Assembly: GCA_963813635.1 (NCBI GenBank)
Contig: CAWEZO010000002.1
Location: forward strand, 951,265-1,015,264
Origin: an uncultured Actinomycetes bacterium
GTDB taxonomy: Bacteria; Actinomycetota; Acidimicrobiia; IMCC26256; JBBRZM01
Length of the DNA: 64,000 nucleotides
Direction of reading: 5' to 3'
The position numbers were made by a program, and so were the translations under genes. The notes under the pieces were generated by a model that saw nothing but the letters and a program-made list of their open reading frames with translations, was not told the DNA's origin and did not search any database. This document shows positions 1 to 64,000 of this stretch, one piece after another (position 1 is the stretch's first letter; every line of letters begins with the position of its first letter).

Positions 1-101
1 CGGAGCATCTCCGCGCAGAGCTCGGCGTTGAGCGCGTTGCGGCGTTCCTCACGGTCGATGGTCGCAACGCCGACGTGGCCGCGCTCCTCCCAGTGGATCA
101 C
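1..101 (-). CDS. enoyl-CoA hydratase/isomerase (crotonase) family protein, 5' part only, continues past the window start
   Basis: Open-ended, so absent from the ORF track. GTG at 101-99 lies 3 nt after the TGA of the upstream gene. It reads VIHWEERGHVGVATIDREERRNALNAELCAEML, a typical crotonase N-terminus (..TIDR.E.RNAL..). Confidence 0.55.
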   Translation of the reverse strand, partial: MIHWEERGHVGVATIDREERRNALNAELCAEML

Positions 102-104
102 GGG

Positions 105-323
105 TCAGCTCTCGTCGATGATGGCGATGAGGTCGCCCTCTTGCACCTGGTCCTCGGGCGCCACGTGCAGCTCGCGCACCACGCCGGGCGTCTCGGTGAT
201 GATCGGGATCTCCATCTTCATCGATTCGAGAATCACCAGCTCGTCGCCCTCGGCGACCATCTGGCCCTCCTCGACGACGACCTGCCACACGTTCGCCGCG
301 ATCTCCGCGCGCACTTCAGCCAT
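105..323 (-). CDS. small stand-alone biotinyl/lipoyl-attachment domain protein (TB7.3-like biotinylated protein)
   Basis: 72-aa track ORF. It carries the biotinylation motif LESMKMEI and the flanking hammerhead pattern. Length and sequence closely recall the 71-aa mycobacterial biotinylated protein TB7.3 (from memory). Confidence 0.85.
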   Translation of the reverse strand: MAEVRAEIAANVWQVVVEEGQMVAEGDELVILESMKMEIPIITETPGVVRELHVAPEDQVQEGDLIAIIDES

Positions 324-368
324 GGCGCAGGATCCTAGGAGGTCACCGGCCGCGGAGGTGGGCTCGCG

Positions 369-440
369 TCAGAGCTTGACTGCGGCGAGCACGATCGCCG
401 CGATCGTGAGCACCGAGGCGAAGTTGGCGATGAGCCCCAT
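369..440 (-). CDS. candidate 23-codon hydrophobic small ORF (MGLIANFASVLTIAAIVLAAVKL)
   Basis: ATG 440-438, TGA 371-369. 21 of 22 sense codons end in G/C, which is host-like codon bias. The peptide is a single TM-like helix. No clear SD. It lies between the carboxyltransferase and the biotinyl protein. Confidence 0.3.
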   Translation of the reverse strand: MGLIANFASVLTIAAIVLAAVKL

Positions 441-485
441 GCGGGTCTGGACAGCAACCGTCTGGATCAGCTCACCCCGCAAGCC

Positions 486-536
486 CATTCTTGCGTCGCA
501 ATCCGGGGTGACATCCCGGCTGTTGACGCAAGAATG
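486..536. repeat. palindromic intergenic repeat, family B, copy 1
   Basis: CATTCTTGCGTC GCAAT CCGGGGTGACATCCCGG CTGTT GACGCAAGAATG. A 12-bp outer inverted repeat encloses an inner 5-bp hairpin. Near-identical copies are at 56870-56924 and 39957-40006. Confidence 0.85.
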
Positions 537-566
537 AGTGGTGGGGTGCGCGGCGAGGCGGCAAGG

Positions 567-2168
567 TCAGACGGGGAGGACGCCGTGCTTGCGCCAGGGG
601 CGGTCGACGCGCTTGTCGGCCGAGATGGCGAGCCCGCGTGCGATCGCGGCGCGCGTCTCGGCCGGGTCGATCACGTCGTCGACGCGCGCGTGACCGGCCG
701 CGACATACGGGTCGATGTGTTGACGGATCTCCTCCGCGAGCTCGAGGCGCTTCGCGACGCGCTCTTCCTCCGGTACCCCTTCGATCGTTTTGCGGTGGAT
801 GATGTTGACCGCGCCGTCGGGACCCATCACCGCGATCTCGGCCGTCGGCCAGGCGACGATGTAGTCGGCCTCGTACGCCATGCCGTTCATCACGAAATAT
901 CCGGCGCCGTAGCTCTTGCGCATCACGACGCTGATCTTCGGCACCGTCGCCTCCGACACCGCGAACAGCATCTTGGCGCCGTGGCGGATGATGCCCTGCT
1001 TCTCGACCGCCGAGCCGACGATGAAGCCGGGAACGTCGTGCAGGAACACGAGCGGGATCCCGAACGCGTCGCACAGCCACACGAAGCGCGCCACCTTGTC
1101 GGCCGCGTTCACGTCGAGCGCGCCGCCGAGCACGATCGGCTGGTTGCCGATCACGCCGACGGGCCGCCCGCCGACTCGCGCCAGGGCGGTGACCACGTTC
1201 TTCGCCCAGTCGGGCTTGATCCAGAGCACGTCGCCGTCGTCGACGATGGCCCGCACGACCTTGCGCATGTCGTAGGCGCGCCGGGGCGCAGTCGGCACGA
1301 TCGTGTAGAGCTCCTCGACGCGCCGGTCGATCGGATCGGTGCACTCGCGAATCGGCGGCGCTTCCTGGTTGTGCGCAGGGAAGTACGAGAGGTACTTGCG
1401 GACGATCTCGAGGCACTCGCGGTCATCGGCGACCTCGAGATCGGCGACGCCCGAGATCTTCGTGTGGACGGCCGAGCCGCCCATCTCCTCTTCGCTGACA
1501 TCTTCGCCGGTCGCGGCGAGCACGAGGTGCCGGCCCGCGAGCGCCATCGACGCCGTGCCCTTCACCATCGGCACAAAGTCGGTGAGCGCCGGGATATAGG
1601 CGGTACCGGCGGCACAGTGACCGAGCATCGCCGCGACCATCGGCACGACGCCGCTCATCACGACCTGCTCGCGGAAGAGCGCGCCCGCGCCGGCAAAGGT
1701 CGAGCCCGACGTCGACTGGATGCGCGCCCCGGCGGAGTCGAGCAGCCACACCATCGGGATGCGCTGGCGCACCGCCAGCTCCCGCATCCGTGAGATCTTG
1801 AACTCGCTCGTGACGCCCATCGAGCCGGCCATGACCGTGAAGTCGTACGCCGCGATCGCGACCGGCCGGCCGTCGATGTCGCCGACCCCGGTGACCGCGC
1901 CGTCGGCCGCGAGGTAGCGGTCGCCGAGGCCGGGATCCATGTGGTCGGCGAGCATCCCGTACTCCACCCAGGTGCCCGCGTCGACGAGCAGGTCGAGGCG
2001 TTCGCGCACGGTGAGCTTGCGGAGCGAGTGCTGGCGCTCGACGCGATCCGGTCCGCCCATCCCGAGCGCCCGGTCGCGGCGCTCCTTCAAGTCGCCGACC
2101 AGCGGTCCCCAGTCGTGCACGTCGCCGCCGCCTGTTGCCGATGGCTTCGCCTTGTCGTCGTCGCTCAT
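567..2168 (-). CDS. acyl-CoA carboxylase carboxyltransferase (beta) subunit
   Basis: 533-aa frame starting at internal ATG 2168 of the 700-aa track ORF; the upstream 167 codons are Arg-rich shadow. It shows the PccB/AccD-type carboxyl_trans pattern (MGGPDRVERQHSLRKLTVRERLDLL..., ...AYDFTVMAGSMG..., ...RKSYGAGYFVM). The ATG overlaps the stop of the upstream hydratase (ATGA). Confidence 0.9.
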   Translation of the reverse strand: MSDDDKAKPSATGGGDVHDWGPLVGDLKERRDRALGMGGPDRVERQHSLRKLTVRERLDLLVDAGTWVEYGMLADHMDPGLGDRYLAADGAVTGVGDIDGRPVAIAAYDFTVMAGSMGVTSEFKISRMRELAVRQRIPMVWLLDSAGARIQSTSGSTFAGAGALFREQVVMSGVVPMVAAMLGHCAAGTAYIPALTDFVPMVKGTASMALAGRHLVLAATGEDVSEEEMGGSAVHTKISGVADLEVADDRECLEIVRKYLSYFPAHNQEAPPIRECTDPIDRRVEELYTIVPTAPRRAYDMRKVVRAIVDDGDVLWIKPDWAKNVVTALARVGGRPVGVIGNQPIVLGGALDVNAADKVARFVWLCDAFGIPLVFLHDVPGFIVGSAVEKQGIIRHGAKMLFAVSEATVPKISVVMRKSYGAGYFVMNGMAYEADYIVAWPTAEIAVMGPDGAVNIIHRKTIEGVPEEERVAKRLELAEEIRQHIDPYVAAGHARVDDVIDPAETRAAIARGLAISADKRVDRPWRKHGVLPV

Positions 2169-2944
2169 CAGCGGCCTTTCCACTTCGGTGCGCGTTTCTC
2201 GACGAACGCCGCGATGCCTTCGGCCGTGTCTTCGGACGCGCTGGTAATGGTGAGCATCGTCTGGAGATAGTCGAGCGCCGCGTCGGTCGGGAGCTCGAGC
2301 GCGCGGTAGAACGAGTCGCGGCCCCAACGCATGATCAACGGCGACTTCGACGCGAGCACAGCCGCGAAGTCGTCGACCGCCGCGTCGAGCTCCTCTACCG
2401 GCGCAACCTGCGTGACGAAGCCGATCCGTTCGGCCTCGGCGGCGTTGACACGCCGGCCGGTCGCCATGAGCTCGAGCGCGCGCTTCGGCGGCATCGAGCG
2501 CAACAGTGGCACCGTGATCATGTACGGCCAGAGACCGACGTTGATCTCGGGGGTCCCGAACTGGGCGTCGTCGGCAGCGATGACGAAGTCGCACGCGCAG
2601 GCGAGGCCGAAGCCACCGGCGAGCGCGTAGCCCCGCACGCGGGCGATCGTCGGCTTGCCGAGGCTCCACAGATCGCGGAACAGATCGGCGAGCAGGCCCC
2701 GCCCCTCGTGCGCCGCAACGGCGCCGGCGTCGCCCGCCATGCTGCCGAGGTCCGCGCCGGCGCAGAACGCCTGGTCGCCCGCGCCCGTGAGCACCAGCAC
2801 ACGCACGGAATCGTCACCACGGGCGTCCGCCACCGCCGTGCGGAGCCCCTGCATCACGGGGAACGACATGGCATTGCGCCGCTCGGGACGGTCGATCGTG
2901 ACGCGGGCGATGCCGCCGGCTACCTCGTAGCGCACTTCGTCCAC
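2168..2944 (-). CDS. enoyl-CoA hydratase/isomerase family protein
   Basis: 258 aa. GTG start with GGGGGAG 5 nt upstream. Crotonase signature VLVLTGAGDQAFCAGADL and ...GYALAGGFGLACACDF. Confidence 0.9.
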   Translation of the reverse strand: MDEVRYEVAGGIARVTIDRPERRNAMSFPVMQGLRTAVADARGDDSVRVLVLTGAGDQAFCAGADLGSMAGDAGAVAAHEGRGLLADLFRDLWSLGKPTIARVRGYALAGGFGLACACDFVIAADDAQFGTPEINVGLWPYMITVPLLRSMPPKRALELMATGRRVNAAEAERIGFVTQVAPVEELDAAVDDFAAVLASKSPLIMRWGRDSFYRALELPTDAALDYLQTMLTITSASEDTAEGIAAFVEKRAPKWKGR

Positions 2945-3051
2945 TGCTGCTCCCCCGGGCTCATCGGCTTTCGGTGGCCGGCCCTGCGCGTGCGTGCCGA
3001 CGCATCGTAGGTATACATCCCCCGGGGCGCCCGGCTCTCTACGATGGGCCG

Positions 3052-4068
3052 ATGGTCTTCTACGGGAGCGTCGCCCTGCTCGCAGTTGCCGTCGTGCTCC
3101 TCACCTGGGGCAGCTTCTCGCAGCTGGCGAAGCTGCCGATCCAGTCGTTGTGGCTCCTGTGGGTCGCGTTGGTGATCCAGCTCGCCCTCGAGTTCATCGA
3201 TCTCCCGAAGGATCGCATCGACGACGTCGGCTTCGGCCTGCTCATGCTCTCGTACGCGGCGGTTCTCGGGTTCTGCTTCGTCAACCTGCGGATCAAGGGC
3301 ATGACCGTCATCACGATCGGGATCGCGCTCAACGCGCTGGTCATCGGGATCAACCAGGGGATGCCGACGCGTAACTGGTTCGTGACGCGCAACGGCGTGA
3401 AAGTCGAGCACCACATCCCGCTCGCGGTGAAGCACCGGCCGAAGACGAGCGACACGCTCCTGCCGTTCCTCGGCGACAACATCCTCATGCCGGGTCGCGG
3501 CCAGGTCGTCTCGTTCGGCGACTTGATCCTGGCGGTCGGGTTCCTCGACTTGTGCTACTGGGGCAGCCGGCGCCGGCGCCCCAAGGGTGACGACGACGCG
3601 GCCGAAGAGGTCGAGACCGCCGAGCCGGCCGAGCCCAGCACTGGTGACGCCACGCCGGTCGAGAGCGCCGACGAGCCCGCGTGGATGCACTCGCGCATGG
3701 AGATGCTGCCGATCAAGATCGAGGGTGCCCCCGACCTCGCGCCGCCCGCGGCTGCACCGGGCGAGCCGGCGACCGCACCGCCACCCACACCTCCGGCACT
3801 TCCGAGCCCCGACGGCGGTGAGAACGGCGATGTGGGTTCGCAGGGTGGCACCGACACGCCCACCGACATTGACGGGTTCGTCCTCGATCTCAGCCGGTAC
3901 GAGGAAGCCGAGCGCACGGAGACCATGCGCAGGATCACGGTCGCCCGCGCCGCTCGACTGCGCGCGGAGCAGGAATACCGCGCGGTCATGGCCCGCACCA
4001 CGCCGCCCGCCGGCATACCGGAAACGCCGGCGGTCTCGGAGACCGGAGCCGGGCCCGGCGGCGCCTGA
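3052..4068 (+). CDS. DUF5317-like polytopic membrane protein with long Pro/Ala/Glu-rich C-terminal tail
   Basis: Start taken at ATG 3052 (MVFYGSVALLAV...). The protein has 5 predicted TM helices, plus motifs ALVIGINQGMP and VVSFGDLILAVG that I recall from DUF5317 (family assignment from memory). The C-terminal ~170 aa are low-complexity. Confidence 0.55.
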   Translation: MVFYGSVALLAVAVVLLTWGSFSQLAKLPIQSLWLLWVALVIQLALEFIDLPKDRIDDVGFGLLMLSYAAVLGFCFVNLRIKGMTVITIGIALNALVIGINQGMPTRNWFVTRNGVKVEHHIPLAVKHRPKTSDTLLPFLGDNILMPGRGQVVSFGDLILAVGFLDLCYWGSRRRRPKGDDDAAEEVETAEPAEPSTGDATPVESADEPAWMHSRMEMLPIKIEGAPDLAPPAAAPGEPATAPPPTPPALPSPDGGENGDVGSQGGTDTPTDIDGFVLDLSRYEEAERTETMRRITVARAARLRAEQEYRAVMARTTPPAGIPETPAVSETGAGPGGA

Positions 4069-4244
4069 CCGCGTCCGTCGCGCCGCCCTGCCGCCAGCCA
4101 TCTGGGCCGCCCATAACGGTCGATCCGCCAATCTGTGCAATTCTTGCGTGTAAAGTGCCAATGCCGCAAAATAGGGCGTAGCATAGAGAGGTCGCGCCGC
4201 GACCCGAGACCGCCGAGCACACGAGTTCGAAGGACGTGAGAATC

Positions 4245-4559
4245 ATGGAGCCCGAGCACAACGATGCCGAACCGCTCGGCGACGAGTGGCCCATTACGCC
4301 AGTCCCGGTCGAGGCCGCGATCGAGGCCGCGGCGGAGACGTCGGCTGAAGCACCGGCCGAGACACCGGCCACGGGCGAGGGCCGTGACGCCGGTGTGGAT
4401 CTCAGCCTGTACGAGCTTCCCGCGAACGGCGCGCTGCTGCACCAGATCCAGGCCAGACGTGCCGAACGACGCCACGAGGAAGAAGAGCTCGTAGCGGCCG
4501 TGGTCGCTATCATCGCGCCCGCGGACCTGTCGGACGACGCGACAACCACCTGGACCTGA
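4245..4559 (+). CDS. hypothetical acidic protein
   Basis: ATG 4245 lies 12 nt after GAAGGA. The protein is Ala/Glu-rich with no recognisable domain. Codon bias is host-like. Confidence 0.35.
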   Translation: MEPEHNDAEPLGDEWPITPVPVEAAIEAAAETSAEAPAETPATGEGRDAGVDLSLYELPANGALLHQIQARRAERRHEEEELVAAVVAIIAPADLSDDATTTWT

Positions 4560-4587
4560 GCGCACCGACCGACGCTGTCGCCGGCGC

Positions 4588-5757
4588 CTACGCGTCGACG
4601 GGGAGCACGTTACGCCGGTGCAGCACCGTTTCGAGTGCTGCGAGCACGCGGCCGTCGTACACGTAGGCGGGTGCCGAGTACAGCATCTCGAGCGCGATGG
4701 GCGCGTTGTCGCGCCGGCCCGCGGAGAGCTCGTCGAACGTGCTGGCGACTTTCAAGACCTGTCCGCTGAGCGCGGTGATCGGCGGCACTGGATCCAGCGC
4801 CGTACCCAGCTCGGGGCGTGCCGGACGCTCGGACGCGGCCAGCACCTCACCAGCCGGTGCGAGCGACTCGCTGGCGCGCAGCATCGTGGCGCCCGCCTTT
4901 GCAACCTCGGCCCGGTCAATCCCCCGGGTGTGGTCTTCCGGCTCGTCGAGCGTCAGCTGGCCGAGGTGGTGCAACAACGCAGCCGTCTCGAGTCGTGCGA
5001 GCTCTGCTTTGTTGAAGTCGAGCTCATGTCCCATCCGCAACGCGAGCGCGGTGACCCGTTTCGTATGTCCTCTCGGCACAAGTCGGCCGAGCTCGGGCGT
5101 CACTGAAAGGGCGCCGATCGTCTGCTCGTAGGCGCGGCGGATCGATGCCAACTGCTCGAACGAGTACCAGGCGGCGAGCAGCGGCAGCGAGAACAGCACT
5201 GGCCCCCACAGGCCCATCCCACCTCTGCCGCCGATGCCGTCGTAACCGATCGACATGAGTATCCCGCTCGTGATCAGCGCGAATTCAGCGGAACGGCCGT
5301 GCACCGAGAACGCGTACCGGCGGTCGCGGGCGAGTCGGAGCGCTTCAGTTACCGCGAGCATGACCGCGGCGCCCATGCCCAACGCGAGGAGCACGTGTAG
5401 CCGGGCGTCCTGGCCAACAGTCGGGTTGCCCACGATTGCCACGGCGGCGAACGCTGCCCCCGCCGACAACAGGCGTTCGAGCAGCAGCACCGGCCGCAAT
5501 GGCCACGCGGGCGCCTCGCGGACGACGAGCGCGACCACCTCCGCCGCCACCACGACAATCACGAACTGGCTCACCGTGGCTGCACGCAACAGCACCACGA
5601 TCATTGCGAATGACAACGGGATCGCGGCCCCGCCCTGTGGCCGCAACTCGAAGAGCTCACCGATCGCGACGCCGGCGCCCAGGGCCACGAGTCCCGGCCA
5701 CGGACCGGTTGGATCGATGATCGCGGCCACCGAGCGCGCCGGCTCCACCGAGAGCAA
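4588..5757 (-). CDS. membrane protein with degenerate HD/HD-GYP-like C-terminal domain
   Basis: 389 aa with an N-terminal multi-TM region. The C-terminal region GHTKRVTALALRMGHELDF...LETAALLHHLGQ aligns by eye with the HD motif region, but reads HH instead of HD. Confidence 0.6.
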   Translation of the reverse strand: MLSVEPARSVAAIIDPTGPWPGLVALGAGVAIGELFELRPQGGAAIPLSFAMIVVLLRAATVSQFVIVVVAAEVVALVVREAPAWPLRPVLLLERLLSAGAAFAAVAIVGNPTVGQDARLHVLLALGMGAAVMLAVTEALRLARDRRYAFSVHGRSAEFALITSGILMSIGYDGIGGRGGMGLWGPVLFSLPLLAAWYSFEQLASIRRAYEQTIGALSVTPELGRLVPRGHTKRVTALALRMGHELDFNKAELARLETAALLHHLGQLTLDEPEDHTRGIDRAEVAKAGATMLRASESLAPAGEVLAASERPARPELGTALDPVPPITALSGQVLKVASTFDELSAGRRDNAPIALEMLYSAPAYVYDGRVLAALETVLHRRNVLPVDA

Positions 5758-5784
5758 CGAGAAACAACATGCTGCGCGGCCGGG

Positions 5785-7204
5785 TCATGACCGGCTCGAC
5801 TTCTTCTCGTCGGGCTGTTCGAGATTGCCGCGCCCGGCTGAACCGGTCCCCGACTCGGGTGGCGGCACCGCCCGCTGCACCTCGTCGGACTGTTCGAGGT
5901 CGCCGAGCCCGGCTGAACCGGTGCCCGACTCGGGTGGCGGCACCGCCCACTGCTCCTCGTCAGTCTCGTAGCCGCGGCCGTGGTGCTCGTCGCGGCGCTC
6001 GATGGCGGCAATGAGCGCCTCGACGCAGTCGGGGTGGAACTGGGACCCCGCCTTGTCGCGTAACTCTGCGAACGCGATCTCTTGCGTGAGCGCCTTGCGG
6101 TACGCGCGGGTGGAGGTCATCGCGTCGTAGGCGTCGGCGACATGCACGATGTACGGCTCGATCGGGTGCTTGTCGTCACCCTTGTCGTATTCCGTGAACC
6201 TGCTCGACGCGCTCGTCGCGACCGGAGCGAGGAAGTCGATGCGGCTCAGGATCGCGACCGACACCGATTCGTGCTCCTTGATGCGCCGAAATTCCGCGTC
6301 GGTGACCTTCCCCGGCTTGTTGAGCAATTGGTTGGGCACAACCAGCTTGCCGACGTCGTGCATCAACGCCGCGAAGCGAAGGCGCTGCAGCCGCGGCAGC
6401 GACAGTGCCATGTCCTCGCCCATGTACTCGGCGTAGACGGCAACCCGTTCGACATGCCCGGCGGTGTAGCGGTCCTTCGCCTCGAGCGCGGAGATGAGCG
6501 TCTCGACCGTTGCCTCGTGCGCCGCCTTGACCTGAACGAACGAGGCGAAGGTTTGGCGCGCAATCAGGATCGGGACCACGAGAAGCGGAACGATGATCGG
6601 CCCGACATCCAGGTACAGCTTCCCGACGAAGGCTCCGAAGATCGCAAATGGGAACGCTTGAAGCTCACTGGCTCGGAACTCTCGGAGCAAGCGGTGGACG
6701 CTCCGTCCGGTCTCCAACGAGATCACGGTCGCGACCAGCACATCGTTGACCAAGAAGAAGGCGAGCGTTGCGAAGCTGGCCGCAACGAGGATCAACGAGG
6801 TGGAATCGAGCCACCAGCCGGGGAACGCGTTGAACACCGCGGCTGCCGCAAGCGCCGAGAGCCCAAGGTTCGCCATGTTGAACACGGCCTTGCGCCACTC
6901 GCGCGCGGGCGTCGCGCGGGTACAACCCGCACGCCATGCCGACAATCATCGGCCCCAGGAGCGAGTGCTCCGGACTGAGGGCGACGATCGACGCGATCGC
7001 CAACATGTACCCGGTGCTGATGGTGTCGGTGCTCGGCAACTCGACCGCGCACGTCTCCGAGAAGCCTGCGAGGACCGCGAACAGCGCGACCACGGTCCAC
7101 GACTGTGAGTCGCCGTCCCACGCCAACGCGGTCGCGCAAATGAGCGCGGTGGCCGCGACCGCCAGGCAGAAGGCAGTCACGCGTCGGGAGTACTGAGAGT
7201 CCAA
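5785..7204 (-). pseudogene. membrane-anchored HD-domain phosphohydrolase (HD-GYP-related, no GYP motif), one frameshift
   Basis: Joins track ORFs 6665..7204 (TM-rich N-terminus) and 5785..6945 (EWRKAVFNMANLG..., HVERVAVYAEYMG, LMHDVGK, HVADAYDAMTSTRAYR). Removing one base in the CGCGCGCG run near 6900 gives a single 472-aa protein. TTG start. Confidence 0.7.
5815..5964. repeat. 75-bp tandem duplication (x2) inside the 3' end of the HD-domain gene
   Basis: Unit 1 is 5815-5889 and unit 2 is 5890-5964, with few mismatches. Together they encode AVPPPESGTGSAG(L/R)G(D/N)LEQ(S/P)DE twice. Confidence 0.85.
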
Positions 7205-7228
7205 GAATCAAGTTCCTCGCCGTGAGTA

Positions 7229-7245
7229 AGAGAGAGAGAGAGAGA
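7229..7245. repeat. (AG)8 dinucleotide microsatellite
   Basis: agagagagagagagaga read directly. It lies 25-41 nt upstream of the TTG start (7204) of the minus-strand HD-domain gene, where it reads (CT)n. Confidence 0.9.
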
Positions 7246-7767
7246 CGGCAAGGCCTGTGCGATCAGCCTTCCCTTAGTGCCATTTGCGGCCTGCGCCGCC
7301 GGAAAGCATGAGTGCCGAAACGCTTGCAACGAGAAACGTAAAGCGAACGTAAAGTGACTTCTTCACGGAGATGACCCCCTAGAGGCTTGCTAATCACTTG
7401 GCTCCGCTGAGGGATGCCGAGGCGCTCGCTCCGCTAGTTGGAATCGCTTTGTACGTTTGCCATGAAGACTCTCGCAAAGACCCTGCCGTCTCTTTCCCTA
7501 CGTACTGTCCTGCGGACACCTCCCTGCTCGAGGCTGGTCGAGATTGCCGTGCGCTTACCGTTGTAGCAACGGCGCGCCCGGAGCGGACCTTGAGCGAGAA
7601 CGGTTCAATACCGCTCAGGGTAACCGATCCACCACACAAAGGGGATTGTGCACTCAATAGTCGACCCAATCAAGGTGAAACATTCGCGAGCGAGATTTGA
7701 TAGGGCCGAATCCGGCGTATCCTTCCTGGAGCAGGACCGGTAGCGGGCAACCGGAGGAAGGGGAACC

Positions 7768-8457
7768 ATGGCAATTCCTCACGAACCGCCCGATGACGAC
7801 GCCCAAGCAGACGATCCCACTTTGGCCGAGCTCGAACGGGAACTTTGCCGGCTCCCCGACGTCACGGCAGCGCGGATCGTGCCCGACGGAGCGTACCGGC
7901 CGATCGAGGTGCACATTCTGGCCCGGCCCGGCAAGCCGGCAAAGCAAGTGGTGCGTGACGTGCAGTCGGTCGCGCTCGCGACGTTCGGCATCGAGCTCGA
8001 CCGTCGCATCGTGTCGGTCGTGCAGCTCGGCGAAAACGGCGACAGCGGTCCCCGCGTCGACGACGGCGATGACGCGCGCGGCTTTCGTCCGCGCATCACA
8101 ACGATCAACGCGGAGTCGAACGGCCTACGCTCGCTGGTCCGAGTGACGCTCGAGCACAACGGCAATGAAGCGATCGGTTTCTCTGAAGGCTCGAGCGCGA
8201 CCGCCCAACTCGTCGCCGCCGCGACCATCGACGCGCTGGGTCAGATCGAGCCGGTTGCCGAGTGCATCGGCCTCGACAGCGCGCAGATCGTGCGCGTGGG
8301 GATCCACGACGTCGCATTGGTCACGGCCGTGTTCGTGGTGCCGCCGACCGAGGAATTCGTCGTGGGTTCGGCCTTCGTGCGCCACCACCAGGAAGCGGAA
8401 GCGATCGCCCGCGCGGTGCTCGACTCGACCAACCGCCGGCTGGCCCAGCTCCGTTAG
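7768..8457 (+). CDS. hypothetical protein (two-part, no recognised domain)
   Basis: 229-aa track ORF. ATG is preceded by GGAGGAAGGGG. Codon bias is host-like. It lies 26 nt upstream of the glycosyltransferase. Confidence 0.6.
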   Translation: MAIPHEPPDDDAQADDPTLAELERELCRLPDVTAARIVPDGAYRPIEVHILARPGKPAKQVVRDVQSVALATFGIELDRRIVSVVQLGENGDSGPRVDDGDDARGFRPRITTINAESNGLRSLVRVTLEHNGNEAIGFSEGSSATAQLVAAATIDALGQIEPVAECIGLDSAQIVRVGIHDVALVTAVFVVPPTEEFVVGSAFVRHHQEAEAIARAVLDSTNRRLAQLR

Positions 8458-8482
8458 CCGCCGCCCCACCTGGTCGACCACG

Positions 8483-9571
8483 ATGGTGCCCATGGCACCC
8501 GTCGCGGCGTTCGTCTCGTACCGGCTCGGTGGCACCGACGGCGTGTCGATCGAAGCGGCCAAGTGGCAGTGGGCGCTGCACGAGCTCGGCTTCACCACAC
8601 GCCGGGTCGCCGGCGAGCTGCACGACGACGCACAACCCGGTGACGTGACGATCGCCGGCCTTGCGATTGATGCCGGCGAGGCTCCTGACCAGGCTGCGCT
8701 CGCCGCCTCGCTCGACGGCGCGAATCTCGTCGTCGTCGAGAACCTCTGCTCCCTCCCGCTCAACCTCGCGGCCGCGCGCGCCACCGCGGCGGTGCTCGCG
8801 AACCTCCCGGCCGGGGTGGTGTTTCACCACCATGACCTCGCGTGGCAACGCCCGCAGCTGGCGCACCTGAGCGAGTTCCCGCCTCGCCGCCGCGGCTCCC
8901 TGCACGTGACCATCAACGACGTGTCGCGCCATGAGCTCGCGCAGCGGGGCATCGACGCCGTCACCATCCGCAACGCATTCGACTTCGACGCCCCGCCCGG
9001 CGATCGCGAGCTCACCCGCAAGGAGATGGACTTTGCCGACAACGAGCTCGTCGTGCTCCAGCCGACGCGCGCCATCGCCCGCAAGAATGTGCCCGCGGGC
9101 TTGTGCTTCGCGGAGCGGCTGCGCGCCCTCGTCACCGACCGGCCGGTGCGTTATTGGCTCACCGGGCCGGCGGAGGACGGCTACGACGCGACACTCGCGG
9201 CAACGCTGGCCGGCGCCACGGTCCTGCTGGCCAACGGCCGGACCCTGCGTCCGGCCGACGCGTACGCCGCCGCCGACGTGGTCGTGTTCCCATCGGCGTG
9301 GGAGGGCTTCGGCAATCCGTTCATCGAGTCGATCGTGGCCCGCCGTCCGATCGCCGTCGCCGACTACCCGGTGCTCCACGAGCTTCGCGACGTGCTCGAC
9401 CTCGAGCTGTGGGACGTCACCGACCCGGAAACGATTGCGGCGTGGCTCGCTGCACCCGATCCCGTCCGTCTCGAAGCCAACCGCGAGCGCGCCCGCGCCC
9501 GTCTCGACGTGGCCGATCTGCCGGCGCGCATCCGCGCCGCGTTCGATGCGGTGGGATGGAGTGCATGGTGA
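8483..9571 (+). CDS. GT-B fold glycosyltransferase, family 4 type
   Basis: Start at internal ATG 8483 of track ORF 8165..9571 (MVPMAPVAAFVSYRLGGTDGVSIEAAKW). The C-terminal half carries the GT4 E-x7-E-like motif FPSAWEGFGNPFIES. Confidence 0.8.
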   Translation: MVPMAPVAAFVSYRLGGTDGVSIEAAKWQWALHELGFTTRRVAGELHDDAQPGDVTIAGLAIDAGEAPDQAALAASLDGANLVVVENLCSLPLNLAAARATAAVLANLPAGVVFHHHDLAWQRPQLAHLSEFPPRRRGSLHVTINDVSRHELAQRGIDAVTIRNAFDFDAPPGDRELTRKEMDFADNELVVLQPTRAIARKNVPAGLCFAERLRALVTDRPVRYWLTGPAEDGYDATLAATLAGATVLLANGRTLRPADAYAAADVVVFPSAWEGFGNPFIESIVARRPIAVADYPVLHELRDVLDLELWDVTDPETIAAWLAAPDPVRLEANRERARARLDVADLPARIRAAFDAVGWSAW

Positions 9572-9879
9572 ACGCCCCGCACGTGCCGCACGACGACGTC
9601 ACCGCCCGCCGCGCCCGCATCGCCCGCATGGTGCGGACCGCCAAGCGGATCGGCTACAGCGCACTGCTGCTCGCGATCGTCGCGTTCGGCGTGGGACTGG
9701 CCACCGGATTCCCGTCATGGCTCGTCGCCGTCTCCGTCGGCGGGCTGATCGCCGCGTGCGTGATCCTGCCGCTGCCGATCGTGCTCGGCTACGGCGTACG
9801 CGCCGCCGAACGGGAGGAACGTCAGGCCCGCCGACCTCCATCGGCGCCCGAGGGGCGGACAGGCGGCCCGTCCGTCTAG
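9556..9879 (+). CDS. small two-TM membrane protein
   Basis: Real part of track ORF 9103..9879, starting at ATG 9556 or 9565, which overlaps the glycosyltransferase stop (ATGGTGA). It has two hydrophobic helices (YSALLLAIVAFGVGLA, WLVAVSVGGLIAACVILPLPIVL). Confidence 0.5.
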   Translation: MECMVNAPHVPHDDVTARRARIARMVRTAKRIGYSALLLAIVAFGVGLATGFPSWLVAVSVGGLIAACVILPLPIVLGYGVRAAEREERQARRPPSAPEGRTGGPSV

Positions 9880-9919
9880 GTTTGTTGCACCGGTCGAGCC
9901 GCAAATACAGGAGTACACG

Positions 9920-11023
9920 ATGCCCAAGGCAGCCGTCTGCAACGCCATCGGAGAGCCCCTCGAGATCACCGACGTCGGTCTCGAAGCACCCAAGGAGGGT
10001 GAGGTCAAGATCGAGCTCGCCGCATCGGGCGTGTGCCATTCCGATCTTTCGGTGCAGAACGGCACGCTGCTCCAGGGCCTCCCCGCGGTGCTCGGCCACG
10101 AGGGTGCCGGCGTGGTCAGCGAGGTCGGCCCGGGGGTCGATCGCCTGAAGGCCGGCGACCACGTGGTGATCTCGTGGGTACCCCAGTGCGGCGAGTGTTA
10201 CTTCTGTGCGCACGGGCAGGGCGAGCTGTGCGAAGAAGGCGTGATCGCCAACATGACCGGCGGCATGCTCGACGGCACGCCACGCTTCACCCGTGACGGC
10301 CAGCCGCTGTTGCACATGGCCGGCTGCGGCACCTTCACCCAGGCGACGGTCGTGCCCGCCATCAGCGCGATCAAGATCGACGACTCCTTCCCGCTGACGG
10401 CCGCATCGCTCATCGGCTGCAGCGTGCTGACGGGATTCGGCGCGGCCGTCAACACGGCGTCAATCGTGCAGGGCGACACCGTTGCGGTCGTCGGGTGCGG
10501 CGGCGTGGGGCTCAACGTGATCCAGGGCGCCAAGCACGCCGGCGCCGAACGCATCATCGCCATCGACATGGTCGAGGGGAAGCTGCAGACGGCCCAGAAG
10601 TTCGGTGCGACCGATCTCGTCAATCCGGCCGACGGCGACGCTGTCTCCAAAGTCATGGAGCTCACCGACCAGCGCGGCGCCGACGTGGCGTTCGAGGTCA
10701 TCGGGCTCGAGGCCACCATCGAGCAGGCGTTCAACATGGCGCGCCGCGGCGGCCAGGCGATCATCGTCGGCGTGCCGAAGATGGAAGTGATGGTCAACAT
10801 CCCCGCCGCGTTCGGCCTCGTGTTCACCGAGAAGCAGATCCGCGGCTGCTGGTACGGCTCGTCGAACGTGCACACCGACGTGCCCAAGCTCACGAAGCTC
10901 TACTCCGAGGGCAAGCTGATGCTCGACGAGCTGATCTCACGCGAGATCAAGCTCGAAGGGGTCAACGAGGCGCTCGACAACATGGGCTCGGGCGAGATCG
11001 CCCGCTCCGTCATCGTCTTCTGA
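9920..11023 (+). CDS. zinc-dependent alcohol dehydrogenase (MDR superfamily, class III-like)
   Basis: 367 aa. Motifs GVCHSDL, GHEGAGVV, the structural-zinc CGECYFCAHGQGELC and the Rossmann VAVVGCGGVGL. RBS is CAGGAG. Confidence 0.9.
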   Translation: MPKAAVCNAIGEPLEITDVGLEAPKEGEVKIELAASGVCHSDLSVQNGTLLQGLPAVLGHEGAGVVSEVGPGVDRLKAGDHVVISWVPQCGECYFCAHGQGELCEEGVIANMTGGMLDGTPRFTRDGQPLLHMAGCGTFTQATVVPAISAIKIDDSFPLTAASLIGCSVLTGFGAAVNTASIVQGDTVAVVGCGGVGLNVIQGAKHAGAERIIAIDMVEGKLQTAQKFGATDLVNPADGDAVSKVMELTDQRGADVAFEVIGLEATIEQAFNMARRGGQAIIVGVPKMEVMVNIPAAFGLVFTEKQIRGCWYGSSNVHTDVPKLTKLYSEGKLMLDELISREIKLEGVNEALDNMGSGEIARSVIVF

Positions 11024-11064
11024 GCCGCGGCGCTGCGCTCCGGCGCGGAAGTTGGAGGGCCGTC

Positions 11065-12083
11065 ATGCGTTATCGCAGGTTTGGAAAGACGGACCTCGAG
11101 GTGTCCGAGGTCGGCTTCGGCACGTGGACGATCGCGAGCGATTGGTGGGGCAAGGTCGACGACAAGGACGGCTTGTTGCGCGCCGCGCTCGACGCCGGCA
11201 TCACGTTCATCGATACCGCACCCGTCTACGGCCCTGACGGGCTGGGCGAGACGCTCCTCGCGGACTCGCTCAAGACGCACCGGAGCGAGCTCGTGATCAC
11301 CACCAAGTGCGGCTACGACCTCGACGCGCCCCGCAGGTTTCCCGGCCAGTCGGAGCGTCCGCACGACTGGCGGCCCGAGGCGGTGCGCGAGCAGCTCGAG
11401 GCATCGTTGCGCCGGCTCGGCACCGACTTCATCGACTTGTACCAGCTCCACAACGTGCGGATGGAGCCCATGCTCGCAGACGACTTGTGGGCGGAGCTCG
11501 AGGAGTTTCGGGTCGAGGGCAAAGTGCGCGAGCTCGGCGTCGCGCTCGGCCCCGCGATCGGCTGGGTCGACGAAGGGCTCCACGCGCTGCGCGAGCGACC
11601 GATTGCCTCGTTGCAGACCGTGTTCAACATCTTGGAGCAGGAGCCGGGTCTCACCTTTGGCGCCGAGCCTGCGGTGCAAGATGGCCGCGTCGGGCTGATC
11701 TCGCGCGTCCCGGCACGCGTCCGACACGTTGTCGGGAAAAGTCACGCGCTGACACCGAGTTCGAGCCCGGCGACCACCGCTCGCACCGCAACCGCGACAA
11801 CATGCTCGACAACTTCGACAAGGCCGACACGCTCACGTTCCTCTGGGAGCCCGAGACCGGGCGCACGATCGGGCAGGCGGCGATCGCCGGCATCCTCGCC
11901 AACGCCGCGTTCACCACGGTGCTCCCCACGTGCGTCACTGTCGAAGAGGTGTGTGAGTACGCCGCGGCGTCCGACATGCCGCTCACCGCCGACGAGCAGG
12001 CGCACCTCGCCGAGCTGCGGGCCGACAACTTCGGCGTCACCAACCGTTACGAGATGCCGCTCAAGAGCAGCACGGGCGCTTGA
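11065..12083 (+). pseudogene. aldo/keto reductase, two closely spaced frameshifts
   Basis: The N-terminus (MRYRRFGKTDLEVSEVGFGTW...IDTAPVYG...) is in the frame of track ORF 10495..12252. A 12-codon middle piece, HASDTLSGKVTR, is in a second frame (11714-11749). The C-terminus (DTEFEPGDHRSHRN...) is in ORF 11307..12083. Shifts are at ~11713 and ~11750. The corrected length is 338 aa. Confidence 0.8.
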
Positions 12084-12689
12084 TGCGCCTGCCCGCCGAG
12101 CAGCGCCGCCGTCAGCTCCTCGAAGTGTCGTGCGACGTGTTCGCGGCGGGCGGCTTTCACGCCACGTCGATGGACGACATCGCCCTCGCGGCCGGCGTCA
12201 CGAAGCCCGTCCTCTATCAACATTTCCCTTCGAAGCGGGCGCTGTTCGTTGAGCTGCTCCACGACGTCGGGCGCCAGCTGCTCGATCGGCTCACGACCGC
12301 AGCGAGTCGGGCCGAGACGGGCCGTGAACGCGTCGAAGTGGGTTTCGCCGCCTACTTTCAATTCGTCACGAGCAACCGGGCCGCGTTCCGCTTGCTGTTC
12401 GGCGCGTCGGTGAGAAACGACGCCGAGTTCGCCGACATCGCCGACCGCGTCCTCGACGACGCGGCCGATCTCATCAGCGTGTGGATCGAGATCGAGGGCA
12501 CACCCGAGCATCGCAAGGTGCTCGCCCATGCGCTGGTCGGCGTCGCCGAGGCGGCGAGCCGCCATGCGCTTGCTGATCCGGAAAGCTCCCAGGATGCCGC
12601 GCAGCTCGCGAAGCTGGATCTCCGAGCTTGCGTGGTTCGGCCTTCGCGGCGTGCGCGCCGACGACGAGCTCCCCGTCGCGGCGGACTGA
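12083..12689 (+). pseudogene. TetR/AcrR family transcriptional regulator, one frameshift
   Basis: HTH is FHATSMDDIALAAGVTKPVLYQHFPSK. After ...AAQLAK (~12614) the natural C-terminus WISELAWFGLRGVRADDELPVAAD-stop is in the +1 frame and ends at 12689. The ATG overlaps the AKR stop (TGATG). Confidence 0.8.
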
Positions 12690-12832
12690 CCGACGCGTCA
12701 CACACCATCCGCTGCTTCTGGGCAGAGTTTTCGACCGTAGCGGTCGAAAACTCATCCCAGAACGGGAGCCTGGTCTTGACGCACCGAGCGCTGCGGCGTC
12801 AACCTCGTCCTGGAGTCGCGGGTAGGAGGCGG

Positions 12833-14576
12833 ATGACCGAGCAACTGACCGATACCGGCGAGCGCGGGCCCGTCCACGGGAACGGTGTCGCCCGTGCCGG
12901 ATCGTTCGACGCGCTCCGGCGTGACGGTCAGTTGGTGACCAAGGTCGGCTCGATCCCGGTCGTCGTGTTCTGGCACGACGACCGGGCCTGGGCGATCGAA
13001 GACCGCTGTCCGCATATGGGGTTCCCGCTGCATCAGGGCAGCGTCGAGACCGGGCTGCTCACCTGTCACTGGCATCACGCTCGTTTCGACTTGGAGTCGG
13101 GCTGCACGCTCGACCTCTGGGCCGACGACGCCACCGCGTTCGACGTGCACGTCGACGGCGACGACGTGCTGGTTTCGGCGCGCCCGGTCGACGACCCGGT
13201 CGGGCACTTCCAGCGGCGCCTGCACGACGGCCTGGAAGAGCAGATCACGCTCGTGATCAGCAAAGCGGTGCTCGGTCTGCTCGACCTCGGCGTCGAGCCC
13301 ACCGCGATCGTGCGCACAGGCGCCGAGTACGGCGCCGCCAACCGCAACACCGGATGGGGAGCCGGTCTCACCGTGCTCGTCGCGATGGCCAACGTGCTCC
13401 CCCACCTCGATCCCGATGACCGACCACGCGCGTTGGTACACGGTCTGCGGTTCATCGCCACCGATACCGGCGGGCATCCGCCGCGCTGGCCGGTCGACGC
13501 GCTCGAGACAACGGCGATCCCCGTCGAGCGACTCGCGAGCTGGTACCGCCGGTTCATCGACACGCGCGCCGGGCAACGCGGCCGAGCGTGTGCTCGCCAC
13601 TGCGCTCGCCACAGCCGGCATCGACGACGTGGCCGCGATGATGTTTGCCGCGGCCACCGATCACGTGTTCATCGACGGCGGCCACACGGTCGACTTCACC
13701 AACAAGGCGTTCGAAGCGGTCACGCACCTCGGCGCCGACACGGCGGCGTCGCTCGTACCCACCGTCGTGCCCCAGACCGCTCGGGCCCAACGCTCGGAGG
13801 AGACCTCGGCCTGGCGTCACCCGCACGACCTCGTCGCGCTCCTCGAACAGACCACGCTCACACCCGGCGACGGCGGGTACGCCGACATCGCCGGCCTCGC
13901 CGCGCGCATCCTGGCCGATGATCCGTTCACAGTGGTCGATGCGCTCGTCGACGCCGCCGGACACGGTGCGTCGCCGGAGGAGCTGGGACGCGCCGTGGCC
14001 TACGCGGCCGCGCTGCGCCTGACGCGGTTTCACACCCGCAACGACATCGGCGACTGGGACGACGTGCATCACGCGTTCACCGCCGCCAACGCGGTGCACC
14101 AGGCGCTCGTGCGTGCGCCGCCGCCCGAGCTCGTGCGCGGCGTGCTCCAGGGCGCGCTCCGCGTGTACCTCGACCGGTTCCTCAACGTGCCCGCCGCTCG
14201 TATCCCTTCGGCGACGCAAGGTGACCTCGCCGAGCTCGACGAGTGCTGGAACGTACAGGGCCACGTCGATCGCGCCGGCGCGATCGTCGTCGGCTACTTG
14301 CGCGGCGGTGGTGATCGCGGCCGGGTCATCGCGGCGCTCGGCCACGCGTTGCTCAACGAGGATCCCGGTTTCCACTGGTACCAGGTGTACGAGGCCGGTG
14401 TGCGGCAGGCGCTCGCGTGGCCCGACGGCTCGGAGGAGTCGGCGCTGATCCTGTGCGGCGCGGCGCGGTTCCTCGCCGCACACACGCCGACGCGACGCGA
14501 GCTCTCGACGGTCGTGAGCATCGCGGACCGGTTGCGACGCGGCGACGCGCTCTACGAGGAGAGCGTCGACGCGTGA
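12833..14576 (+). pseudogene. Rieske [2Fe-2S] domain protein fused to a large (~450 aa) uncharacterised helical domain, one frameshift
   Basis: ATG 12833 follows GGTAGGAGG. Rieske motifs are CPHMGFPL and CHWHHARF. The frame switches near 13560-13570 from the 12080..13921 track ORF to ORF 13416..14576. The corrected length is 580 aa. Confidence 0.75.
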
Positions 14577-14636
14577 AGCCGCCCCGAACGGCCCGCGAGG
14601 CGAAGCGCCTCGCGGGCACCGCTCGGAATCAGCCCC

Positions 14637-16015
14637 TCAGCCGGCGGGCTTGATGTTCTGGTTCTCGTGGAACAGGTTGCCGGGGTCGTACTCGTACTTG
14701 ATCGATGCGAGCCGGCCGTAGTTGCCCTTGTAGTTGTCGCGGATCCGCCCTTGGTCGTCGCCGGCCATGAAGTTGACGTAGCCGCCGTCAGCCGAGTGCG
14801 GCTCGAGAGCCTCGTAGTAGTCCTTGACCCACTTGATGTTCTGCTCGTTGTCTGCCGGGTCGGGCCACATGCCGGCGATGACGGTCGCGAAGCTTCGCGT
14901 CGCGATACGCGAACGCCGTTGCATCGGACGGCACGCGGTGGCACGCGCCGTTGATCGGATAGATGTGCATCGTCGAGTTCACGACCGGGACCTCGGGCCC
15001 GTGCTCGAGGTGCGCCTGGATCGCCCCGTCGGTCAGCTCAGACGCGAACACCGCCTTCCAGTAGTGCTGCAGACCCGGAGGCAGCAGCGGGTCGAACGCT
15101 GCGTTGATCGCCGGATACGGCATCGGGGAGATCATCTCCGCGACCCTCGGCGCAGCATTGCGGATCGGCTCGAGCTGCTTCTCGCCCTGGTCGAGGTCGC
15201 CGGCCCAGACCGAAACCATCGCGATGAACGTCTTGCCGTGCTCCTTCTCCGGGATGAACGGCAGCGGTGGTGCGATTTGGAACGCGGGGAACACACCCAT
15301 CTGCTCCGGCGCCGTCTGCGATGTACTCGCGATAGAACTCGAGCACGTCGCGCGTGCGCTCGATCGGGTAGAAGAACAGGCCGGCGAAGATGTCCTTGAC
15401 CGGGTGCAGCTGGTACTCGAACGACGTCACGACACCGAAGTTCCCGCCGCCACCGCGCAGCGCCCAGAAGAGATCCTCGTTTTCCTTACTGCTCGCCACG
15501 AGGAGCTGACCGTCGGCGGTGACGACGTCGGCGGAGAGCAAGTTGTCGATCGACAAGCCCAGGCCGCGCGAGAGATGGCCGATCCCGCCGCCCAGCGTGA
15601 GCCCGGCGATGCCCGTCGTCGAGACGACCCCACCCGTCGTCGCGAGTCCGAAGGGATACGTCGCATGGTTGAAGTCGCCCCAGGTGCAGCCGCCCTCGGC
15701 GCGCACCGTCTGCGTGTGCGGATCGACGCGGATGCCTTTCATCAACGAGAGGTCGATCACGACGCCGTCGTCGTTGGTGCCGAATCCCGGCACGCTGTGG
15801 CCGCCGCCACGCACCGACAAGTCGAGCCCGTTCTCACGCGCGAAGTCGACGCATGCCATCACGTCGCCGGCGTCGACGCACCGGACCACCACGCGCGGCC
15901 GGCGATCGATCATGCCGTTGTAGACCTTGCGAGCTTCGTCGTAGTCGGGGTCGTCCGCGGTGATCACCGCTCCGCGCGCGCTCTCCCGCAGGTCTTCGAT
16001 CGTCGGCTTCGCCAT
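14637..16015 (-). pseudogene. FAD-linked oxidase (PCMH-type FAD-binding plus BBE-like C-terminus), two frameshifts
   Basis: Joins track ORFs 15038..16201 (from ATG 16015: MAKPTIEDL..., VRGGGHS, GGGIGHLSR, RGGGGNFGVVT), 14788..15300 and 14637..14924 (...YVNFMAGDD...NYGRLASIKYEYDPGNLFHENQNIKP). Extra bases are at ~15308 and ~14894. Confidence 0.8.
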
Positions 16016-16217
16016 CGGAGCCCCTCTCGTCGCCGTGTGCCGCACCAAGACCCTGCCGCACCCGGCGAGATGCCGAGCAACGAACTCGCACAGTAATCCC
16101 GAAACCCGCGCTTGAGAAGCCCCCACGTCGCTGCGGCGACCGTTTCGCGGCTGCCGGGAACGGACCCACGCGACTCGGTAGATTGCGGTCCCGTCGAGCA
16201 AAGGGACCGCGCGATCG

Positions 16218-16924
16218 ATGCCCGAGGCCGTTCACGTCCACCTGCCCCACGAGCTGAACGAGGGGAGCCACCCGCCCGTCTTACGTCGCGAGCGCCTGTT
16301 CGAGCTCGCCGCGGTCCTGCTGTTGTCGGTCGCGACGGTGTGCATCGCCTGGAGCGGCTACCAGGCCGCGAAGTGGAGCGGGCTCCAGGCCCGCCGGTAC
16401 GCGCAGGCGAGCACCGCACGCGCCCTCGCGAATCGTGCGGCGACGCTCGGGGGCCAGGAGCGGCTCCAGGACCTCACCAACTTCAACCGGTGGCTCGAGC
16501 TGACGACCCAGCCGACCCAAGTGAACCTCGAGCTGGCCGAGCTCTACAACCGCCGGTTCCGGCCCGAGTTTCGGCCCGCGTTCAAGCCTGGCTCGCCCAG
16601 GCACCGATGGGCGATCTGCAGGCCGCCGCGAACGACACGTCAACTATCGCCAGTCCGCTCCTCATGCCGCAATATCGGCTCGCCAACCTCGTGAAGGCAG
16701 ACAAACTCGAGGCCACCGGCAACATACGCTTCGACCAAGCAAAGGACGCGACCGAGCACGCCGACAACTACATCTTCGGCACGGTCTTCTTCGCCGCCGT
16801 GCTCTTCTTCGCCGCCATCTCGATGCGCTTCGACTGGGTGCCGATGCGCGTGACGGTGCTCGTGCTCGCGTTGGTGTTCCTCGGCTACGGCGTCGCCAAG
16901 CTCACCAGCCTGCCGACGCTCTGA
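16218..16924 (+). pseudogene. hypothetical membrane protein (N- and C-terminal TM helices), one frameshift
   Basis: Track ORF 16218..16694 reads well to ...RRFRPEFRPAF. It then continues in the frame of ORF 16112..16924 (QAWLAQAPMGDL...FFAAVLFFAAISM...). One base is missing near 16586. Confidence 0.5.
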
Positions 16925-16932
16925 GTCGCGAC

Positions 16933-17834
16933 ATGTCCGAGCCGGCCGTACGTATCGAAGGTTTGACGAAGCGCTTCGGCGGCATCGAGGTGCTCCGATC
17001 ACTGGATCTCGAGATCGCGCGGGGTGAGGTCTTCGGGTACCTGGGTCCGAACGGTGCGGGCAAGACCGTGACCATCCGGCTCTTACTCGGTTTGCTGCGA
17101 CCGAGTTCGGGGCGCGCCGAGATCTTCGGGTTCGACAGTCGGCGGCAGACGATCGCTGCGCACCGCAAGCTCGCGTACGTACCGGGTGAGGCCAGCCTCT
17201 GGCCGGCGCTCACCGGGGCCGAGACGCTGCACTTGCTCGGTGAGGTCCAGGGGACGGTCGACACTACCTATCGCGACGTGCTCATCGAGCGGTTCAAGCT
17301 CGAGCCGTCGAAGAAGGTGCGCGCGTATTCGAAAGGCAACCGCCAGAAGCTGATCCTGATCGCGGCGCTGATGACGCGCGCCGAGCTTCTCCTGCTCGAC
17401 GAGCCCACGAGCGGCTTGGATCCGCTCATGGAGCAGGCGTTTCGCGCGCGTGCATCGACGAAGCCCGCGACGCCGGCCAGACCGTCTTCCTCTCGTCACA
17501 CATCCTGAGTGAGGTCGAGGCGCTGTGCGACCGCGTCGGAATTCTGCGCGCCGGCGAGCTGGTGGACATCGGGACGCTCGCACAGATGCGTCACTTGTCG
17601 GCGCTGTCGGTGGAAGCAACCTTCGACACGACGCCACCGGACATGTCCCGTGTGCCGGGTGTCAGCGCCGTCGTTGTCGATGGGCATCGAGTCCGCTGTC
17701 ACGTGCAGGGAACGGTGGAGCCGCTCCTCAAGGCGCTCGCAGCATCAGGGGTACACGAGCTGCTGAGCCGGGAACCATCGCTCGAGGAGCTGTTCCTCGC
17801 GCACTACGGAGCCGCGGGTGGCGACGGTCCCTGA
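16933..17834 (+). pseudogene. ABC transporter ATP-binding protein (ABC-2/DrrA-like), one frameshift
   Basis: Walker A is GPNGAGKT, the signature is YSKGNRQKL and Walker B is LLLLDEPTSGLD. After LMEQAFRA (~17450, CG run) the frame moves to CIDEARDAGQTVFLSSHILSEVE..., which ends at 17834. Confidence 0.85.
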
Positions 17835-17865
17835 GGTTCGCGCCGCGCCCACAGGTCGCCACGTC

Positions 17866-19480
17866 ATGGCGCGTCATCCCGAATGGGTGATCGCGCGCTT
17901 CATCGCGCGGCGTGGATCGTTGCCGGCCGCGCTGTGGGGGGCGGTGTTCGGGATCGTCGTCTTCTCGTCGACGACGGGCTTCGTGACGGCGTACCCGACC
18001 GCGGCCGATCGGGCGCGTGTGCAGACGCTGCTCGGCGCGAATGCCGGCATCCAGGCTCTGCTCGGACCGGCACGGCACATCGACACGGTCGCCGGATTCA
18101 CCGCATGGCGCGCGGTCGGGCTCGTGATGCTCATGGGCGCGGTATGGGGGCTCCTCATCAGCACCCGTTTCTTTCGCGGCGAAGAAGAGGCCGGACGATG
18201 GGAGTTTCTCGTGGCCGGCCAGACGACGCGCCGTCGGGCCGCGGCACAAGCGGTGATTGGGCTCAGTGGTTGCCTGCTCCTGCAGCTCTGCGTGACCGCG
18301 ACGATCGTCGTGCTCGTCGGTTTCAGCGGCGACGCTCGATTCGGTGTCCGCGCATCGTTGTTCCTCGCCGTTGCGCTGGTCTCGTCGTCGGCAGTGTTCG
18401 CCTCGGTGGGTGCGGTCACGGCGCAGCTCGCGCCGACGCGCCGGCGTGCCGCGTCACTCGCGGCGGGTGCGTTCGGTGTCGCGTTCGTCCTGCGATTGGT
18501 TGGCACTGCGGTGACCGGCCTCCATTGGTTGCGTTGGGCGAGCCCCCTTGGTTGGATCGACGACCTCCACCCGCTCACGGGCTCGCAACCCGCGGCGCTC
18601 GTCCCGATCGTCGTCTTCGTGGCGGTGCTGCTGAGCCTCGCCGTGCTCCTTGCCGGCGGTCGTGACCTTGGTGCGAGCGTGCTCCCCGATCGCGACCGGG
18701 CGGTCGCGCATACGGCGCTGTTGCACGGTCACGTGGGTCTGGCGACTCGCCTGAGCCGCGGTGTCGCGTTGGGTTGGCTCGTCGGGATCGGCGCCATGGG
18801 CCTGATGCTCGGTCTGATCGCGAAGACCGCGTCGAAGTCGATCGCGGGTTCGGCCGCTCTCCGTCAGATCCTCGCCCGTTTGGGAGGTCATCGTCTGGGA
18901 GCCGAGGCCTACCTCGGATTCGCGTTCCTCATCGTCGCCACGCTCGTCGCGCTGGTTGCAGCCAACCAGGTGAACGCGACGCGTGAGGAGGAGGCCGACG
19001 GTCGTCTCGACAACTTGTTGGTCCGGCCGGTGCGACGCGCTCGCTGGCTCGTCGCCCGGATGGCTCTCGCGTTCCTGCTGATCGTGTCGTCGCGCGCTCG
19101 CTGCCGGGGCGCTGGCATGGGTTGGTGCCGCGAGCCAGCACAGCGGGCTTTCGTTCACGAGTCTCATCGAAGCGGGGCTCAACCTCGCCCCACCGGCGGT
19201 GCTGGTGCTCGGGATCGGCACCTTGGTGCATGGAGTGCACCCGCGTTTCACCGCGACCGCTGTCTACGGCGTGGTTGCGTGGTCGTTCCTGGTCGAGCTC
19301 GTCGGCGGTGCGGTCCGCCTCAATCACTGGCTGCTCGACACCTCGGTGCTCTTCCATATCAGGCCCGCGCCGGCGACCGATCCGGACGTGACGAGCGCGC
19401 TCGTGCTCGTGTCGCTCGGGGCGCTCGCGGCGATCATCGGGATGATCGCGTTCCAACGACGAGACGTCGTCACCGCATAG
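17866..19480 (+). pseudogene. ABC-2 type transporter permease (12-TM, fused double module), one frameshift
   Basis: Track ORF 17818..19521 is TM-rich up to ...AFLLIV. It then continues in the frame of ORF 19199..19480 (ALAAGALAWVGAASQHSGLSF...GIGTLVHGV...). There is an extra base near 19088. The start is assumed at ATG 17866. Confidence 0.7.
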
Positions 19481-19507
19481 CTGACGGGACCCGCTGGGCG
19501 GCCGCGC

Positions 19508-20182
19508 TCACTGCACGATAAAAGCGGTCACCATGCCGAACATCCCCTGGTCGGTCTCCGCGTGCGTGAGGATATGGCAGTGCCAGGCCCACACACCGGG
19601 CTCGGTCGCGTGCACGAGCACGGTGTAGCGCTCGCCCGGCGCGACCAGGATCGTGTCGGCTTGGTAGGGCGCCGGCAACGGATAGCCGTCCTTGGCGATG
19701 ACGAGCTGCGGCATCCCGTGCAGGTGCATCGGGTGGATCATCAGCCCTTCGTTGAAGTAGTGGACCTCGACCCAGTCGCCTGGCTTGGCGATGACCGGCG
19801 CGGTCGCGGGGAACGACTTGCCGTTGAGGGTCAGACCGATGACGCCGGCGTCGTTGAGCACCATCGGGAGCTCCTGCGACACGGTCACTCCCGCCGGCAA
19901 CGGCATCTCGCCGATGAGGAACGGCGCGAACAAGCCGTCGGGCACTTGATGCGAAGCGAAGTCGTGCGAGTGGTACATGCCGACTGCCGGTGATCTCGCG
20001 ACGAAGTCGTAGTTGAACGTCGCGTCCGGCTTCACCGGCGGCTGCGTGATGTCGGGTACGCCGTCCATCGCGTTGGGCAGCTCGATGCCGTGCAGGTGGA
20101 TGACGGTCGACTGGGGCAGCTTGTTCGTCAGCGCGATGCGCACCTTGTCGCCGACATCCACGTGGATCATCGGACCCGGCAC
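19508..20182 (-). CDS. two-cupredoxin-domain multicopper oxidase, apparently 5'-truncated
   Basis: 224 aa with all four Cu motifs: VIHLHG, MYHSH, HPMHLHG and HCHILTHAETDQGM. Only 29 residues precede the first HxH, and there is no signal peptide. The GTG start is 27 nt after the ACAD stop codon and in the same frame. Confidence 0.75.
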   Translation of the reverse strand: MPGPMIHVDVGDKVRIALTNKLPQSTVIHLHGIELPNAMDGVPDITQPPVKPDATFNYDFVARSPAVGMYHSHDFASHQVPDGLFAPFLIGEMPLPAGVTVSQELPMVLNDAGVIGLTLNGKSFPATAPVIAKPGDWVEVHYFNEGLMIHPMHLHGMPQLVIAKDGYPLPAPYQADTILVAPGERYTVLVHATEPGVWAWHCHILTHAETDQGMFGMVTAFIVQ

Positions 20183-20209
20183 CAGAGCTCGTCTGACCGG
20201 AGCCTCGAG

Positions 20210-21433
20210 CTACTGGATATGAATACCGGAGATCGCGCGGGCGACGACGAGACGCTGGATCTCTGACGTGCCTTCGAAGATCGTGTAGATCTTCGAGTCG
20301 CGGTGCCAGCGCTCGACGGGGTGCTCCCGGATGTAGCCGTAGCCACCGAGGATCTGCATCGCCTGCTCGGTCGCCCACACCGCGACCTCGCCGGCCTTCA
20401 GCTTCGACATCGAGCCTTCGCCGTTCTCGAACTTGTGACCGGTGGCTGCCATCCAGCACGCGCGCCACACGAGCAGACGCGCCGCGTCGATCTCGATCTT
20501 CATGTCGGCGAGCTTGAACGCGATCGACTGGTTCGCGATGATCGGCCGGCCGAACGCCTCTCGCTCCTTCGCGTACTCGAGCGAGTATTCGAATGCCGCG
20601 CGTGCGATGCCGAGGGCTTGCGCGCCGACGAGCGGACGGCTGGCTTCGAATGTGCTCATGGCCGCCTGCACCTTGCTGCTCTTGCCCTCGCGCGGACGCG
20701 CGAGACGGGCGTCGAGCTTCTCCTTGCCGCCGAGGAGACACGAGCCGGGCACATGTACATCGTCGAAGATCACTTCGGCGGTGTGGCTCGCGTGGATGCC
20801 GTGCTTCTTGAACTTCTGGCCCATCGAGAGGCCGGGCGTGTGCGGCGGAATCACAAAGCTCGCGTGCCCGCGCGCCTTGAGCTCGGGCTCGACCGCGGCA
20901 ACAACGACGTGCACATTGGGCACCTTGTCGATACCGCCGTTGGTGATCCACGTCTTGGTGCCGTTGATCACCCACTCGTCCTTGGCCTCGTCGTAGACGG
21001 CGCGCGTGCGCAAGGAGCTCACGTCGCTGCCGGCGTCGGGCTCGCTCACGGCGAACGCGGCCACGTGAATGTCGTCGGGCGTCCCGAAGCACTGCGGCAC
21101 CCACTCCTCGATCTGCTCGGGCGTGCCGTTGCCGACGATGCCCGACACACCGAGCACCGTGCCCATCAACGCGAGCGTGATGCCGGCGTCACCCCAGGCA
21201 AGCTCCTCGGTGACGAGCGGGAGCGTGAGGCCTGTGGGGTCCGCGAAGCATTGGGAGATGAACTCGAACGAGTACAGACCGATCTGCGCGGCTTCCTCGA
21301 TGATCGGCCAGGGCGTCTCTTCGCGCTCGTCCCATTCGTGCGCGGCCGGACGGATCGTCTTGTCCGCAAAGTCGTGCACCCACTTCTGAAGCTGCAGCTG
21401 ATCCTCGTTGAGTTCCAGCGAGAAATCGTTCAT
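20210..21433 (-). CDS. acyl-CoA dehydrogenase
   Basis: Start at ATG 21433 (MNDFSLELNEDQLQLQKWVHDFA...). Shows the ACAD N, middle and C-terminal patterns (...AFAVSEPDAGSD..., ...QILGGYGYIREHPVERWHRDSKIYTIFEGTSEIQ). Confidence 0.9.
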   Translation of the reverse strand: MNDFSLELNEDQLQLQKWVHDFADKTIRPAAHEWDEREETPWPIIEEAAQIGLYSFEFISQCFADPTGLTLPLVTEELAWGDAGITLALMGTVLGVSGIVGNGTPEQIEEWVPQCFGTPDDIHVAAFAVSEPDAGSDVSSLRTRAVYDEAKDEWVINGTKTWITNGGIDKVPNVHVVVAAVEPELKARGHASFVIPPHTPGLSMGQKFKKHGIHASHTAEVIFDDVHVPGSCLLGGKEKLDARLARPREGKSSKVQAAMSTFEASRPLVGAQALGIARAAFEYSLEYAKEREAFGRPIIANQSIAFKLADMKIEIDAARLLVWRACWMAATGHKFENGEGSMSKLKAGEVAVWATEQAMQILGGYGYIREHPVERWHRDSKIYTIFEGTSEIQRLVVARAISGIHIQ

Positions 21434-21639
21434 GGACGCGCTCCTTCGAACGGGGCCCCGGTGCGTCGAGCTACCACCAGGTAGGTTACCAGCCAGTAAC
21501 AGCATGGCCGCCTCTGCTCGCGAACACAAGCGATCTGGCCTCGTTGTCGGTCACAGCACGGCGGCAAAGACCTCGCAGATACACGTATTTCCTTCATTCT
21601 GGAGCGTCATCTGCACGGTCCTGGGTACTATTCCGGCGT

Positions 21640-22056
21640 ATGCGCGACTTTCGGATCCGTGAGGCAGCCGACCTCCTGAATGTCAGTCCCGACACCGCCC
21701 GGCGCTGGGCCGACTCCGGCAAGCTGCCGACTCGGCGCACTCCCGGCGGCCATCGAGTCGTCGACGGCGCCGACCTGGCCCGGTTCGCCACCGAACAGCA
21801 GACGGACGCACCGGATGAGAGTCCGATCGTCGGCCGCTCCGCCCGCAACCGGTTCGCCGGGATCGTCACCCGCGTCGTGCGTGACACGGTCGCAGCCCAG
21901 GTCGAGATCCAAGCCGGTCCGCATCGCGTCGTGTCGCTGATGACCCGAGAAGCGGCCGACGAGCTCGAGCTCGAGCCGGGGGTCATCGCGGTCGCGTCGG
22001 TGAAGTCCACAAGTGTCGTCATCGAAGTTCCCGACTCGCGCTCGAGGCCGGCATGA
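21640..22056 (+). CDS. MerR/excisionase-type HTH plus TOBE (molybdate-binding) domain regulator
   Basis: The N-terminal HTH is IREAADLLNVSPDTARRWADSGKLP. The C-terminal TOBE/Mop-like part is SARNRFAGIVTRVVRDTVAAQVEIQAGPHRVVSLMT...VKSTSVVIE. It overlaps the modA start and sits directly upstream of modABC. Confidence 0.75.
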   Translation: MRDFRIREAADLLNVSPDTARRWADSGKLPTRRTPGGHRVVDGADLARFATEQQTDAPDESPIVGRSARNRFAGIVTRVVRDTVAAQVEIQAGPHRVVSLMTREAADELELEPGVIAVASVKSTSVVIEVPDSRSRPA

Positions 22057-22857
22057 CACGAACCGCCGCCGTCCTTGCCGTTGTCCTCGCGTTGTCGAGC
22101 GCGCTCGTCGCCGGCGCGTGCGGAAGCGGCGGCGCGAAGTCGTCGGGCGCGACGTCGTCGACCCCGACCTCGGCACAGCTCAACGGCTCGATCACGGTGT
22201 TCGCGGCCTCGTCCCTCACCGACGCGTTCGCGAAGCTCGGTGCCGGCTTCCAGCGCGTGCACCCGGGACGAGCGTGAAGTTCAGCTTCGGCGCGTCGTCT
22301 GCGCTCGAAACCCAGATCGAGCAAGGGGCGCCGGCCGACGTGTTCGCCGCTGCGGACGCCGCCACCGGTCAAAAGCTCGCAGCTGCCGGCCAGGTAGCCG
22401 GCTCCCCCGCCACATTTGCCCGCAACCGGCTCGCGATCGCGGTCGAACCCGGGAACCCGAAGCACATCACCTCGTTGGCCGACCTCGCGAAACCCGGCGT
22501 CGTGCTCGTGCTCTGCGCCGACGCGGTGCCGTGCGGCAAGTTCGCCGCCCAAGCCTTGGCGAAGGCGAAGGTGAGCGTGAGCCCGGCATCGAAAGAGGAG
22601 AACGTCAAAGCGGTGCTGTCGAAGGTCACCCTCGGCGAGGCCGACGCCGGGATCGTGTACGTGACCGACGTCAAGAGCGCGGGCACCAAGGTGACTGGCG
22701 TGACAATTCCCGATTCGCAGAACGTGATCGGGACGTATCCGATCGGCGTCGTCAAGGGCACCGGCAACCGCGTCGGTGGCGGACGCGTTCCGTCGCCTAC
22801 GTCACGTCGGCCCCAGGGCTCCGGACGCTACGTAGCTTCGGATTCCTGCCACCTTGA
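22053..22857 (+). pseudogene. modA: molybdate ABC transporter substrate-binding lipoprotein, three frameshifts
   Basis: The lipobox is LVAGACGSG, followed by ITVFAASSLTDAF..., then ...SFGASSALETQIEQGAPADVFAAAD... and the C-terminus SVADAF/VAYVTSAPGLRTLRSFGFLPP. Frame changes are at ~22262 (one C missing), ~22770 and ~22790. Confidence 0.85.
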
Positions 22858-23665
22858 TGCAGACGGATCACCGCCCCGGCATCCGGCATCGTCCGCCGCC
22901 GAGAACGCTGCTGGTCCCGGCAGCCCTCGGGGTGTTGCTCTTCGTGCTCCCCCTCGTCGGCCTGTTGCAGCGCACACCGTGGTCGAGCCTCTTCGACGAG
23001 CTCGGCACGTCGTCGGCACGCACGGCACTGCGGCTCTCGCTCGTCTGCTCCATCTGCGCCACTGTCATCGCGCTGCGTGCTGGGCGTGCCACTCGCCTGG
23101 GTCCTCGCGCGGGTCGATTTCGCCGGCCGCCGCCTCGTGCGCGCGCTGGTGCTCCTCCCGATGGTCTTGCCGCCGGTCGTCGGCGGCGTCGCGCTGTTGC
23201 TCGCGTTCGGCCGCCGCGGCTTCGTCGGGCAGTGGCTCGATCAATGGTTCGGCATCCGGCTGCCGTTCACCACCGCCGGGGCGATACTCGCCGAGACGTT
23301 CGTCGCGATGCCGTTCCTCGTCATCACCGTCGAAGCGGCGCTGCGCGGGATGGACCGCCGCTACGAAGACGCGGCCGCGACACTCGGCGCGGGGCGGTTG
23401 GCGGTCTTCCGCCGCGTGACGCTCCCGCTGATCTGGCCGTCGCTCATCGCCGGCACCGCGTTGTGCTGGGCGAGGGCGCTGGGTGAGTTCGGCGCGACGA
23501 TCACCTTCGCGGGCAACTTGGAGGGCAAGACCCAGACCATGCCACTGGCCGTGTACCTCGCGCTCCAAGACCAGCCCGAGACCGCGATCGTGTCGAGCGT
23601 CGTGCTGCTGGTCGTCGCGCTCGACGGTGCTCGTCACGCTGCGCGAGCGATGGTGGCCCGCATGA
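22857..23665 (+). pseudogene. modB: molybdate ABC transporter permease, two frameshifts
   Basis: Contains the ModB/CysTW-type EAA loop (EAALRGMDRRYEDAAATLGAG). Frame changes are at ~23075 and ~23622 (extra G, restoring ...VVALTVLVTLRERWWPA-stop). The start ATG overlaps the modA stop (TGATG). Confidence 0.85.
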
Positions 23666-24721
23666 GTCTCCACGCCGAGCTGGGTGTGCGCCGGAACGGC
23701 TTCACGCTCGACGCGAACCTGGAAGCCGCCGCCGACGAGACGGTGGTGTTGCTCGGTCCCAACGGCGCGGGCAAGAGCACCGTGCTCGCGGCGATCGCCG
23801 GCACCGTCACCCTCACCGAGGGGCGCATCACGCTCGACGGTAAGACGTTCGACGACCCGGCGACGAAGACCTGGGTGCCACCGGAACAGCGTGCCGTCGG
23901 CATGCTGTTCCAGGACACGCTGCTGTTCCCACATCTCAGCGCCACCGACAATGTCGCGTTCGGGCTCCGCTGCCGTGGCGTTGCGCGCGCCGATGCCAGA
24001 CGTCGAGCGCACCAATCCTTGGAGCGAGTCGGCCTCGATGCGCACGGGCAGCAGGCCAAGCCGAGCGAGCTCTCCGGCGGTCAGGCGCAACGCGTTGCGC
24101 TGGCTCGGGCGCTTGGTCACTGCGCCGCGGGTGTTGCTGCTCGACGAGCCGTTGTCGGCACTCGATGCGACCACCCGGCGGGACTTGCGACGCGACCTCA
24201 GCCGGCACTTGGCCGTGTTCGCCGGTCCGCGCATCGTCGTCACCCATGACGCGCTGGAAGCGATGCTGCTGGCCGACCGGCTCGTCGTCCTCGAGGACGG
24301 CGTTGTGCGACAAGTCGGCACGCCGGCTGGGCTGCGCGCCCATCTGCGGACTCGCTACGTCGCCGACGTTGTCGGGATGAACCTGTTCCGCGGTCGCGCC
24401 GACCGCGGGCGGGTGGCGCTCGCGGGCGGCGGCGAGCTCATCATGGCGGCCACCGATCCGTCGGGCGAGGTGGTCGTCGTTGTGCCGCCGCGTGCGGTCG
24501 CGTTGCACCGCCGGCAACCCGAAGGCACACCGCGGAACGTCTGGCCCGGCACCATCGAGCACGTCGACGACGAGGGCGACCGCGTCCGTGTGCAGGTGAC
24601 CGGGCCCGTGCCACTCATTGCCGAGGTCACGGCCGCGGCGGTCGCGGAGCTCCGGCTCCACGACCGCGTGCCCGTGTGGGTGTCAGTGAAGGCGACCGAG
24701 ATCGACGTGTTCCCCGCCTGA
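23662..24721 (+). pseudogene. modC: molybdate ABC transporter ATP-binding protein with C-terminal TOBE domain, one frameshift
   Basis: Walker A is GPNGAGKST, the signature is LSGGQAQRVALARAL and Walker B is LLLDEPLSALD, reached after an extra G near 24114. The C-terminus is TOBE-like (...GDRVRVQVTGPVPLIAEVT...). The ATG overlaps the modB stop (ATGA). Confidence 0.85.
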
Positions 24722-24732
24722 GGCGGCGCGGG

Positions 24733-25359
24733 TCACGGCCCGCGGTTTGCCGTGATCGTGCTCGTGGCGTCGCCGCCCGGACCCTTCGCGGTCAGCAAGT
24801 AACTGTTTGACGCGTTGGAGCAGTCGAAGGGCACCGAATCGGAGCCGGTGCCGCCGGGGTAGGTCTTGAAGATTGCCGGGCCGTTGATCGACAGCGTGAC
24901 CGAGGTGGAGTTGGACGTCGTCCACGCCACGTTGATCATCTGAGTGCCGGTGTTGTTCGGGCAGTTGACGCTGTTCGGCACGGTGAACGAATTGATGATC
25001 GGCTTCGCCGGTTGCGCGGTCGTGCTCGTCGTGCTGCTCGAGGTCGTGCTCGGGACGGTGGTGCTGGTCGTAGACGACGTGGTCGTGCTGCTCGACGTGG
25101 TCGTGCTCTTGTCGCTTCCACTGTCATTGGTCACGAACGCGATCACGAGGCCGATGATCACGCCTGCGACGAGCACGCCACCGAGGATCCACCACAGCTT
25201 GCGATTCTTCGCACCGTCGTCGTCTTCGCCTTGGCCGTCCCCGGGACCACCGGGGGGGCCGCCGGCACCGGGGCCGCCGGGACCGACGGGCCGGGTGGGA
25301 CCGACGGGCCGGGTGGGTTCGTCGCCGGGCGTGTAGCTCTGCGTTACTTCGTCGGCCAC
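24733..25359 (-). CDS. single-pass membrane protein: Pro/Gly-rich N-terminus, TM helix, Ser/Thr-rich linker, C-terminal beta-rich (Ig-like) domain with 2 Cys
   Basis: 208 aa. GTG start follows GAGGAG. The TM helix is LWWILGGVLVAGVIIGLVIAFV. The linker is STTTSSSTTTSSTTSTT.... The C-terminal ~95 aa have an alternating beta pattern with a conserved-looking Cys pair. Confidence 0.6.
   Translation of the reverse strand: MADEVTQSYTPGDEPTRPVGPTRPVGPGGPGAGGPPGGPGDGQGEDDDGAKNRKLWWILGGVLVAGVIIGLVIAFVTNDSGSDKSTTTSSSTTTSSTTSTTVPSTTSSSTTSTTAQPAKPIINSFTVPNSVNCPNNTGTQMINVAWTTSNSTSVTLSINGPAIFKTYPGGTGSDSVPFDCSNASNSYLLTAKGPGGDATSTITANRGP
25281..25316. repeat. 18-bp in-frame tandem duplication (x2)
   Basis: gaccgacgggccgggtgg occurs twice, exactly (25281-25298 and 25299-25316). 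It encodes PTRPVG twice in the N-terminus of the 24733..25359 protein. Confidence 0.9.
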
Positions 25360-25479
25360 TGCTCACTCCTCGAGGATCGCGCCGGCGCATGCTCCGCATC
25401 ACGGAGGGCAGACCGGCGTGGGGTTGACAGCTTCTCCGAAATCACGCCTCGAGGGTGGGATCGGGCCTGGACGCGAAGC

Positions 25480-25508
25480 GGCGCCCGCCGTGTGCACCGG
25501 CGGGCGCC
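25480..25508 (-). terminator. candidate intrinsic terminator hairpin (perfect 11-bp GC stem, 7-nt loop)
   Basis: GGCGCCCGCCG tgtgcac CGGCGGGCGCC, 30 nt downstream of the stop of the 25538..26281 gene. It has no U-tract, which is common in high-GC actinobacteria. Confidence 0.45.
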
Positions 25509-25537
25509 ACTTGCATGGGCAACGACATGGAGGGGGC

Positions 25538-26281
25538 CTAGCCGTTGACTCCTTGCGCCGACCCGTGGTGCGCGTTGACGAGCTTCGTCACGCTCGCGGT
25601 CAGCTTCGATTTGAGGGTTGCGGCCCGACCGGCAGGGAGCTTGCCGTTGGTGACGGCCTGGTCGATCTTCGTGGTGGCCGTGTGGACGATCGCGTTGATG
25701 ACGGTCTGCGGTTCGACGCCCTTCGACGTCGCGACCTCGGCGACCGACTGGCCACCCTTCACCGCGGTACGCAGCGCCGGCGGCGATATGCCGATTGTGT
25801 CGGCCGCGATCTTTCCGCCTTGGTTGACCAGGTTGCGTCGGCGGCCGTGGCGCTCGGCCTTGCGGTACGCCTTGTTGAGGTGCGTGTTGTTGACGAGCTT
25901 CGTCGCTCGATCAGCGAGGTTCGCCTTGAGCTTCGCGGCCTTGTCGGCGGAGAGCTTGCCGTTGGTCACGGCCTTGTCGATCTTGGTGTTGGCTGCGTCG
26001 ACGAGCGCTTTCACGACGTCGGCTGGGTCGACGTTCTTCGACCTCGCGACATCGGCGACCGACTTGCCGCTCTTCAGGGCCGCTTTGAGGTCCGCGGTCG
26101 AGACGCCGATCTTGTCGGCTGCGATCTTGAGTGCCTGCGCCGCGAGCTTGTGCTTCAGCGTGGGGTGGGCCGAGGAGGTGGTGGAGCCGGATCCGGGGCC
26201 CGATCCTGCGGCGGATGCGACGCCCGCGCCACCGGCCACGAGCAGGCCTGCAGTGGTGAGAGCGACGAGGAACTTCTTCAT
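25538..26281 (-). CDS. secreted protein with two ~85-aa internal repeats (helical, Lys/Ala-rich)
   Basis: ATG 26281 follows GAGGAG. The signal peptide is MKKFLVALTTAGLLVAGGAGVASA. Repeat 1 is KIAADKIGVSTADLKAALKSGKSVADVARSKNVDPADVVKALVDAANTKIDKAVTNGKL.... Repeat 2 is KIAADTIGISPPALRTAVKGGQSVAEVATSKGVEPQTVINAIVHTATTKIDQAVTNGKL.... Confidence 0.7.
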   Translation of the reverse strand: MKKFLVALTTAGLLVAGGAGVASAAGSGPGSGSTTSSAHPTLKHKLAAQALKIAADKIGVSTADLKAALKSGKSVADVARSKNVDPADVVKALVDAANTKIDKAVTNGKLSADKAAKLKANLADRATKLVNNTHLNKAYRKAERHGRRRNLVNQGGKIAADTIGISPPALRTAVKGGQSVAEVATSKGVEPQTVINAIVHTATTKIDQAVTNGKLPAGRAATLKSKLTASVTKLVNAHHGSAQGVNG

Positions 26282-26440
26282 CTCGGGGGTCTCCTCAACG
26301 AGTGGATTGGTACCGCACATTCATCAGACACCCTGGATATGAGGGATCTGTGAAGCGGAGACGGGAATGTGGACAAGAAGGGTGGATCCCGTGGTTCCCT
26401 ATATGGCAGCAGGGCAGTTCGAGGTGCCCGCCGGGCTGTT

Positions 26441-27634
26441 TCAGCCCTTCTCGGCGCCCACGATGCCCACGAACGACACCATCTCGCCGGGGTACCCACC
26501 GAGGTTGTGGGTCAGGCCGAGCTTCTTGTTGGTCGTGTTGATGCGGCGGTCGGGCGGGGCCTCGCCCCGCAGCTGCAGCCAGCACTCGTACATCATGCGC
26601 AGCCCCGAGGCGCCGATCGGATGGCCGAAGCTCTTCAGGCCGCCGTCGGGGTTGACTGGAAGGTCGCCGTCGAGGTCGAAGGTGCCGGCCATCACCTCTT
26701 TCCACCCCATGCCGCGCTCCGCGAACCCGAGGTCCTCCACGAGGACGAGCTCGGTGGGTGTGAAGCAGTCGTGCACCTCTGCCAGCGCGATCTCGCGACG
26801 CGGGTCGGTCACGCCGGCCTGCTGGTACGCGTCTTCGCCGGCGCGCACGACTTCAGGGAAGGTCGTGTAGTCGTAGTCGGGATCGAGATTGCCGGAACCG
26901 GTACCGGCGACCATGGCGAGCGCCTTCACGTAGAGCGGCTTGTCGGTGTACTTGTGCGCGTCTTCGGCGCGCACCACGATCGCGGCCGCGGCGCCGTCGC
27001 CGATACCCGCGCAGTCGAAAACACCGAGCGGCCCCGCGATCGGCATCGCGTTCTTGATGACGTCCTTCGAGATCTCCTTCTGAAACTGCGCCCGCGGGTT
27101 GTGAGAGCCGTTCGAGTGGTTCTTCCACGCGATGCGCGTCAACACGTCTTTCAGCTCGTCGGGATCGACCCCGTATTTGTTCGCGTACGCCGGCACAATG
27201 AGGCTGAACATCGCCGCGGCCGTGAGGCTGCGCACGGTGCCGTCGTTGGGCGGTTGCGTCGCGGGCAGTCCCTGGTAGCCGGCGTCCTTCACTTTCTCGC
27301 CGCCGATGGCGACGGCCGTGTCGTACGCGCCGCTCGCGACCGCGTAACACGCGTTGCGCAACGCTTCGGAGCCGGTCGCGCAGAAGTTCTCGATGCGCGT
27401 GATGGGCCGGAAGTCGGTCTTGAGCGCGCGTGCGAGGGGCATGCCACTCATCGCGGAGCTGGCGACACCGAACCAGTACGCGTCGATGTCGGCCTTGGCG
27501 ATGCCGCTCGACGTGAACAGCTCCTCGGCGCAGTCGACGAGGAGGTCGTCGAGGTTCTTGTCCCAGTGCTCGGCGAACGGCGTGCACGCCATGCCGACGA
27601 TTGCGACCTTGTCCTTGATGCCGTGAGAAGCCAT
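26441..27634 (-). CDS. thiolase-fold lipid-transfer-protein type (SCP-x/Ltp-like) acetyl-CoA acyltransferase
   Basis: 397 aa with a thiolase-like pattern: VAIVGMACTPF, IENFCATGSEALRNA (nucleophile Cys), AEVHDCFT, NPDGGLKSFGHPIGASG. Confidence 0.85.
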   Translation of the reverse strand: MASHGIKDKVAIVGMACTPFAEHWDKNLDDLLVDCAEELFTSSGIAKADIDAYWFGVASSAMSGMPLARALKTDFRPITRIENFCATGSEALRNACYAVASGAYDTAVAIGGEKVKDAGYQGLPATQPPNDGTVRSLTAAAMFSLIVPAYANKYGVDPDELKDVLTRIAWKNHSNGSHNPRAQFQKEISKDVIKNAMPIAGPLGVFDCAGIGDGAAAAIVVRAEDAHKYTDKPLYVKALAMVAGTGSGNLDPDYDYTTFPEVVRAGEDAYQQAGVTDPRREIALAEVHDCFTPTELVLVEDLGFAERGMGWKEVMAGTFDLDGDLPVNPDGGLKSFGHPIGASGLRMMYECWLQLRGEAPPDRRINTTNKKLGLTHNLGGYPGEMVSFVGIVGAEKG

Positions 27635-27643
27635 GTCTCTCCC

Positions 27644-29053
27644 TCAGCCCCGAATCGGGCGGGCCTTCCAGAAATAATTGTGCATCCCCTGCACGGTGAA
27701 GAGGCGCCGGAACGTCATCTCGACCCGGTCGCCGAGCTTCACGTCTGACGCATCGCAATCGGTGAGCTCGCACGGAAAACGCCCGCCGCCGTCGAAGTCG
27801 ACGATGGCGGCGACGATCGGCGGGCTGGGCGAGTACGACACGTGGTCGACCGTGAACGTGACGATCGTCGCCGGCACGTCGGCCATCGGTGCGGCTTCCA
27901 TGTCGTCGATCGCGCCGCCCTTCCACGACACCCGTGCCGGCGGGAAGTGCATCGCTTCGGACGTGCGGTCGCGCGCCGCGACGAAGCCGAACTTCCAGTC
28001 GTGGTTGCGTCCCGCGGCCGAGGCTGACGGACGGTTGGGTTCCGGCCGGCGCGGGGGCTCGACCTCGAGCGCACCCCGCCAGCTGAGGAACTTGCTGTAC
28101 GGCAGGCCTTTGCTTCCGCTTTCGATCTGGGCTTGAACGCTGCGGGCGGGTGAGAACGACTTGATCGCGTCGGTGGTGCGGAACAATAGGACGTCGACGC
28201 CATCGGCGAGCGTGACGACCGCGATGATCTGGCCCGGCTTCGCTGTTTCGAGCGCGGCTGTGAGGAGCAGCGCCGCGTGCGCGGTGCCGGTGTTGCCCAC
28301 GGTTGCGCTCAGGTCGTTGACGAGTGTTTCCTTCGCGGTGCCGAGACGCTTCGCTGCACTCCGGACCGCGCGTGTGTGCATACCGGTGACGACGAGGCGA
28401 TCGATCTGCTCGGCCGTGACGTCAGCGGCTTTGAGCGCGGCGTTCCACGCCTGGTCGACGAGCGGCAGGTAGCGCGTCTCGCCGAAGCGTTCCTCCCAGA
28501 CGCGGGAGTGCGCGTCGCCGGGGCTCCGCCAGCGGTCGAGGAACTCCTCGGTAGCCGAGCCGCTCCCGAGATACTCGGCGATGACCGGGCCCTGCGCTTC
28601 GGTGCCGACGAGGAGCGCGGCGGCGGCGTCACCACCATCGCGTTCGTCGGCGCTGGTCGGGCGGCCGGTGCGGATATCGGAGCTGACCACCAGGGTGGCG
28701 CCGTCGTGCTCGAGCGCGCTGCGCAGCGCACCGACGGCCGACCGGGGCGCGCCGCCCATGTCGGCTGCGAACGCGGAGGAGTCGAGGCGCAGCGCGGCGT
28801 GGATCGCGGTGGCATTGGTCTTGTCGAGGTACGCGGGCACCGTGGTCGCGAAGGTGAGCGAGTCGGGCTGCACACCGCTGGCGGATCGCAACGCGAGCCG
28901 TCCGGCTTCGACACCCATGGTGGTGGTGTCTTCGTCGTATGACGCGACCGACCGTGTGCCCTTACCGCCGGCGCTCGCCATGACCTCGCCGATGGCCGCG
29001 CGTTGGAGCCGTTGATAGGGCACGTAGGCGGCGCAACTGATGATTCCTCGCAT
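27644..29053 (-). CDS. HMG-CoA synthase/FabH-like domain fused to C-terminal DUF35 OB-fold domain
   Basis: Start at ATG 29053 (MRGIISCAAYVPY...); the upstream 125 codons of track ORF 27644..29428 are Arg-rich shadow. The N-terminal ~330 aa are condensing-enzyme-like (VGNTGTAHAALLL). The C-terminal ~130 aa are DUF35 OB-fold-like (...TIVTFTVDHVSYSPSPP..VAIVDFDGGGRF...GDRVEMTF). Confidence 0.8.
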   Translation of the reverse strand: MRGIISCAAYVPYQRLQRAAIGEVMASAGGKGTRSVASYDEDTTTMGVEAGRLALRSASGVQPDSLTFATTVPAYLDKTNATAIHAALRLDSSAFAADMGGAPRSAVGALRSALEHDGATLVVSSDIRTGRPTSADERDGGDAAAALLVGTEAQGPVIAEYLGSGSATEEFLDRWRSPGDAHSRVWEERFGETRYLPLVDQAWNAALKAADVTAEQIDRLVVTGMHTRAVRSAAKRLGTAKETLVNDLSATVGNTGTAHAALLLTAALETAKPGQIIAVVTLADGVDVLLFRTTDAIKSFSPARSVQAQIESGSKGLPYSKFLSWRGALEVEPPRRPEPNRPSASAAGRNHDWKFGFVAARDRTSEAMHFPPARVSWKGGAIDDMEAAPMADVPATIVTFTVDHVSYSPSPPIVAAIVDFDGGGRFPCELTDCDASDVKLGDRVEMTFRRLFTVQGMHNYFWKARPIRG

Positions 29054-29148
29054 GCATGCAGGGAACCACGCCCTGATGCCACGACGCAAGGCGGGCGCTG
29101 CGTTTCGGCGGGGGCGGGTCGGCTCGGTGCCACTTGTAGGCTCCGGCC

Positions 29149-30399
29149 GTGCGTTTGGGAGACGTCGCCAACGCCGACGCGCAGCGTTGGGGCAAGCCAC
29201 TCGACGGGATCCGCGTGCTCGCGGCCGAGCAGATGCAGGCACTCCCCTACGCCACGCAGATGCTCGCCCGCATGGGCGCCGAGGTGGTGAAGGTCGAGCA
29301 TCCCGTCCACGGTGAGTCGGGGCGCGCGTCCACGCCGTCGATGCTCGACCCTTCGGGCCGTGCGGTCGGCGCCACGTATCTCCGCAACAACCTCGGCAAG
29401 CGCAGCGCCGGCATCGACCTGAAGACACCGGAGGGGCGTGAGCTGTTCCTGGCCTTGGTACCGCGCTTCGACGTGATCGCCGAGAACTTCAAGGCCGGCA
29501 CGATGGATCGTCTCGGCCTGGGCTACGACGTGATCGCCGCTGCCAACCCACGCGCCATCTACCTGTCGATCTCGGGATTCGGCAATACCGTCGACACGCC
29601 CTATCGCGACTGGCCCGCATACGCGTCGATCGCCGAGGCCATGTCGGGGATCTACGAGTACAAGAGCGGACCCGACCGTCCACCGGTCACGATTCCCGTC
29701 GGCGCGCTCGGTGACATCAGCTCGGCGTTGTTCGGGGTGATCGGCGTGCTTGCCGGGTTGCGGCACCGCGACCTGACCGGTGAAGGGCAGTACGTCGACA
29801 TCGCAATGCTCGACGCGATGGTTGCGATGACCGACGTGGTCACCAACTTCTGGTCGCTGGGTGTGCGGCCCGAGCCCGAGAAGGAGCTCGAGGTGATCTG
29901 CGAGGGCTTTCGCGCGTCCGACGGGTACGTGGTGGTGCAGATCATCCGCGAGCACCAGTTCGAACGGCTCGCGGATCTGGTGGGCGCGCCCGAATGGAAG
30001 GACGACCCGCGCTTCGCGACGCGCGCCGGTTGGGCGCCGCTGCTCGAGAGCGTGATTCGTCCTGCGGTGGAGTCATGGGCGTCGACGCGCACGAAGCTCG
30101 AAGCCGCTCAGGAGCTGACCGCGGCCGGGATCGCGGCGGGCCCGTCCAACGCGGCACCGGATGTGATCGCCGATCCGCACGTGGCCGCGCGCGACATGCT
30201 CGTGGAGATGCCGCGCACCGACGGCGTGGCCGAGCCCGTCCTCATTCCCGGTAACCCGGTGAAGATGTCGAAGGTCGCCGAGGGTCCGGAAACGCGGGTG
30301 CCGTGGGTGGGCGAACACACCGACGACGTGCTGCGCGCCGAGCTCGCCCTCGACGACACCCGACTCGCGGCCCTGCGCGCCGCCGGCGTCATCGCGTAG
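29149..30399 (+). CDS. CoA-transferase family III (CaiB/BaiF) protein
   Basis: 416 aa. Motifs LDGIRVLAAEQMQALPYATQMLARMGAEVVKVE, ...DVIAENFKAGTMDRLGLGYD..., ...ISGFG.... Confidence 0.85.
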   Translation: MRLGDVANADAQRWGKPLDGIRVLAAEQMQALPYATQMLARMGAEVVKVEHPVHGESGRASTPSMLDPSGRAVGATYLRNNLGKRSAGIDLKTPEGRELFLALVPRFDVIAENFKAGTMDRLGLGYDVIAAANPRAIYLSISGFGNTVDTPYRDWPAYASIAEAMSGIYEYKSGPDRPPVTIPVGALGDISSALFGVIGVLAGLRHRDLTGEGQYVDIAMLDAMVAMTDVVTNFWSLGVRPEPEKELEVICEGFRASDGYVVVQIIREHQFERLADLVGAPEWKDDPRFATRAGWAPLLESVIRPAVESWASTRTKLEAAQELTAAGIAAGPSNAAPDVIADPHVAARDMLVEMPRTDGVAEPVLIPGNPVKMSKVAEGPETRVPWVGEHTDDVLRAELALDDTRLAALRAAGVIA

Positions 30400-30408
30400 C
30401 TACCCCAG

Positions 30409-30454
30409 CGTTTGTGCAATCGGGCCCCCTATAGGGGCACCGATTGCACAAACG
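30409..30454. repeat. 46-bp palindromic intergenic repeat, family A, copy 1
   Basis: CGTTTGTGCAATCGGGCCCCCTATAGGGGCACCGATTGCACAAACG, between the CaiB-type gene stop (30399) and the ACAD start (30485). Confidence 0.9.
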
Positions 30455-30484
30455 GGGGGTGGCCAACCGTAAGATCGCAGCGGC

Positions 30485-31690
30485 ATGGACTTCGAGTTCT
30501 CTCCTGAGCAGCGGGCGTTCGCGGCCGATGTCGAGGTGTTTCTCGACGAGCACGACGACCCCGAGGTCTTCGACGTCACACGCGAGAACATGGCCCAGAT
30601 CGTCGACACGCCGAAGCGGCGCGCCTTCATGCGCGAGCTCGGCCGGCACGGGTGGCTCGGGCTCACCTGGCCCAAGGAGTACGGCGGCTCCGAGGGCGAA
30701 GGCGTCTACGAATACCTGCTGAACGAAGCGCTGGCGCGGCGGGGCGGACCGCAGATCGGCAAGGGCGTCGGCATCATCGGCAAGACGGTCATCGCGCACG
30801 GCAACGACTTCCTCAAGGAGAAGTTCCTGCCGATGATCCTCAACAACGACGTCGAGTTCGCCGTCGGCTACAGCGAGCCCAACGCGGGCTCCGATGCTGC
30901 ATCGATGCGCTTGAAGGCCGAGCCCGCCGAGCGCGACGGCAAGACCGGCTGGCTGCTCAACGGGCAGAAGACCTGGACGACGTCGGCCCACTTCGCCGAG
31001 TGGTACTGGCTCGGCACGCGCACCGACCCAAACAACAAGCACCGCGGCATCACGTTGATGCTCGTGCCGCTCGACGATCCCGGTGTGACGATCCGTGAGA
31101 TCTGGACGATGGGTGACGAACGCACCAACGAGGTGTTCATCGAAGACGTGTTCGTGCCCGACGAGTACGTGGTCGGCGAAGTCAACCACGGCTTCCAGTA
31201 CATCTCGCAGGCGCTCGACCTCGAGCGCTTCACGATGTTCACGTACTCACCGATGCAGCAGCGCCTCGACGTGCTGATCGACTACGTGCGCACCGCCACT
31301 CGTGACGGCAAGCCGCTGCGCGACGATCCGGTGATCCGCCACCGGCTGGCGCGACTCGTGACCGACGGCGAGGTCGCACGCGTGCTCGGGCTGAAGGTGG
31401 TCGCGGCCTCGATGAAGTCGGAGCACGACCGCAGCATCCCCCCGCCCACGGTCGAGTCGTCGAAGTACAAGCTGTTCGCGACCGAGTGGTCGCGGCGGCT
31501 CGCCGACGCGTCGATGGACATCGGCGCGCCCGGCAGCCAGTTGCGCGTGCACACGAAGACCGCGCCGATGGAGGGCCGGGCCGAGTCGACCTATCGCTAC
31601 ACCGTCATCGACACGATCGGCGGCGGCTCGTCGGAGATCCAGAAGAACATCATCGCCCGCCGGGGCCTCGGACTGCCGAAGAACTTCTAG
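30485..31690 (+). CDS. acyl-CoA dehydrogenase
   Basis: 401 aa with the ACAD pattern (WLGLTWPKEYGGSEG, VGYSEPNAGSDAAS, ...TIGGGSSEIQKNIIA). Confidence 0.9.
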   Translation: MDFEFSPEQRAFAADVEVFLDEHDDPEVFDVTRENMAQIVDTPKRRAFMRELGRHGWLGLTWPKEYGGSEGEGVYEYLLNEALARRGGPQIGKGVGIIGKTVIAHGNDFLKEKFLPMILNNDVEFAVGYSEPNAGSDAASMRLKAEPAERDGKTGWLLNGQKTWTTSAHFAEWYWLGTRTDPNNKHRGITLMLVPLDDPGVTIREIWTMGDERTNEVFIEDVFVPDEYVVGEVNHGFQYISQALDLERFTMFTYSPMQQRLDVLIDYVRTATRDGKPLRDDPVIRHRLARLVTDGEVARVLGLKVVAASMKSEHDRSIPPPTVESSKYKLFATEWSRRLADASMDIGAPGSQLRVHTKTAPMEGRAESTYRYTVIDTIGGGSSEIQKNIIARRGLGLPKNF

Positions 31691-32857
31691 ATGGCCTCGT
31701 CTCCACTCACGGGCATCACGGTGCTCGACCTCGCAAGCGTCGGCCCCGCGGCGCGCACGTCGCGCTGGCTCGCCGACTACGGCGCGATCGTCATCAAGGT
31801 CGCGCCCACACCGAAGCACGGCGCGGTGCAGATCACGCCGCCGTTCTACGCGTACAGCGGGCACCGGGGCATGAAGCGCGTGCAGCTCGACTTGAAGTCG
31901 GACGCCGGACGCGACGCGTTCCTGCGATTGGCGGGCGGCGCCGACGTTGTGATCGAGAGCTTCCGGCCCGGTGTCGTCGACCGGCTCGGCATCGGCTACG
32001 ACGCGGTACGCGCCATAAACGCAGGTGTCGTCTACTGCTCGACCACTGGCTACGGCCAGGACGGCCCGCACGCGCAGTGGGCCGGTCACGACCTCAACTA
32101 CCTCGCGGTCGGCGGCTACCTCGACTGTTCGGGCCGCGACGCCGAGGGCGGTCCGGCGTTGCCGGGCGCCACGATCGCCGACAGCGCGGGCGGCGGCATG
32201 CACGCGGCGATGGCGGTCCTCGCCGCGCTCGTCGCCCGGGCCGGCACTGGTGAGGGTGCGCATCTCGACGTGTCGGTCGCCGACGGCGTCGTGGCCCTGA
32301 TGTCGCTCTACATCGACGAGTACCTTGCCACCGGCGAGCTGCCGGGACCGCGCCACAACATCTTGACCGGCCGGTACGCGTGTTACGACATGTACCGCTG
32401 CGCCGACGATCGCTGGGTGGCCGTCGGCGCGATCGAGCCCGTGTTCTACGCCAACCTCTGCCGCGCGCTCGGCTGTGAGCAATGGACCGGGCACCAGACC
32501 GACGACGCGGCGCAAGACGAGATCCGGGCTGCGTTCCGGGCGGCGTTCGCGACCCGGTCGCGTGACGAGTGGGTCGCCGCGCTCGGTCCCGCCGACACGT
32601 GCGTCTCGCCGGTCGCGTCGGTAGCCGAGCTGGTCGACGACGAGCACCTCAACGCGCGCGGAGACTTTGTCGACGCCAAGCACGACATGCACGGCCCGTT
32701 CCGGCAGGTCGGCTGGGTGCTCGCGGGTATGGACCGGGCGCAGGACGCACCGCTTGTTCGCGACCCCGACGTCACCGATACCGACGAGCTACTGAGCGCG
32801 GCGGGCTACAGCGACGCCGAGATCGCGGCCCTGCGCGAGCACGGAGCGGTGGCATGA
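31691..32857 (+). CDS. CoA-transferase family III protein, alpha-methylacyl-CoA racemase-like
   Basis: 388 aa. Motifs LTGITVLDLASVGPAA, VVIESFRPGVVDRLGIGY and AGHDLNYLAVGGYL. The last resembles the racemase motif GHDINYLA as I recall it. Confidence 0.8.
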   Translation: MASSPLTGITVLDLASVGPAARTSRWLADYGAIVIKVAPTPKHGAVQITPPFYAYSGHRGMKRVQLDLKSDAGRDAFLRLAGGADVVIESFRPGVVDRLGIGYDAVRAINAGVVYCSTTGYGQDGPHAQWAGHDLNYLAVGGYLDCSGRDAEGGPALPGATIADSAGGGMHAAMAVLAALVARAGTGEGAHLDVSVADGVVALMSLYIDEYLATGELPGPRHNILTGRYACYDMYRCADDRWVAVGAIEPVFYANLCRALGCEQWTGHQTDDAAQDEIRAAFRAAFATRSRDEWVAALGPADTCVSPVASVAELVDDEHLNARGDFVDAKHDMHGPFRQVGWVLAGMDRAQDAPLVRDPDVTDTDELLSAAGYSDAEIAALREHGAVA

Positions 32858-33363
32858 GCGACCTGCCCGACGACGTCACCGAGCTCATCGGCAAGACGCA
32901 GTACGAGATCACGGGCGACTTCCCCGTCGAACGCGGCTACATCTGGACGTCGTGCGCGTCCGTCGAGAACGGCAACCCGCTCTTTTGGGACGACGCGGTC
33001 GCCGCCGAGCTGACCGACGGCCCCATCGCGCCGCCGACGATGCTGTCGGTGTGGTTCCGTCCGCATCACTGGGCGCCCGGACGCACGACCGAGGTGCTGC
33101 CGCTGCAGGTCCACTTCGACTTGAAGGAACGCTTCGGATTGCCCGAGGCGGTCATGACGGACAACACGATCATCTTTCACACGCCCGTCCGGCCGGGCGA
33201 CGTGCTGCGCACCCACCAGGTGCTGCGCTCGGTCAGCGAGCCGAAGACCACGAAGCTCGGTTCGGGCCGGTTCTGGGTGATCGACGTCGAGTACTTCAAT
33301 CAACGCGACGAGCTCGTGGGTGTCGAGTCGTACACCGGTTTCGGCTATCGGAGCGGCGAGTGA
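32854..33363 (+). CDS. hotdog-fold (MaoC N-terminal/FAS1-like) dehydratase subunit
   Basis: Start at ATG 32854, overlapping the previous stop (ATGA). 169 aa. It resembles the ChsH1-like partner of a heteromeric MaoC hydratase (...ENGNPLFWDD..., ...FWVIDVEYFNQRDELVG). Confidence 0.7.
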   Translation: MSDLPDDVTELIGKTQYEITGDFPVERGYIWTSCASVENGNPLFWDDAVAAELTDGPIAPPTMLSVWFRPHHWAPGRTTEVLPLQVHFDLKERFGLPEAVMTDNTIIFHTPVRPGDVLRTHQVLRSVSEPKTTKLGSGRFWVIDVEYFNQRDELVGVESYTGFGYRSGE

Positions 33364-33848
33364 TGGAGCCCGACATCAAACAGCTCACGCTTGCCGACGT
33401 GCACGACGGCGACGAGCTCCCGCCGCTCGCCTACGACGTGACCGCGACCACCGTCGTGCTCGGCGCGCTGGCGGCGCGCGACTGGCGGCCGATGCATCAC
33501 GACTACGACTTCGCGGTCAACCGCAACGGCACGCAGAACATCTTCTTGAACACGCCCAACCAGGCCGGGTGGTTCGAGCGCTACCTCACCGACTGGAGTG
33601 GACCGAAAGGTCGCCTCGGCCGGATGAAGTTCCGCATGCTCGGCTCGGTGTTCCCCGGCGACACGATGGTGCTCGCAGGGACCGTCGAACAGATCGAGAC
33701 CGACGATGCCGGGTGCGGCTGGGTCTCGCTGCTCGTCACGTTGTCGGTCGGCGTCGAGACGAAGACCGACTGCTCGGTGCGGCTCGCGTTGCCGGTCTCG
33801 GATGCCGATAACCCGTGGGCGCGCAGCGGCGGGTCGTGGAAGCCGTGA
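33363..33848 (+). CDS. MaoC-like (R)-specific enoyl-CoA hydratase subunit
   Basis: Start at ATG 33363 (GTGATG overlap). 161 aa with a hotdog pattern (...RDWRPMHHDYDFA..., ...GDTMVLAGTVEQIE...). Confidence 0.75.
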   Translation: MEPDIKQLTLADVHDGDELPPLAYDVTATTVVLGALAARDWRPMHHDYDFAVNRNGTQNIFLNTPNQAGWFERYLTDWSGPKGRLGRMKFRMLGSVFPGDTMVLAGTVEQIETDDAGCGWVSLLVTLSVGVETKTDCSVRLALPVSDADNPWARSGGSWKP

Positions 33849-33879
33849 CCGCCGGATCACGTCGACGAGGAGCGCGCTG

Positions 33880-35010
33880 ATGGCAGTCGATCTCGACTTC
33901 ACCGAGGAGCAGGAGATGCTGCGCGAGATGGTGCGCGGCGTCTGTGGCTCGTACGCGTCCGTCGATACCGTGCGGGAGCTCGAAGACGACCCGGTCGGTT
34001 ACTCGCGCGAGTTCTGGAAGCAGCTCGCGGCGCTCGACCTCATCGGGCTCATGGTGCCGGCCGAGTACGGCGGCTCCGGCATGACACTGCTCGAAGGCGC
34101 GGTCGTGTACGAAGAGCTGGGCCGCGCGCTCACGCCGTCACCACACTTCGTGAGCGCGGTCATGGCCGCCGGCGTGCTGTTGCGCGCGGGCAGCGACGAA
34201 CAGCAGCGCGAGCTGCTGCCGAAGATCGCGCGCGGCGAAGCGATCGTTACCACGGCGTGGCTCGAGCCCGAGCACGGCTTCGGCCCCGCCGGTGTCCAGC
34301 TGCGAGCGACACCCGACGGCGACGGCTTTCGTCTCGACGGCGAGAAGTGGCATGTGCCGTTCGCCGGCGCCGCGACGCATCTGCTCGTGCCGGCGCGCAC
34401 CGGCGACGGCGTGCACGACATCGACCTGTTCCTCGTACAGCCGTCGGCCACCGGCGTCACGATGGAGCAACAGCACACGATCGCTTCCGACACGCAGTAC
34501 GCGGTGACGTTGGACAGTGTGAGTGTGACGGCCGGCGATCGGATCGGCGCAGCGGGCTCGGGCTGGGGGACGTGGCACGACACGATGCTCGATGGCGTCA
34601 TCCTGCTCGCCGCGCAGGCCGTCGGCGGTGCGCAGTACGCCCTCGACATCACGGTGCAGTACGCCAAGGATCGCGAGCAGTTCGACAAGCCGCTGGGCGC
34701 GTTCCAGGCGATCGCGCATTACCTCGCGGACGCGTCGACCGCCGTCGACGGGGCGACCGTCCTCGTGCACGAGGCCGCGTGGGCGAGGGCGGACGGCAGG
34801 CCGGTCGACCGGCTCGCGCCGATGGCGAAGCTGTTCGCGTGCCAGACGTTCCGCGATGTCACCGCGATGGCACAGCAGGTGTTCGGCGGCGTCGGCTTCA
34901 CCCTCGACTACGACATCCAGCTCTACTTCCGGCGGGCGAAGGAGCTGCAAATCTCGTGGTGGGACGACCGCTACCTCGAGGACCTCATCGCCGCGACCGT
35001 GCTCGACTGA
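33880..35010 (+). CDS. acyl-CoA dehydrogenase
   Basis: Start at ATG 33880 (MAVDLDFTEEQEMLREMVR...). 376 aa with ACAD C-terminal pattern QVFGGVGFTLDYDIQLYFRRAK. Confidence 0.85.
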   Translation: MAVDLDFTEEQEMLREMVRGVCGSYASVDTVRELEDDPVGYSREFWKQLAALDLIGLMVPAEYGGSGMTLLEGAVVYEELGRALTPSPHFVSAVMAAGVLLRAGSDEQQRELLPKIARGEAIVTTAWLEPEHGFGPAGVQLRATPDGDGFRLDGEKWHVPFAGAATHLLVPARTGDGVHDIDLFLVQPSATGVTMEQQHTIASDTQYAVTLDSVSVTAGDRIGAAGSGWGTWHDTMLDGVILLAAQAVGGAQYALDITVQYAKDREQFDKPLGAFQAIAHYLADASTAVDGATVLVHEAAWARADGRPVDRLAPMAKLFACQTFRDVTAMAQQVFGGVGFTLDYDIQLYFRRAKELQISWWDDRYLEDLIAATVLD

Positions 35011-35138
35011 GCCACGGCAGCGGGCGAGCCGGTCCGAACGCCGGGGCGAGGGGTGCTTGACCTTCCTCGCGAATACCCGCATGCTGCACCGTCAAAGTGC
35101 ACCGGATTGGGTTGTGATCGGCTCTACAGAGGGGGTCT

Positions 35139-35807
35139 GTGGTGGATGATTCGATGAAGTGGGAGCGGTACGGCGCGCTCGCCGGGATCTTGGCCATCAT
35201 CCTCATCGTCGCCTCCGTCGTGGTCGCCGGGTCGCCGCCGAAGACGTCTGATTCGGCGGAAAAGATCTTGAAGTACTACCGCGACAACGAGGGCGGGCTC
35301 AAAGCCTCGGCGGTTCTCGGCGGGTTGGTGACGATACCGATCTTGTGGTGGGCAGCAACGCTGTGGGCAACGTTGCGCCGGGCCGACGGCGGCCAACCCG
35401 GCCTCGCGGTGGCAGCCGTGCTCGGCCTGGTGCTCACGGGGACGCTGCAGGCCGTTTCGGGCGCGATCAGCGCCACGGTGGCGCTCGAGCTCAAAAATGT
35501 CGGGCCGGCCGAGGCGAAGTTCTTCTACCTCCTGTCGTTCGGGCTGGGAGCAGCCGGGGCATTCGGGGTCGCAGTGCTCGTCCTCGCGACCTCGGCTGTG
35601 TCGTTGCGCACGAAAGTGTTTCCGGGGTGGTTGGGTGGGGCCGGCCTCGTGCTCGGCGCGGCGCTGATTGTGAGCGGGGCCTCGATCGCGAGCACGAGCG
35701 ACGGGCTCGCCGCACTGGGCTTGGTGTCGATTCTGCTCTGGGCCCTGTGGGTCATCGTCCTGAGCGTGCTGATGTTCCGCGCCAAGGAACCCACAACGGC
35801 GGTCTGA
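35139..35807 (+). CDS. hypothetical polytopic membrane protein (6 TM)
   Basis: 222-aa track ORF. GTG 35139 lies ~11 nt after GAGGGGG; the alternative start is ATG 35154. The protein is strongly hydrophobic and has no recognised domain. Confidence 0.6.
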   Translation: MVDDSMKWERYGALAGILAIILIVASVVVAGSPPKTSDSAEKILKYYRDNEGGLKASAVLGGLVTIPILWWAATLWATLRRADGGQPGLAVAAVLGLVLTGTLQAVSGAISATVALELKNVGPAEAKFFYLLSFGLGAAGAFGVAVLVLATSAVSLRTKVFPGWLGGAGLVLGAALIVSGASIASTSDGLAALGLVSILLWALWVIVLSVLMFRAKEPTTAV

Positions 35808-35975
35808 CCAAGTCAGCAGAGCTCGACGTAGAGGTCCGTGATCGCGCCGGCATCATCGACGGTGAAGCAATCGATCGTGCGAACGGCGTCGTCGCTCATC
35901 GGGCTGCGACCGACGAGCTCGACCGTCGCGGTGCGCGCGCCGGGCTCGGTCTCGACCCGCTCGACCGCGCGTCGT

Positions 35976-37229
35976 TCACGCGCGGACCAGACGCACCGGC
36001 AGGTGGCGAATCGTCGTGTGCTTGTTGCTCCTCCCCCACTCCACCGGGCCGGTCGCCTCGATCCCCGAGCAGCGAGGCAGCAACTCCTCGTACATGATGC
36101 GCATCTCGCGCCGCGCCAGCGCGGCACCGAGACAGTGGTGCAGCCCGTGACCGAACGCGAGATGGGCGTTGGGTTGGCGTGTCGCGTCGAAGCGGAACGG
36201 AGCGTCGAACACGTCCTCGTCGCGATTCGCCGACGAGTACCAGTGCGTCGTCTTCTCCCCTGCCCGGATCATCTGACCGTGAAGCTCCACGTCGCGGGTC
36301 GCGGTGCGCCGGTTGTACGCGGTGGGACTCGTCCACCGCAGCATCTCCTCGACGGCCGTCGGCAGCAGCCCGCGGTCGCCCCGTAAGCGCGCCAGCTCGT
36401 CGGGATGTTGGAGCAGCGCGAGCAACCCGCCCGCGATCGCGTTGCGCGTCGTCTCGCTTCCGGCCACGAACAGCAGCGAGAAGAACGCCTGGAGCTCGTC
36501 GACTGACATCGCCTCGACGGCGCCGCCATCGGCGTCCGCGGTTGCGTGCACCACGGTGCTGAACATGTCGTCGGCCGGGTGTTCACGCTTCTCGGCGATG
36601 AGCGCGTCGGCGTAGACACGCATGCCGATCGCGGCCTCGAGCATCCGGTCGCTCGTGCCGGCGAGGTCGCGGTCGGAGTAATCGGTGATGACCGTCGTCC
36701 ACTCGAACAGCTGGTGCCGGTCGGCCTGGGAGACACCCATGATCTGCGCGATCGTCTGGAGCGGCAGCTCGGCGGCGACGTCGACGAGGAAGTCGACCTC
36801 ACGACGCTCGAGCGCCGCATCGACGATCGCGCGATTACGGGCGCGCAACCACTCGTCGAGCGCGTCGATCGCACGCGGCGTGAACGCGCGGTTGACGAGT
36901 CCACGGATCTTCGTGTGCTCGGGTGGGTCCGACATGTTGATCATCACGCCGGTCGCGATCCCGGGTGGCAGATCCTCGAGGATCGTGCCGCCGCCGGTGC
37001 GGCCCGGGCCGGTCTCCGACGAGAACGTGGCCGCGTCGCGCAGCACGTCGAGCACGTCGGCATGGCGGCTGATCACCCAGAAGCCTTCGCCGTCGGGCGT
37101 GTGCGCAGTGGGCTGGTGCCACCAGACCGGCGCTTCGCGTCGCAGCATGGTGAACGCGTCGTGCGGAAAACCCCCGGCAAAGCGATCGAGGTCGGTCAGG
37201 TCGATCAAATCAAGCCCGGTTTCAGTCAT
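35976..37229 (-). CDS. cytochrome P450
   Basis: Start at ATG 37229 (MTETGLDLIDL...). 417 aa. The I-helix is FVAGSETT, followed by EEMLRW (ExxR), and the heme loop is FGHGLHHCLGAALAR. The start overlaps the stop of the upstream CoA-transferase by 8 nt. Confidence 0.9.
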   Translation of the reverse strand: MTETGLDLIDLTDLDRFAGGFPHDAFTMLRREAPVWWHQPTAHTPDGEGFWVISRHADVLDVLRDAATFSSETGPGRTGGGTILEDLPPGIATGVMINMSDPPEHTKIRGLVNRAFTPRAIDALDEWLRARNRAIVDAALERREVDFLVDVAAELPLQTIAQIMGVSQADRHQLFEWTTVITDYSDRDLAGTSDRMLEAAIGMRVYADALIAEKREHPADDMFSTVVHATADADGGAVEAMSVDELQAFFSLLFVAGSETTRNAIAGGLLALLQHPDELARLRGDRGLLPTAVEEMLRWTSPTAYNRRTATRDVELHGQMIRAGEKTTHWYSSANRDEDVFDAPFRFDATRQPNAHLAFGHGLHHCLGAALARREMRIMYEELLPRCSGIEATGPVEWGRSNKHTTIRHLPVRLVRA

Positions 37230-38455
37230 GTGCCGCTCCGAACGCGCCGGCAGCGGCGAGGCGGGCAACTGCGCCGGCGTCGTAGCCGAGCAGGTCATGC
37301 AGGATCGCGTCCGCATCTTCATCGCGCCGCGGGGCGCGGCGGTGCGAGGCGCGCCGCTCGCCGACGCGGACCGGGCCGGCGACCTGGCGCACCGTGCCCC
37401 ACGCGGGATGGTCGGTCTCGACGACGAGGCCGCGCGCCTGGGTCTGCGGGTCGGTAAGGGCCGCGGCAACGTCGTTGACCGGCCCGCACGGCACGCCGGC
37501 CGCGGTCAACACGTCGAGCCAGTGTGACGTCGACTCGCGGCGGAGCGCGTCGGCGATGATCCCGAGCACCTCGCCCCGATGCTCGTGCCGGTCGGCGAAC
37601 GTCGCGAATCGGGGGTCGGTCGCCAGTTCGGGACGGCCGAGCGCCTCGGGCAGCGGACGCCAGAACTTCTCCTTCGGGCAGGCGACCACGATCCAGCCGT
37701 CCGCGGTCTGAAAGTTCTGGAACGGCACGAGCGTCGGATGCGCGGACTGTGCCGTGCGCACCGGCTCGAACCCGGCCGTCAGGTGCCACACCGCGGGATA
37801 CGAGAGCATCGCGATCGCGGTGTCGAACAGCGACACGTCGCAGTCGGTGCCGACGCCGTCGCGTCGCGCCGGCGTGGACCCCCGCGAGCAGTGCACATGC
37901 GGCCGCGAGCCCGCCGGAGAAGTCGACGAGCGACAGCCCCGACTTCGTGGGCGGCCCGTCGGGCTCGCCGGTGAGGCTCATCCAGCCCGCCATCCCCTGC
38001 AAGATGTAGTCGTATCCGGGTTCGGCCGCGCGCGGCCCGGTCATCCCGAAGCCCGACAGCGAACAGCACACGATCGCCGCGTTGACGGGCGCGAGGTCGT
38101 CGTAGCGGATGCGCAGACGCGCCGGCACGTCGCCGCGCAGGTTGGAGTAGACCGCGTCGGAGACTCGCACGAGCTTTTCGAATACCTCACGGCCCGCCGG
38201 CACCGACAGGTCAAGGCTCACGCTGCGCTTGTTTCGATTGAACGCCTCGAAGAAGAGGTTGTCGCCGTCTTCGTCGCCCTGCGCGTACGGCGGCACCGAT
38301 CGACCGACGTCACCGCCGGTGCCCGGGTCTTCGATCTTGATCACGTCGGCGCCGAGATCGGCCAGCTGCATCGAACCGAACGGCCCGGCGCCGAACTGCT
38401 CCACTGCGATGATCCGGACGTCTTCGAGCGGCAGTCGGCGCCCGCCTTCGGTCAC
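37222..38455 (-). pseudogene. CoA-transferase family III (CaiB/BaiF) protein, one frameshift
   Basis: Joins track ORFs 37319..38551 (from GTG 38455: LEDVRIIAVEQFGAGPFGSMQLADLGADVIKIE...) and 37222..37896 (ARRDGVGTDCDVSLFDTA...). There is an extra G near 37870. The corrected length is 410 aa. Confidence 0.8.
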
Positions 38456-39604
38456 GACTTGGCGTTGTACACGTCGGGCCCGAAGCACTTGAGTCCCGGC
38501 GCCCCCGCGAAACCGAGGTGACTGAGGCCGAACAGGTCCTCCATGCTGCACAGCAACGCGTAGTGGTTGTACGGCGTCGCGTTGGTGCTCGCGGCCTTCA
38601 CGAACGGCGACAGCACCACGGCACCAATTCGTCCCCCGCCCGGCGTCGGCACGTTGGGCGACGGCGGCGTGTTACAGCAAGCGGACGAATCGTCGAGCTC
38701 GGCCTCGTCGAACGTGATGATCAGCAGGCCGCTCTGCTTGTACGCGGGCGACGCCAGGATCTTCGGCACCCACTGCTTGAGCCACGTGTCGGCCGACGCG
38801 AGCCCGCCGGGCTGGCCGTCGACACACGGCGCGTCGTGGCCGTCGTGACACAGGTTGGGGCTGATGTACACGAGGTTCGGTGTGCTCGCGGCCGATGAGA
38901 GGTCGGTTTCGAGACGATCGAGCCCGACCGCGTTCTTCTTGCAAGCCGGCGAATCGATGATGGAGTGGAAATAGACGAACGGGTTGTGCCGCGTTCGCGT
39001 ACTGGTCACCCTTCCGGGCGAGGATGGTCGGGTCGGCCTCGCCGATCGGCGGGTGGCGGCACGTCTTCGGCTCGGTCGCGGAGTTGCCCATGTCTTCCTG
39101 GTAGGTGCGCCAGGTACGACCCTTCGCGGTGAGCTGGTCGGCGACGGTCTTCACCGACGCGGGGTACACGCAACCGTTGCCGAGCGCTTGACCGAGCTCA
39201 CCGGTGCCGGTGCTCTTGAAGTCGGTGTAGGTGATGCAGTCGGCTCGCGTCGCCGGGTCGGGCGCCTGGCCGCTGATCTGGGCGATGTAGTTGCCGAGCG
39301 ACACGTGCGCGATGCCGAAGTACTGCGTGAGCAGCTCGCCCTGCGCGGTGAGGGTCTTGGAGAGGTACGGCGCGGGCGAGCTCGGGCCCCACGTCTGGTC
39401 GTAGTTCTTGTTCTCGAGGTTGATGACGAAGACGTGCTGGATCTTCGGCGCCGCGGTCTTCGTCGATGACGTCGTCGTCGAGGCAGCAGACTTGGACGAC
39501 GACGTCGGCTGCTTCGCCTTGCTCGACCCACCCGATGAGCACGCCGCGGCTGCGAGCGCGATCGCCGCCGCGATCACGCAGGTCGATCGGCCCCGTGCCC
39601 TCAT
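38452..39604 (-). pseudogene. secreted phosphoesterase-family lipoprotein (PLC/acid-phosphatase type), one frameshift
   Basis: The lipobox is IALAAAACSSG. Motifs are HVFVINLENKNYDQTWG, then (after an extra A near 38992) TRHNPFVYFHS and PNLCHDGHD. Joins ORFs 38672..39604 and 38452..39009. The stop overlaps the GTG of the CoA-transferase. Confidence 0.75.
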
Positions 39605-39653
39605 GGTCGCCCTCGCCTTCGTCGTGGACTCTGCTTTCTAGCCTCGATGACGC

Positions 39654-39950
39654 TTGTCCGTCATCCGCGGGTTCGCCGACATCGGGCGCTATAGATTCAC
39701 ATCCGTGCAGGAGAAGGTGCTCTTCGGGATCGGCTATCCGGTGGCGATCGTCGTGATCTCGCGGTGGATCCCGGTCGTGCGGGAGCGTCGCACCACCTGG
39801 TTCGTGGCCCACGAGCTCGCGGTGGCGGCCATCGTCGCCGGCTGGGTGTTGCGCCGCCGCACGCAGGGCGTCGTCGTCAACGGCTCGTGGCTCGCGATCG
39901 CGGCCGCGTGGTACACGATCGCAGGCGTGCGCCGGCAGCGCCAGGATTGA
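39654..39950 (+). CDS. hypothetical small membrane protein (3 TM)
   Basis: 98-aa track ORF with hydrophobic segments and host-like codon bias. No recognised domain. The start is uncertain. Confidence 0.4.
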   Translation: MSVIRGFADIGRYRFTSVQEKVLFGIGYPVAIVVISRWIPVVRERRTTWFVAHELAVAAIVAGWVLRRRTQGVVVNGSWLAIAAAWYTIAGVRRQRQD

Positions 39951-39956
39951 GCCCGC

Positions 39957-40006
39957 GAACTTGCGTCAACAGCCGGTGTCACATCCCGGTTCTCGACGCA
40001 AGAATG
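39957..40006. repeat. palindromic intergenic repeat, family B, copy 2 (inverted, left arm shortened)
   Basis: ...CTTGCGTCAACAGCCGGTGTCACATCCCGGTTCTCGACGCAAGAATG. It matches the reverse complement of copy 1 and lies between convergent genes (39950 / 40022). Confidence 0.75.
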
Positions 40007-40021
40007 AATTGTGGACCGCGG

Positions 40022-42205
40022 TCACACCGGTTCGGGTGTGCGCTCCTCGCTCACCACTGCCGGCGCCGCCGAGGCTGCGCCCTCCACGTGCACGTTCGGC
40101 AGCAGGCGATCGAGCCAGCGTGGCAGCCACCAGTTGGCGTTGCCGAGCAGCTCCATCGTCGACGGCACGAGCACCATCCGTACCAGCGTCGCGTCGACGA
40201 ACACCGCAACGGAGAGACCGACGCCCATGAGCTTGAGCACCCGGAGGTCGCTGAGCGCGAACGAGAGGAACACCGCGATCATGATCGCGGCGGCCGCGGT
40301 GATGACACGCGCGGTTGCAGCAAGGCCGTCCGCGACGGCCTCTGCGTTGTCGCCGCTCTTCAAGTACTCCTCCCGGATGCGTGAGATGAGGAACACCTCG
40401 TAGTCCATGGAGAGGCCGAAGAGGATCGCGAACAGCATCATCGGCACCCAGGCCTCGATGGGCCCCCTCTCGATCCCGAAGAAGTCTTTGAACCAGCCCC
40501 ACTGGAACACGGCCACGATCACGCCGTACGCGGCGCCGACCGACAGGAGGTTCATGATTGCGGCCTTCAACGCGACGAGCAGCGAGCGGAACACCGTCAT
40601 CAGCAGCAGGAACGACAGGACGATCACCGCGCCGATGAAGAACGGCAGCCGGTCGGCGATCCGAGTGCTGAAATCGAGAGTGATCGCGGTATCTCCACCG
40701 ACGTTGACCACCGCGCCGGTGCCTTTGATGGCATTCGGCACGACGTCGTTGCGCAGGTGATGCACGAGGTTGTCGGTGCGCACGTCTTGTGGCGACGTCG
40801 TGGGATACACGGTGATGATGGCCGCGTCGCCCTTCGGGTTGACGCGCGGCGCTTTGACCGACGCGACACCCTTGGTGCCCTCGAGCGCGTTGCCCAGCCG
40901 GTCGACCACGCCCGAGGAACCTGAGTGCCGCAGGTCGGCGGCAACCACGAGCGGTCCGTTGAATCCCGGACCGAATCCCTTCGACGTGAGGTCGTAGGCG
41001 TGGCGCGTGGTCTGTGACGGCAGGTCGTTACCCGCGTCGGCGGTACCGAAGTGGAGCGACAACATCGGAACGGCCAGCACCAGGAGCACGATCAGCGCGA
41101 GCAAGCCCGCGACCCAGGGGTGGCGCTGCACCTCACGGCTCCACCGGTACGCGAGCGTCTCGCGGTGATTTCCCTCACGACGGTGGAAGAACGGCACCCG
41201 GAACTTGTCGATGCCGCGGCCGGTGAAGCCGAGCATCGACGGTAGCAGCGTGATCGCGGCGAGCATCGTCATGAGCACGGCAGCCGACGCGCCGAGCGCG
41301 AGGCCGTTCAAGAACGAGAAGCGCATGAAGAACATGCCCAGCAGCGAGATGATGACGGTGGTGCCGGCGAACAGCACCGCGCGACCGGCAGTCGTCGCGG
41401 CTTCGATCGTCGCGTCGAGTGGCGTCTTGCCGCTGCTGAGCCCGCCGCGATACCGGGTCACGATGAACAGCGCGTAGTCGATGCCGACACCGAGCCCGAC
41501 CATTGCCGCGACCTGGGGGGCGAACTCCGGCACTTTCACAACATGCGCGAGGAGCTCCACGATCGCGAGACCGATACCGATGCCGGTGACCGCGATGAGA
41601 ATCGGCAGACCCATCGCGAGCACCGAGCCGAACGCGATGAGCAGGATGATGACCGCGGCGATGAGCCCGATGACTTCGGTGCCGCCGGGCGGGGCGCTCT
41701 CGCCACGCTGGATCACGAATCCGCCGGCCTCCACTTGGAGGCCGGAGTGGTTCGCGGCCTTGACCGCGTCGATGTACTTGACGATCTGCGCCTTGGACGG
41801 AACGCTGGCCTGCACGTCGAGCTGCACCGTGGCGACGGCAATCTTGCCGTCTGGTGCGATCTGGCGTTCGCCGCCCGGCGCGTACGGGCTTTGCACGTCC
41901 TTGATGTGCTCGAGGCCCTTCAAGCGCACAAAGAGCTTCTCCATGTCGGTCTTCACCGCAGGATTCGCGACACCCGCGGGCGCGCGGTAGACGACATCGA
42001 ACGTGTCGCCCGCCCTCGCCGGAAAGCGGGTCTTCAACATGTCGATGGCCTTCTGCGACTCCGCGCCCGGCAAGCTGAAGCTGCGGTTGTACTCGCCACC
42101 GACGGTCTTGCCGAGCACGACCATGATGATGAAGGCAACGATCCACGCCACGAGCACGAGGCGCCGGCGGCGGTGACACCAACGGGTCAAAGCTTCGAGC
42201 GACAT
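40022..42205 (-). CDS. MMPL family RND-type transporter
   Basis: Start at ATG 42205 after GAAGGAG (MSLEALTRWCHRRRRLVLVAW...). 727 aa. It has two 6-TM bundles with large extracytoplasmic loops, and the typical MMPL sequence ...GVGIDYALFIVTRY... and ...GLSMDYEVFLISRIRE.... Confidence 0.9.
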   Translation of the reverse strand: MSLEALTRWCHRRRRLVLVAWIVAFIIMVVLGKTVGGEYNRSFSLPGAESQKAIDMLKTRFPARAGDTFDVVYRAPAGVANPAVKTDMEKLFVRLKGLEHIKDVQSPYAPGGERQIAPDGKIAVATVQLDVQASVPSKAQIVKYIDAVKAANHSGLQVEAGGFVIQRGESAPPGGTEVIGLIAAVIILLIAFGSVLAMGLPILIAVTGIGIGLAIVELLAHVVKVPEFAPQVAAMVGLGVGIDYALFIVTRYRGGLSSGKTPLDATIEAATTAGRAVLFAGTTVIISLLGMFFMRFSFLNGLALGASAAVLMTMLAAITLLPSMLGFTGRGIDKFRVPFFHRREGNHRETLAYRWSREVQRHPWVAGLLALIVLLVLAVPMLSLHFGTADAGNDLPSQTTRHAYDLTSKGFGPGFNGPLVVAADLRHSGSSGVVDRLGNALEGTKGVASVKAPRVNPKGDAAIITVYPTTSPQDVRTDNLVHHLRNDVVPNAIKGTGAVVNVGGDTAITLDFSTRIADRLPFFIGAVIVLSFLLLMTVFRSLLVALKAAIMNLLSVGAAYGVIVAVFQWGWFKDFFGIERGPIEAWVPMMLFAILFGLSMDYEVFLISRIREEYLKSGDNAEAVADGLAATARVITAAAAIMIAVFLSFALSDLRVLKLMGVGLSVAVFVDATLVRMVLVPSTMELLGNANWWLPRWLDRLLPNVHVEGAASAAPAVVSEERTPEPV

Positions 42206-42302
42206 GCTCACTCCTTCGGGGGAGGGAAGGATGGAGGTGGGCGGGTGCGCCATCTTCGTCCACGCAGTCGAACCGCCGTCAATCGTGCAGTCTTCCCGCA
42301 CG

Positions 42303-42818
42303 ATGACCTTCGTCACACACGAGGAGGGACCGGTGACCGAACCACGGGCGGACCGGCCGCACATGCCGGAGTATGGGATCGCCGGACCCGACGAGGGTGA
42401 CGGGTTGCTGTCATGGTCGTGGGCGCGCGACCGGCTCGCCGCCGCGCACGATTACTGGGTGGCCACGGTGAGTCGCGACGGCGTGCCGCACGCGATGCCG
42501 GTCTGGGGTCTCTGGCGGGATGACTGCTTCTTCTTCAGCACCGGCGGCGAGTCACGCAAAGCGCGCAACTTGTCGACGAATGCACGCTGTGTCGTGCACA
42601 CCGAGAACGGGCCCGACCCGGTCGTTGTCGAAGGGTCGGCAACTCGCGTCGCGGACCCGACCGAGCTGCGCCCGCTTCTCGAGGCGTTCGAGGCCAAGTA
42701 CACGGAGCCGGTACCCGACCCCGACAACAATCCGGTCTTCCGGTTGCAGCCACGGCGGGCCTTCGGATGGACGAAGGCGTTCCCCGACTCGGCGACACGC
42801 TGGTCGTTCGACGCGTAA
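42303..42818 (+). CDS. pyridoxamine 5'-phosphate oxidase (PPOX)-fold family protein
   Basis: Real part of track ORF 42204..42818. Contains YWVATVSRDGVPHAMPVWGLWRDDCFFFSTGGESRKARNL. The start is ATG 42303 or 42363. Confidence 0.7.
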   Translation: MTFVTHEEGPVTEPRADRPHMPEYGIAGPDEGDGLLSWSWARDRLAAAHDYWVATVSRDGVPHAMPVWGLWRDDCFFFSTGGESRKARNLSTNARCVVHTENGPDPVVVEGSATRVADPTELRPLLEAFEAKYTEPVPDPDNNPVFRLQPRRAFGWTKAFPDSATRWSFDA

Positions 42819-42827
42819 GCCCGAGAG

Positions 42828-42873
42828 CGTTTGTGCAATCAGGTGCCCTATAGGGGCACCGATTGCACAAACG
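42828..42873. repeat. 46-bp palindromic intergenic repeat, family A, copy 2
   Basis: CGTTTGTGCAATCAGGTGCCCTATAGGGGCACCGATTGCACAAACG, between convergent genes (42818 / 42884). Confidence 0.9.
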
Positions 42874-42883
42874 GTGGGTTGGG

Positions 42884-43342
42884 CTAGGTGAGGTAGCGGC
42901 TCACGGTGTCGACGACGGCCGCGGGCTTCTCCGAACCCTCGAGCTCGATCGTCACCCGTGTCACCACTTGCACACCACCCGGCACCTCGGTCGCCGAGAG
43001 CAGCTGGCCCCGACCACGCACACGCGACCCGACCGGCACCGGTGCGGGAAAACGCACGCGGTCGACGCCGTAGTTGAGGCCCATGGTGATCCCGTGCACC
43101 ACCGCGATCTGGGGCAGGAACATGCCCGCGAGCGACATCGTGAGATAGCCGTGCGCGATCGGCGTGCCGAACGGCCCTTGCTTCGCGCGTTCGACGTCGG
43201 TGTGGATCCACTGACGATCGCCGGTCGCGTCGGCGAACTGATTGATCTGCTCCTGAGTGATCTCGACCCAATCACTGGTGCCGAGCTCCTGACCGGCTGC
43301 GCCGAGAAGCTCTTTCGGAGAACCGAAGACGGTGGGCGGCAT
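42884..43342 (-). CDS. MaoC-like dehydratase (hotdog fold)
   Basis: 152 aa. Motifs INQFADATGDRQWIHTDVERAKQGPFGTPIAHGYL.... Confidence 0.85.
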   Translation of the reverse strand: MPPTVFGSPKELLGAAGQELGTSDWVEITQEQINQFADATGDRQWIHTDVERAKQGPFGTPIAHGYLTMSLAGMFLPQIAVVHGITMGLNYGVDRVRFPAPVPVGSRVRGRGQLLSATEVPGGVQVVTRVTIELEGSEKPAAVVDTVSRYLT

Positions 43343-43388
43343 GCGCCGGTTGTAGCAGACAACCCGGCGACCGACACCCCCAAACGCG

Positions 43389-43441
43389 CGTTCACTCGAG
43401 GCATTCTCAGCAAATACCTGGTGAAATCCTCGAGTAAACGA
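43389..43441. repeat. palindromic intergenic repeat, family C, copy 1
   Basis: CGTTCACTCGAGG CATTCTCAGCAAATACCTGGTGAAAT CCTCGAGTAAACGA. A second copy is at 47270-47322 with the centre in opposite orientation. Confidence 0.8.
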
Positions 43442-43464
43442 GAAAGGCGCGAGCGAAGGAGCCG

Positions 43465-44172
43465 CTAGCGCAGGGAGCGGGCGAAGTGGTCGAGGGTGCG
43501 CTGCCAGGCGTCGGTGGCGGACGGCTCGTGATACGCGTCGCGCTCGTCGCAGTTGAACCCGTGGGCGGCCTCGGTATATCGCACGATCTCGGTCGGCACA
43601 CCGGCGGTCGCGGTGGCCACGCGCAGACGCTCGACCTCGTCCGGAGGAATGCCCTGATCGAGGTCGCCGTAGAGCCCGAGCCAGGGAGTCTGAAGCTGTG
43701 CCGCGACCTCAATCTGCGGAGGGAAGCCGAAGCGGCCCTGGGTGATGCCACCGCCGTAGAACGTGACTGCGGCGCCGAATGAACGGCGCACCGCGGTGTA
43801 GAACGCGACGCTGCCGCCCATGCAGAAGCCGATGATGCCGCAGTTCGTCGCGGCGAAGCCCTTGCCCGCGAGAAAGTCGAACGCCGCGTCGATGTCGGTT
43901 GCGATGCCGTCGGCGGTCAACGACTTCGCCAACGGCACCACCGCCTCCATGTCGCCGTACGACAATGCCGGCGAGCCCTCACGATGGAACAACGCCGGCG
44001 CGACCGCCGTGAAGCCGGCCGCGGCGAGTCGCCGGCAGATGTCTTCGATGTGCGACGTGAGACCGAATGCCTCCTGCACCACGACGATCGCGCCCGTGAC
44101 GTCATCGGTCGGCGCCGCGACGTAGGCGGGCATCTCGCCATCGGTCGTCGACAGCATGACGAGCTCGGCCAT
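43465..44172 (-). CDS. dienelactone hydrolase family protein
   Basis: Start at ATG 44172 (MAELVMLSTTDGEMPAYVAAP...). 235 aa with the DLH pattern VVVQEAFGL, GFCMGG and ...HGF.... Confidence 0.85.
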   Translation of the reverse strand: MAELVMLSTTDGEMPAYVAAPTDDVTGAIVVVQEAFGLTSHIEDICRRLAAAGFTAVAPALFHREGSPALSYGDMEAVVPLAKSLTADGIATDIDAAFDFLAGKGFAATNCGIIGFCMGGSVAFYTAVRRSFGAAVTFYGGGITQGRFGFPPQIEVAAQLQTPWLGLYGDLDQGIPPDEVERLRVATATAGVPTEIVRYTEAAHGFNCDERDAYHEPSATDAWQRTLDHFARSLR

Positions 44173-44182
44173 GGGCGTGCTC

Positions 44183-44986
44183 CTAGGTGACGCGGCGGTA
44201 ACGGATGATGGCGAGTGGGGCGAAGATCGCCACGATCGCGACGATCCACACGATCGCCGCCATGACCTTCGACGCAGTAGGGCCACCGAGCGTCAACGCG
44301 CGCACCGCGTCGACTACGACCGACACCGGCTGATGCTCTGCGAATGCCTGCAACCAACTGGGCATCGTGGCGGGCCGCACGAACGCCGACGAAGCGAACA
44401 CCAGTGGCGCGAGGATCGGGAACGACACCGCCTGGGCGGTCTCACCGTCCGGAGAGAAGAGCCCGACGACGCCGAACATCCATGACAGCGAGTAGGCGAA
44501 CGCAAGGAGGAGGAGCAGAGCGGCCAGGAGGCCGGCGAAGTCGGTGCTGATGCGCCACCCGACCGCGAATCCGACGACGCACATCAACAGGACCACGAAC
44601 ACGTTTCGGAACAGGTCGGCAAGCGTGCGGCCGCTCAGCACCGCGGAGCGGGCCATGGGCAACGAACGGAATCGCTCGATCAGGCCCTTCTTGAGGTCGT
44701 CGGCGAGCCCGACTCCGGTATTGAGCGCGCCGAACGTGATCGTCTGCACGAAGATGCCGGGCATCAGATAATCGATGTAGGGCACGCCGGGGATCTTGAT
44801 CGCGCCGCCGAAGACATAGGTGAACATCAGCACGAAGACGACGGGCTGGATGGTCGCGAAGACCAGCAGTCGCGGGTTGCGCCGCAGGTTCAGCAAGTTA
44901 CGCCAGGTGATCGTGAGCGCATCGCTCACGACGTGCGGACGCTCGTCGCGCACGCCCGATGAGATCGCCGGAACGAAGCTCGTCAC
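44183..44986 (-). CDS. ABC-2 type transporter permease (DrrB-like)
   Basis: 267 aa, 6 TM, with typical ABC-2 N-terminus ...TWRNLLNLRRNPRLLVFATIQPVVFVLMF. The GTG start overlaps the ATPase stop (GTGA). Confidence 0.85.
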   Translation of the reverse strand: MTSFVPAISSGVRDERPHVVSDALTITWRNLLNLRRNPRLLVFATIQPVVFVLMFTYVFGGAIKIPGVPYIDYLMPGIFVQTITFGALNTGVGLADDLKKGLIERFRSLPMARSAVLSGRTLADLFRNVFVVLLMCVVGFAVGWRISTDFAGLLAALLLLLAFAYSLSWMFGVVGLFSPDGETAQAVSFPILAPLVFASSAFVRPATMPSWLQAFAEHQPVSVVVDAVRALTLGGPTASKVMAAIVWIVAIVAIFAPLAIIRYRRVT

Positions 44987-45975
44987 GAGGCCTGCCTCCT
45001 TCTGCCCCGCTTCGCCGGCTCCGTGTCGTCGGTCTCCGTCGCGTCCTCCACGGCGTGACCGGTGAGCGAGAGGAACACGTCATCGAGCGTCGGCTCTCGG
45101 AGCGCCATCGTCGTGACGGGGAACTTGGCGGCGTCGAGCACCCGCACCGTCTCGAGCATCGCGCGGGCACCGTCGTCGACGTTGACACGCAGTTGGTGGC
45201 CGTCGCGCGATACATGGCCGATCGGACCGAGCACGTCGGCCGCGGTGGCAGCGTGGGCCTCGTCGCTGAACGCGACTTCGATGACGGTCGCGCCGAGCCG
45301 GGCCTTGAGCTGCGCCGCCGTCCCTTCGGCGATCACGGCCCCCTGAGCGATGACGACGATGTTGTCGGCGAGCCGGTCGGCCTCCTCGAGATATTGCGTC
45401 GTGAGCAACACGGTGGTGTCGGCGTCGACCAGCTCCTCGATGATGGCCCACATCTCGCTACGTCCTTGCGGATCGAGTCCGGTGGTGGGCTCGTCGAGAA
45501 ACAGCACCGGTGGCCGGTGCACGAGTGCGGCGGCAAGGTCGAGGCGGCGGCGCATGCCCCCGGAGAAGGTGCGCACGAGCCGGTCGGCCGCGTCGACGAG
45601 CTTGAAGCGCTCCAAGAGCAGCGCGCTCTCGCGCGCGATGTCATCGCGGGCGATATGGGTGAGCCGGCCGACGAGCTGAAGGTTTTCCTCCGCCGTGAGG
45701 TTCTCGTCGACCGCGGCGGACTGGCCGGCGAGCCCGATCGATGCGCGCACCCGTTGCGGTTGCTCCGTGACGCTCATGCCGAGCACCTCCGCACGCCCGT
45801 GGTCGGGCCACAGGAGCGTGGTCAGGATGCGAACAGCGGTCGTCTTGCCCGCACCGTTGGGGCCCAGGAGCCCGAGCACGGTGCCGGTGGGCACTTCGAA
45901 CGAGACGGCTTTCAGCGCCTGCACCTCGTCGAAGGACTTGGAGATCTCTTCGGCCCGGATGGCGGGAGCGCTCAC
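44983..45975 (-). CDS. ABC transporter ATP-binding protein (DrrA/daunorubicin-resistance-like)
   Basis: Walker A is GPNGAGKTT, the signature is FSGGMRRRLDLA and Walker B is VLFLDEPTTGLD. The start is taken at GTG 45975 (VSAPAIRAEEISKSF). An upstream ATG near 46059 is possible. Confidence 0.85.
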   Translation of the reverse strand: MSAPAIRAEEISKSFDEVQALKAVSFEVPTGTVLGLLGPNGAGKTTAVRILTTLLWPDHGRAEVLGMSVTEQPQRVRASIGLAGQSAAVDENLTAEENLQLVGRLTHIARDDIARESALLLERFKLVDAADRLVRTFSGGMRRRLDLAAALVHRPPVLFLDEPTTGLDPQGRSEMWAIIEELVDADTTVLLTTQYLEEADRLADNIVVIAQGAVIAEGTAAQLKARLGATVIEVAFSDEAHAATAADVLGPIGHVSRDGHQLRVNVDDGARAMLETVRVLDAAKFPVTTMALREPTLDDVFLSLTGHAVEDATETDDTEPAKRGRRRQAS

Positions 45976-46142
45976 GGCGCCGAGACTACGCGCGCCGCTG
46001 CTGCCGCGAGAACGCCTGCAGTGGTGGCGGGCAACCGGCCCAACCATGTTGTCCATCGTCATTTCGCCGGATGAAATTCGCGGCGCCGAGTTCTTGCTAC
46101 CGTGGACCTGTGGCACCGGCAGGGACAACTGAGAGTCTGCCC

Positions 46143-47237
46143 ATGCCGGCCGTGTCTGCTGATCCGGTCCGCGTGCGCGATCGACGCACCATCCGGATGG
46201 TGGTTTCACTCGCGGTCGTCGTTGCCGTCTTCGTCTTCGCGCTGCCGAAAGTCGCGAGCATCTCCGACGTCTGGACGCAGATCCGCGACATGAGCGTCGT
46301 CGCGCTCGTGATCCTGCTCATTGCCGCGGCATGGAATCTGGTGACCTACGCGTTCGTCTTGCGCGTGGCCACGCCGGGGCTCACGTATACGCAGGCCGTT
46401 GTGGTCACCGAGTCGTCGACCGCGGTCGCCAACACGATGCCGGCCGGCGGTGCGCTCGGAGTGGGCGTGACGGCAGCCATGTACCGGTCATGGGGCTTCG
46501 GCGCGTCGACCACGAGCTCCGCGGTCCTGCTCACGGGCATCTGGAACACGCTGGTGAAGCTCGGGCTCCCCATTCTGGCTCTCGGCGTGCTCGCAACCCA
46601 AGGTCACGCCAGCCTCGCCCGCCTCTCGGCGTCGCTCATCGGTGTCGGCGTGCTGGCCGCGACCGTAGGCGGCATCGTGATGCTGCTCCACAGCGACAGT
46701 GCCGCGCGGCGGGCCGGCGGTCTCGCCGCCCGGGGCTACTCGCAGCTGCGCCGGCTCGTACGCCGGCCGGCGGTCACCGGATGGAAAGACGCGGCGTCGG
46801 AGTTCCGCACACGATTGCGGCTGCTGGTACGGCGTTCGTGGCTGCGGCTGACGATCTTTACCGTCGTCAGCCAACTCTCGCTCTACGTCGTGTTGCTGCT
46901 CGCGGTGCGGGGGACGGGCATCTCGAGCAGCGCCGTCAGCTGGGCCGAGGTGCTCGCCGCATTCGCGTTCGTGCGGCTGCTGTCCACGATTCCCCTGACG
47001 CCGGGCGGCCTCGGTGTGGTGGAGCTCGGCTTGACCGGCGCGCTGGTCGGCTTCGGTGCCGACAAGGCGAGCGTCGTCGCGGCCGTCCTCCTGTTCCACG
47101 CGCTCACATACCTCGCACCGATCGTCTTCGGTTCGCTCACCTACTTCGTGTGGCGCCACCGCAGCACGTGGCGCATGCCCGTCGAGCCGTCGCACGTGCC
47201 CGTCGAGCCGTCGCACGCGTACCGGCGCGCCACGTAG
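46143..47237 (+). CDS. lysylphosphatidylglycerol-synthase-TM-region (flippase-like, UPF0104) membrane protein
   Basis: Start at ATG 46143. 8 TM with the hallmark LSTIPLTPGGLGVVELGLTGAL. The C-terminus contains an exact 21-bp tandem duplication at 47177-47218 (PVEPSH twice). Confidence 0.8.
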   Translation: MPAVSADPVRVRDRRTIRMVVSLAVVVAVFVFALPKVASISDVWTQIRDMSVVALVILLIAAAWNLVTYAFVLRVATPGLTYTQAVVVTESSTAVANTMPAGGALGVGVTAAMYRSWGFGASTTSSAVLLTGIWNTLVKLGLPILALGVLATQGHASLARLSASLIGVGVLAATVGGIVMLLHSDSAARRAGGLAARGYSQLRRLVRRPAVTGWKDAASEFRTRLRLLVRRSWLRLTIFTVVSQLSLYVVLLLAVRGTGISSSAVSWAEVLAAFAFVRLLSTIPLTPGGLGVVELGLTGALVGFGADKASVVAAVLLFHALTYLAPIVFGSLTYFVWRHRSTWRMPVEPSHVPVEPSHAYRRAT

Positions 47238-47269
47238 CGCGACCTCACTCACGCGAGGCGCGATCTCTT

Positions 47270-47322
47270 CGTTCACTCGAGGAAACACCCCGGTATTTGC
47301 CGGTAATGCCTCGAGTAAACGA
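47270..47322. repeat. palindromic intergenic repeat, family C, copy 2
   Basis: CGTTCACTCGAGG AAACACCCCGGTATTTGCCGGTAATG CCTCGAGTAAACGA. Confidence 0.8.
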
Positions 47323-47451
47323 AGGTTTCGGCTCGGTGACAAGCGTTGGTTCCGAGGGGACTCGCCGCGAAGTTGGGCGATAGGGTATTTCGCGAAGCGA
47401 GTTCGGCCGCGTCGTCGCGGCGCTCGCCGGAAGTTTCGATAGGGAGCACAC

Positions 47452-48346
47452 ATGAAGCTGCAGAAGATCTCGATTCACGGGCATCACGTCGCGTACCGCA
47501 TGGGCGGCGAGGGTCCCGCGCTGTTGCTCATTCACGGGATGGCCGGCTCCGCGTCGACGTGGCAGGACGTAATGCCCGCACTGGCCGAGCAGGCGACGGT
47601 GATCGCGCCCGACCTGCCCGGCCACGGCAACTCGGAGAAGTTTCGCGGCGACTACTCGCTCGGCAACTACGCGAGCGGGCTGCGCGACCTGCTCACCAAG
47701 CTCGGCCATAACCGGGCCACCATCCTCGGCCAGTCACTGGGTGGCGGCGTCGCGATGCAATTCGCCTATCAGTACCCCGAACGTTGTGAACGGCTCGTGC
47801 TGGTCAGCAGCGGTGGGCTCGGCCAAGAGGTGCACGCCGGGCTGCGGGCGCTGGCGCTGCCGGGTGCGCAGTACATGCTCGCCTTGGGATGCTCGGCGCC
47901 GGTTCGCACCGCGGGCACGATGCTCGGCGGATTGTTCCAACGTCTCGGTTTCCACGCGAAGCCTGCGGTCCAGGAGATCTGGCGCAGCTTCGAGTCGCTC
48001 GGCGACGCGCGAGACGCGAGAGGCGTTCGTGCACACACTCCGTTCCGTTGTCGATGTGGCAGGTCAGCGGGTCGACGCGCGTGACCGCCTCTATCTCGCG
48101 GCAGCGATGCCCACCCTGTTGATCTGGGGCGACCACGACCGCATCATTCCGGTCGACCACGCCTACCAGGCGCACGACGCAATGCCGGGCAGCCGGCTCG
48201 AGATCTTCGAGGGCGCGGGCCATTATCCCCATCGCGACGACCCGCGACGGTTCGTGCGGGTGCTCCGCGACTTCATCCAGTCGTCGTCGCCGGCCGAGCT
48301 CTCGCACGTCGACATGCAAGCGCTCCTGCATACGGAAACAGCCTGA
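47452..48346 (+). pseudogene. alpha/beta hydrolase (MhpC/BphD-like fold), one frameshift
   Basis: Motifs LLLIHGMAGS and the nucleophile elbow GQSLGGG. After ...SLGDA (extra C at ~48010) it continues as ETREAFVHTLRSVVD...LLIWGDHDRIIP...GHYPHRDDP in track ORF 47741..48346. Confidence 0.8.
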
Positions 48347-48537
48347 TAGCGGAGAGCGTTCACGGGGGCGGTCGCGGGACAATTGCGGTCCGCGAAGGTC
48401 CCGCTTTCCCGTTGCTCGGCACCGTCGGGAGGTCGAGTACCCTGATACACGCGTCGTTCTGACGCGCATCGGGCCCGAACCGGCAGGGGTCGGACCACGG
48501 ATTTGGTCCACCCTGCGCATGCTCGAGGAAGGCTCCG

Positions 48538-49485
48538 ATGCAGACCCTGCTCGAAAAGCCAGCTCCGCCGCCGCGCGTTCCCGCCGAGGCGACCGTCGAG
48601 CGCAAGCCCGACGTCGTGGGCAAGATCATCACCGTCGTGCTCGTTGTCGGTCCCGCGGTCGCGCTCGCGATCGCACTGCCGTTCCTCTGGGGAAACGCCA
48701 TCAATCTGCGTGACGTGCTCCTCGCGGTGACGTTGTACGCGATCACCGGGCATGGCGTCACGATCGGCTTCCACCGGATGCTCACGCACGGCAGCTTCAA
48801 GGCCAATCGTGGGCTGAAGATCTCACTGGCCGTTGCCGGGTCGATGGCGCTGGAAGGCTCGGTCATCAGCTGGGTCGCGAACCACCGTCGCCACCACATG
48901 TTCAGCGATCAACCCGGCGACCCGCACTCGCCGCACGGCTACGGCAACACTCCCACCGGCCAGCTCCGCGGGTTCGTGCACGCGCACGTCGGCTGGCTCT
49001 TCACAACCGACAGCACGTCAGTCGAGCGGTTCGCGCCCGACCTGCTCGGCGATGACGACCTCGTGCTCATCGGGCGTCTGTTCCCCGTGTTCGCCATCAG
49101 CTCGCTCGCGATTCCGTTCTTCATCGGCTGGGGCCTCGGTGGCACGATCGGTGCCGGCCTCACCGCGCTGTTGTGGGCCGGGCTGGTGCGCATGGCGCTG
49201 CTGCACCATGTGACGTGGAGCGTCAACTCGCTGTGCCACATGTTCGGGCGACGTCCGTTCGTCACCAATGACCTGAGCCGCAACTTCGCACCGATGGCGG
49301 TGCTCTCGATGGGCGAGTGCTGGCACAACCTGCACCACGCGTATCCGTCATCCGCGCGTCACGGCGCACAGCGCGGCCAGCTCGACTCGTCGGCTGCGCT
49401 GATTCGTCTGTTCGAACGCGCCGGCTGGGCCACCAGGGTGCGCTGGCCCAAACCGGCCCGCCTCGCGGAGCTGACCGCGCGCTAG
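48538..49485 (+). CDS. acyl-CoA (stearoyl-CoA-type) fatty acid desaturase
   Basis: 315 aa with three His boxes: HRMLTH, HRRHH and WHNLHHAYP. It has four TM helices. Confidence 0.9.
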   Translation: MQTLLEKPAPPPRVPAEATVERKPDVVGKIITVVLVVGPAVALAIALPFLWGNAINLRDVLLAVTLYAITGHGVTIGFHRMLTHGSFKANRGLKISLAVAGSMALEGSVISWVANHRRHHMFSDQPGDPHSPHGYGNTPTGQLRGFVHAHVGWLFTTDSTSVERFAPDLLGDDDLVLIGRLFPVFAISSLAIPFFIGWGLGGTIGAGLTALLWAGLVRMALLHHVTWSVNSLCHMFGRRPFVTNDLSRNFAPMAVLSMGECWHNLHHAYPSSARHGAQRGQLDSSAALIRLFERAGWATRVRWPKPARLAELTAR

Positions 49486-49508
49486 CGGTAGCCCGCCCCC
49501 ACCACCTG

Positions 49509-49559
49509 GAACTGGTCCGCGTTTGCTCAAGAAATACCGAAGTGATCGCGGGCCAGTTC
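49509..49559 (+). terminator. candidate (possibly bidirectional) terminator hairpin between convergent genes
   Basis: GAACTGGTCCGCG - 25-nt loop - CGCGGGCCAGTTC (13-bp arms, 1 mismatch), followed by GGTTTCTTTGG. The loop contains CTCAAGAAATACCGAAGTGA, which resembles the family C core. Confidence 0.45.
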
Positions 49560-49601
49560 GGTTTCTTTGGGGCTGGGCCGTCCACGGTTCGACTCTTGGG
49601 C

Positions 49602-50021
49602 TCAAGCCGCCCACGGCCCGACGCCGCCGATCCGGGTGATCGTGGTGCGCATGACGTAACCGGCGGGCGGGTCGTCCATCGTCGGGAACCTCACCTCGGG
49701 ACCGAGATAGACGTGCGCGAGTCGCTGGAGCAGCTCGGCAGCGCCGCCTTCGGTGATACGGGCGGTGCCGTTGACCACCAGGAAATGGTCGAGCGCGCCG
49801 TGGCTGCGACCCTCGGCCTCGATCGAGAGCGTGACGCCCGGATCGCGCTGCACGTTGCGCACCTTCTTGTTGGCCATGAGGTGTCCGGACACGATCTCGT
49901 CATCTTCGACCCCCACCCAGATGCACGTGACCTGCGGGGTGCCGTCGGGATTCAGCGTGACGAGGTGGGCGAGCCGGCCCGAGGTGAGGACTTCGCGGAC
50001 GGCGTCGGGGATCGCAGTCAT
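49602..50021 (-). CDS. PPOX-class probable F420-dependent oxidoreductase
   Basis: Start at ATG 50021 (MTAIPDAVREVLTSGRLAHLVTLNPDGTPQVTCIWVG...). 139 aa with a split-barrel PPOX pattern. Confidence 0.75.
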   Translation of the reverse strand: MTAIPDAVREVLTSGRLAHLVTLNPDGTPQVTCIWVGVEDDEIVSGHLMANKKVRNVQRDPGVTLSIEAEGRSHGALDHFLVVNGTARITEGGAAELLQRLAHVYLGPEVRFPTMDDPPAGYVMRTTITRIGGVGPWAA

Positions 50022-50088
50022 GGGTGCTCCTGATCTCTCCGGTTGCGGATCGGGAATCCTGACGCATTCCGGCGACGTTGGCACGGGT

Positions 50089-50844
50089 ATGGCCGAGACT
50101 TCCCGAGGAAGAGTGCGGGTCGAGGACAGTCCGAAGCGGGTCCGCGTGCACCTCGGTGGCGAGGTCGTGGCCGACACACGCCACGCGAAGCTCGTCTGGG
50201 AGATTCCGTACTACCCGCACTACTACTTCCCGCGCGCCGACGTGCGCACCGATCTGCTCGTGGCCACCGACACGGTGACGCACTCCCCGAGCCGTGGCGA
50301 CGCGCACCACTTCACGGTCAAGGCGGGCACCAGCGAGGCGACTGATGCCGCCCGGCAGTACGTCGATTCGCCGATCGAGGAGCTGCGCGACCTCGTGCGC
50401 TTCGATTGGGAACCGATGGATGCGTGGTTCGAGGAAGACGAGGAGGTGTTCACGCACGCGCGCAGCCCGTACACGCGCGTCGACATCCTCGACAGCTCGC
50501 GCCACGTGCAGGTGGTGGTCAACGGCATGACCGTCGCCGACTCGCACCACCCGAAGCTGCTGTTCGAGACCGGGCTGCCCACGCGGTACTACCTGCCTCG
50601 CGTCGACGTACGGATGGACCTGCTGACGCCGACAGAGACCGTGACGCATTGTCCGTACAAGGGCGAGGCGCATACGTGGGCCGTGCGTGCGGGCGCCGAC
50701 GTGATCCCCGACCTCGCATGGTCGTACCGCGCGCCATTCCGTGAGAGCTTGCCGATCGCGGGGCTGTTCGCGTTCTACAACGAGAAGGTCGATCTCATCG
50801 TCGACGGCGAGGCGCTCGAGCGCCCGCACACCCACTTCTCCTAG
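50089..50844 (+). CDS. tandem DUF427 domain protein
   Basis: Start at ATG 50089. It contains two DUF427-like halves. The second carries the canonical ...YYLPRVDV...THCPYKGEAHTWAV. The first is degenerate (YYFPRADV...THSPSRGDAHHFTV). Confidence 0.8.
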   Translation: MAETSRGRVRVEDSPKRVRVHLGGEVVADTRHAKLVWEIPYYPHYYFPRADVRTDLLVATDTVTHSPSRGDAHHFTVKAGTSEATDAARQYVDSPIEELRDLVRFDWEPMDAWFEEDEEVFTHARSPYTRVDILDSSRHVQVVVNGMTVADSHHPKLLFETGLPTRYYLPRVDVRMDLLTPTETVTHCPYKGEAHTWAVRAGADVIPDLAWSYRAPFRESLPIAGLFAFYNEKVDLIVDGEALERPHTHFS

Positions 50845-50931
50845 CAGAGCGCGTCCGATCCCGGACGCCGGTTAGCATCGGCCGTCCGCGAACGCCCCGG
50901 CATCTGCGCCGGGTACCGCAGGAGGCAGACC

Positions 50932-51606
50932 GTGGCAGGTCGTCGAATCGTGAGCGGGCTCGCGCTCGCCGGCTTGATTGTGTTCGTCGCCGCGTGCGGC
51001 TCGTCCGGCAGCTCGTCGAAGGCCAAGAGCACGAGCACCAGCAAGGCCAGCACGAGCACCACGTCGTCGGTGAAGGTGGCGAAGCAAAAGAACGCGTTGC
51101 TCGGCCCGACGCAGATCAAGACGCTGCAGACCGACCTCACCACGGTGGGATGTTTCTCGGGCACGATCGACGGCATCATCGGGCCGGTGACGCGCGCCGG
51201 CATGACGGCATTCCAGACTGCAAGTGGGCTCACCGCGGACGGCCAGTACGGCTCGGCGACGGAGCAGAAGCTGCGTCCCGCGGCGCAAGCGGGCACGAAG
51301 GTCTGCACGCAGACCCCGCCGACGACGACCAAGCCTGCGAGCGCGCCACCGTGCACGAGCGCGGCGATCCTCGACACGGTGCGCGGCTCGCCGTCGTCGG
51401 GGCCCAACCCGTCGATCACCGACTTCGGCTGCGACGGCGGCTGGGCGTGGGCGGGCGTCGACGTCAACGTCGGCACCGATGGCTACGAGGCCACCGATCT
51501 CTTGAAGGCGAGCGGCACCGCGTGGACGGTCGTCGACCGGTCGAAGTACTGCAAGCCGGGTCAGATCCCGGCCGACGTCTACAACCCGGGCTGCACCACC
51601 AACTGA
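50932..51606 (+). CDS. lipoprotein with peptidoglycan-binding (PG_binding_1-like) domain and Cys-rich C-terminal domain
   Basis: The lipobox is VFVAACGSSG, followed by a Ser/Thr linker. The PG-binding part is IKTLQTDLTTVGCFSGTIDGIIGPVTRAGMTAFQTASGLTADGQYGSATEQKL. The C-terminal ~90 aa contain 5 Cys. Confidence 0.75.
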   Translation: MAGRRIVSGLALAGLIVFVAACGSSGSSSKAKSTSTSKASTSTTSSVKVAKQKNALLGPTQIKTLQTDLTTVGCFSGTIDGIIGPVTRAGMTAFQTASGLTADGQYGSATEQKLRPAAQAGTKVCTQTPPTTTKPASAPPCTSAAILDTVRGSPSSGPNPSITDFGCDGGWAWAGVDVNVGTDGYEATDLLKASGTAWTVVDRSKYCKPGQIPADVYNPGCTTN

Positions 51607-51780
51607 GACCGGTGTGCCGCCGGGCACGCGCGGAACGCTGCCGGGTAAGGAAGACTGGCGCTTCCTTGCCGGATCTTCACATGCGCGGTGCATGGTGATG
51701 GTGAACCGGCCGCGAGAATGAAGCCGACGCGCGACCAGTACCCTGAAGGGCGCGTCCCCCCGATCTCCCGGAGCAGCTGC

Positions 51781-52747
51781 ATGGCTCAACCGACCCTGAC
51801 CGAACCGGCAGGCGCGCCATCCGAAGGCCGCGGCGCCGACGTCGTGATCGAAGTCGTCGATCTGTCCAAGCGCTTCAGCAGACGCGGTGCTGGCCGTCGA
51901 CTCCCTCACTTTCCAAGTGGAGCGCGGCCAGATCTGCGGGTTGCTGGGCCCCAACGGCGCGGGCAAGACCACGGCGCTACGCATGCTGCTCGGGCTCGTG
52001 CGACCCACGGGTGGTGACGCGCGGATTCTGGGCACGAGCATGCGGCCCGGGAGCCCGACCCTCCTGCGCGTCGGCTCGATGATCGAGCACGCATCGTTCG
52101 TGCCGTATCTCTCGGGGATGCGCAACCTGCGCGTGTACTGGGAGGCGGTCGGCGGGAGCCACCTGGCCGATGCCAACCTCGACGCCGCGCTGGCGGTCGC
52201 CGGCCTCGGCGACGCCGTCCACCGCAAGGTCAAGACATACTCGCAGGGCATGCGCCAACGACTCGGGGTCGCGCGCGCGCTACTGGGGCACCCCGAGGTG
52301 CTCGTGCTCGACGAGCCGACCAACGGTCTCGACCCGGGTGAGATGCGCGAGATCCGCGACCTGCTGCTGCGGCTCGGAACCCAGGGCGTGACGGTCCTGC
52401 TGTCGAGCCACTTGCTTTCCGAGGTCGAGCAGGTCTGCACCCACGCCGTCGTGATGGACCGGGGCCGCCTCGTCGCGGCCGGCAGCGTGGACGATCTCAT
52501 CCAGTCGTCGAGCTCCGCGTACATCGAGGTCGACGACACGGCCCGCGCCCGCGCGTTGCTCGAAGCCCTTCCGGGGGTGAAGTCGGTACGTACGGAAGGC
52601 GCCGGTCTCGATGTGAGCCTCGACGGCACGGCCCGGTCCGCGCTCGTCGCCGCGCTCGTGCGGGCCGGCCTGGCGGTCGACACCGTCACGTCGCGTCACC
52701 GGCTCGAAGACGCGTTCCTCGGGCTCGTCAACGAAGGCGACGACTGA
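51781..52747 (+). pseudogene. ABC transporter ATP-binding protein (ABC-2 type), one frameshift
   Basis: ATG 51781 (MAQPTLTEP...VVDLSKRFSRR), then an extra G near 51886, then VLAVDSLTFQVERGQICGLLGPNGAGKTT, YSQGMRQRLGVA and VLVLDEPTNGLD (track ORF 51887..52747). Confidence 0.85.
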
Positions 52748-53589
52748 TGCTCGCGACGTTCCGCATGGAGATGATCAAGCATGTGCGGCGTCCCCGCACC
52801 TACGTCGTGCTCGGCATCATCATCGCGGTGCCGCTGATCATTGCGTTCGCGCTGAAGGTCAATCCGCCCGACTTCCCAACTGGTGACGGCGGCGGCCGGC
52901 ATTTCGGCGGTGGTGAGGACGCCGACCTGTCGTACTTCGCGACGCAGACGGGTATTTTCCTCCCGGTCTTCGCGCTCGAAGTGATGAGCGGCTTTCTGCT
53001 GGTCGTGATCGCCTCGTTGTTCGGCGGCGACTCCGTGTCGTCCGAAGCGAGCTGGGGCAACTTCCGCGCGATCCTGACCCGCCCCATCGCGCGCGGGCGG
53101 CTCCTCGGGGCGAAGCTTGCATCGGCGCTGCTGCTCACGTTCATCGCCACGATCTTGGTGTCGGTCGTCGGGCTCGCCGCCGGCGGCGCGACGTTCGGCC
53201 TCCACGCCTTGAGCGTACCGATCCTCGGCATCCAGCAGTCGGTGGGCCACGTGATCGCGAACCTTGCGCTCTCGACGTTGTACGTGTTCTGGGGTCTCGC
53301 TGCCGTTGTCGCGCTCGGGTTTATGGTGTCGACGATGACCGACTCGGTCGCGGGTGCGATCTTCGCACCGATCGGCTTCTATTTCGTGACGCGGATCCTC
53401 GACAACATCGAGGCGATCGGCAAGATCCGCTACTTCTTCCCGACCCACTACGTCGACGCCTGGATCAACCTGTTCATCGGCGGCTCGACCAACGACATGC
53501 ACACCGGCTGGCTGATTCAGATCCCGTACGTGCTCGCGTTCAGCGCGTTCGGCTGGTTCTGGTTCCGCCGCAAGGACGTCTTGTCGTGA
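52747..53589 (+). CDS. ABC-2 type transporter permease
   Basis: 280 aa, 6 TM. The ATG overlaps the ATPase stop (TGATG). Confidence 0.75.
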   Translation: MLATFRMEMIKHVRRPRTYVVLGIIIAVPLIIAFALKVNPPDFPTGDGGGRHFGGGEDADLSYFATQTGIFLPVFALEVMSGFLLVVIASLFGGDSVSSEASWGNFRAILTRPIARGRLLGAKLASALLLTFIATILVSVVGLAAGGATFGLHALSVPILGIQQSVGHVIANLALSTLYVFWGLAAVVALGFMVSTMTDSVAGAIFAPIGFYFVTRILDNIEAIGKIRYFFPTHYVDAWINLFIGGSTNDMHTGWLIQIPYVLAFSAFGWFWFRRKDVLS

Positions 53590-53594
53590 CGCGA

Positions 53595-54510
53595 TCAGTC
53601 CAAGGAATGGGCTGACAGGAACCGCCAAATCGGCGGGGTGGCGTCGAAGGTCTTCGACGTGGGTCCGATGACTCGTTCCGGAAGATATTGCGAGCCACCC
53701 GGCCACGTGTGACCGCCGTGCTCGATCCGCCAGAACTCGAGGTCGGATTGGCGATCGGTCCCCCGCCATGTGCGCACGGAGACGTCGTCGCCCACGTTCG
53801 TCACGGCCGGACCGTCGGCGTGGTTGTTGGCGACCCAGAGCGAGGCCCAGTCGTCCACACTCATCACGACGCCGCGACCCTCGAGCCGGCCTTGAAGACG
53901 GCGTCGTCCGTGACGGCCGCCTCCGAGCGGGCCGCCCTCGTACGGCACGAGTGGATCTGCGGTGCCGTGGATCTGCATCACCGGGACGGGCCGCCCGGGA
54001 TGACACCACTGCGCGGCGTCTGCCGCTGCTGTACCCGCGATCTGCACGATCGCGGCGATGCGTTCCGACAGTTGGCAGGCGAGGCGACCCGCCATCATCG
54101 CCCCGTTCGACATCCCGACCCCGTAGACACGACGGCGATCGATCGGAGCGCGGCGCCGCGATCGAGTCGATCAGCGTCGCGATGAACCCAACGTCGTCGA
54201 CGCCTTCCATGGCGGCGCGCATCCGGGGGGCGATGCGTCCGTCGTTCCAATTGCGGGCGACGCCGCTCGGGGCGACCACGACGAAGCGCTCGTGGTCGGC
54301 GAGGTCGTGAAAGCGCGTGAGCCGATCGATGCCCCGCCCCGCGCCGCCGCCACCGTGAAACTGGATCACCAACGGCACAGGCCGCTCACCGAGGTCGGTC
54401 GGGACGTGCAGACGGAACTTGCGCGTGCGGCCACCGTGGGCCACCGTCTCGTCCGTCGTGGTTGGTGACGTGGCGTACCGTGCGAACCGCCGCCGCCGTT
54501 CGCGCGGCAT
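53595..54510 (-). pseudogene. secreted/extracytoplasmic esterase, PHB-depolymerase (LpqC-like) family, one frameshift
   Basis: The N-terminus is in track ORF 52696..54510 (...RKFRLHVPTDLGERPVPLVIQFHGGGG...). After ~54155 it continues as IDRRRVYGVGMSNGAMMAG (GxSxG) ...MQIHGTADPLVPY... in ORF 53595..54113. Confidence 0.75.
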
Positions 54511-54513
54511 TCG

Positions 54514-54903
54514 CTAGTCGTCGTGGGTCGTGTAGTCGATCGGTGGCGCGCCTTTGACGCCGACCGCGAAGCAGAAGCAGTGGATCGGAGCGGTGTCGCT
54601 GATCGGACGCAGGCTGTGCGTGACGTCGGGCGGGATGTGCACGAGATCGCCCTGCGAGATCTCGCACTCCTCGTCGCCGATCGTCATCGTGCCTCGCCCC
54701 GAGGTCACGTAATAGAACTCGTGCGTCGGGTGGGAGTGCGGGTACACGTACGAACCGCCCGGCACCTCGAATTCGTTTGCGAGCTCGAGGTAGCCGCCGT
54801 CGGTGATGTCCTTCATCTCCCGCGGTGACACGAGCCACCACACCGGCACCGTGCCGTTGTGCTCGACGACGGGCTCAACCTGTTCGATCGATCGCACGTC
54901 CAT
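54514..54903 (-). CDS. cupin domain protein
   Basis: Start at ATG 54903 (MDVRSIEQVEP...). 129 aa with cupin motifs YPHSHPTHEFYYVTSGRG and GDLVHIPPDVTHS. Confidence 0.75.
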   Translation of the reverse strand: MDVRSIEQVEPVVEHNGTVPVWWLVSPREMKDITDGGYLELANEFEVPGGSYVYPHSHPTHEFYYVTSGRGTMTIGDEECEISQGDLVHIPPDVTHSLRPISDTAPIHCFCFAVGVKGAPPIDYTTHDD

Positions 54904-54925
54904 GCTCGCTCCCTCTCCGACGAGG

Positions 54926-54970
54926 CGTTTGTGCACCAGCGGACGCTCTGGGGCCACTTTTGCACAAACG
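54926..54970. repeat. family A palindromic repeat, diverged copy
   Basis: CGTTTGTGCA ccagcggacgctctggggccacttt TGCACAAACG. The outer arms are intact and the centre has diverged. It is intergenic, between 54903 and 54987. Confidence 0.6.
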
Positions 54971-54986
54971 GTGTTCGGGCTCGGCG

Positions 54987-56420
54987 TCAGCGGCAGGGTT
55001 CGGGGATCGTCGTCGCGCCTTGGGTGCTGACGTCGCAGTAAGTGCGGCGGCTGACCAGCCAGTGACCGTTCTTGAGCACGGCCGCGCCCGGGAGATGGTC
55101 GAGCACCGCCGCGTTGTCGAGCAGCAGCGTGTAGGTCACATCGGCGTGCGACGCGTCTTTGGGCTTCAGGGCGTCGATGCGAACGCGAATCTTCGACGCG
55201 ATCTCCTTGGTCTTGTTGTAGTTCTCGATGAACGAGGGGCGGAGCCGATCGCCGTCTTCGATCGCTGCCAGCTTCGCTTCGATGTCGGTCACGTCACCGT
55301 TGAAGACGGTCTGGAACGCAATGGTGATCGCGGCCGTCACCGCCGGATCGACCGGACCGGCGACGGTCGTCGCCGTCGGCGCTTTGGTCGTGACCGTCGC
55401 CTTGCTCGCCGCAGCGCGCTGCTGCGCGGTCGTCGAGCACACGACGGTTGCCGTCACGCCGGTGTGGTCGGAAGGAAACGCGAGGCCGCTCGGGCCATTC
55501 GTTGCCGGGGTCGCGTTGAACAGTCCGGTCGGCTTCCCGATCGTGCACGAGCGCTTGGTCAACAGCCAGAGGTAGTCGATGCGCTCGGTCTCGCGACTCG
55601 AACCGTTCTCGAGATCGCTCATGTCGGTGTCGACCCGGCCGCTCGTGCACTGTGCGCCGGTCGTCGGATTGCACTCGGGGTTCTTGGCCGCGAGATGCGA
55701 GTCGATCGCACCGGAATCTCGGATCACCCGGGCAATCGGCTCGTTGGGCTTCGCATTGAGATCGCCACCGAAGATCACGACGTCGTCGGCCACTCGGAGC
55801 TTGCCGATCCAATCCACCACTTGGCGGGCCTCACACGCGCCGACCTTGTCGCTCGCCTTGCAGGGCTTCGGACACGTCTGCGAGTCGCACGGGCGGTCGT
55901 CGCTCCCGCTGGAGAGGTGCGTCATCACGAACTCGACCGCGCCAACGGGCGCCGCGACGCGCACCCAGAACGCGGTGCGGAAGAGACCGGCGAGGCGGGT
56001 TCGCTGCGAGCCGAGCACCGGCAACGTTGTGAACACGACTTCGCGGTCGAGACTCGGGTCGTCGTCGGACACGATGCGGTACTTGCCGTTGCAGATCTTC
56101 GGCAATGACTCGCGGAACAGGTCGACGATCGCCCGGTTCGCCTCCTCGAGGCCGACGAGTTGTGGGCAGTTGGCGTCGGCGAGCTGACGAGTGAACAGCG
56201 CGACGCGATCCGCGACATGGCAGCGGTCGGTCGCGGCGGGACAAGCGTCGCCATGCAGGATGTTCTGACTCACCGCGGTCACGCTCGCGGGCTTCCCGGC
56301 CGCTTTCGCGCCCGAGCTGGAGCTGCTGCTGCACGCGGCGAGCGTCATCGCAGCGACCACTATCGCCGCGCCGAGTCGTCGCACGGGCGGAGCGTACGAT
56401 TCCGCGCGCGCGGCGTCCAC
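54987..56420 (-). CDS. endonuclease/exonuclease/phosphatase (EEP) family lipoprotein with extra C-terminal domain
   Basis: The lipobox is MTLAACSSS. EEP landmarks are SQNILHG, GLEE, FGGDLN and FPSDHTGV. It has many Cys pairs. The C-terminal ~130 aa follow a Thr/Ala linker and have no recognised domain. The start may be an internal GTG (VRRLGAAIVV). Confidence 0.7.
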   Translation of the reverse strand: MDAARAESYAPPVRRLGAAIVVAAMTLAACSSSSSSGAKAAGKPASVTAVSQNILHGDACPAATDRCHVADRVALFTRQLADANCPQLVGLEEANRAIVDLFRESLPKICNGKYRIVSDDDPSLDREVVFTTLPVLGSQRTRLAGLFRTAFWVRVAAPVGAVEFVMTHLSSGSDDRPCDSQTCPKPCKASDKVGACEARQVVDWIGKLRVADDVVIFGGDLNAKPNEPIARVIRDSGAIDSHLAAKNPECNPTTGAQCTSGRVDTDMSDLENGSSRETERIDYLWLLTKRSCTIGKPTGLFNATPATNGPSGLAFPSDHTGVTATVVCSTTAQQRAAASKATVTTKAPTATTVAGPVDPAVTAAITIAFQTVFNGDVTDIEAKLAAIEDGDRLRPSFIENYNKTKEIASKIRVRIDALKPKDASHADVTYTLLLDNAAVLDHLPGAAVLKNGHWLVSRRTYCDVSTQGATTIPEPCR

Positions 56421-56452
56421 GCTCGGGCGATCAGGCAGTGCTGAGTGGTGCG

Positions 56453-56794
56453 TCAGGCGCGCCAGTCAAGAACCATCTCCGGCGGCGGCCCCTCGGGCGG
56501 TGCGCCCAAGTCGACACCGGAAATTTCCATGACCTGTGCTTTGAACCACACGTCAATGGGGTCGGTCGACTCGGCGAGCCGGATGAACGCCTTTTCGATG
56601 TCATCGGCTTCGAAGCGCACGATGACGAGTGAACCCATCGGCGTTTCCTGCAGAGACCATTCTTCCTTTGTTATGCCGGACTTCTTCTGCGAGGCCGCAA
56701 ACTCCTCGCCCCGCCCCAACGTCTCTTGCGCGAACTTGCGCCCGTCGTCTTCTTTGCCCGGCAAGACCGGGAAGGCTCCCAGAAACACGGCCAT
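56453..56794 (-). CDS. hypothetical small protein (113 aa)
   Basis: Real part of track ORF 56453..57241, starting at ATG 56794 (MAVFLGAFPVLPGKEDDGRKFAQE...). Codon bias is host-like. I cannot name a domain. Confidence 0.55.
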   Translation of the reverse strand: MAVFLGAFPVLPGKEDDGRKFAQETLGRGEEFAASQKKSGITKEEWSLQETPMGSLVIVRFEADDIEKAFIRLAESTDPIDVWFKAQVMEISGVDLGAPPEGPPPEMVLDWRA

Positions 56795-56869
56795 GTGCAA
56801 CCCCTCTCGTCGTGACAGTGCGCGGGAGCATACGGCGCGCCGTCGCAGGGCGAAAGGGGCACACTCCGT

Positions 56870-56924
56870 CTCATTCTTGCGTCGCGAACCGGGGTGACAT
56901 CCCGGCTGCTGACGCAAGAATGAG
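56870..56924. repeat. palindromic intergenic repeat, family B, copy 3
   Basis: CTCATTCTTGCGTCGCGAACCGGGGTGACATCCCGGCTGCTGACGCAAGAATGAG, in the divergent intergenic region between 56794 and 56996. Confidence 0.85.
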
Positions 56925-56995
56925 TTGCGGTGCGGTCGCCGGGGCGCCTTTCGACCGCTCCTCAGGTCGGGTGAAGACGTGCCGATACAAGCGCC

Positions 56996-58261
56996 ATGGT
57001 CGCATCGCGACACCGGTTCTGGCGCGGGGTACGCAACTACGTGACCGGCTTCATCGTGACCGTCGTCGTGCTCGCGCTCGCGGTCGTCGGTGCGCTCACA
57101 TTGAAGAACGACCGCGCGGCGCACAAGACCGCCGCGCAACAGCAGAAGCTCGCGCCGTTCTACGTGGCGCCGGCCGGGTGGCAGGCCGCGCCGCTGGGCA
57201 CCGTCTTTCGCTCCGAGCCCGTCGGCGGAGTGCCGGGGCACGCGACCGGACGCCGCATCCTGTACCGCTCGGCCCGCGCCGACGGATCACCTTCGGTGAG
57301 CGGCGGGCTCGTGTTCGTGCCGTCGGAGCCCGCGCCGGCCGGTGGTCGACCGGTGCTCGCGTGGGCGCACGGCACTGCCGGAATGGGCGATGACTGCGCG
57401 GCGTCGCGCCGCCCCGACGTCGAAGCCGGCATCCCGGGTCTGACAAACTTTCTCGCCGCCGGATGGGCCGTCGTGGCGACCGACTACAGCGGGCTCGGGA
57501 CCGCGGGCACGCTGCAATATCTCGTGGGCCAGGCCGCGGCACGCGACGTCCTGTACTCGATACGCGCGGCGCGGACCATGCCCGGCGTCGATGCGAGCAC
57601 CCGTGTCGCGCTGTGGGGTCACTCCCAAGGCGGCGCATCCGTGTTGTGGACCGAACAGCTCGCGAGCCGGCTCGCACCAGAGTTGCAGATCGTCGCGGCC
57701 GCGGCCGCCGCACCGGCGGCGGAGCTCGCAATCCTGATGCAACACCAATGGAACACGGTCGGTGGCTCACTCATCGCCACCGAAACGCTCGTCGGTTGGC
57801 CGGCGGCGTATCCCGAGCTCGACGTCGCGCCGCTCTGGAACCGTGACGCCGGCAATTACCGAACCATCGCGAACAAGTGCATCCAGGCCGGGCTCATCGA
57901 TCTCGAGGTCCGCCACCTGCTCGGCTCGAAGCCGATCATGAAGGTGAACCCGTTGACGTTGCCGGCGTGGCACAAGGTCGTGACGGCCAACACCGCGCCG
58001 CTCCCGCTCAGCGCCCCGACCTACATCGCCCAGGGCCTCGACGACCCCCTCGTGCTGCCCGGATCCACCGCCACCTACGTGCGGGACGCGTGTGCCGCGG
58101 GCGCCAATGTGACGGCAAACTTCATCGGCGATCTCGGCCACATGAAAGCCGGTTTCACTGCCGCGCCGATCGTGTTCACATGGTTGCAACAGCGCTTCGC
58201 GGGTGTGCCGGCCACGAGCACGTGCGGCACGCAGCTGCCGGTCGCTCCGCTCGGTCTCTGA
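56996..58261 (+). CDS. secretory lipase (LIP family) with N-terminal membrane anchor/signal
   Basis: 421 aa. The TM/signal is FIVTVVVLALAVVGAL. It contains ...ILYRSARADG...LAWAHGTAGMGDDCA... and the nucleophile elbow GHSQGG. Confidence 0.8.
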   Translation: MVASRHRFWRGVRNYVTGFIVTVVVLALAVVGALTLKNDRAAHKTAAQQQKLAPFYVAPAGWQAAPLGTVFRSEPVGGVPGHATGRRILYRSARADGSPSVSGGLVFVPSEPAPAGGRPVLAWAHGTAGMGDDCAASRRPDVEAGIPGLTNFLAAGWAVVATDYSGLGTAGTLQYLVGQAAARDVLYSIRAARTMPGVDASTRVALWGHSQGGASVLWTEQLASRLAPELQIVAAAAAAPAAELAILMQHQWNTVGGSLIATETLVGWPAAYPELDVAPLWNRDAGNYRTIANKCIQAGLIDLEVRHLLGSKPIMKVNPLTLPAWHKVVTANTAPLPLSAPTYIAQGLDDPLVLPGSTATYVRDACAAGANVTANFIGDLGHMKAGFTAAPIVFTWLQQRFAGVPATSTCGTQLPVAPLGL

Positions 58262-58274
58262 GTGACGCGCTACA

Positions 58275-59243
58275 TCAGCCGGCGTGGTACGGCTGGAGCG
58301 CGCCGGGCGGCACGACGCCGAGACGTCCGGCTTCGAAATCATCGAGCGCTTGCACGATCTCGGCTCGGGTGTTCATCACGAACGGTCCGTACCACTCGAC
58401 CGGCTCGCGGATCGGCGCGCCCCCGAGGAGCAACAACTCGAGCGTGTCGCCCGCACCGGGCTGGTGCTCGTCGGCGATCACCTCGATCGAGTCACCCTCG
58501 CCGAACACCGCCAGCTGCCCTTCGCGGATCGGACGTTGCTCGGCACCCACACGTCCCGAACCCACCAACGCGTAGACCAACACGTTGAAGTCGCGGCGCC
58601 ATGGCAGCGCGAGCCGCGCGCCGGGCGCGAGCGTCGCGTGCACGAACGCGATCGGAGTGTGCGTCGAGCCCGGGCCCTTGTGCCCACCGACATCACCGGC
58701 GACGACCCGGAGCAGCGCGCCACCGTCGGGTGACGCGAGCAACGTGACGTCCTTCCCTTCGAGGCCCTGGTAGCGCGGCGGAATGAACTTGTCGGCCGCC
58801 GGCAGGTTGACCCACAGCTGCAGCCCGTGGAACAGACCCCCGCTGATCACGAGCTCCTCGGGCGGTGTCTCGATGTGCAGGAGGCCCGACCCGGCCGTCA
58901 TCCATTGCGTGTCGCCATCGGTGATGAGACCGCCGCCGCCGTTCGAATCCTGGTGTTGGAACGTGCCGTCGATGATGTAGGTGACGGTCTCGAACCCGCG
59001 GTGCGGGTGCCACGGCGTGCCCTTCGGTTCGCCGGGCGCGTATTCGATCGCGCCCATCTGGTCCATGTGGATGAACGGGTCGAGCGCCTCCGCGGGAACA
59101 CCGGCGAACGCGCGCCGCACCGGGAAGCCCTCGCCCTCGAAACCGGCCGGCGCGGTGGTCACCGACACCACCGAACGCGGGGTGCCTGCCGCGGGTGCGG
59201 GAGCTCGATCGAGGGTCGTGGTATCAGCGGTGACAGCCGGCAT
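58275..59243 (-). CDS. pirin family protein
   Basis: Start at ATG 59243. 322 aa with bicupin pirin motifs HPHRGFETVTYIIDG and ...QLWVNLP.... Confidence 0.9.
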   Translation of the reverse strand: MPAVTADTTTLDRAPAPAAGTPRSVVSVTTAPAGFEGEGFPVRRAFAGVPAEALDPFIHMDQMGAIEYAPGEPKGTPWHPHRGFETVTYIIDGTFQHQDSNGGGGLITDGDTQWMTAGSGLLHIETPPEELVISGGLFHGLQLWVNLPAADKFIPPRYQGLEGKDVTLLASPDGGALLRVVAGDVGGHKGPGSTHTPIAFVHATLAPGARLALPWRRDFNVLVYALVGSGRVGAEQRPIREGQLAVFGEGDSIEVIADEHQPGAGDTLELLLLGGAPIREPVEWYGPFVMNTRAEIVQALDDFEAGRLGVVPPGALQPYHAG

Positions 59244-59361
59244 GGCGACTCCCGGGCGTGGGGACGGCGTTGCGAAGGGACAACGCGACGAGCGAGCAGT
59301 GTGTTCCCGGCACGGGCGGCGGCTTCCTCGAAACGAGGACTCGACAGTACTGTCGCCGCTC

Positions 59362-60560
59362 GTGAGCGCACGCTTCGGGCCGATCGATTTCGAGCAGTTC
59401 CACACGGTCGACCTGCCGGCGCGTCTTGCTGCCGGGAACGGCGCGCTGGCGGCCACGGACCTCGACGGGGTGCAGTCGATCGCGTTCCGTATCGACGACG
59501 GGCGCGCCTACACGTACACGCCGTCGGCCGACGGCATCGTCATGACTGCCGGTGACGATGATGCCCATACCGTCGTCGAGCTCACGTACGCCGACTGGTG
59601 CGACTTCGTGTGGGAGCTGCGCACGTGCTTCGCCCTCCTCTACGCGGAGCGGCTGTCGTTTCCCAGGGGCAGCTTCGGGCACCTCGCGCGCTGGGAGCCG
59701 GCGCTGCGGGCAGCGTTCGACGGCCAGGCCATCTACGACCTCACCGATGCGCCGCCGGTTGTCGACCGTCGTGGGCAAACCCTCGACCTCACGACGTCGT
59801 TCACGCTCGACGATCCCGACGCGGAGATCCGCGACTTCCTCGACCGCGCCGGCTTCGTCCACCTGCGGGGCGTGCTGCGCGACGACGAGATCCTGCGTTT
59901 GCGCGCCGACGTCGACCCTGCCGTGCTTCGGGCGCGTCCCGACGACGAGAAGTCGTGGTGGACCACGGTCGACGGCAAGGATGTCTGCAACCGCGTCAAT
60001 TACCTCAGCGAGCAATCGAGCTTCATCGCCGCGCTGGGCGACGACGCACGCCTTCGCCGGATCGGGGCGCTGGCCGGCACCGAGTTGCGCGACGCGAGCG
60101 ACCGGCTCGACGGCCACGGCGTGGTGATCAAGGTGCCGGGCGCGGAGACCGGCCTCGCCGACTTGCCCTGGCACCGTGACTGCGGGATGGGTGGCCACTC
60201 GGTGAAGTGTCCGATGCTCAACGTTGGCATCCAGCTCGACGCCGCGACTGCCGCGGCGGGCCAGCTCCACATGATCGCGGGCTCGCACCTCGGCACGTCA
60301 CGGCTACCCCAGGCCGACGAGACCGACCGGCTTCCGACCGTAGCGATCAACACCGAGCCCGGCGACGTGACCATCCACTACGGCCACACGCTGCACGCCG
60401 CGCCGCCCCCGCGGAGCGCCACGCGGCCGGCCGTCGTGCGCTGTACATCACCTACGTGCCGCCGCTGGTCTTCGACATGATCGAGCCGGGCAAGGGCTAC
60501 AACGACGTCCTCTTCACCCGCGACGCAGGCCGCGTGCACCACGTCGACGAGTTCCACTGA
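59362..60560 (+). pseudogene. phytanoyl-CoA dioxygenase (PhyH) family Fe(II)/2OG oxygenase with extra N-terminal domain, one frameshift
   Basis: Start assumed at GTG 59362. The PhyH-like core is ...LPWHRDCG... and ...GDVTIHYGHTLHAAPPP. One C is missing in the C run at 60406-60410. The C-terminus AERHAAGRRALYITYVPP... is in track ORF 60207..60560. Confidence 0.7.
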
Positions 60561-60641
60561 ACGGCTGCCAACGCACCGTTTGTGTGGGTTTGATAGGGTG
60601 CGGCGCAAAGGCAGGATCGGCCGCGTTACGAGGGGGCAGCG

Positions 60642-61788
60642 ATGAGCACCGTCCCGCCGGATATGCCTCCCGTTGCCGGCGCGCCGCCGCCGCCGCCGGC
60701 GTCCGGTGGGGCGCAGACCCGCAACCGCGTCTTGTGGGTGATCGCCGCGGTCGTGGTCGTGGGCGCGGCCGTCATCGCCGCCATCCTGCTCGCGGGAGGC
60801 GATTCAGAAAAGAAGACCGCGAGCAAGGGCAAAGAGGTCCTCACCGAGCCGATCTCGAGCACCGGCGCCAACCCGTTCTCTCCGCCGACGGGCACCGACT
60901 ACAACAACATGCCCGCGGTGAAAACGTCCGGCGTCTCGACGCAGCAAGGCGGCCAGGTCGGCCTGTACGGCGGCACCCAGAATCAAGCGCAGTGCGACAA
61001 GACGCAGCTCGTCACGTTCCTCCAGCAGCATCCCGACAAGGGCGCGGCGTGGGCGTCGACGTTGGGGATTCAGCAGAGCGAAATCTCCACCTACGTCGAC
61101 GGGCTGACATCAGTGCTCTTGCGCTCCGACACGCGCGTCACCAACCACGGGTTCAAGAACGGGCACGTCACGACGATCCAGAGCGTGCTGCAAGCCGGCA
61201 CGGCGGTGCTCGTCGACGACAAGGGCGAGCCGGTGACGAAGTGCTACTGCGGCAATCCGCTCACGAGCCCGGTCCCGTACCCAAGGGTGTACTACGGCCC
61301 GAGGTGGTCGGGCTACAACCCCAACAGCCTGACCGTGATCATCAAGAACACGGTGATCATCGACACGTTCACGCTCGTCGATCCGAGGACCGGTCAGACC
61401 TTCCCCCGGCAGCAGCGGCGGCACCGACACGCCGACCGGCACACCGAACTCGGTACCGAACACCACCCCGAACACGACACCGAACACGACACCGAACACG
61501 ACGCCCAACACCCAGGCCGGGCCCTCCGCCGAGGACCGGGCGAAGTCCAAGCTCCAGAGCGCCGCGAATCAGTGCTATCCGTTCCCCGCACCAATCGAGG
61601 ATTCCACGTCACAGACGGTCTCGACCGAATCGGGCAACGGCCCCGACAACTTCGTGCTCCATGTGCACGACACGACGGCATCGGGCGTGCAGGACTTCCG
61701 ATGGCGGGTCGACAGAGCGACGCTCGCGTTCACGCCGCTCGACGACTTGGCCAGAGTCGCAAGCAATCATTGCTCCGGCCTGAATTAG
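60642..61788 (+). pseudogene. membrane-anchored extracytoplasmic protein (DUF6777-like domain, TPNT-repeat linker, C-terminal Cys-bounded domain), one frameshift
   Basis: The TM helix is VLWVIAAVVVVGAAVIAAILLA. The conserved-looking domain is GLYGGTQNQAQCDKTQLVTFLQQHPDKGAAWA...TRVTNHGF...KCYCGNPL (family name from memory). An extra C in the C5 run at 61403-61407 shifts to an unlisted frame: GSSGGTDTPTGTPNSVPNTTPNTTPNTTPNTTPNTQ...NQCYPFP...SNHCSGLN-stop at 61788. Confidence 0.6.
61455..61514. repeat. 12-bp tandem repeat (x5, imperfect) encoding (T/V)PNT units
   Basis: accgaacaccac cccgaacacgac accgaacacgac accgaacacgac gcccaacaccca. Confidence 0.85.
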
Positions 61789-61812
61789 CGCCGCGCGCCC
61801 GAAAAAACGGGC

Positions 61813-63017
61813 TCAGACGACCGCCATCGCGGAGCCCATGAGGTCGAGGAAGTTGTCGCAGTAGAAGCGGCGCCGCACGTCTTCGCTCGCGCCGCCCAAC
61901 GATGCCTCGAAGCGTTCGATCGGGCGCCGGCCTCCCTCGACGTGCGGATAGTCGGAGGAGAACAGGCACACGTCGGGACCGGCCTGCTCGATGATCCAGC
62001 CGACGTCCTCGGTGGGGTACGGCGTGGCACGGACCTGACGCTGAACGAACTCGCTCGGCCGCAGCGACAGCGCGCGCAACCGGTCCTCGTGGCGCGCAAA
62101 CGCTTCGAACGCGGACTCCATCTGGCGCATCCACGACGGCAGCCAGACCGCGCCCTGCTCGATCACCCCGAAACGGAGCGCGGGAAAACGGTCGAGCACC
62201 CCGTCGAAGATCATCGTCGCGAGTGTCTGCGCGGGCTGGACGGGAATCGCCATGAAGTCGACCGACCGGAAATTCTCCTCCCCGCCGTGGAAGTCGGGTG
62301 GCACCGGGAGGCCGTTGACGAAGTACTCGGCGTCGAGGAGGTCGCCGGTACCGCCGACGTGGAACACGACGGGGAGGCGCGCCTCCTGAGCGCGCGCCCA
62401 TACCGGGTCGAGCGCGATGTGGCTGGGTGAGTGCGTGGGTGGACACCCCGATGCGACGAGGAGCGCCGCGGCACCCATCTCGATCGCTTCGTCGGTCATC
62501 GCCGCGGCACGGTCGAAATCGACCAGCGGTACGTAACACGTCGGCAACAAGCGCGCATCGACAGAGCAGAACTCGAGCATGCCGCGGTTGTGAGCGCGCG
62601 CGACCGCGTAGGCGAGATCGATGTCGCCGGCATGTTCCCAGTCGCGCAGCCGCCGGTTGTGGAACGTGTTGAACACGAGCTGGGTCGAGAACCCGAGCAG
62701 GTCGAGCGCGCGGGCCCGGTCCTCGGCGACAAAGGCCCCGGTGGCCGCGAAGTTCTTCCTGGCCATGATCTCGGCTTCCTCATCTGCGCGGTATGCCGGC
62801 GATGCATGCCGTTCCCGAAGCCGCGCGCGAACGTCGCGTCGAGATCGCGCAGCTGCTCGGTCGGGTCGCCGGTCTGCCGAAGCTCGTTGCCGCTGGACAG
62901 GCTCGACGGCGTGATCCGGTCGCGAAATTGCGGATCGGCGTGGTCGCGCAGCCAGGTCGGCGGCTCCATGATGTGCGAGTCGGCGTCGTGCACGACCCGT
63001 CCGGCGCTGTACGGCAT
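61813..63017 (-). pseudogene. amidohydrolase-2 (ACMSD-like metal-dependent hydrolase) family protein, one frameshift
   Basis: ATG 63017 follows GGAGGG (MPYSAGRVVHDADSHIMEPPTWL...) in the frame of track ORF 62496..63923. It switches at ~62800-62825 to ORF 61813..63105 (...ADEEAEIMARKNFAATGAF...ALDLLGFSTQLVFNTF...VVFHVGG...LFSSDYPHVEG). Confidence 0.8.
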
Positions 63018-63062
63018 CTCGCCCTCCGGCACCTGGTCGTAGCCGGCCCGTTGGCGCGTCAA

Positions 63063-63108
63063 CGTTTGTGCAATCAGGTGCCCTATAGGGGCCACGATTG
63101 CACAAACG
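63063..63108. repeat. 46-bp palindromic intergenic repeat, family A, copy 3
   Basis: CGTTTGTGCAATCAGGTGCCCTATAGGGGCCACGATTGCACAAACG, between 63017 and 63122. Confidence 0.9.
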
Positions 63109-63121
63109 GTGGGGTGGGGCG

Positions 63122-63547
63122 TCAGCGGACGGCCTTGGTGTTGTCGGGGTCGGCGTAGGCGGCTTCGAGGGCGTTGGGACGGTCGGGCCGTAGCAACCCG
63201 ATCTCGTTGCCGCTCGGATCGCGCAGCACGTGGACGGGCCCGTCGGGAGTGCCCGCGGTCTCCCCCACCGCTTCGAAGCTCGACGACGCGAGCCGCTCGA
63301 TCGCCGCGTCGAGGTCGGTCACCGTCCAGATCGGCAGCACGCTCGGCGCTTCCCGATGCTCGGCGAGCAACACCAACGGCCCCACGTCGGTGACGCGCAC
63401 CGCCGCGACTTCGGTACCGAATGCATCGAAGCGCCACACGAGCTCGGCGCCGAATGCTTCCCGGTAGAACGCGATCGACGCATCGACATCGTCGACACCC
63501 ACGTACAGGTAGACGAGCTCGTGCAGCACACTGTTGTCGGCGGTCAC
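63122..63547 (-). CDS. VOC (glyoxalase/bleomycin-resistance/dioxygenase) family protein
   Basis: 141 aa with the paired beta-alpha-beta-beta-beta module pattern (LVYLYVGVDDVDASIAFYREAFGAEL...; ...VHVLRDPSGNEIGLL). Confidence 0.85.
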   Translation of the reverse strand: MTADNSVLHELVYLYVGVDDVDASIAFYREAFGAELVWRFDAFGTEVAAVRVTDVGPLVLLAEHREAPSVLPIWTVTDLDAAIERLASSSFEAVGETAGTPDGPVHVLRDPSGNEIGLLRPDRPNALEAAYADPDNTKAVR

Positions 63548-63609
63548 GCGCGGTGATCGTACGAAAGAACGCGGCGCGTCGCACGCGTCCAGCGCGCTCG
63601 AAGTTTTGG

Positions 63610-63638
63610 TTGACGTTGAGAGGCCGCTCCTGGATACT
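63610..63638 (+). promoter_or_regulatory. candidate sigma-70-type promoter for the papain-like peptidase gene
   Basis: TTGACG (63610-63615), a 17-nt spacer, then GATACT (63633-63638). It lies ~30 nt upstream of the candidate GTG start at 63670, in a locally lower-GC stretch. Confidence 0.3.
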
Positions 63639-63669
63639 CCCGTGAGACTTTCGGCAGAAAGGGCTTGAT

Positions 63670-64000
63670 GTGCGCGCAGAGGCCAGGCCGCAGCTCCTCG
63701 ACACGAGTCGGATCCAGCTCGAGCTCCAGCGGGTGAAGCCGACGCACAGCAAGATCGGCGAAGAGCTCGAAAAGCGTCTCGGTGTGATCGAGATCAAGGT
63801 CAAACGTTGGTTCGACCTCTGGAAGTACCTGAAATGGCTGTTGCCGCAGTGGGACCGCCTCGGGTTCAACATGCAATCGCAGCAGCAGACCAACTGGTGC
63901 TGGGCGGCGACCTCGACCAGCACCGCGGTGTACTACAACTCGGTGACCACGTGGACGCAGTGCACCGTCGCGAACGGCGAGACCGGCCGTACCGACTGTT
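63670..64000 (+). CDS. papain-like cysteine peptidase family protein (AvrRpt2/C70-like), 5' part only, continues past the window end
   Basis: Open-ended frame, not in the ORF track. It is open from 63646 with a candidate GTG at 63670. It reads ...KRWFDLWKYLKWLLPQWDRLGFNMQSQQQTNWCWAATSTSTAVYYNSVTTWTQCTVANGETGRTDC. The Q-x5-C-W spacing matches the papain oxyanion-Gln/catalytic-Cys arrangement. Confidence 0.6.
   Translation, partial: MRAEARPQLLDTSRIQLELQRVKPTHSKIGEELEKRLGVIEIKVKRWFDLWKYLKWLLPQWDRLGFNMQSQQQTNWCWAATSTSTAVYYNSVTTWTQCTVANGETGRTDC

Follow-up and report, generated by a model that had tools for sequence, protein, structure and literature searches.

A near-perfect palindrome of 46 bp recurs between genes in the DNA analysed here, a stretch of 64 kb with 68% GC (the window) whose closest relatives are MAGs of Acidimicrobiia. 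The question raised by this locus is whether the repeat, which we call family A, is a mobile element, a transcription terminator, the operator of a regulator or a signal that acts in the RNA. Acidimicrobiia are abundant in soil and water and are mostly uncultured, and intergenic hairpin repeats, which are well studied in Proteobacteria, are barely described in them. The reading that we regard as the probable one is a REP/TRIT-like family of hairpin repeats, which would form an RNA stem-loop at the 3' ends of genes and whose cores would be overwritten within the genome.

Copies in the window

The initial annotation had claimed palindromes at 30409, 42828 and 63063, and also a diverged copy at 54926 that keeps the arms. 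The three palindromes were borne out by a degenerate 29-mer pattern, which matched at all three positions on both strands, since the element is palindromic, and gave 0 matches in shuffles. When the window was searched for the arm CGTTTGTGCA with 0 mismatches, the arm was found only as inverted pairs, at the three full sites and at 54926/54961, and the fourth copy was thus located as claimed. A covariance model built from 20 copies reported exactly four elements in the window and no others. The elements, their tails and one remnant are as follows (A1 and A2 are the core subtypes defined below; scores are those of the covariance model).

Copy 1, subtype A1: 30409..30454, + strand, 77.4 bits on + and 64.5 on -; 9 nt past the stop of a family-III CoA-transferase gene (30399) and 30 nt ahead of the start of an acyl-CoA dehydrogenase gene (30485)
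G-rich tail of copy 1: 30455..30462, + strand, GGGGGTGG
Copy 2, subtype A1: 42828..42873, + strand, between convergent genes; 9 and 10 nt from the stops of a PNPOx-like gene (42818) and a MaoC-like gene (42884-42886, - strand)
G-rich tail of copy 2: 42874..42883, + strand, GTGGGTTGGG, directly next to the stop codon of the MaoC gene (- strand)
Copy 4, subtype A2: 54926..54970, + strand, 55.8 bits, CGTTTGTGCA-CCAGCGGACGCTCTGGGGCCACTTT-TGCACAAACG; between tandem - strand genes, 16 nt past the stop of a 477-aa gene (54987) and 22 nt ahead of the start of a cupin gene (54903)
Degenerate tail of copy 4: 54971..54980, + strand, GTGTTCGGGC
Deletion remnant (site rel): 60568..60592, + strand, left C-rich tail CCAACGCAC, CGTTTGT, right tail GTGGGTTTG
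Copy 3, subtype A1 with an imperfect inner stem: 63063..63108, + strand, 81.9 bits; between tandem - strand genes, 13 nt past the stop of a glyoxalase-family gene (63122) and 45 nt ahead of the start of an amidohydrolase gene (near 63017)
G-rich tail of copy 3: 63109..63119, + strand, GTGGGGTGGGG, facing the glyoxalase stop codon

The first description of the element, with arms of ~21 bp around a TATA centre, fits copies 1 and 2 but not copy 3, because of its imperfect inner stem. Copy 4, asymmetric and with a weak inner stem, had been described as a diverged copy; it is no decayed element but belongs to the asymmetric subtype A2, which recurs in related genomes. At copy 1 the tail pairs with the CCCC of the left spacer, and a longer stem results.

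Three observations concern the surrounding genes. The cluster at ~26400-35000 and 37000-42400 resembles actinobacterial degradation of steroid or lipid side chains, with an acyl-CoA dehydrogenase (ChsE4-like according to some sources), a ChsH2-type OB-fold protein and thiolases, as well as several family-III CoA-transferases, MaoC hydratases and an MMPL transporter. The amidohydrolase gene next downstream of copy 3 is frameshifted by a 2-bp insertion (CG) at 62822-62823, seen in comparison with both close strains described below. It is intact at 400 aa in the corresponding loci of these strains (L070 and L071); the window gene is either a pseudogene or a product of sequencing error. A long ORF at 52696-54510 on the - strand was considered as a gene and rejected, as it is antisense to real ABC-transporter genes.

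Anatomy and folding of the element

The family A unit comprises ~56 nt and is constructed from a 10-nt terminal inverted repeat, a 26-nt core and a G-rich tail on one side. In the alignment of 20 copies, oriented by the tail, the 10-nt termini CGTTTGTGCA ... TGCACAAACG are invariant or nearly so, the nearly invariant inverted repeat as a whole spans 10-13 nt, and the arm helix is 92.7% paired, four of its pairs having no variation at all. The core is variable, centred on TATA and more or less self-complementary. Its inner stem is only ~60% paired in any fixed register, because bulges differ between copies and no single register fits every one of them, and some double-sided changes are seen. 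The covariation score of the 20 copies is 0.137-0.160, compared with 0.06-0.11 in shuffles and 0.04-0.12 when the alignment was slid. Such invariant termini point to a recognition of the sequence itself, beyond its structure alone.

Two core subtypes can be distinguished. A1, CGTTTGTGCA-ATC(A/G)GG..CCC-TATA-GGGGC..CGAT-TGCACAAACG, is a good palindrome, and A2, CGTTTGTGCA-CCAGCGG....-TATA-GGGGCCACTTT-TGCACAAACG, is asymmetric, so that the orientation of an A2 copy can be read. The element can also be viewed as two inverted 21-nt units around a 4-nt TATA spacer, in which case a unit alone has no hairpin. On the left, the similarity begins at C/TGTTTG in most independent copies, and the 20-copy alignment contains no conserved tetranucleotide of the GTAG type to the left of CGTTTG; the GTAG seen at copy 1 comes from the stop codon that ends the gene before it. 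The tail, GTGGGKKGG, is conserved and present on one side only. This motif occurs 5 times in the window: copies 2 and 3 each have it as their tail, and the other three occurrences (26160, 29543 and 30303) are unattached to any family A element.

The prediction that the repeat yields a very stable RNA hairpin applies to copies 1-3 (z from -5 to -8.5) and fails for copy 4 (z -0.6). Folded as RNA with flanks of 15 nt, copies 1, 2 and 3 reach -55, -48 and -40 kcal/mol, with z of -8.0, -8.5 and -5.3, respectively, and copy 4 reaches only -27 kcal/mol. As single-stranded DNA, the bare copies 1-4 fold with -24.7, -24.1, -18.0 and -12.0 kcal/mol. Since A2 copies fold poorly yet are retained, the strength of the hairpin is not strictly selected.

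Placement and orientation

As had been stated, the copies are strictly intergenic (4/4 in the window), and each lies 9-16 nt from a stop codon. Called genes leave only ~9% of the syntenic locus L071 uncovered, and therefore four intergenic copies out of four are not due to chance. When the sites of related genomes are included, a stop codon stands within 9-26 nt at 11 of the 14 family A sites. The density is one copy per 6-16 kb in the regions read. The neighbouring genes are functionally unrelated to each other: besides glyoxalase, cupin, PNPOx and DUF6777 proteins, several others belong to lipid or CoA metabolism.

The plus-strand polarity attributed to all copies holds in the window, where the + strand scores 10-19 bits above the - strand, but it is not a rule. 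Four copies would share one orientation by chance in 1 of 8 cases, three of the four follow minus-strand genes, and a further site just past the window end, seen in relatives and called X, has the reversed orientation. What the sites have in common is a different relation. If c1-c4 denote the sites of copies 1-4, the tail is directed towards a stop codon at c2, c3, c4 and X, at the further sites n1, n3, m27 and m63 and, more distantly, at nz and n4. The same applies to site rel, which has tails on both sides, and copy 1 is the exception. Hence the family A tail usually points to the upstream gene, whose mRNA consequently reads stop codon, C-rich stretch and hairpin in this order.

Distribution among relatives

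An exact-pattern scan over one genome per species found 5 copies on 5 contigs of the MAG SMAG_U3005, which is 91.6% identical to the window; one of them (L005) is orthologous to window copy 3 and the other 4 belong to loci that lie beyond the window region. A sixth relative copy, in the MAG nzgw82, has a complementary inner stem of different sequence. The scan of metagenomes with the pattern gave 60 loci, mostly unrelated low-GC palindromes that share merely TTGTGCAATC...GATTGCACAA. Two high-GC soil contigs, L063 and L027, keep TTGTGCAATC/GATTGCACAA around different but self-complementary inner stems and look like members of the family, with L060 and L020 as weaker candidates.

Syntenic DNA of close strains was reached through protein homologues and cluster members. 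These strains are JGI Ga0673031_0000722 (L067, L072 and L070; ~95% nucleotide identity), ENA ERZ25039533 contig_29804 (L075, L074 and L071; ~94%) and, as a third, ENA ERZ25039539 contig_22929 (L073); below, the first two are called the JGI strain and the ENA strain. Each of these two carries six copies in ~40 kb. All the window sites are occupied in the strains of 94-95% identity, and the element is present also in the 91.6% relative. By this comparison, the family A sites are old and stable.

In agreement with the initial annotation, the element could not be assigned to any named repeat family. Rfam 15 gave no match at the gathering threshold, and at E<10 only spurious matches to miRNA hairpins; a plasmid BLAST, a scan of viral contigs and a literature string search for the sequence likewise returned no family A match. 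Family A is a previously uncatalogued, lineage-specific member of a familiar class, the bacterial intergenic hairpin repeats.

Other palindromes were met in more distant relatives. At L068:9960-9990 and L069:9960-9990 (~80% relatives), the short, conserved palindrome TCTGACG-N-CGTCAGA replaces the family A element upstream of the orthologous acyl-CoA dehydrogenase gene; it may be the operator of a regulator that was lost where the gene was fused into the upstream operon. An unrelated near-perfect palindrome of 72 nt lies between genes at L068:15843-15914, an indication that hairpin repeats confined to single lineages are widespread in this group.

Core subtypes follow the genome

The subtypes at the orthologous sites are distributed as follows.

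JGI strain: A2 at c1, c2, c3, c4, rel and X
ENA strain: A1 at each of c1-c4; A1 and A2 at rel, 27 nt apart; X not covered
Window: A1 at c1-c3; A2 at c4; element at rel deleted; X outside the window
SMAG_U3005: A1 at c3, A2 at X; c1, c2, c4 and rel not found

Counted over elements, the ratio of A1 to A2 is 0/6 in the JGI strain vs 5/1 in the ENA strain (one-sided Fisher p ~0.008). Judged from three metagenome-derived assemblies and 4-6 sites, the core subtype appears to track the genome and not the site.

Individual comparisons are consistent with this. At c1, the flanks in the window and in the JGI strain are near-identical, yet more than 10 of the 46 positions of the element differ; the ENA strain has kept the core of the window at this site, but its 12-nt left spacer and the stop codon differ. 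It follows that the pieces are recombined, and the junctions fall within the conserved termini or beside them. Possible donors can be found in the same genomes. For example, the cores of c2 and c4 in the JGI strain are 1 nt apart and have the unusual centre GACGCTCT in common, and a single nucleotide also separates the cores of c1 and X in the JGI strain and those of c4 and c2 in the ENA strain. The copy L006:5082 is a hybrid with one A2-type arm and one A1-type arm. Because the subtype follows the genome and near-identical donors exist in the same genome, these alignments indicate that cores are copied from one element to another within a genome, that is, a concerted evolution of the family A core.

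A length change of another kind is seen in the ENA strain to the right of the copy-4 element, where a 7-nt microsatellite (GCGTGCG/GTGCGGC, ~5 units) at L071:12251-12295 expands the intergenic region; neither the window nor the JGI strain has this microsatellite.

The relic site

A possible relic had been noted at ~60577-60612. It is real, and smaller than described: only CGTTTGT (60577-60583) and the flanking tails are left, so that the window reads CCAACGCAC-CGTTTGT-GTGGGTTTG, with 7 nt of a terminus. The JGI strain has one full element here, CCAACCCAC-(46 nt)-GTGGGTTGG, and the ENA strain has two. Aligned with these strains, the window state is best described as a deletion that left 7 nt of the element and no clean empty site, an instability of the kind expected for long palindromes. 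In the JGI strain, the tails on both sides form an inverted repeat and extend the structure to a 64-nt hairpin (-30 kcal/mol as DNA). Among the window and the close strains, rel is the only site where the number of elements varies, being 0, 1 or 2.

Other repeats in the window

A second family of palindromes, family B, is 51 bp long (CATTCTTGCGTC...GACGCAAGAATG, centre GTGACAT). It was found at these positions.

Family B in the window: 486-536, 39956-40006 and 56872-56922
Family B in relatives: L067:14225-14275, L071:14184-14234 and L073/L074 at ~14985-15030

Its placement resembles that of family A: the distance to stop codons is 5-30 nt, and one copy separates two convergent genes. The occurrence of both families in the same genome means that the genome contains several REP-like families. 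The right flank of family B is purine-rich; a tail common to both families was considered and set aside, as only one B copy, copy 1, is clearly G-rich there and the link is weak. Family-B copy 3 is adjoined by a 1.3-kb segment (56926-58260) with a secretory-lipase (LIP) gene (56996-58261), which neither the JGI nor the ENA strain has; in the JGI strain, the B copy is missing here too. The segment was examined as a possible carrier of a transposase, and secretory lipase but no transposase was found. The surroundings of this copy are an indel hot spot beside a palindrome.

A third palindrome, in single copy, covers 47 bp at 12716-12762 (TTCTGGGCAGAGTTTTCGACCG-TAG-CGGTCGAAAACTCATCCCAGAA), with a TetR-family gene (stop 12687-12689) on one side and a Rieske-domain gene on the other. 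An ORF at 12080-13921 spans it and seems to join the TetR and Rieske domains, despite the TGA at 12687-12689. Finally, a tandem 75-bp duplication of 91% identity at 5806-5955 and a 240-nt direct repeat of 74% identity with a spacing of 315 nt at 25574-26128 are probably repeated protein segments.

Possible function and alternative explanations

According to the reading that we prefer, transcription through the element would place a very stable stem-loop in the 3' end of the mRNA of the upstream gene. There, as its position and stability suggest, the stem-loop would serve as a barrier to exonucleases; alternatively, it may provide a partial boundary of transcription or expression, as REP elements do. 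The site would be retained, and its core would be overwritten by a copy from another site of that genome, the breakpoints falling within or close to the conserved termini, leading to a homogenisation of subtypes within the genome. As for the mechanism, which we infer, the overwriting could be due to gene conversion over short tracts, to RecA-independent template switching at extruded hairpins or to an element-specific enzyme.

A termination signal would have the same position. Family A could be a lineage-specific bidirectional terminator, perhaps aided by a factor with affinity for the conserved stem or for the C-rich box, and we consider this improbable. The copies do lie 9-26 nt from stop codons, copy 2 stands between convergent genes, canonical terminators with a U-tract are not enriched here (3 found vs 5.1 expected), and there is a precedent in the mycobacterial repeat TRIT (PMC3152330). 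On the other hand, neither strand of family A has a U-tract, the flanks being G- or C-rich, and a terminator scan of 30000-43500 misses copies 1 and 2; mycobacterial RNA polymerase is reported to require a U-tract in vitro (PMC3993855). Whether TRIT terminates transcription is in doubt as well, since few mapped 3' ends fall on its predicted sites (bioRxiv 10.1101/2022.06.01.494293). Moreover, A2 copies fold weakly, and copies 1, 3 and 4 stand between close genes of the same strand, where a complete stop would silence the downstream gene: the 22-45 nt to the next start leave no room for a promoter, and a full terminator is therefore unlikely at these copies. By position and predicted structure, the role of family A is probably that of a stabiliser or partial barrier rather than of a full terminator.

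It is also conceivable, but unlikely, that family A is a selfish element of the MITE or REPIN type with no role for the host; a transposase acting in trans would then read the termini and the tail, and the proximity to stop codons would reflect tolerated or targeted insertion. Invariant termini around a variable core are what one would expect, the two subtypes resemble competing master sequences, two tandem copies occur at rel in one strain, and a related MAG has the element at dispersed sites. The asymmetric tail recalls the strand-specific, hairpin-recognising HUH/Y1 transposition of IS200/IS605 elements and RAYTs. Nevertheless, there was no new insertion among strains at 94-95% identity, and no transposase domain was found among the called genes of the window and ~300 kb of related loci, which extends to the syntenic loci the earlier statement that no transposase lies nearby. 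In L006, what two copies close to each other enclose is a small ORF (no Pfam match) and a tRNA-Leu gene, not a RAYT. The conserved GTAG is lacking, and target-site duplication, for which the copies were checked, left no consistent direct repeat; GCGTCA flanks element and tail at c3 and X only, and at both it includes the stop codon of the neighbouring gene.

The operator of a dimeric DNA-binding protein, put forward in the initial annotation, is a very improbable reading. A regulon bound through two conserved half-sites would account for inverted 10-nt half-sites that are invariant around a variable spacer, and several flanking genes act in lipid or CoA metabolism. But the half-sites are 26 bp apart, the copies lie downstream of stop codons, in one case (copy 2) between convergent genes with no promoter, other neighbours (glyoxalase, cupin, PNPOx and DUF6777) are unrelated, and no promoter-like sites were seen in 30000-43500. 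In addition, the spacer is self-complementary in distant copies of unrelated sequence (L002 and L063), and an operator needs no such pairing.

A further reading assumes that the termini and the G-rich tail are the site of a dedicated, putative enzyme or RNA-binding factor that copies cores into occupied sites. Such a factor would explain both the distribution of subtypes by genome and the similar placement of two unrelated palindrome families; we rate it as a long shot.

Comparison with known systems

REP and REPIN elements are mobilised by RAYT transposases in Proteobacteria (PMC3116915, PMC3337134). Like them, family A is short, imperfectly palindromic and intergenic, and it is frequently located behind genes or between two convergent ones; several families per genome, persistent sites and populations with 'master' variants are further features in common. 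Unlike them, it has no 5' tetranucleotide of the GTAG type and has a one-sided G-rich tail, and it looks like a single 46-bp palindrome more than like the two-hairpin doublet of a REPIN. No RAYT was found in ~300 kb of related DNA, the host belongs to Actinomycetota, where such systems are little described, and the core appears to be replaced at occupied sites, no spread through fresh insertion having been seen among the strains.

TRIT, the 'Tuberculosis Rho-independent terminator' of the RNIE paper, occurs in 147 copies at mycobacterial gene ends, where a recognising factor was suggested; it is reportedly restricted to Mycobacterium and overlaps the stop codon at about -8 (PMC3152330). Both repeats are actinobacterial, conserved in sequence and palindrome, bidirectional, tight to gene termini and without a classical U-tract, and a recognising factor is suspected for both. 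The difference, the two being compared by description, is that family A starts 9-26 nt past the stop codon without any overlap. By analogy, TRIT is the nearest actinobacterial counterpart of family A, which we file neither in TRIT nor in REP/REPIN.

Bacterial MITEs such as Correia and ERIC have two terminal inverted repeats and affect mRNA ends. Family A has terminal inverted repeats as well, forms a hairpin when transcribed and is intergenic. Unlike these MITEs, it is much shorter, without a consistent target-site duplication, and it shows almost no presence/absence polymorphism in close strains; no parent IS with matching ends was found for it. With canonical intrinsic terminators it shares a GC-rich stem-loop just past the stop codon, but it has no U-tract, several copies lie inside apparent operons, and its sequence is shared far beyond structural need.

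Implications

Family A supplies candidate 3'-end signals in a region of the genome without classical terminators, and, being compact, it may serve to type strains and to mark the break-points of assemblies in these MAGs. If a dedicated factor does exist, family A would be either a REPIN-like system of Actinomycetota that works by replacement or a 3'-end signal that depends on this factor. With such an enzyme or factor, biology of the REP/RAYT type would reach a new phylum; if there is none, family A would be a routine repeat family. Its invariant termini and overwritten core would make it a small, tractable case of concerted evolution.
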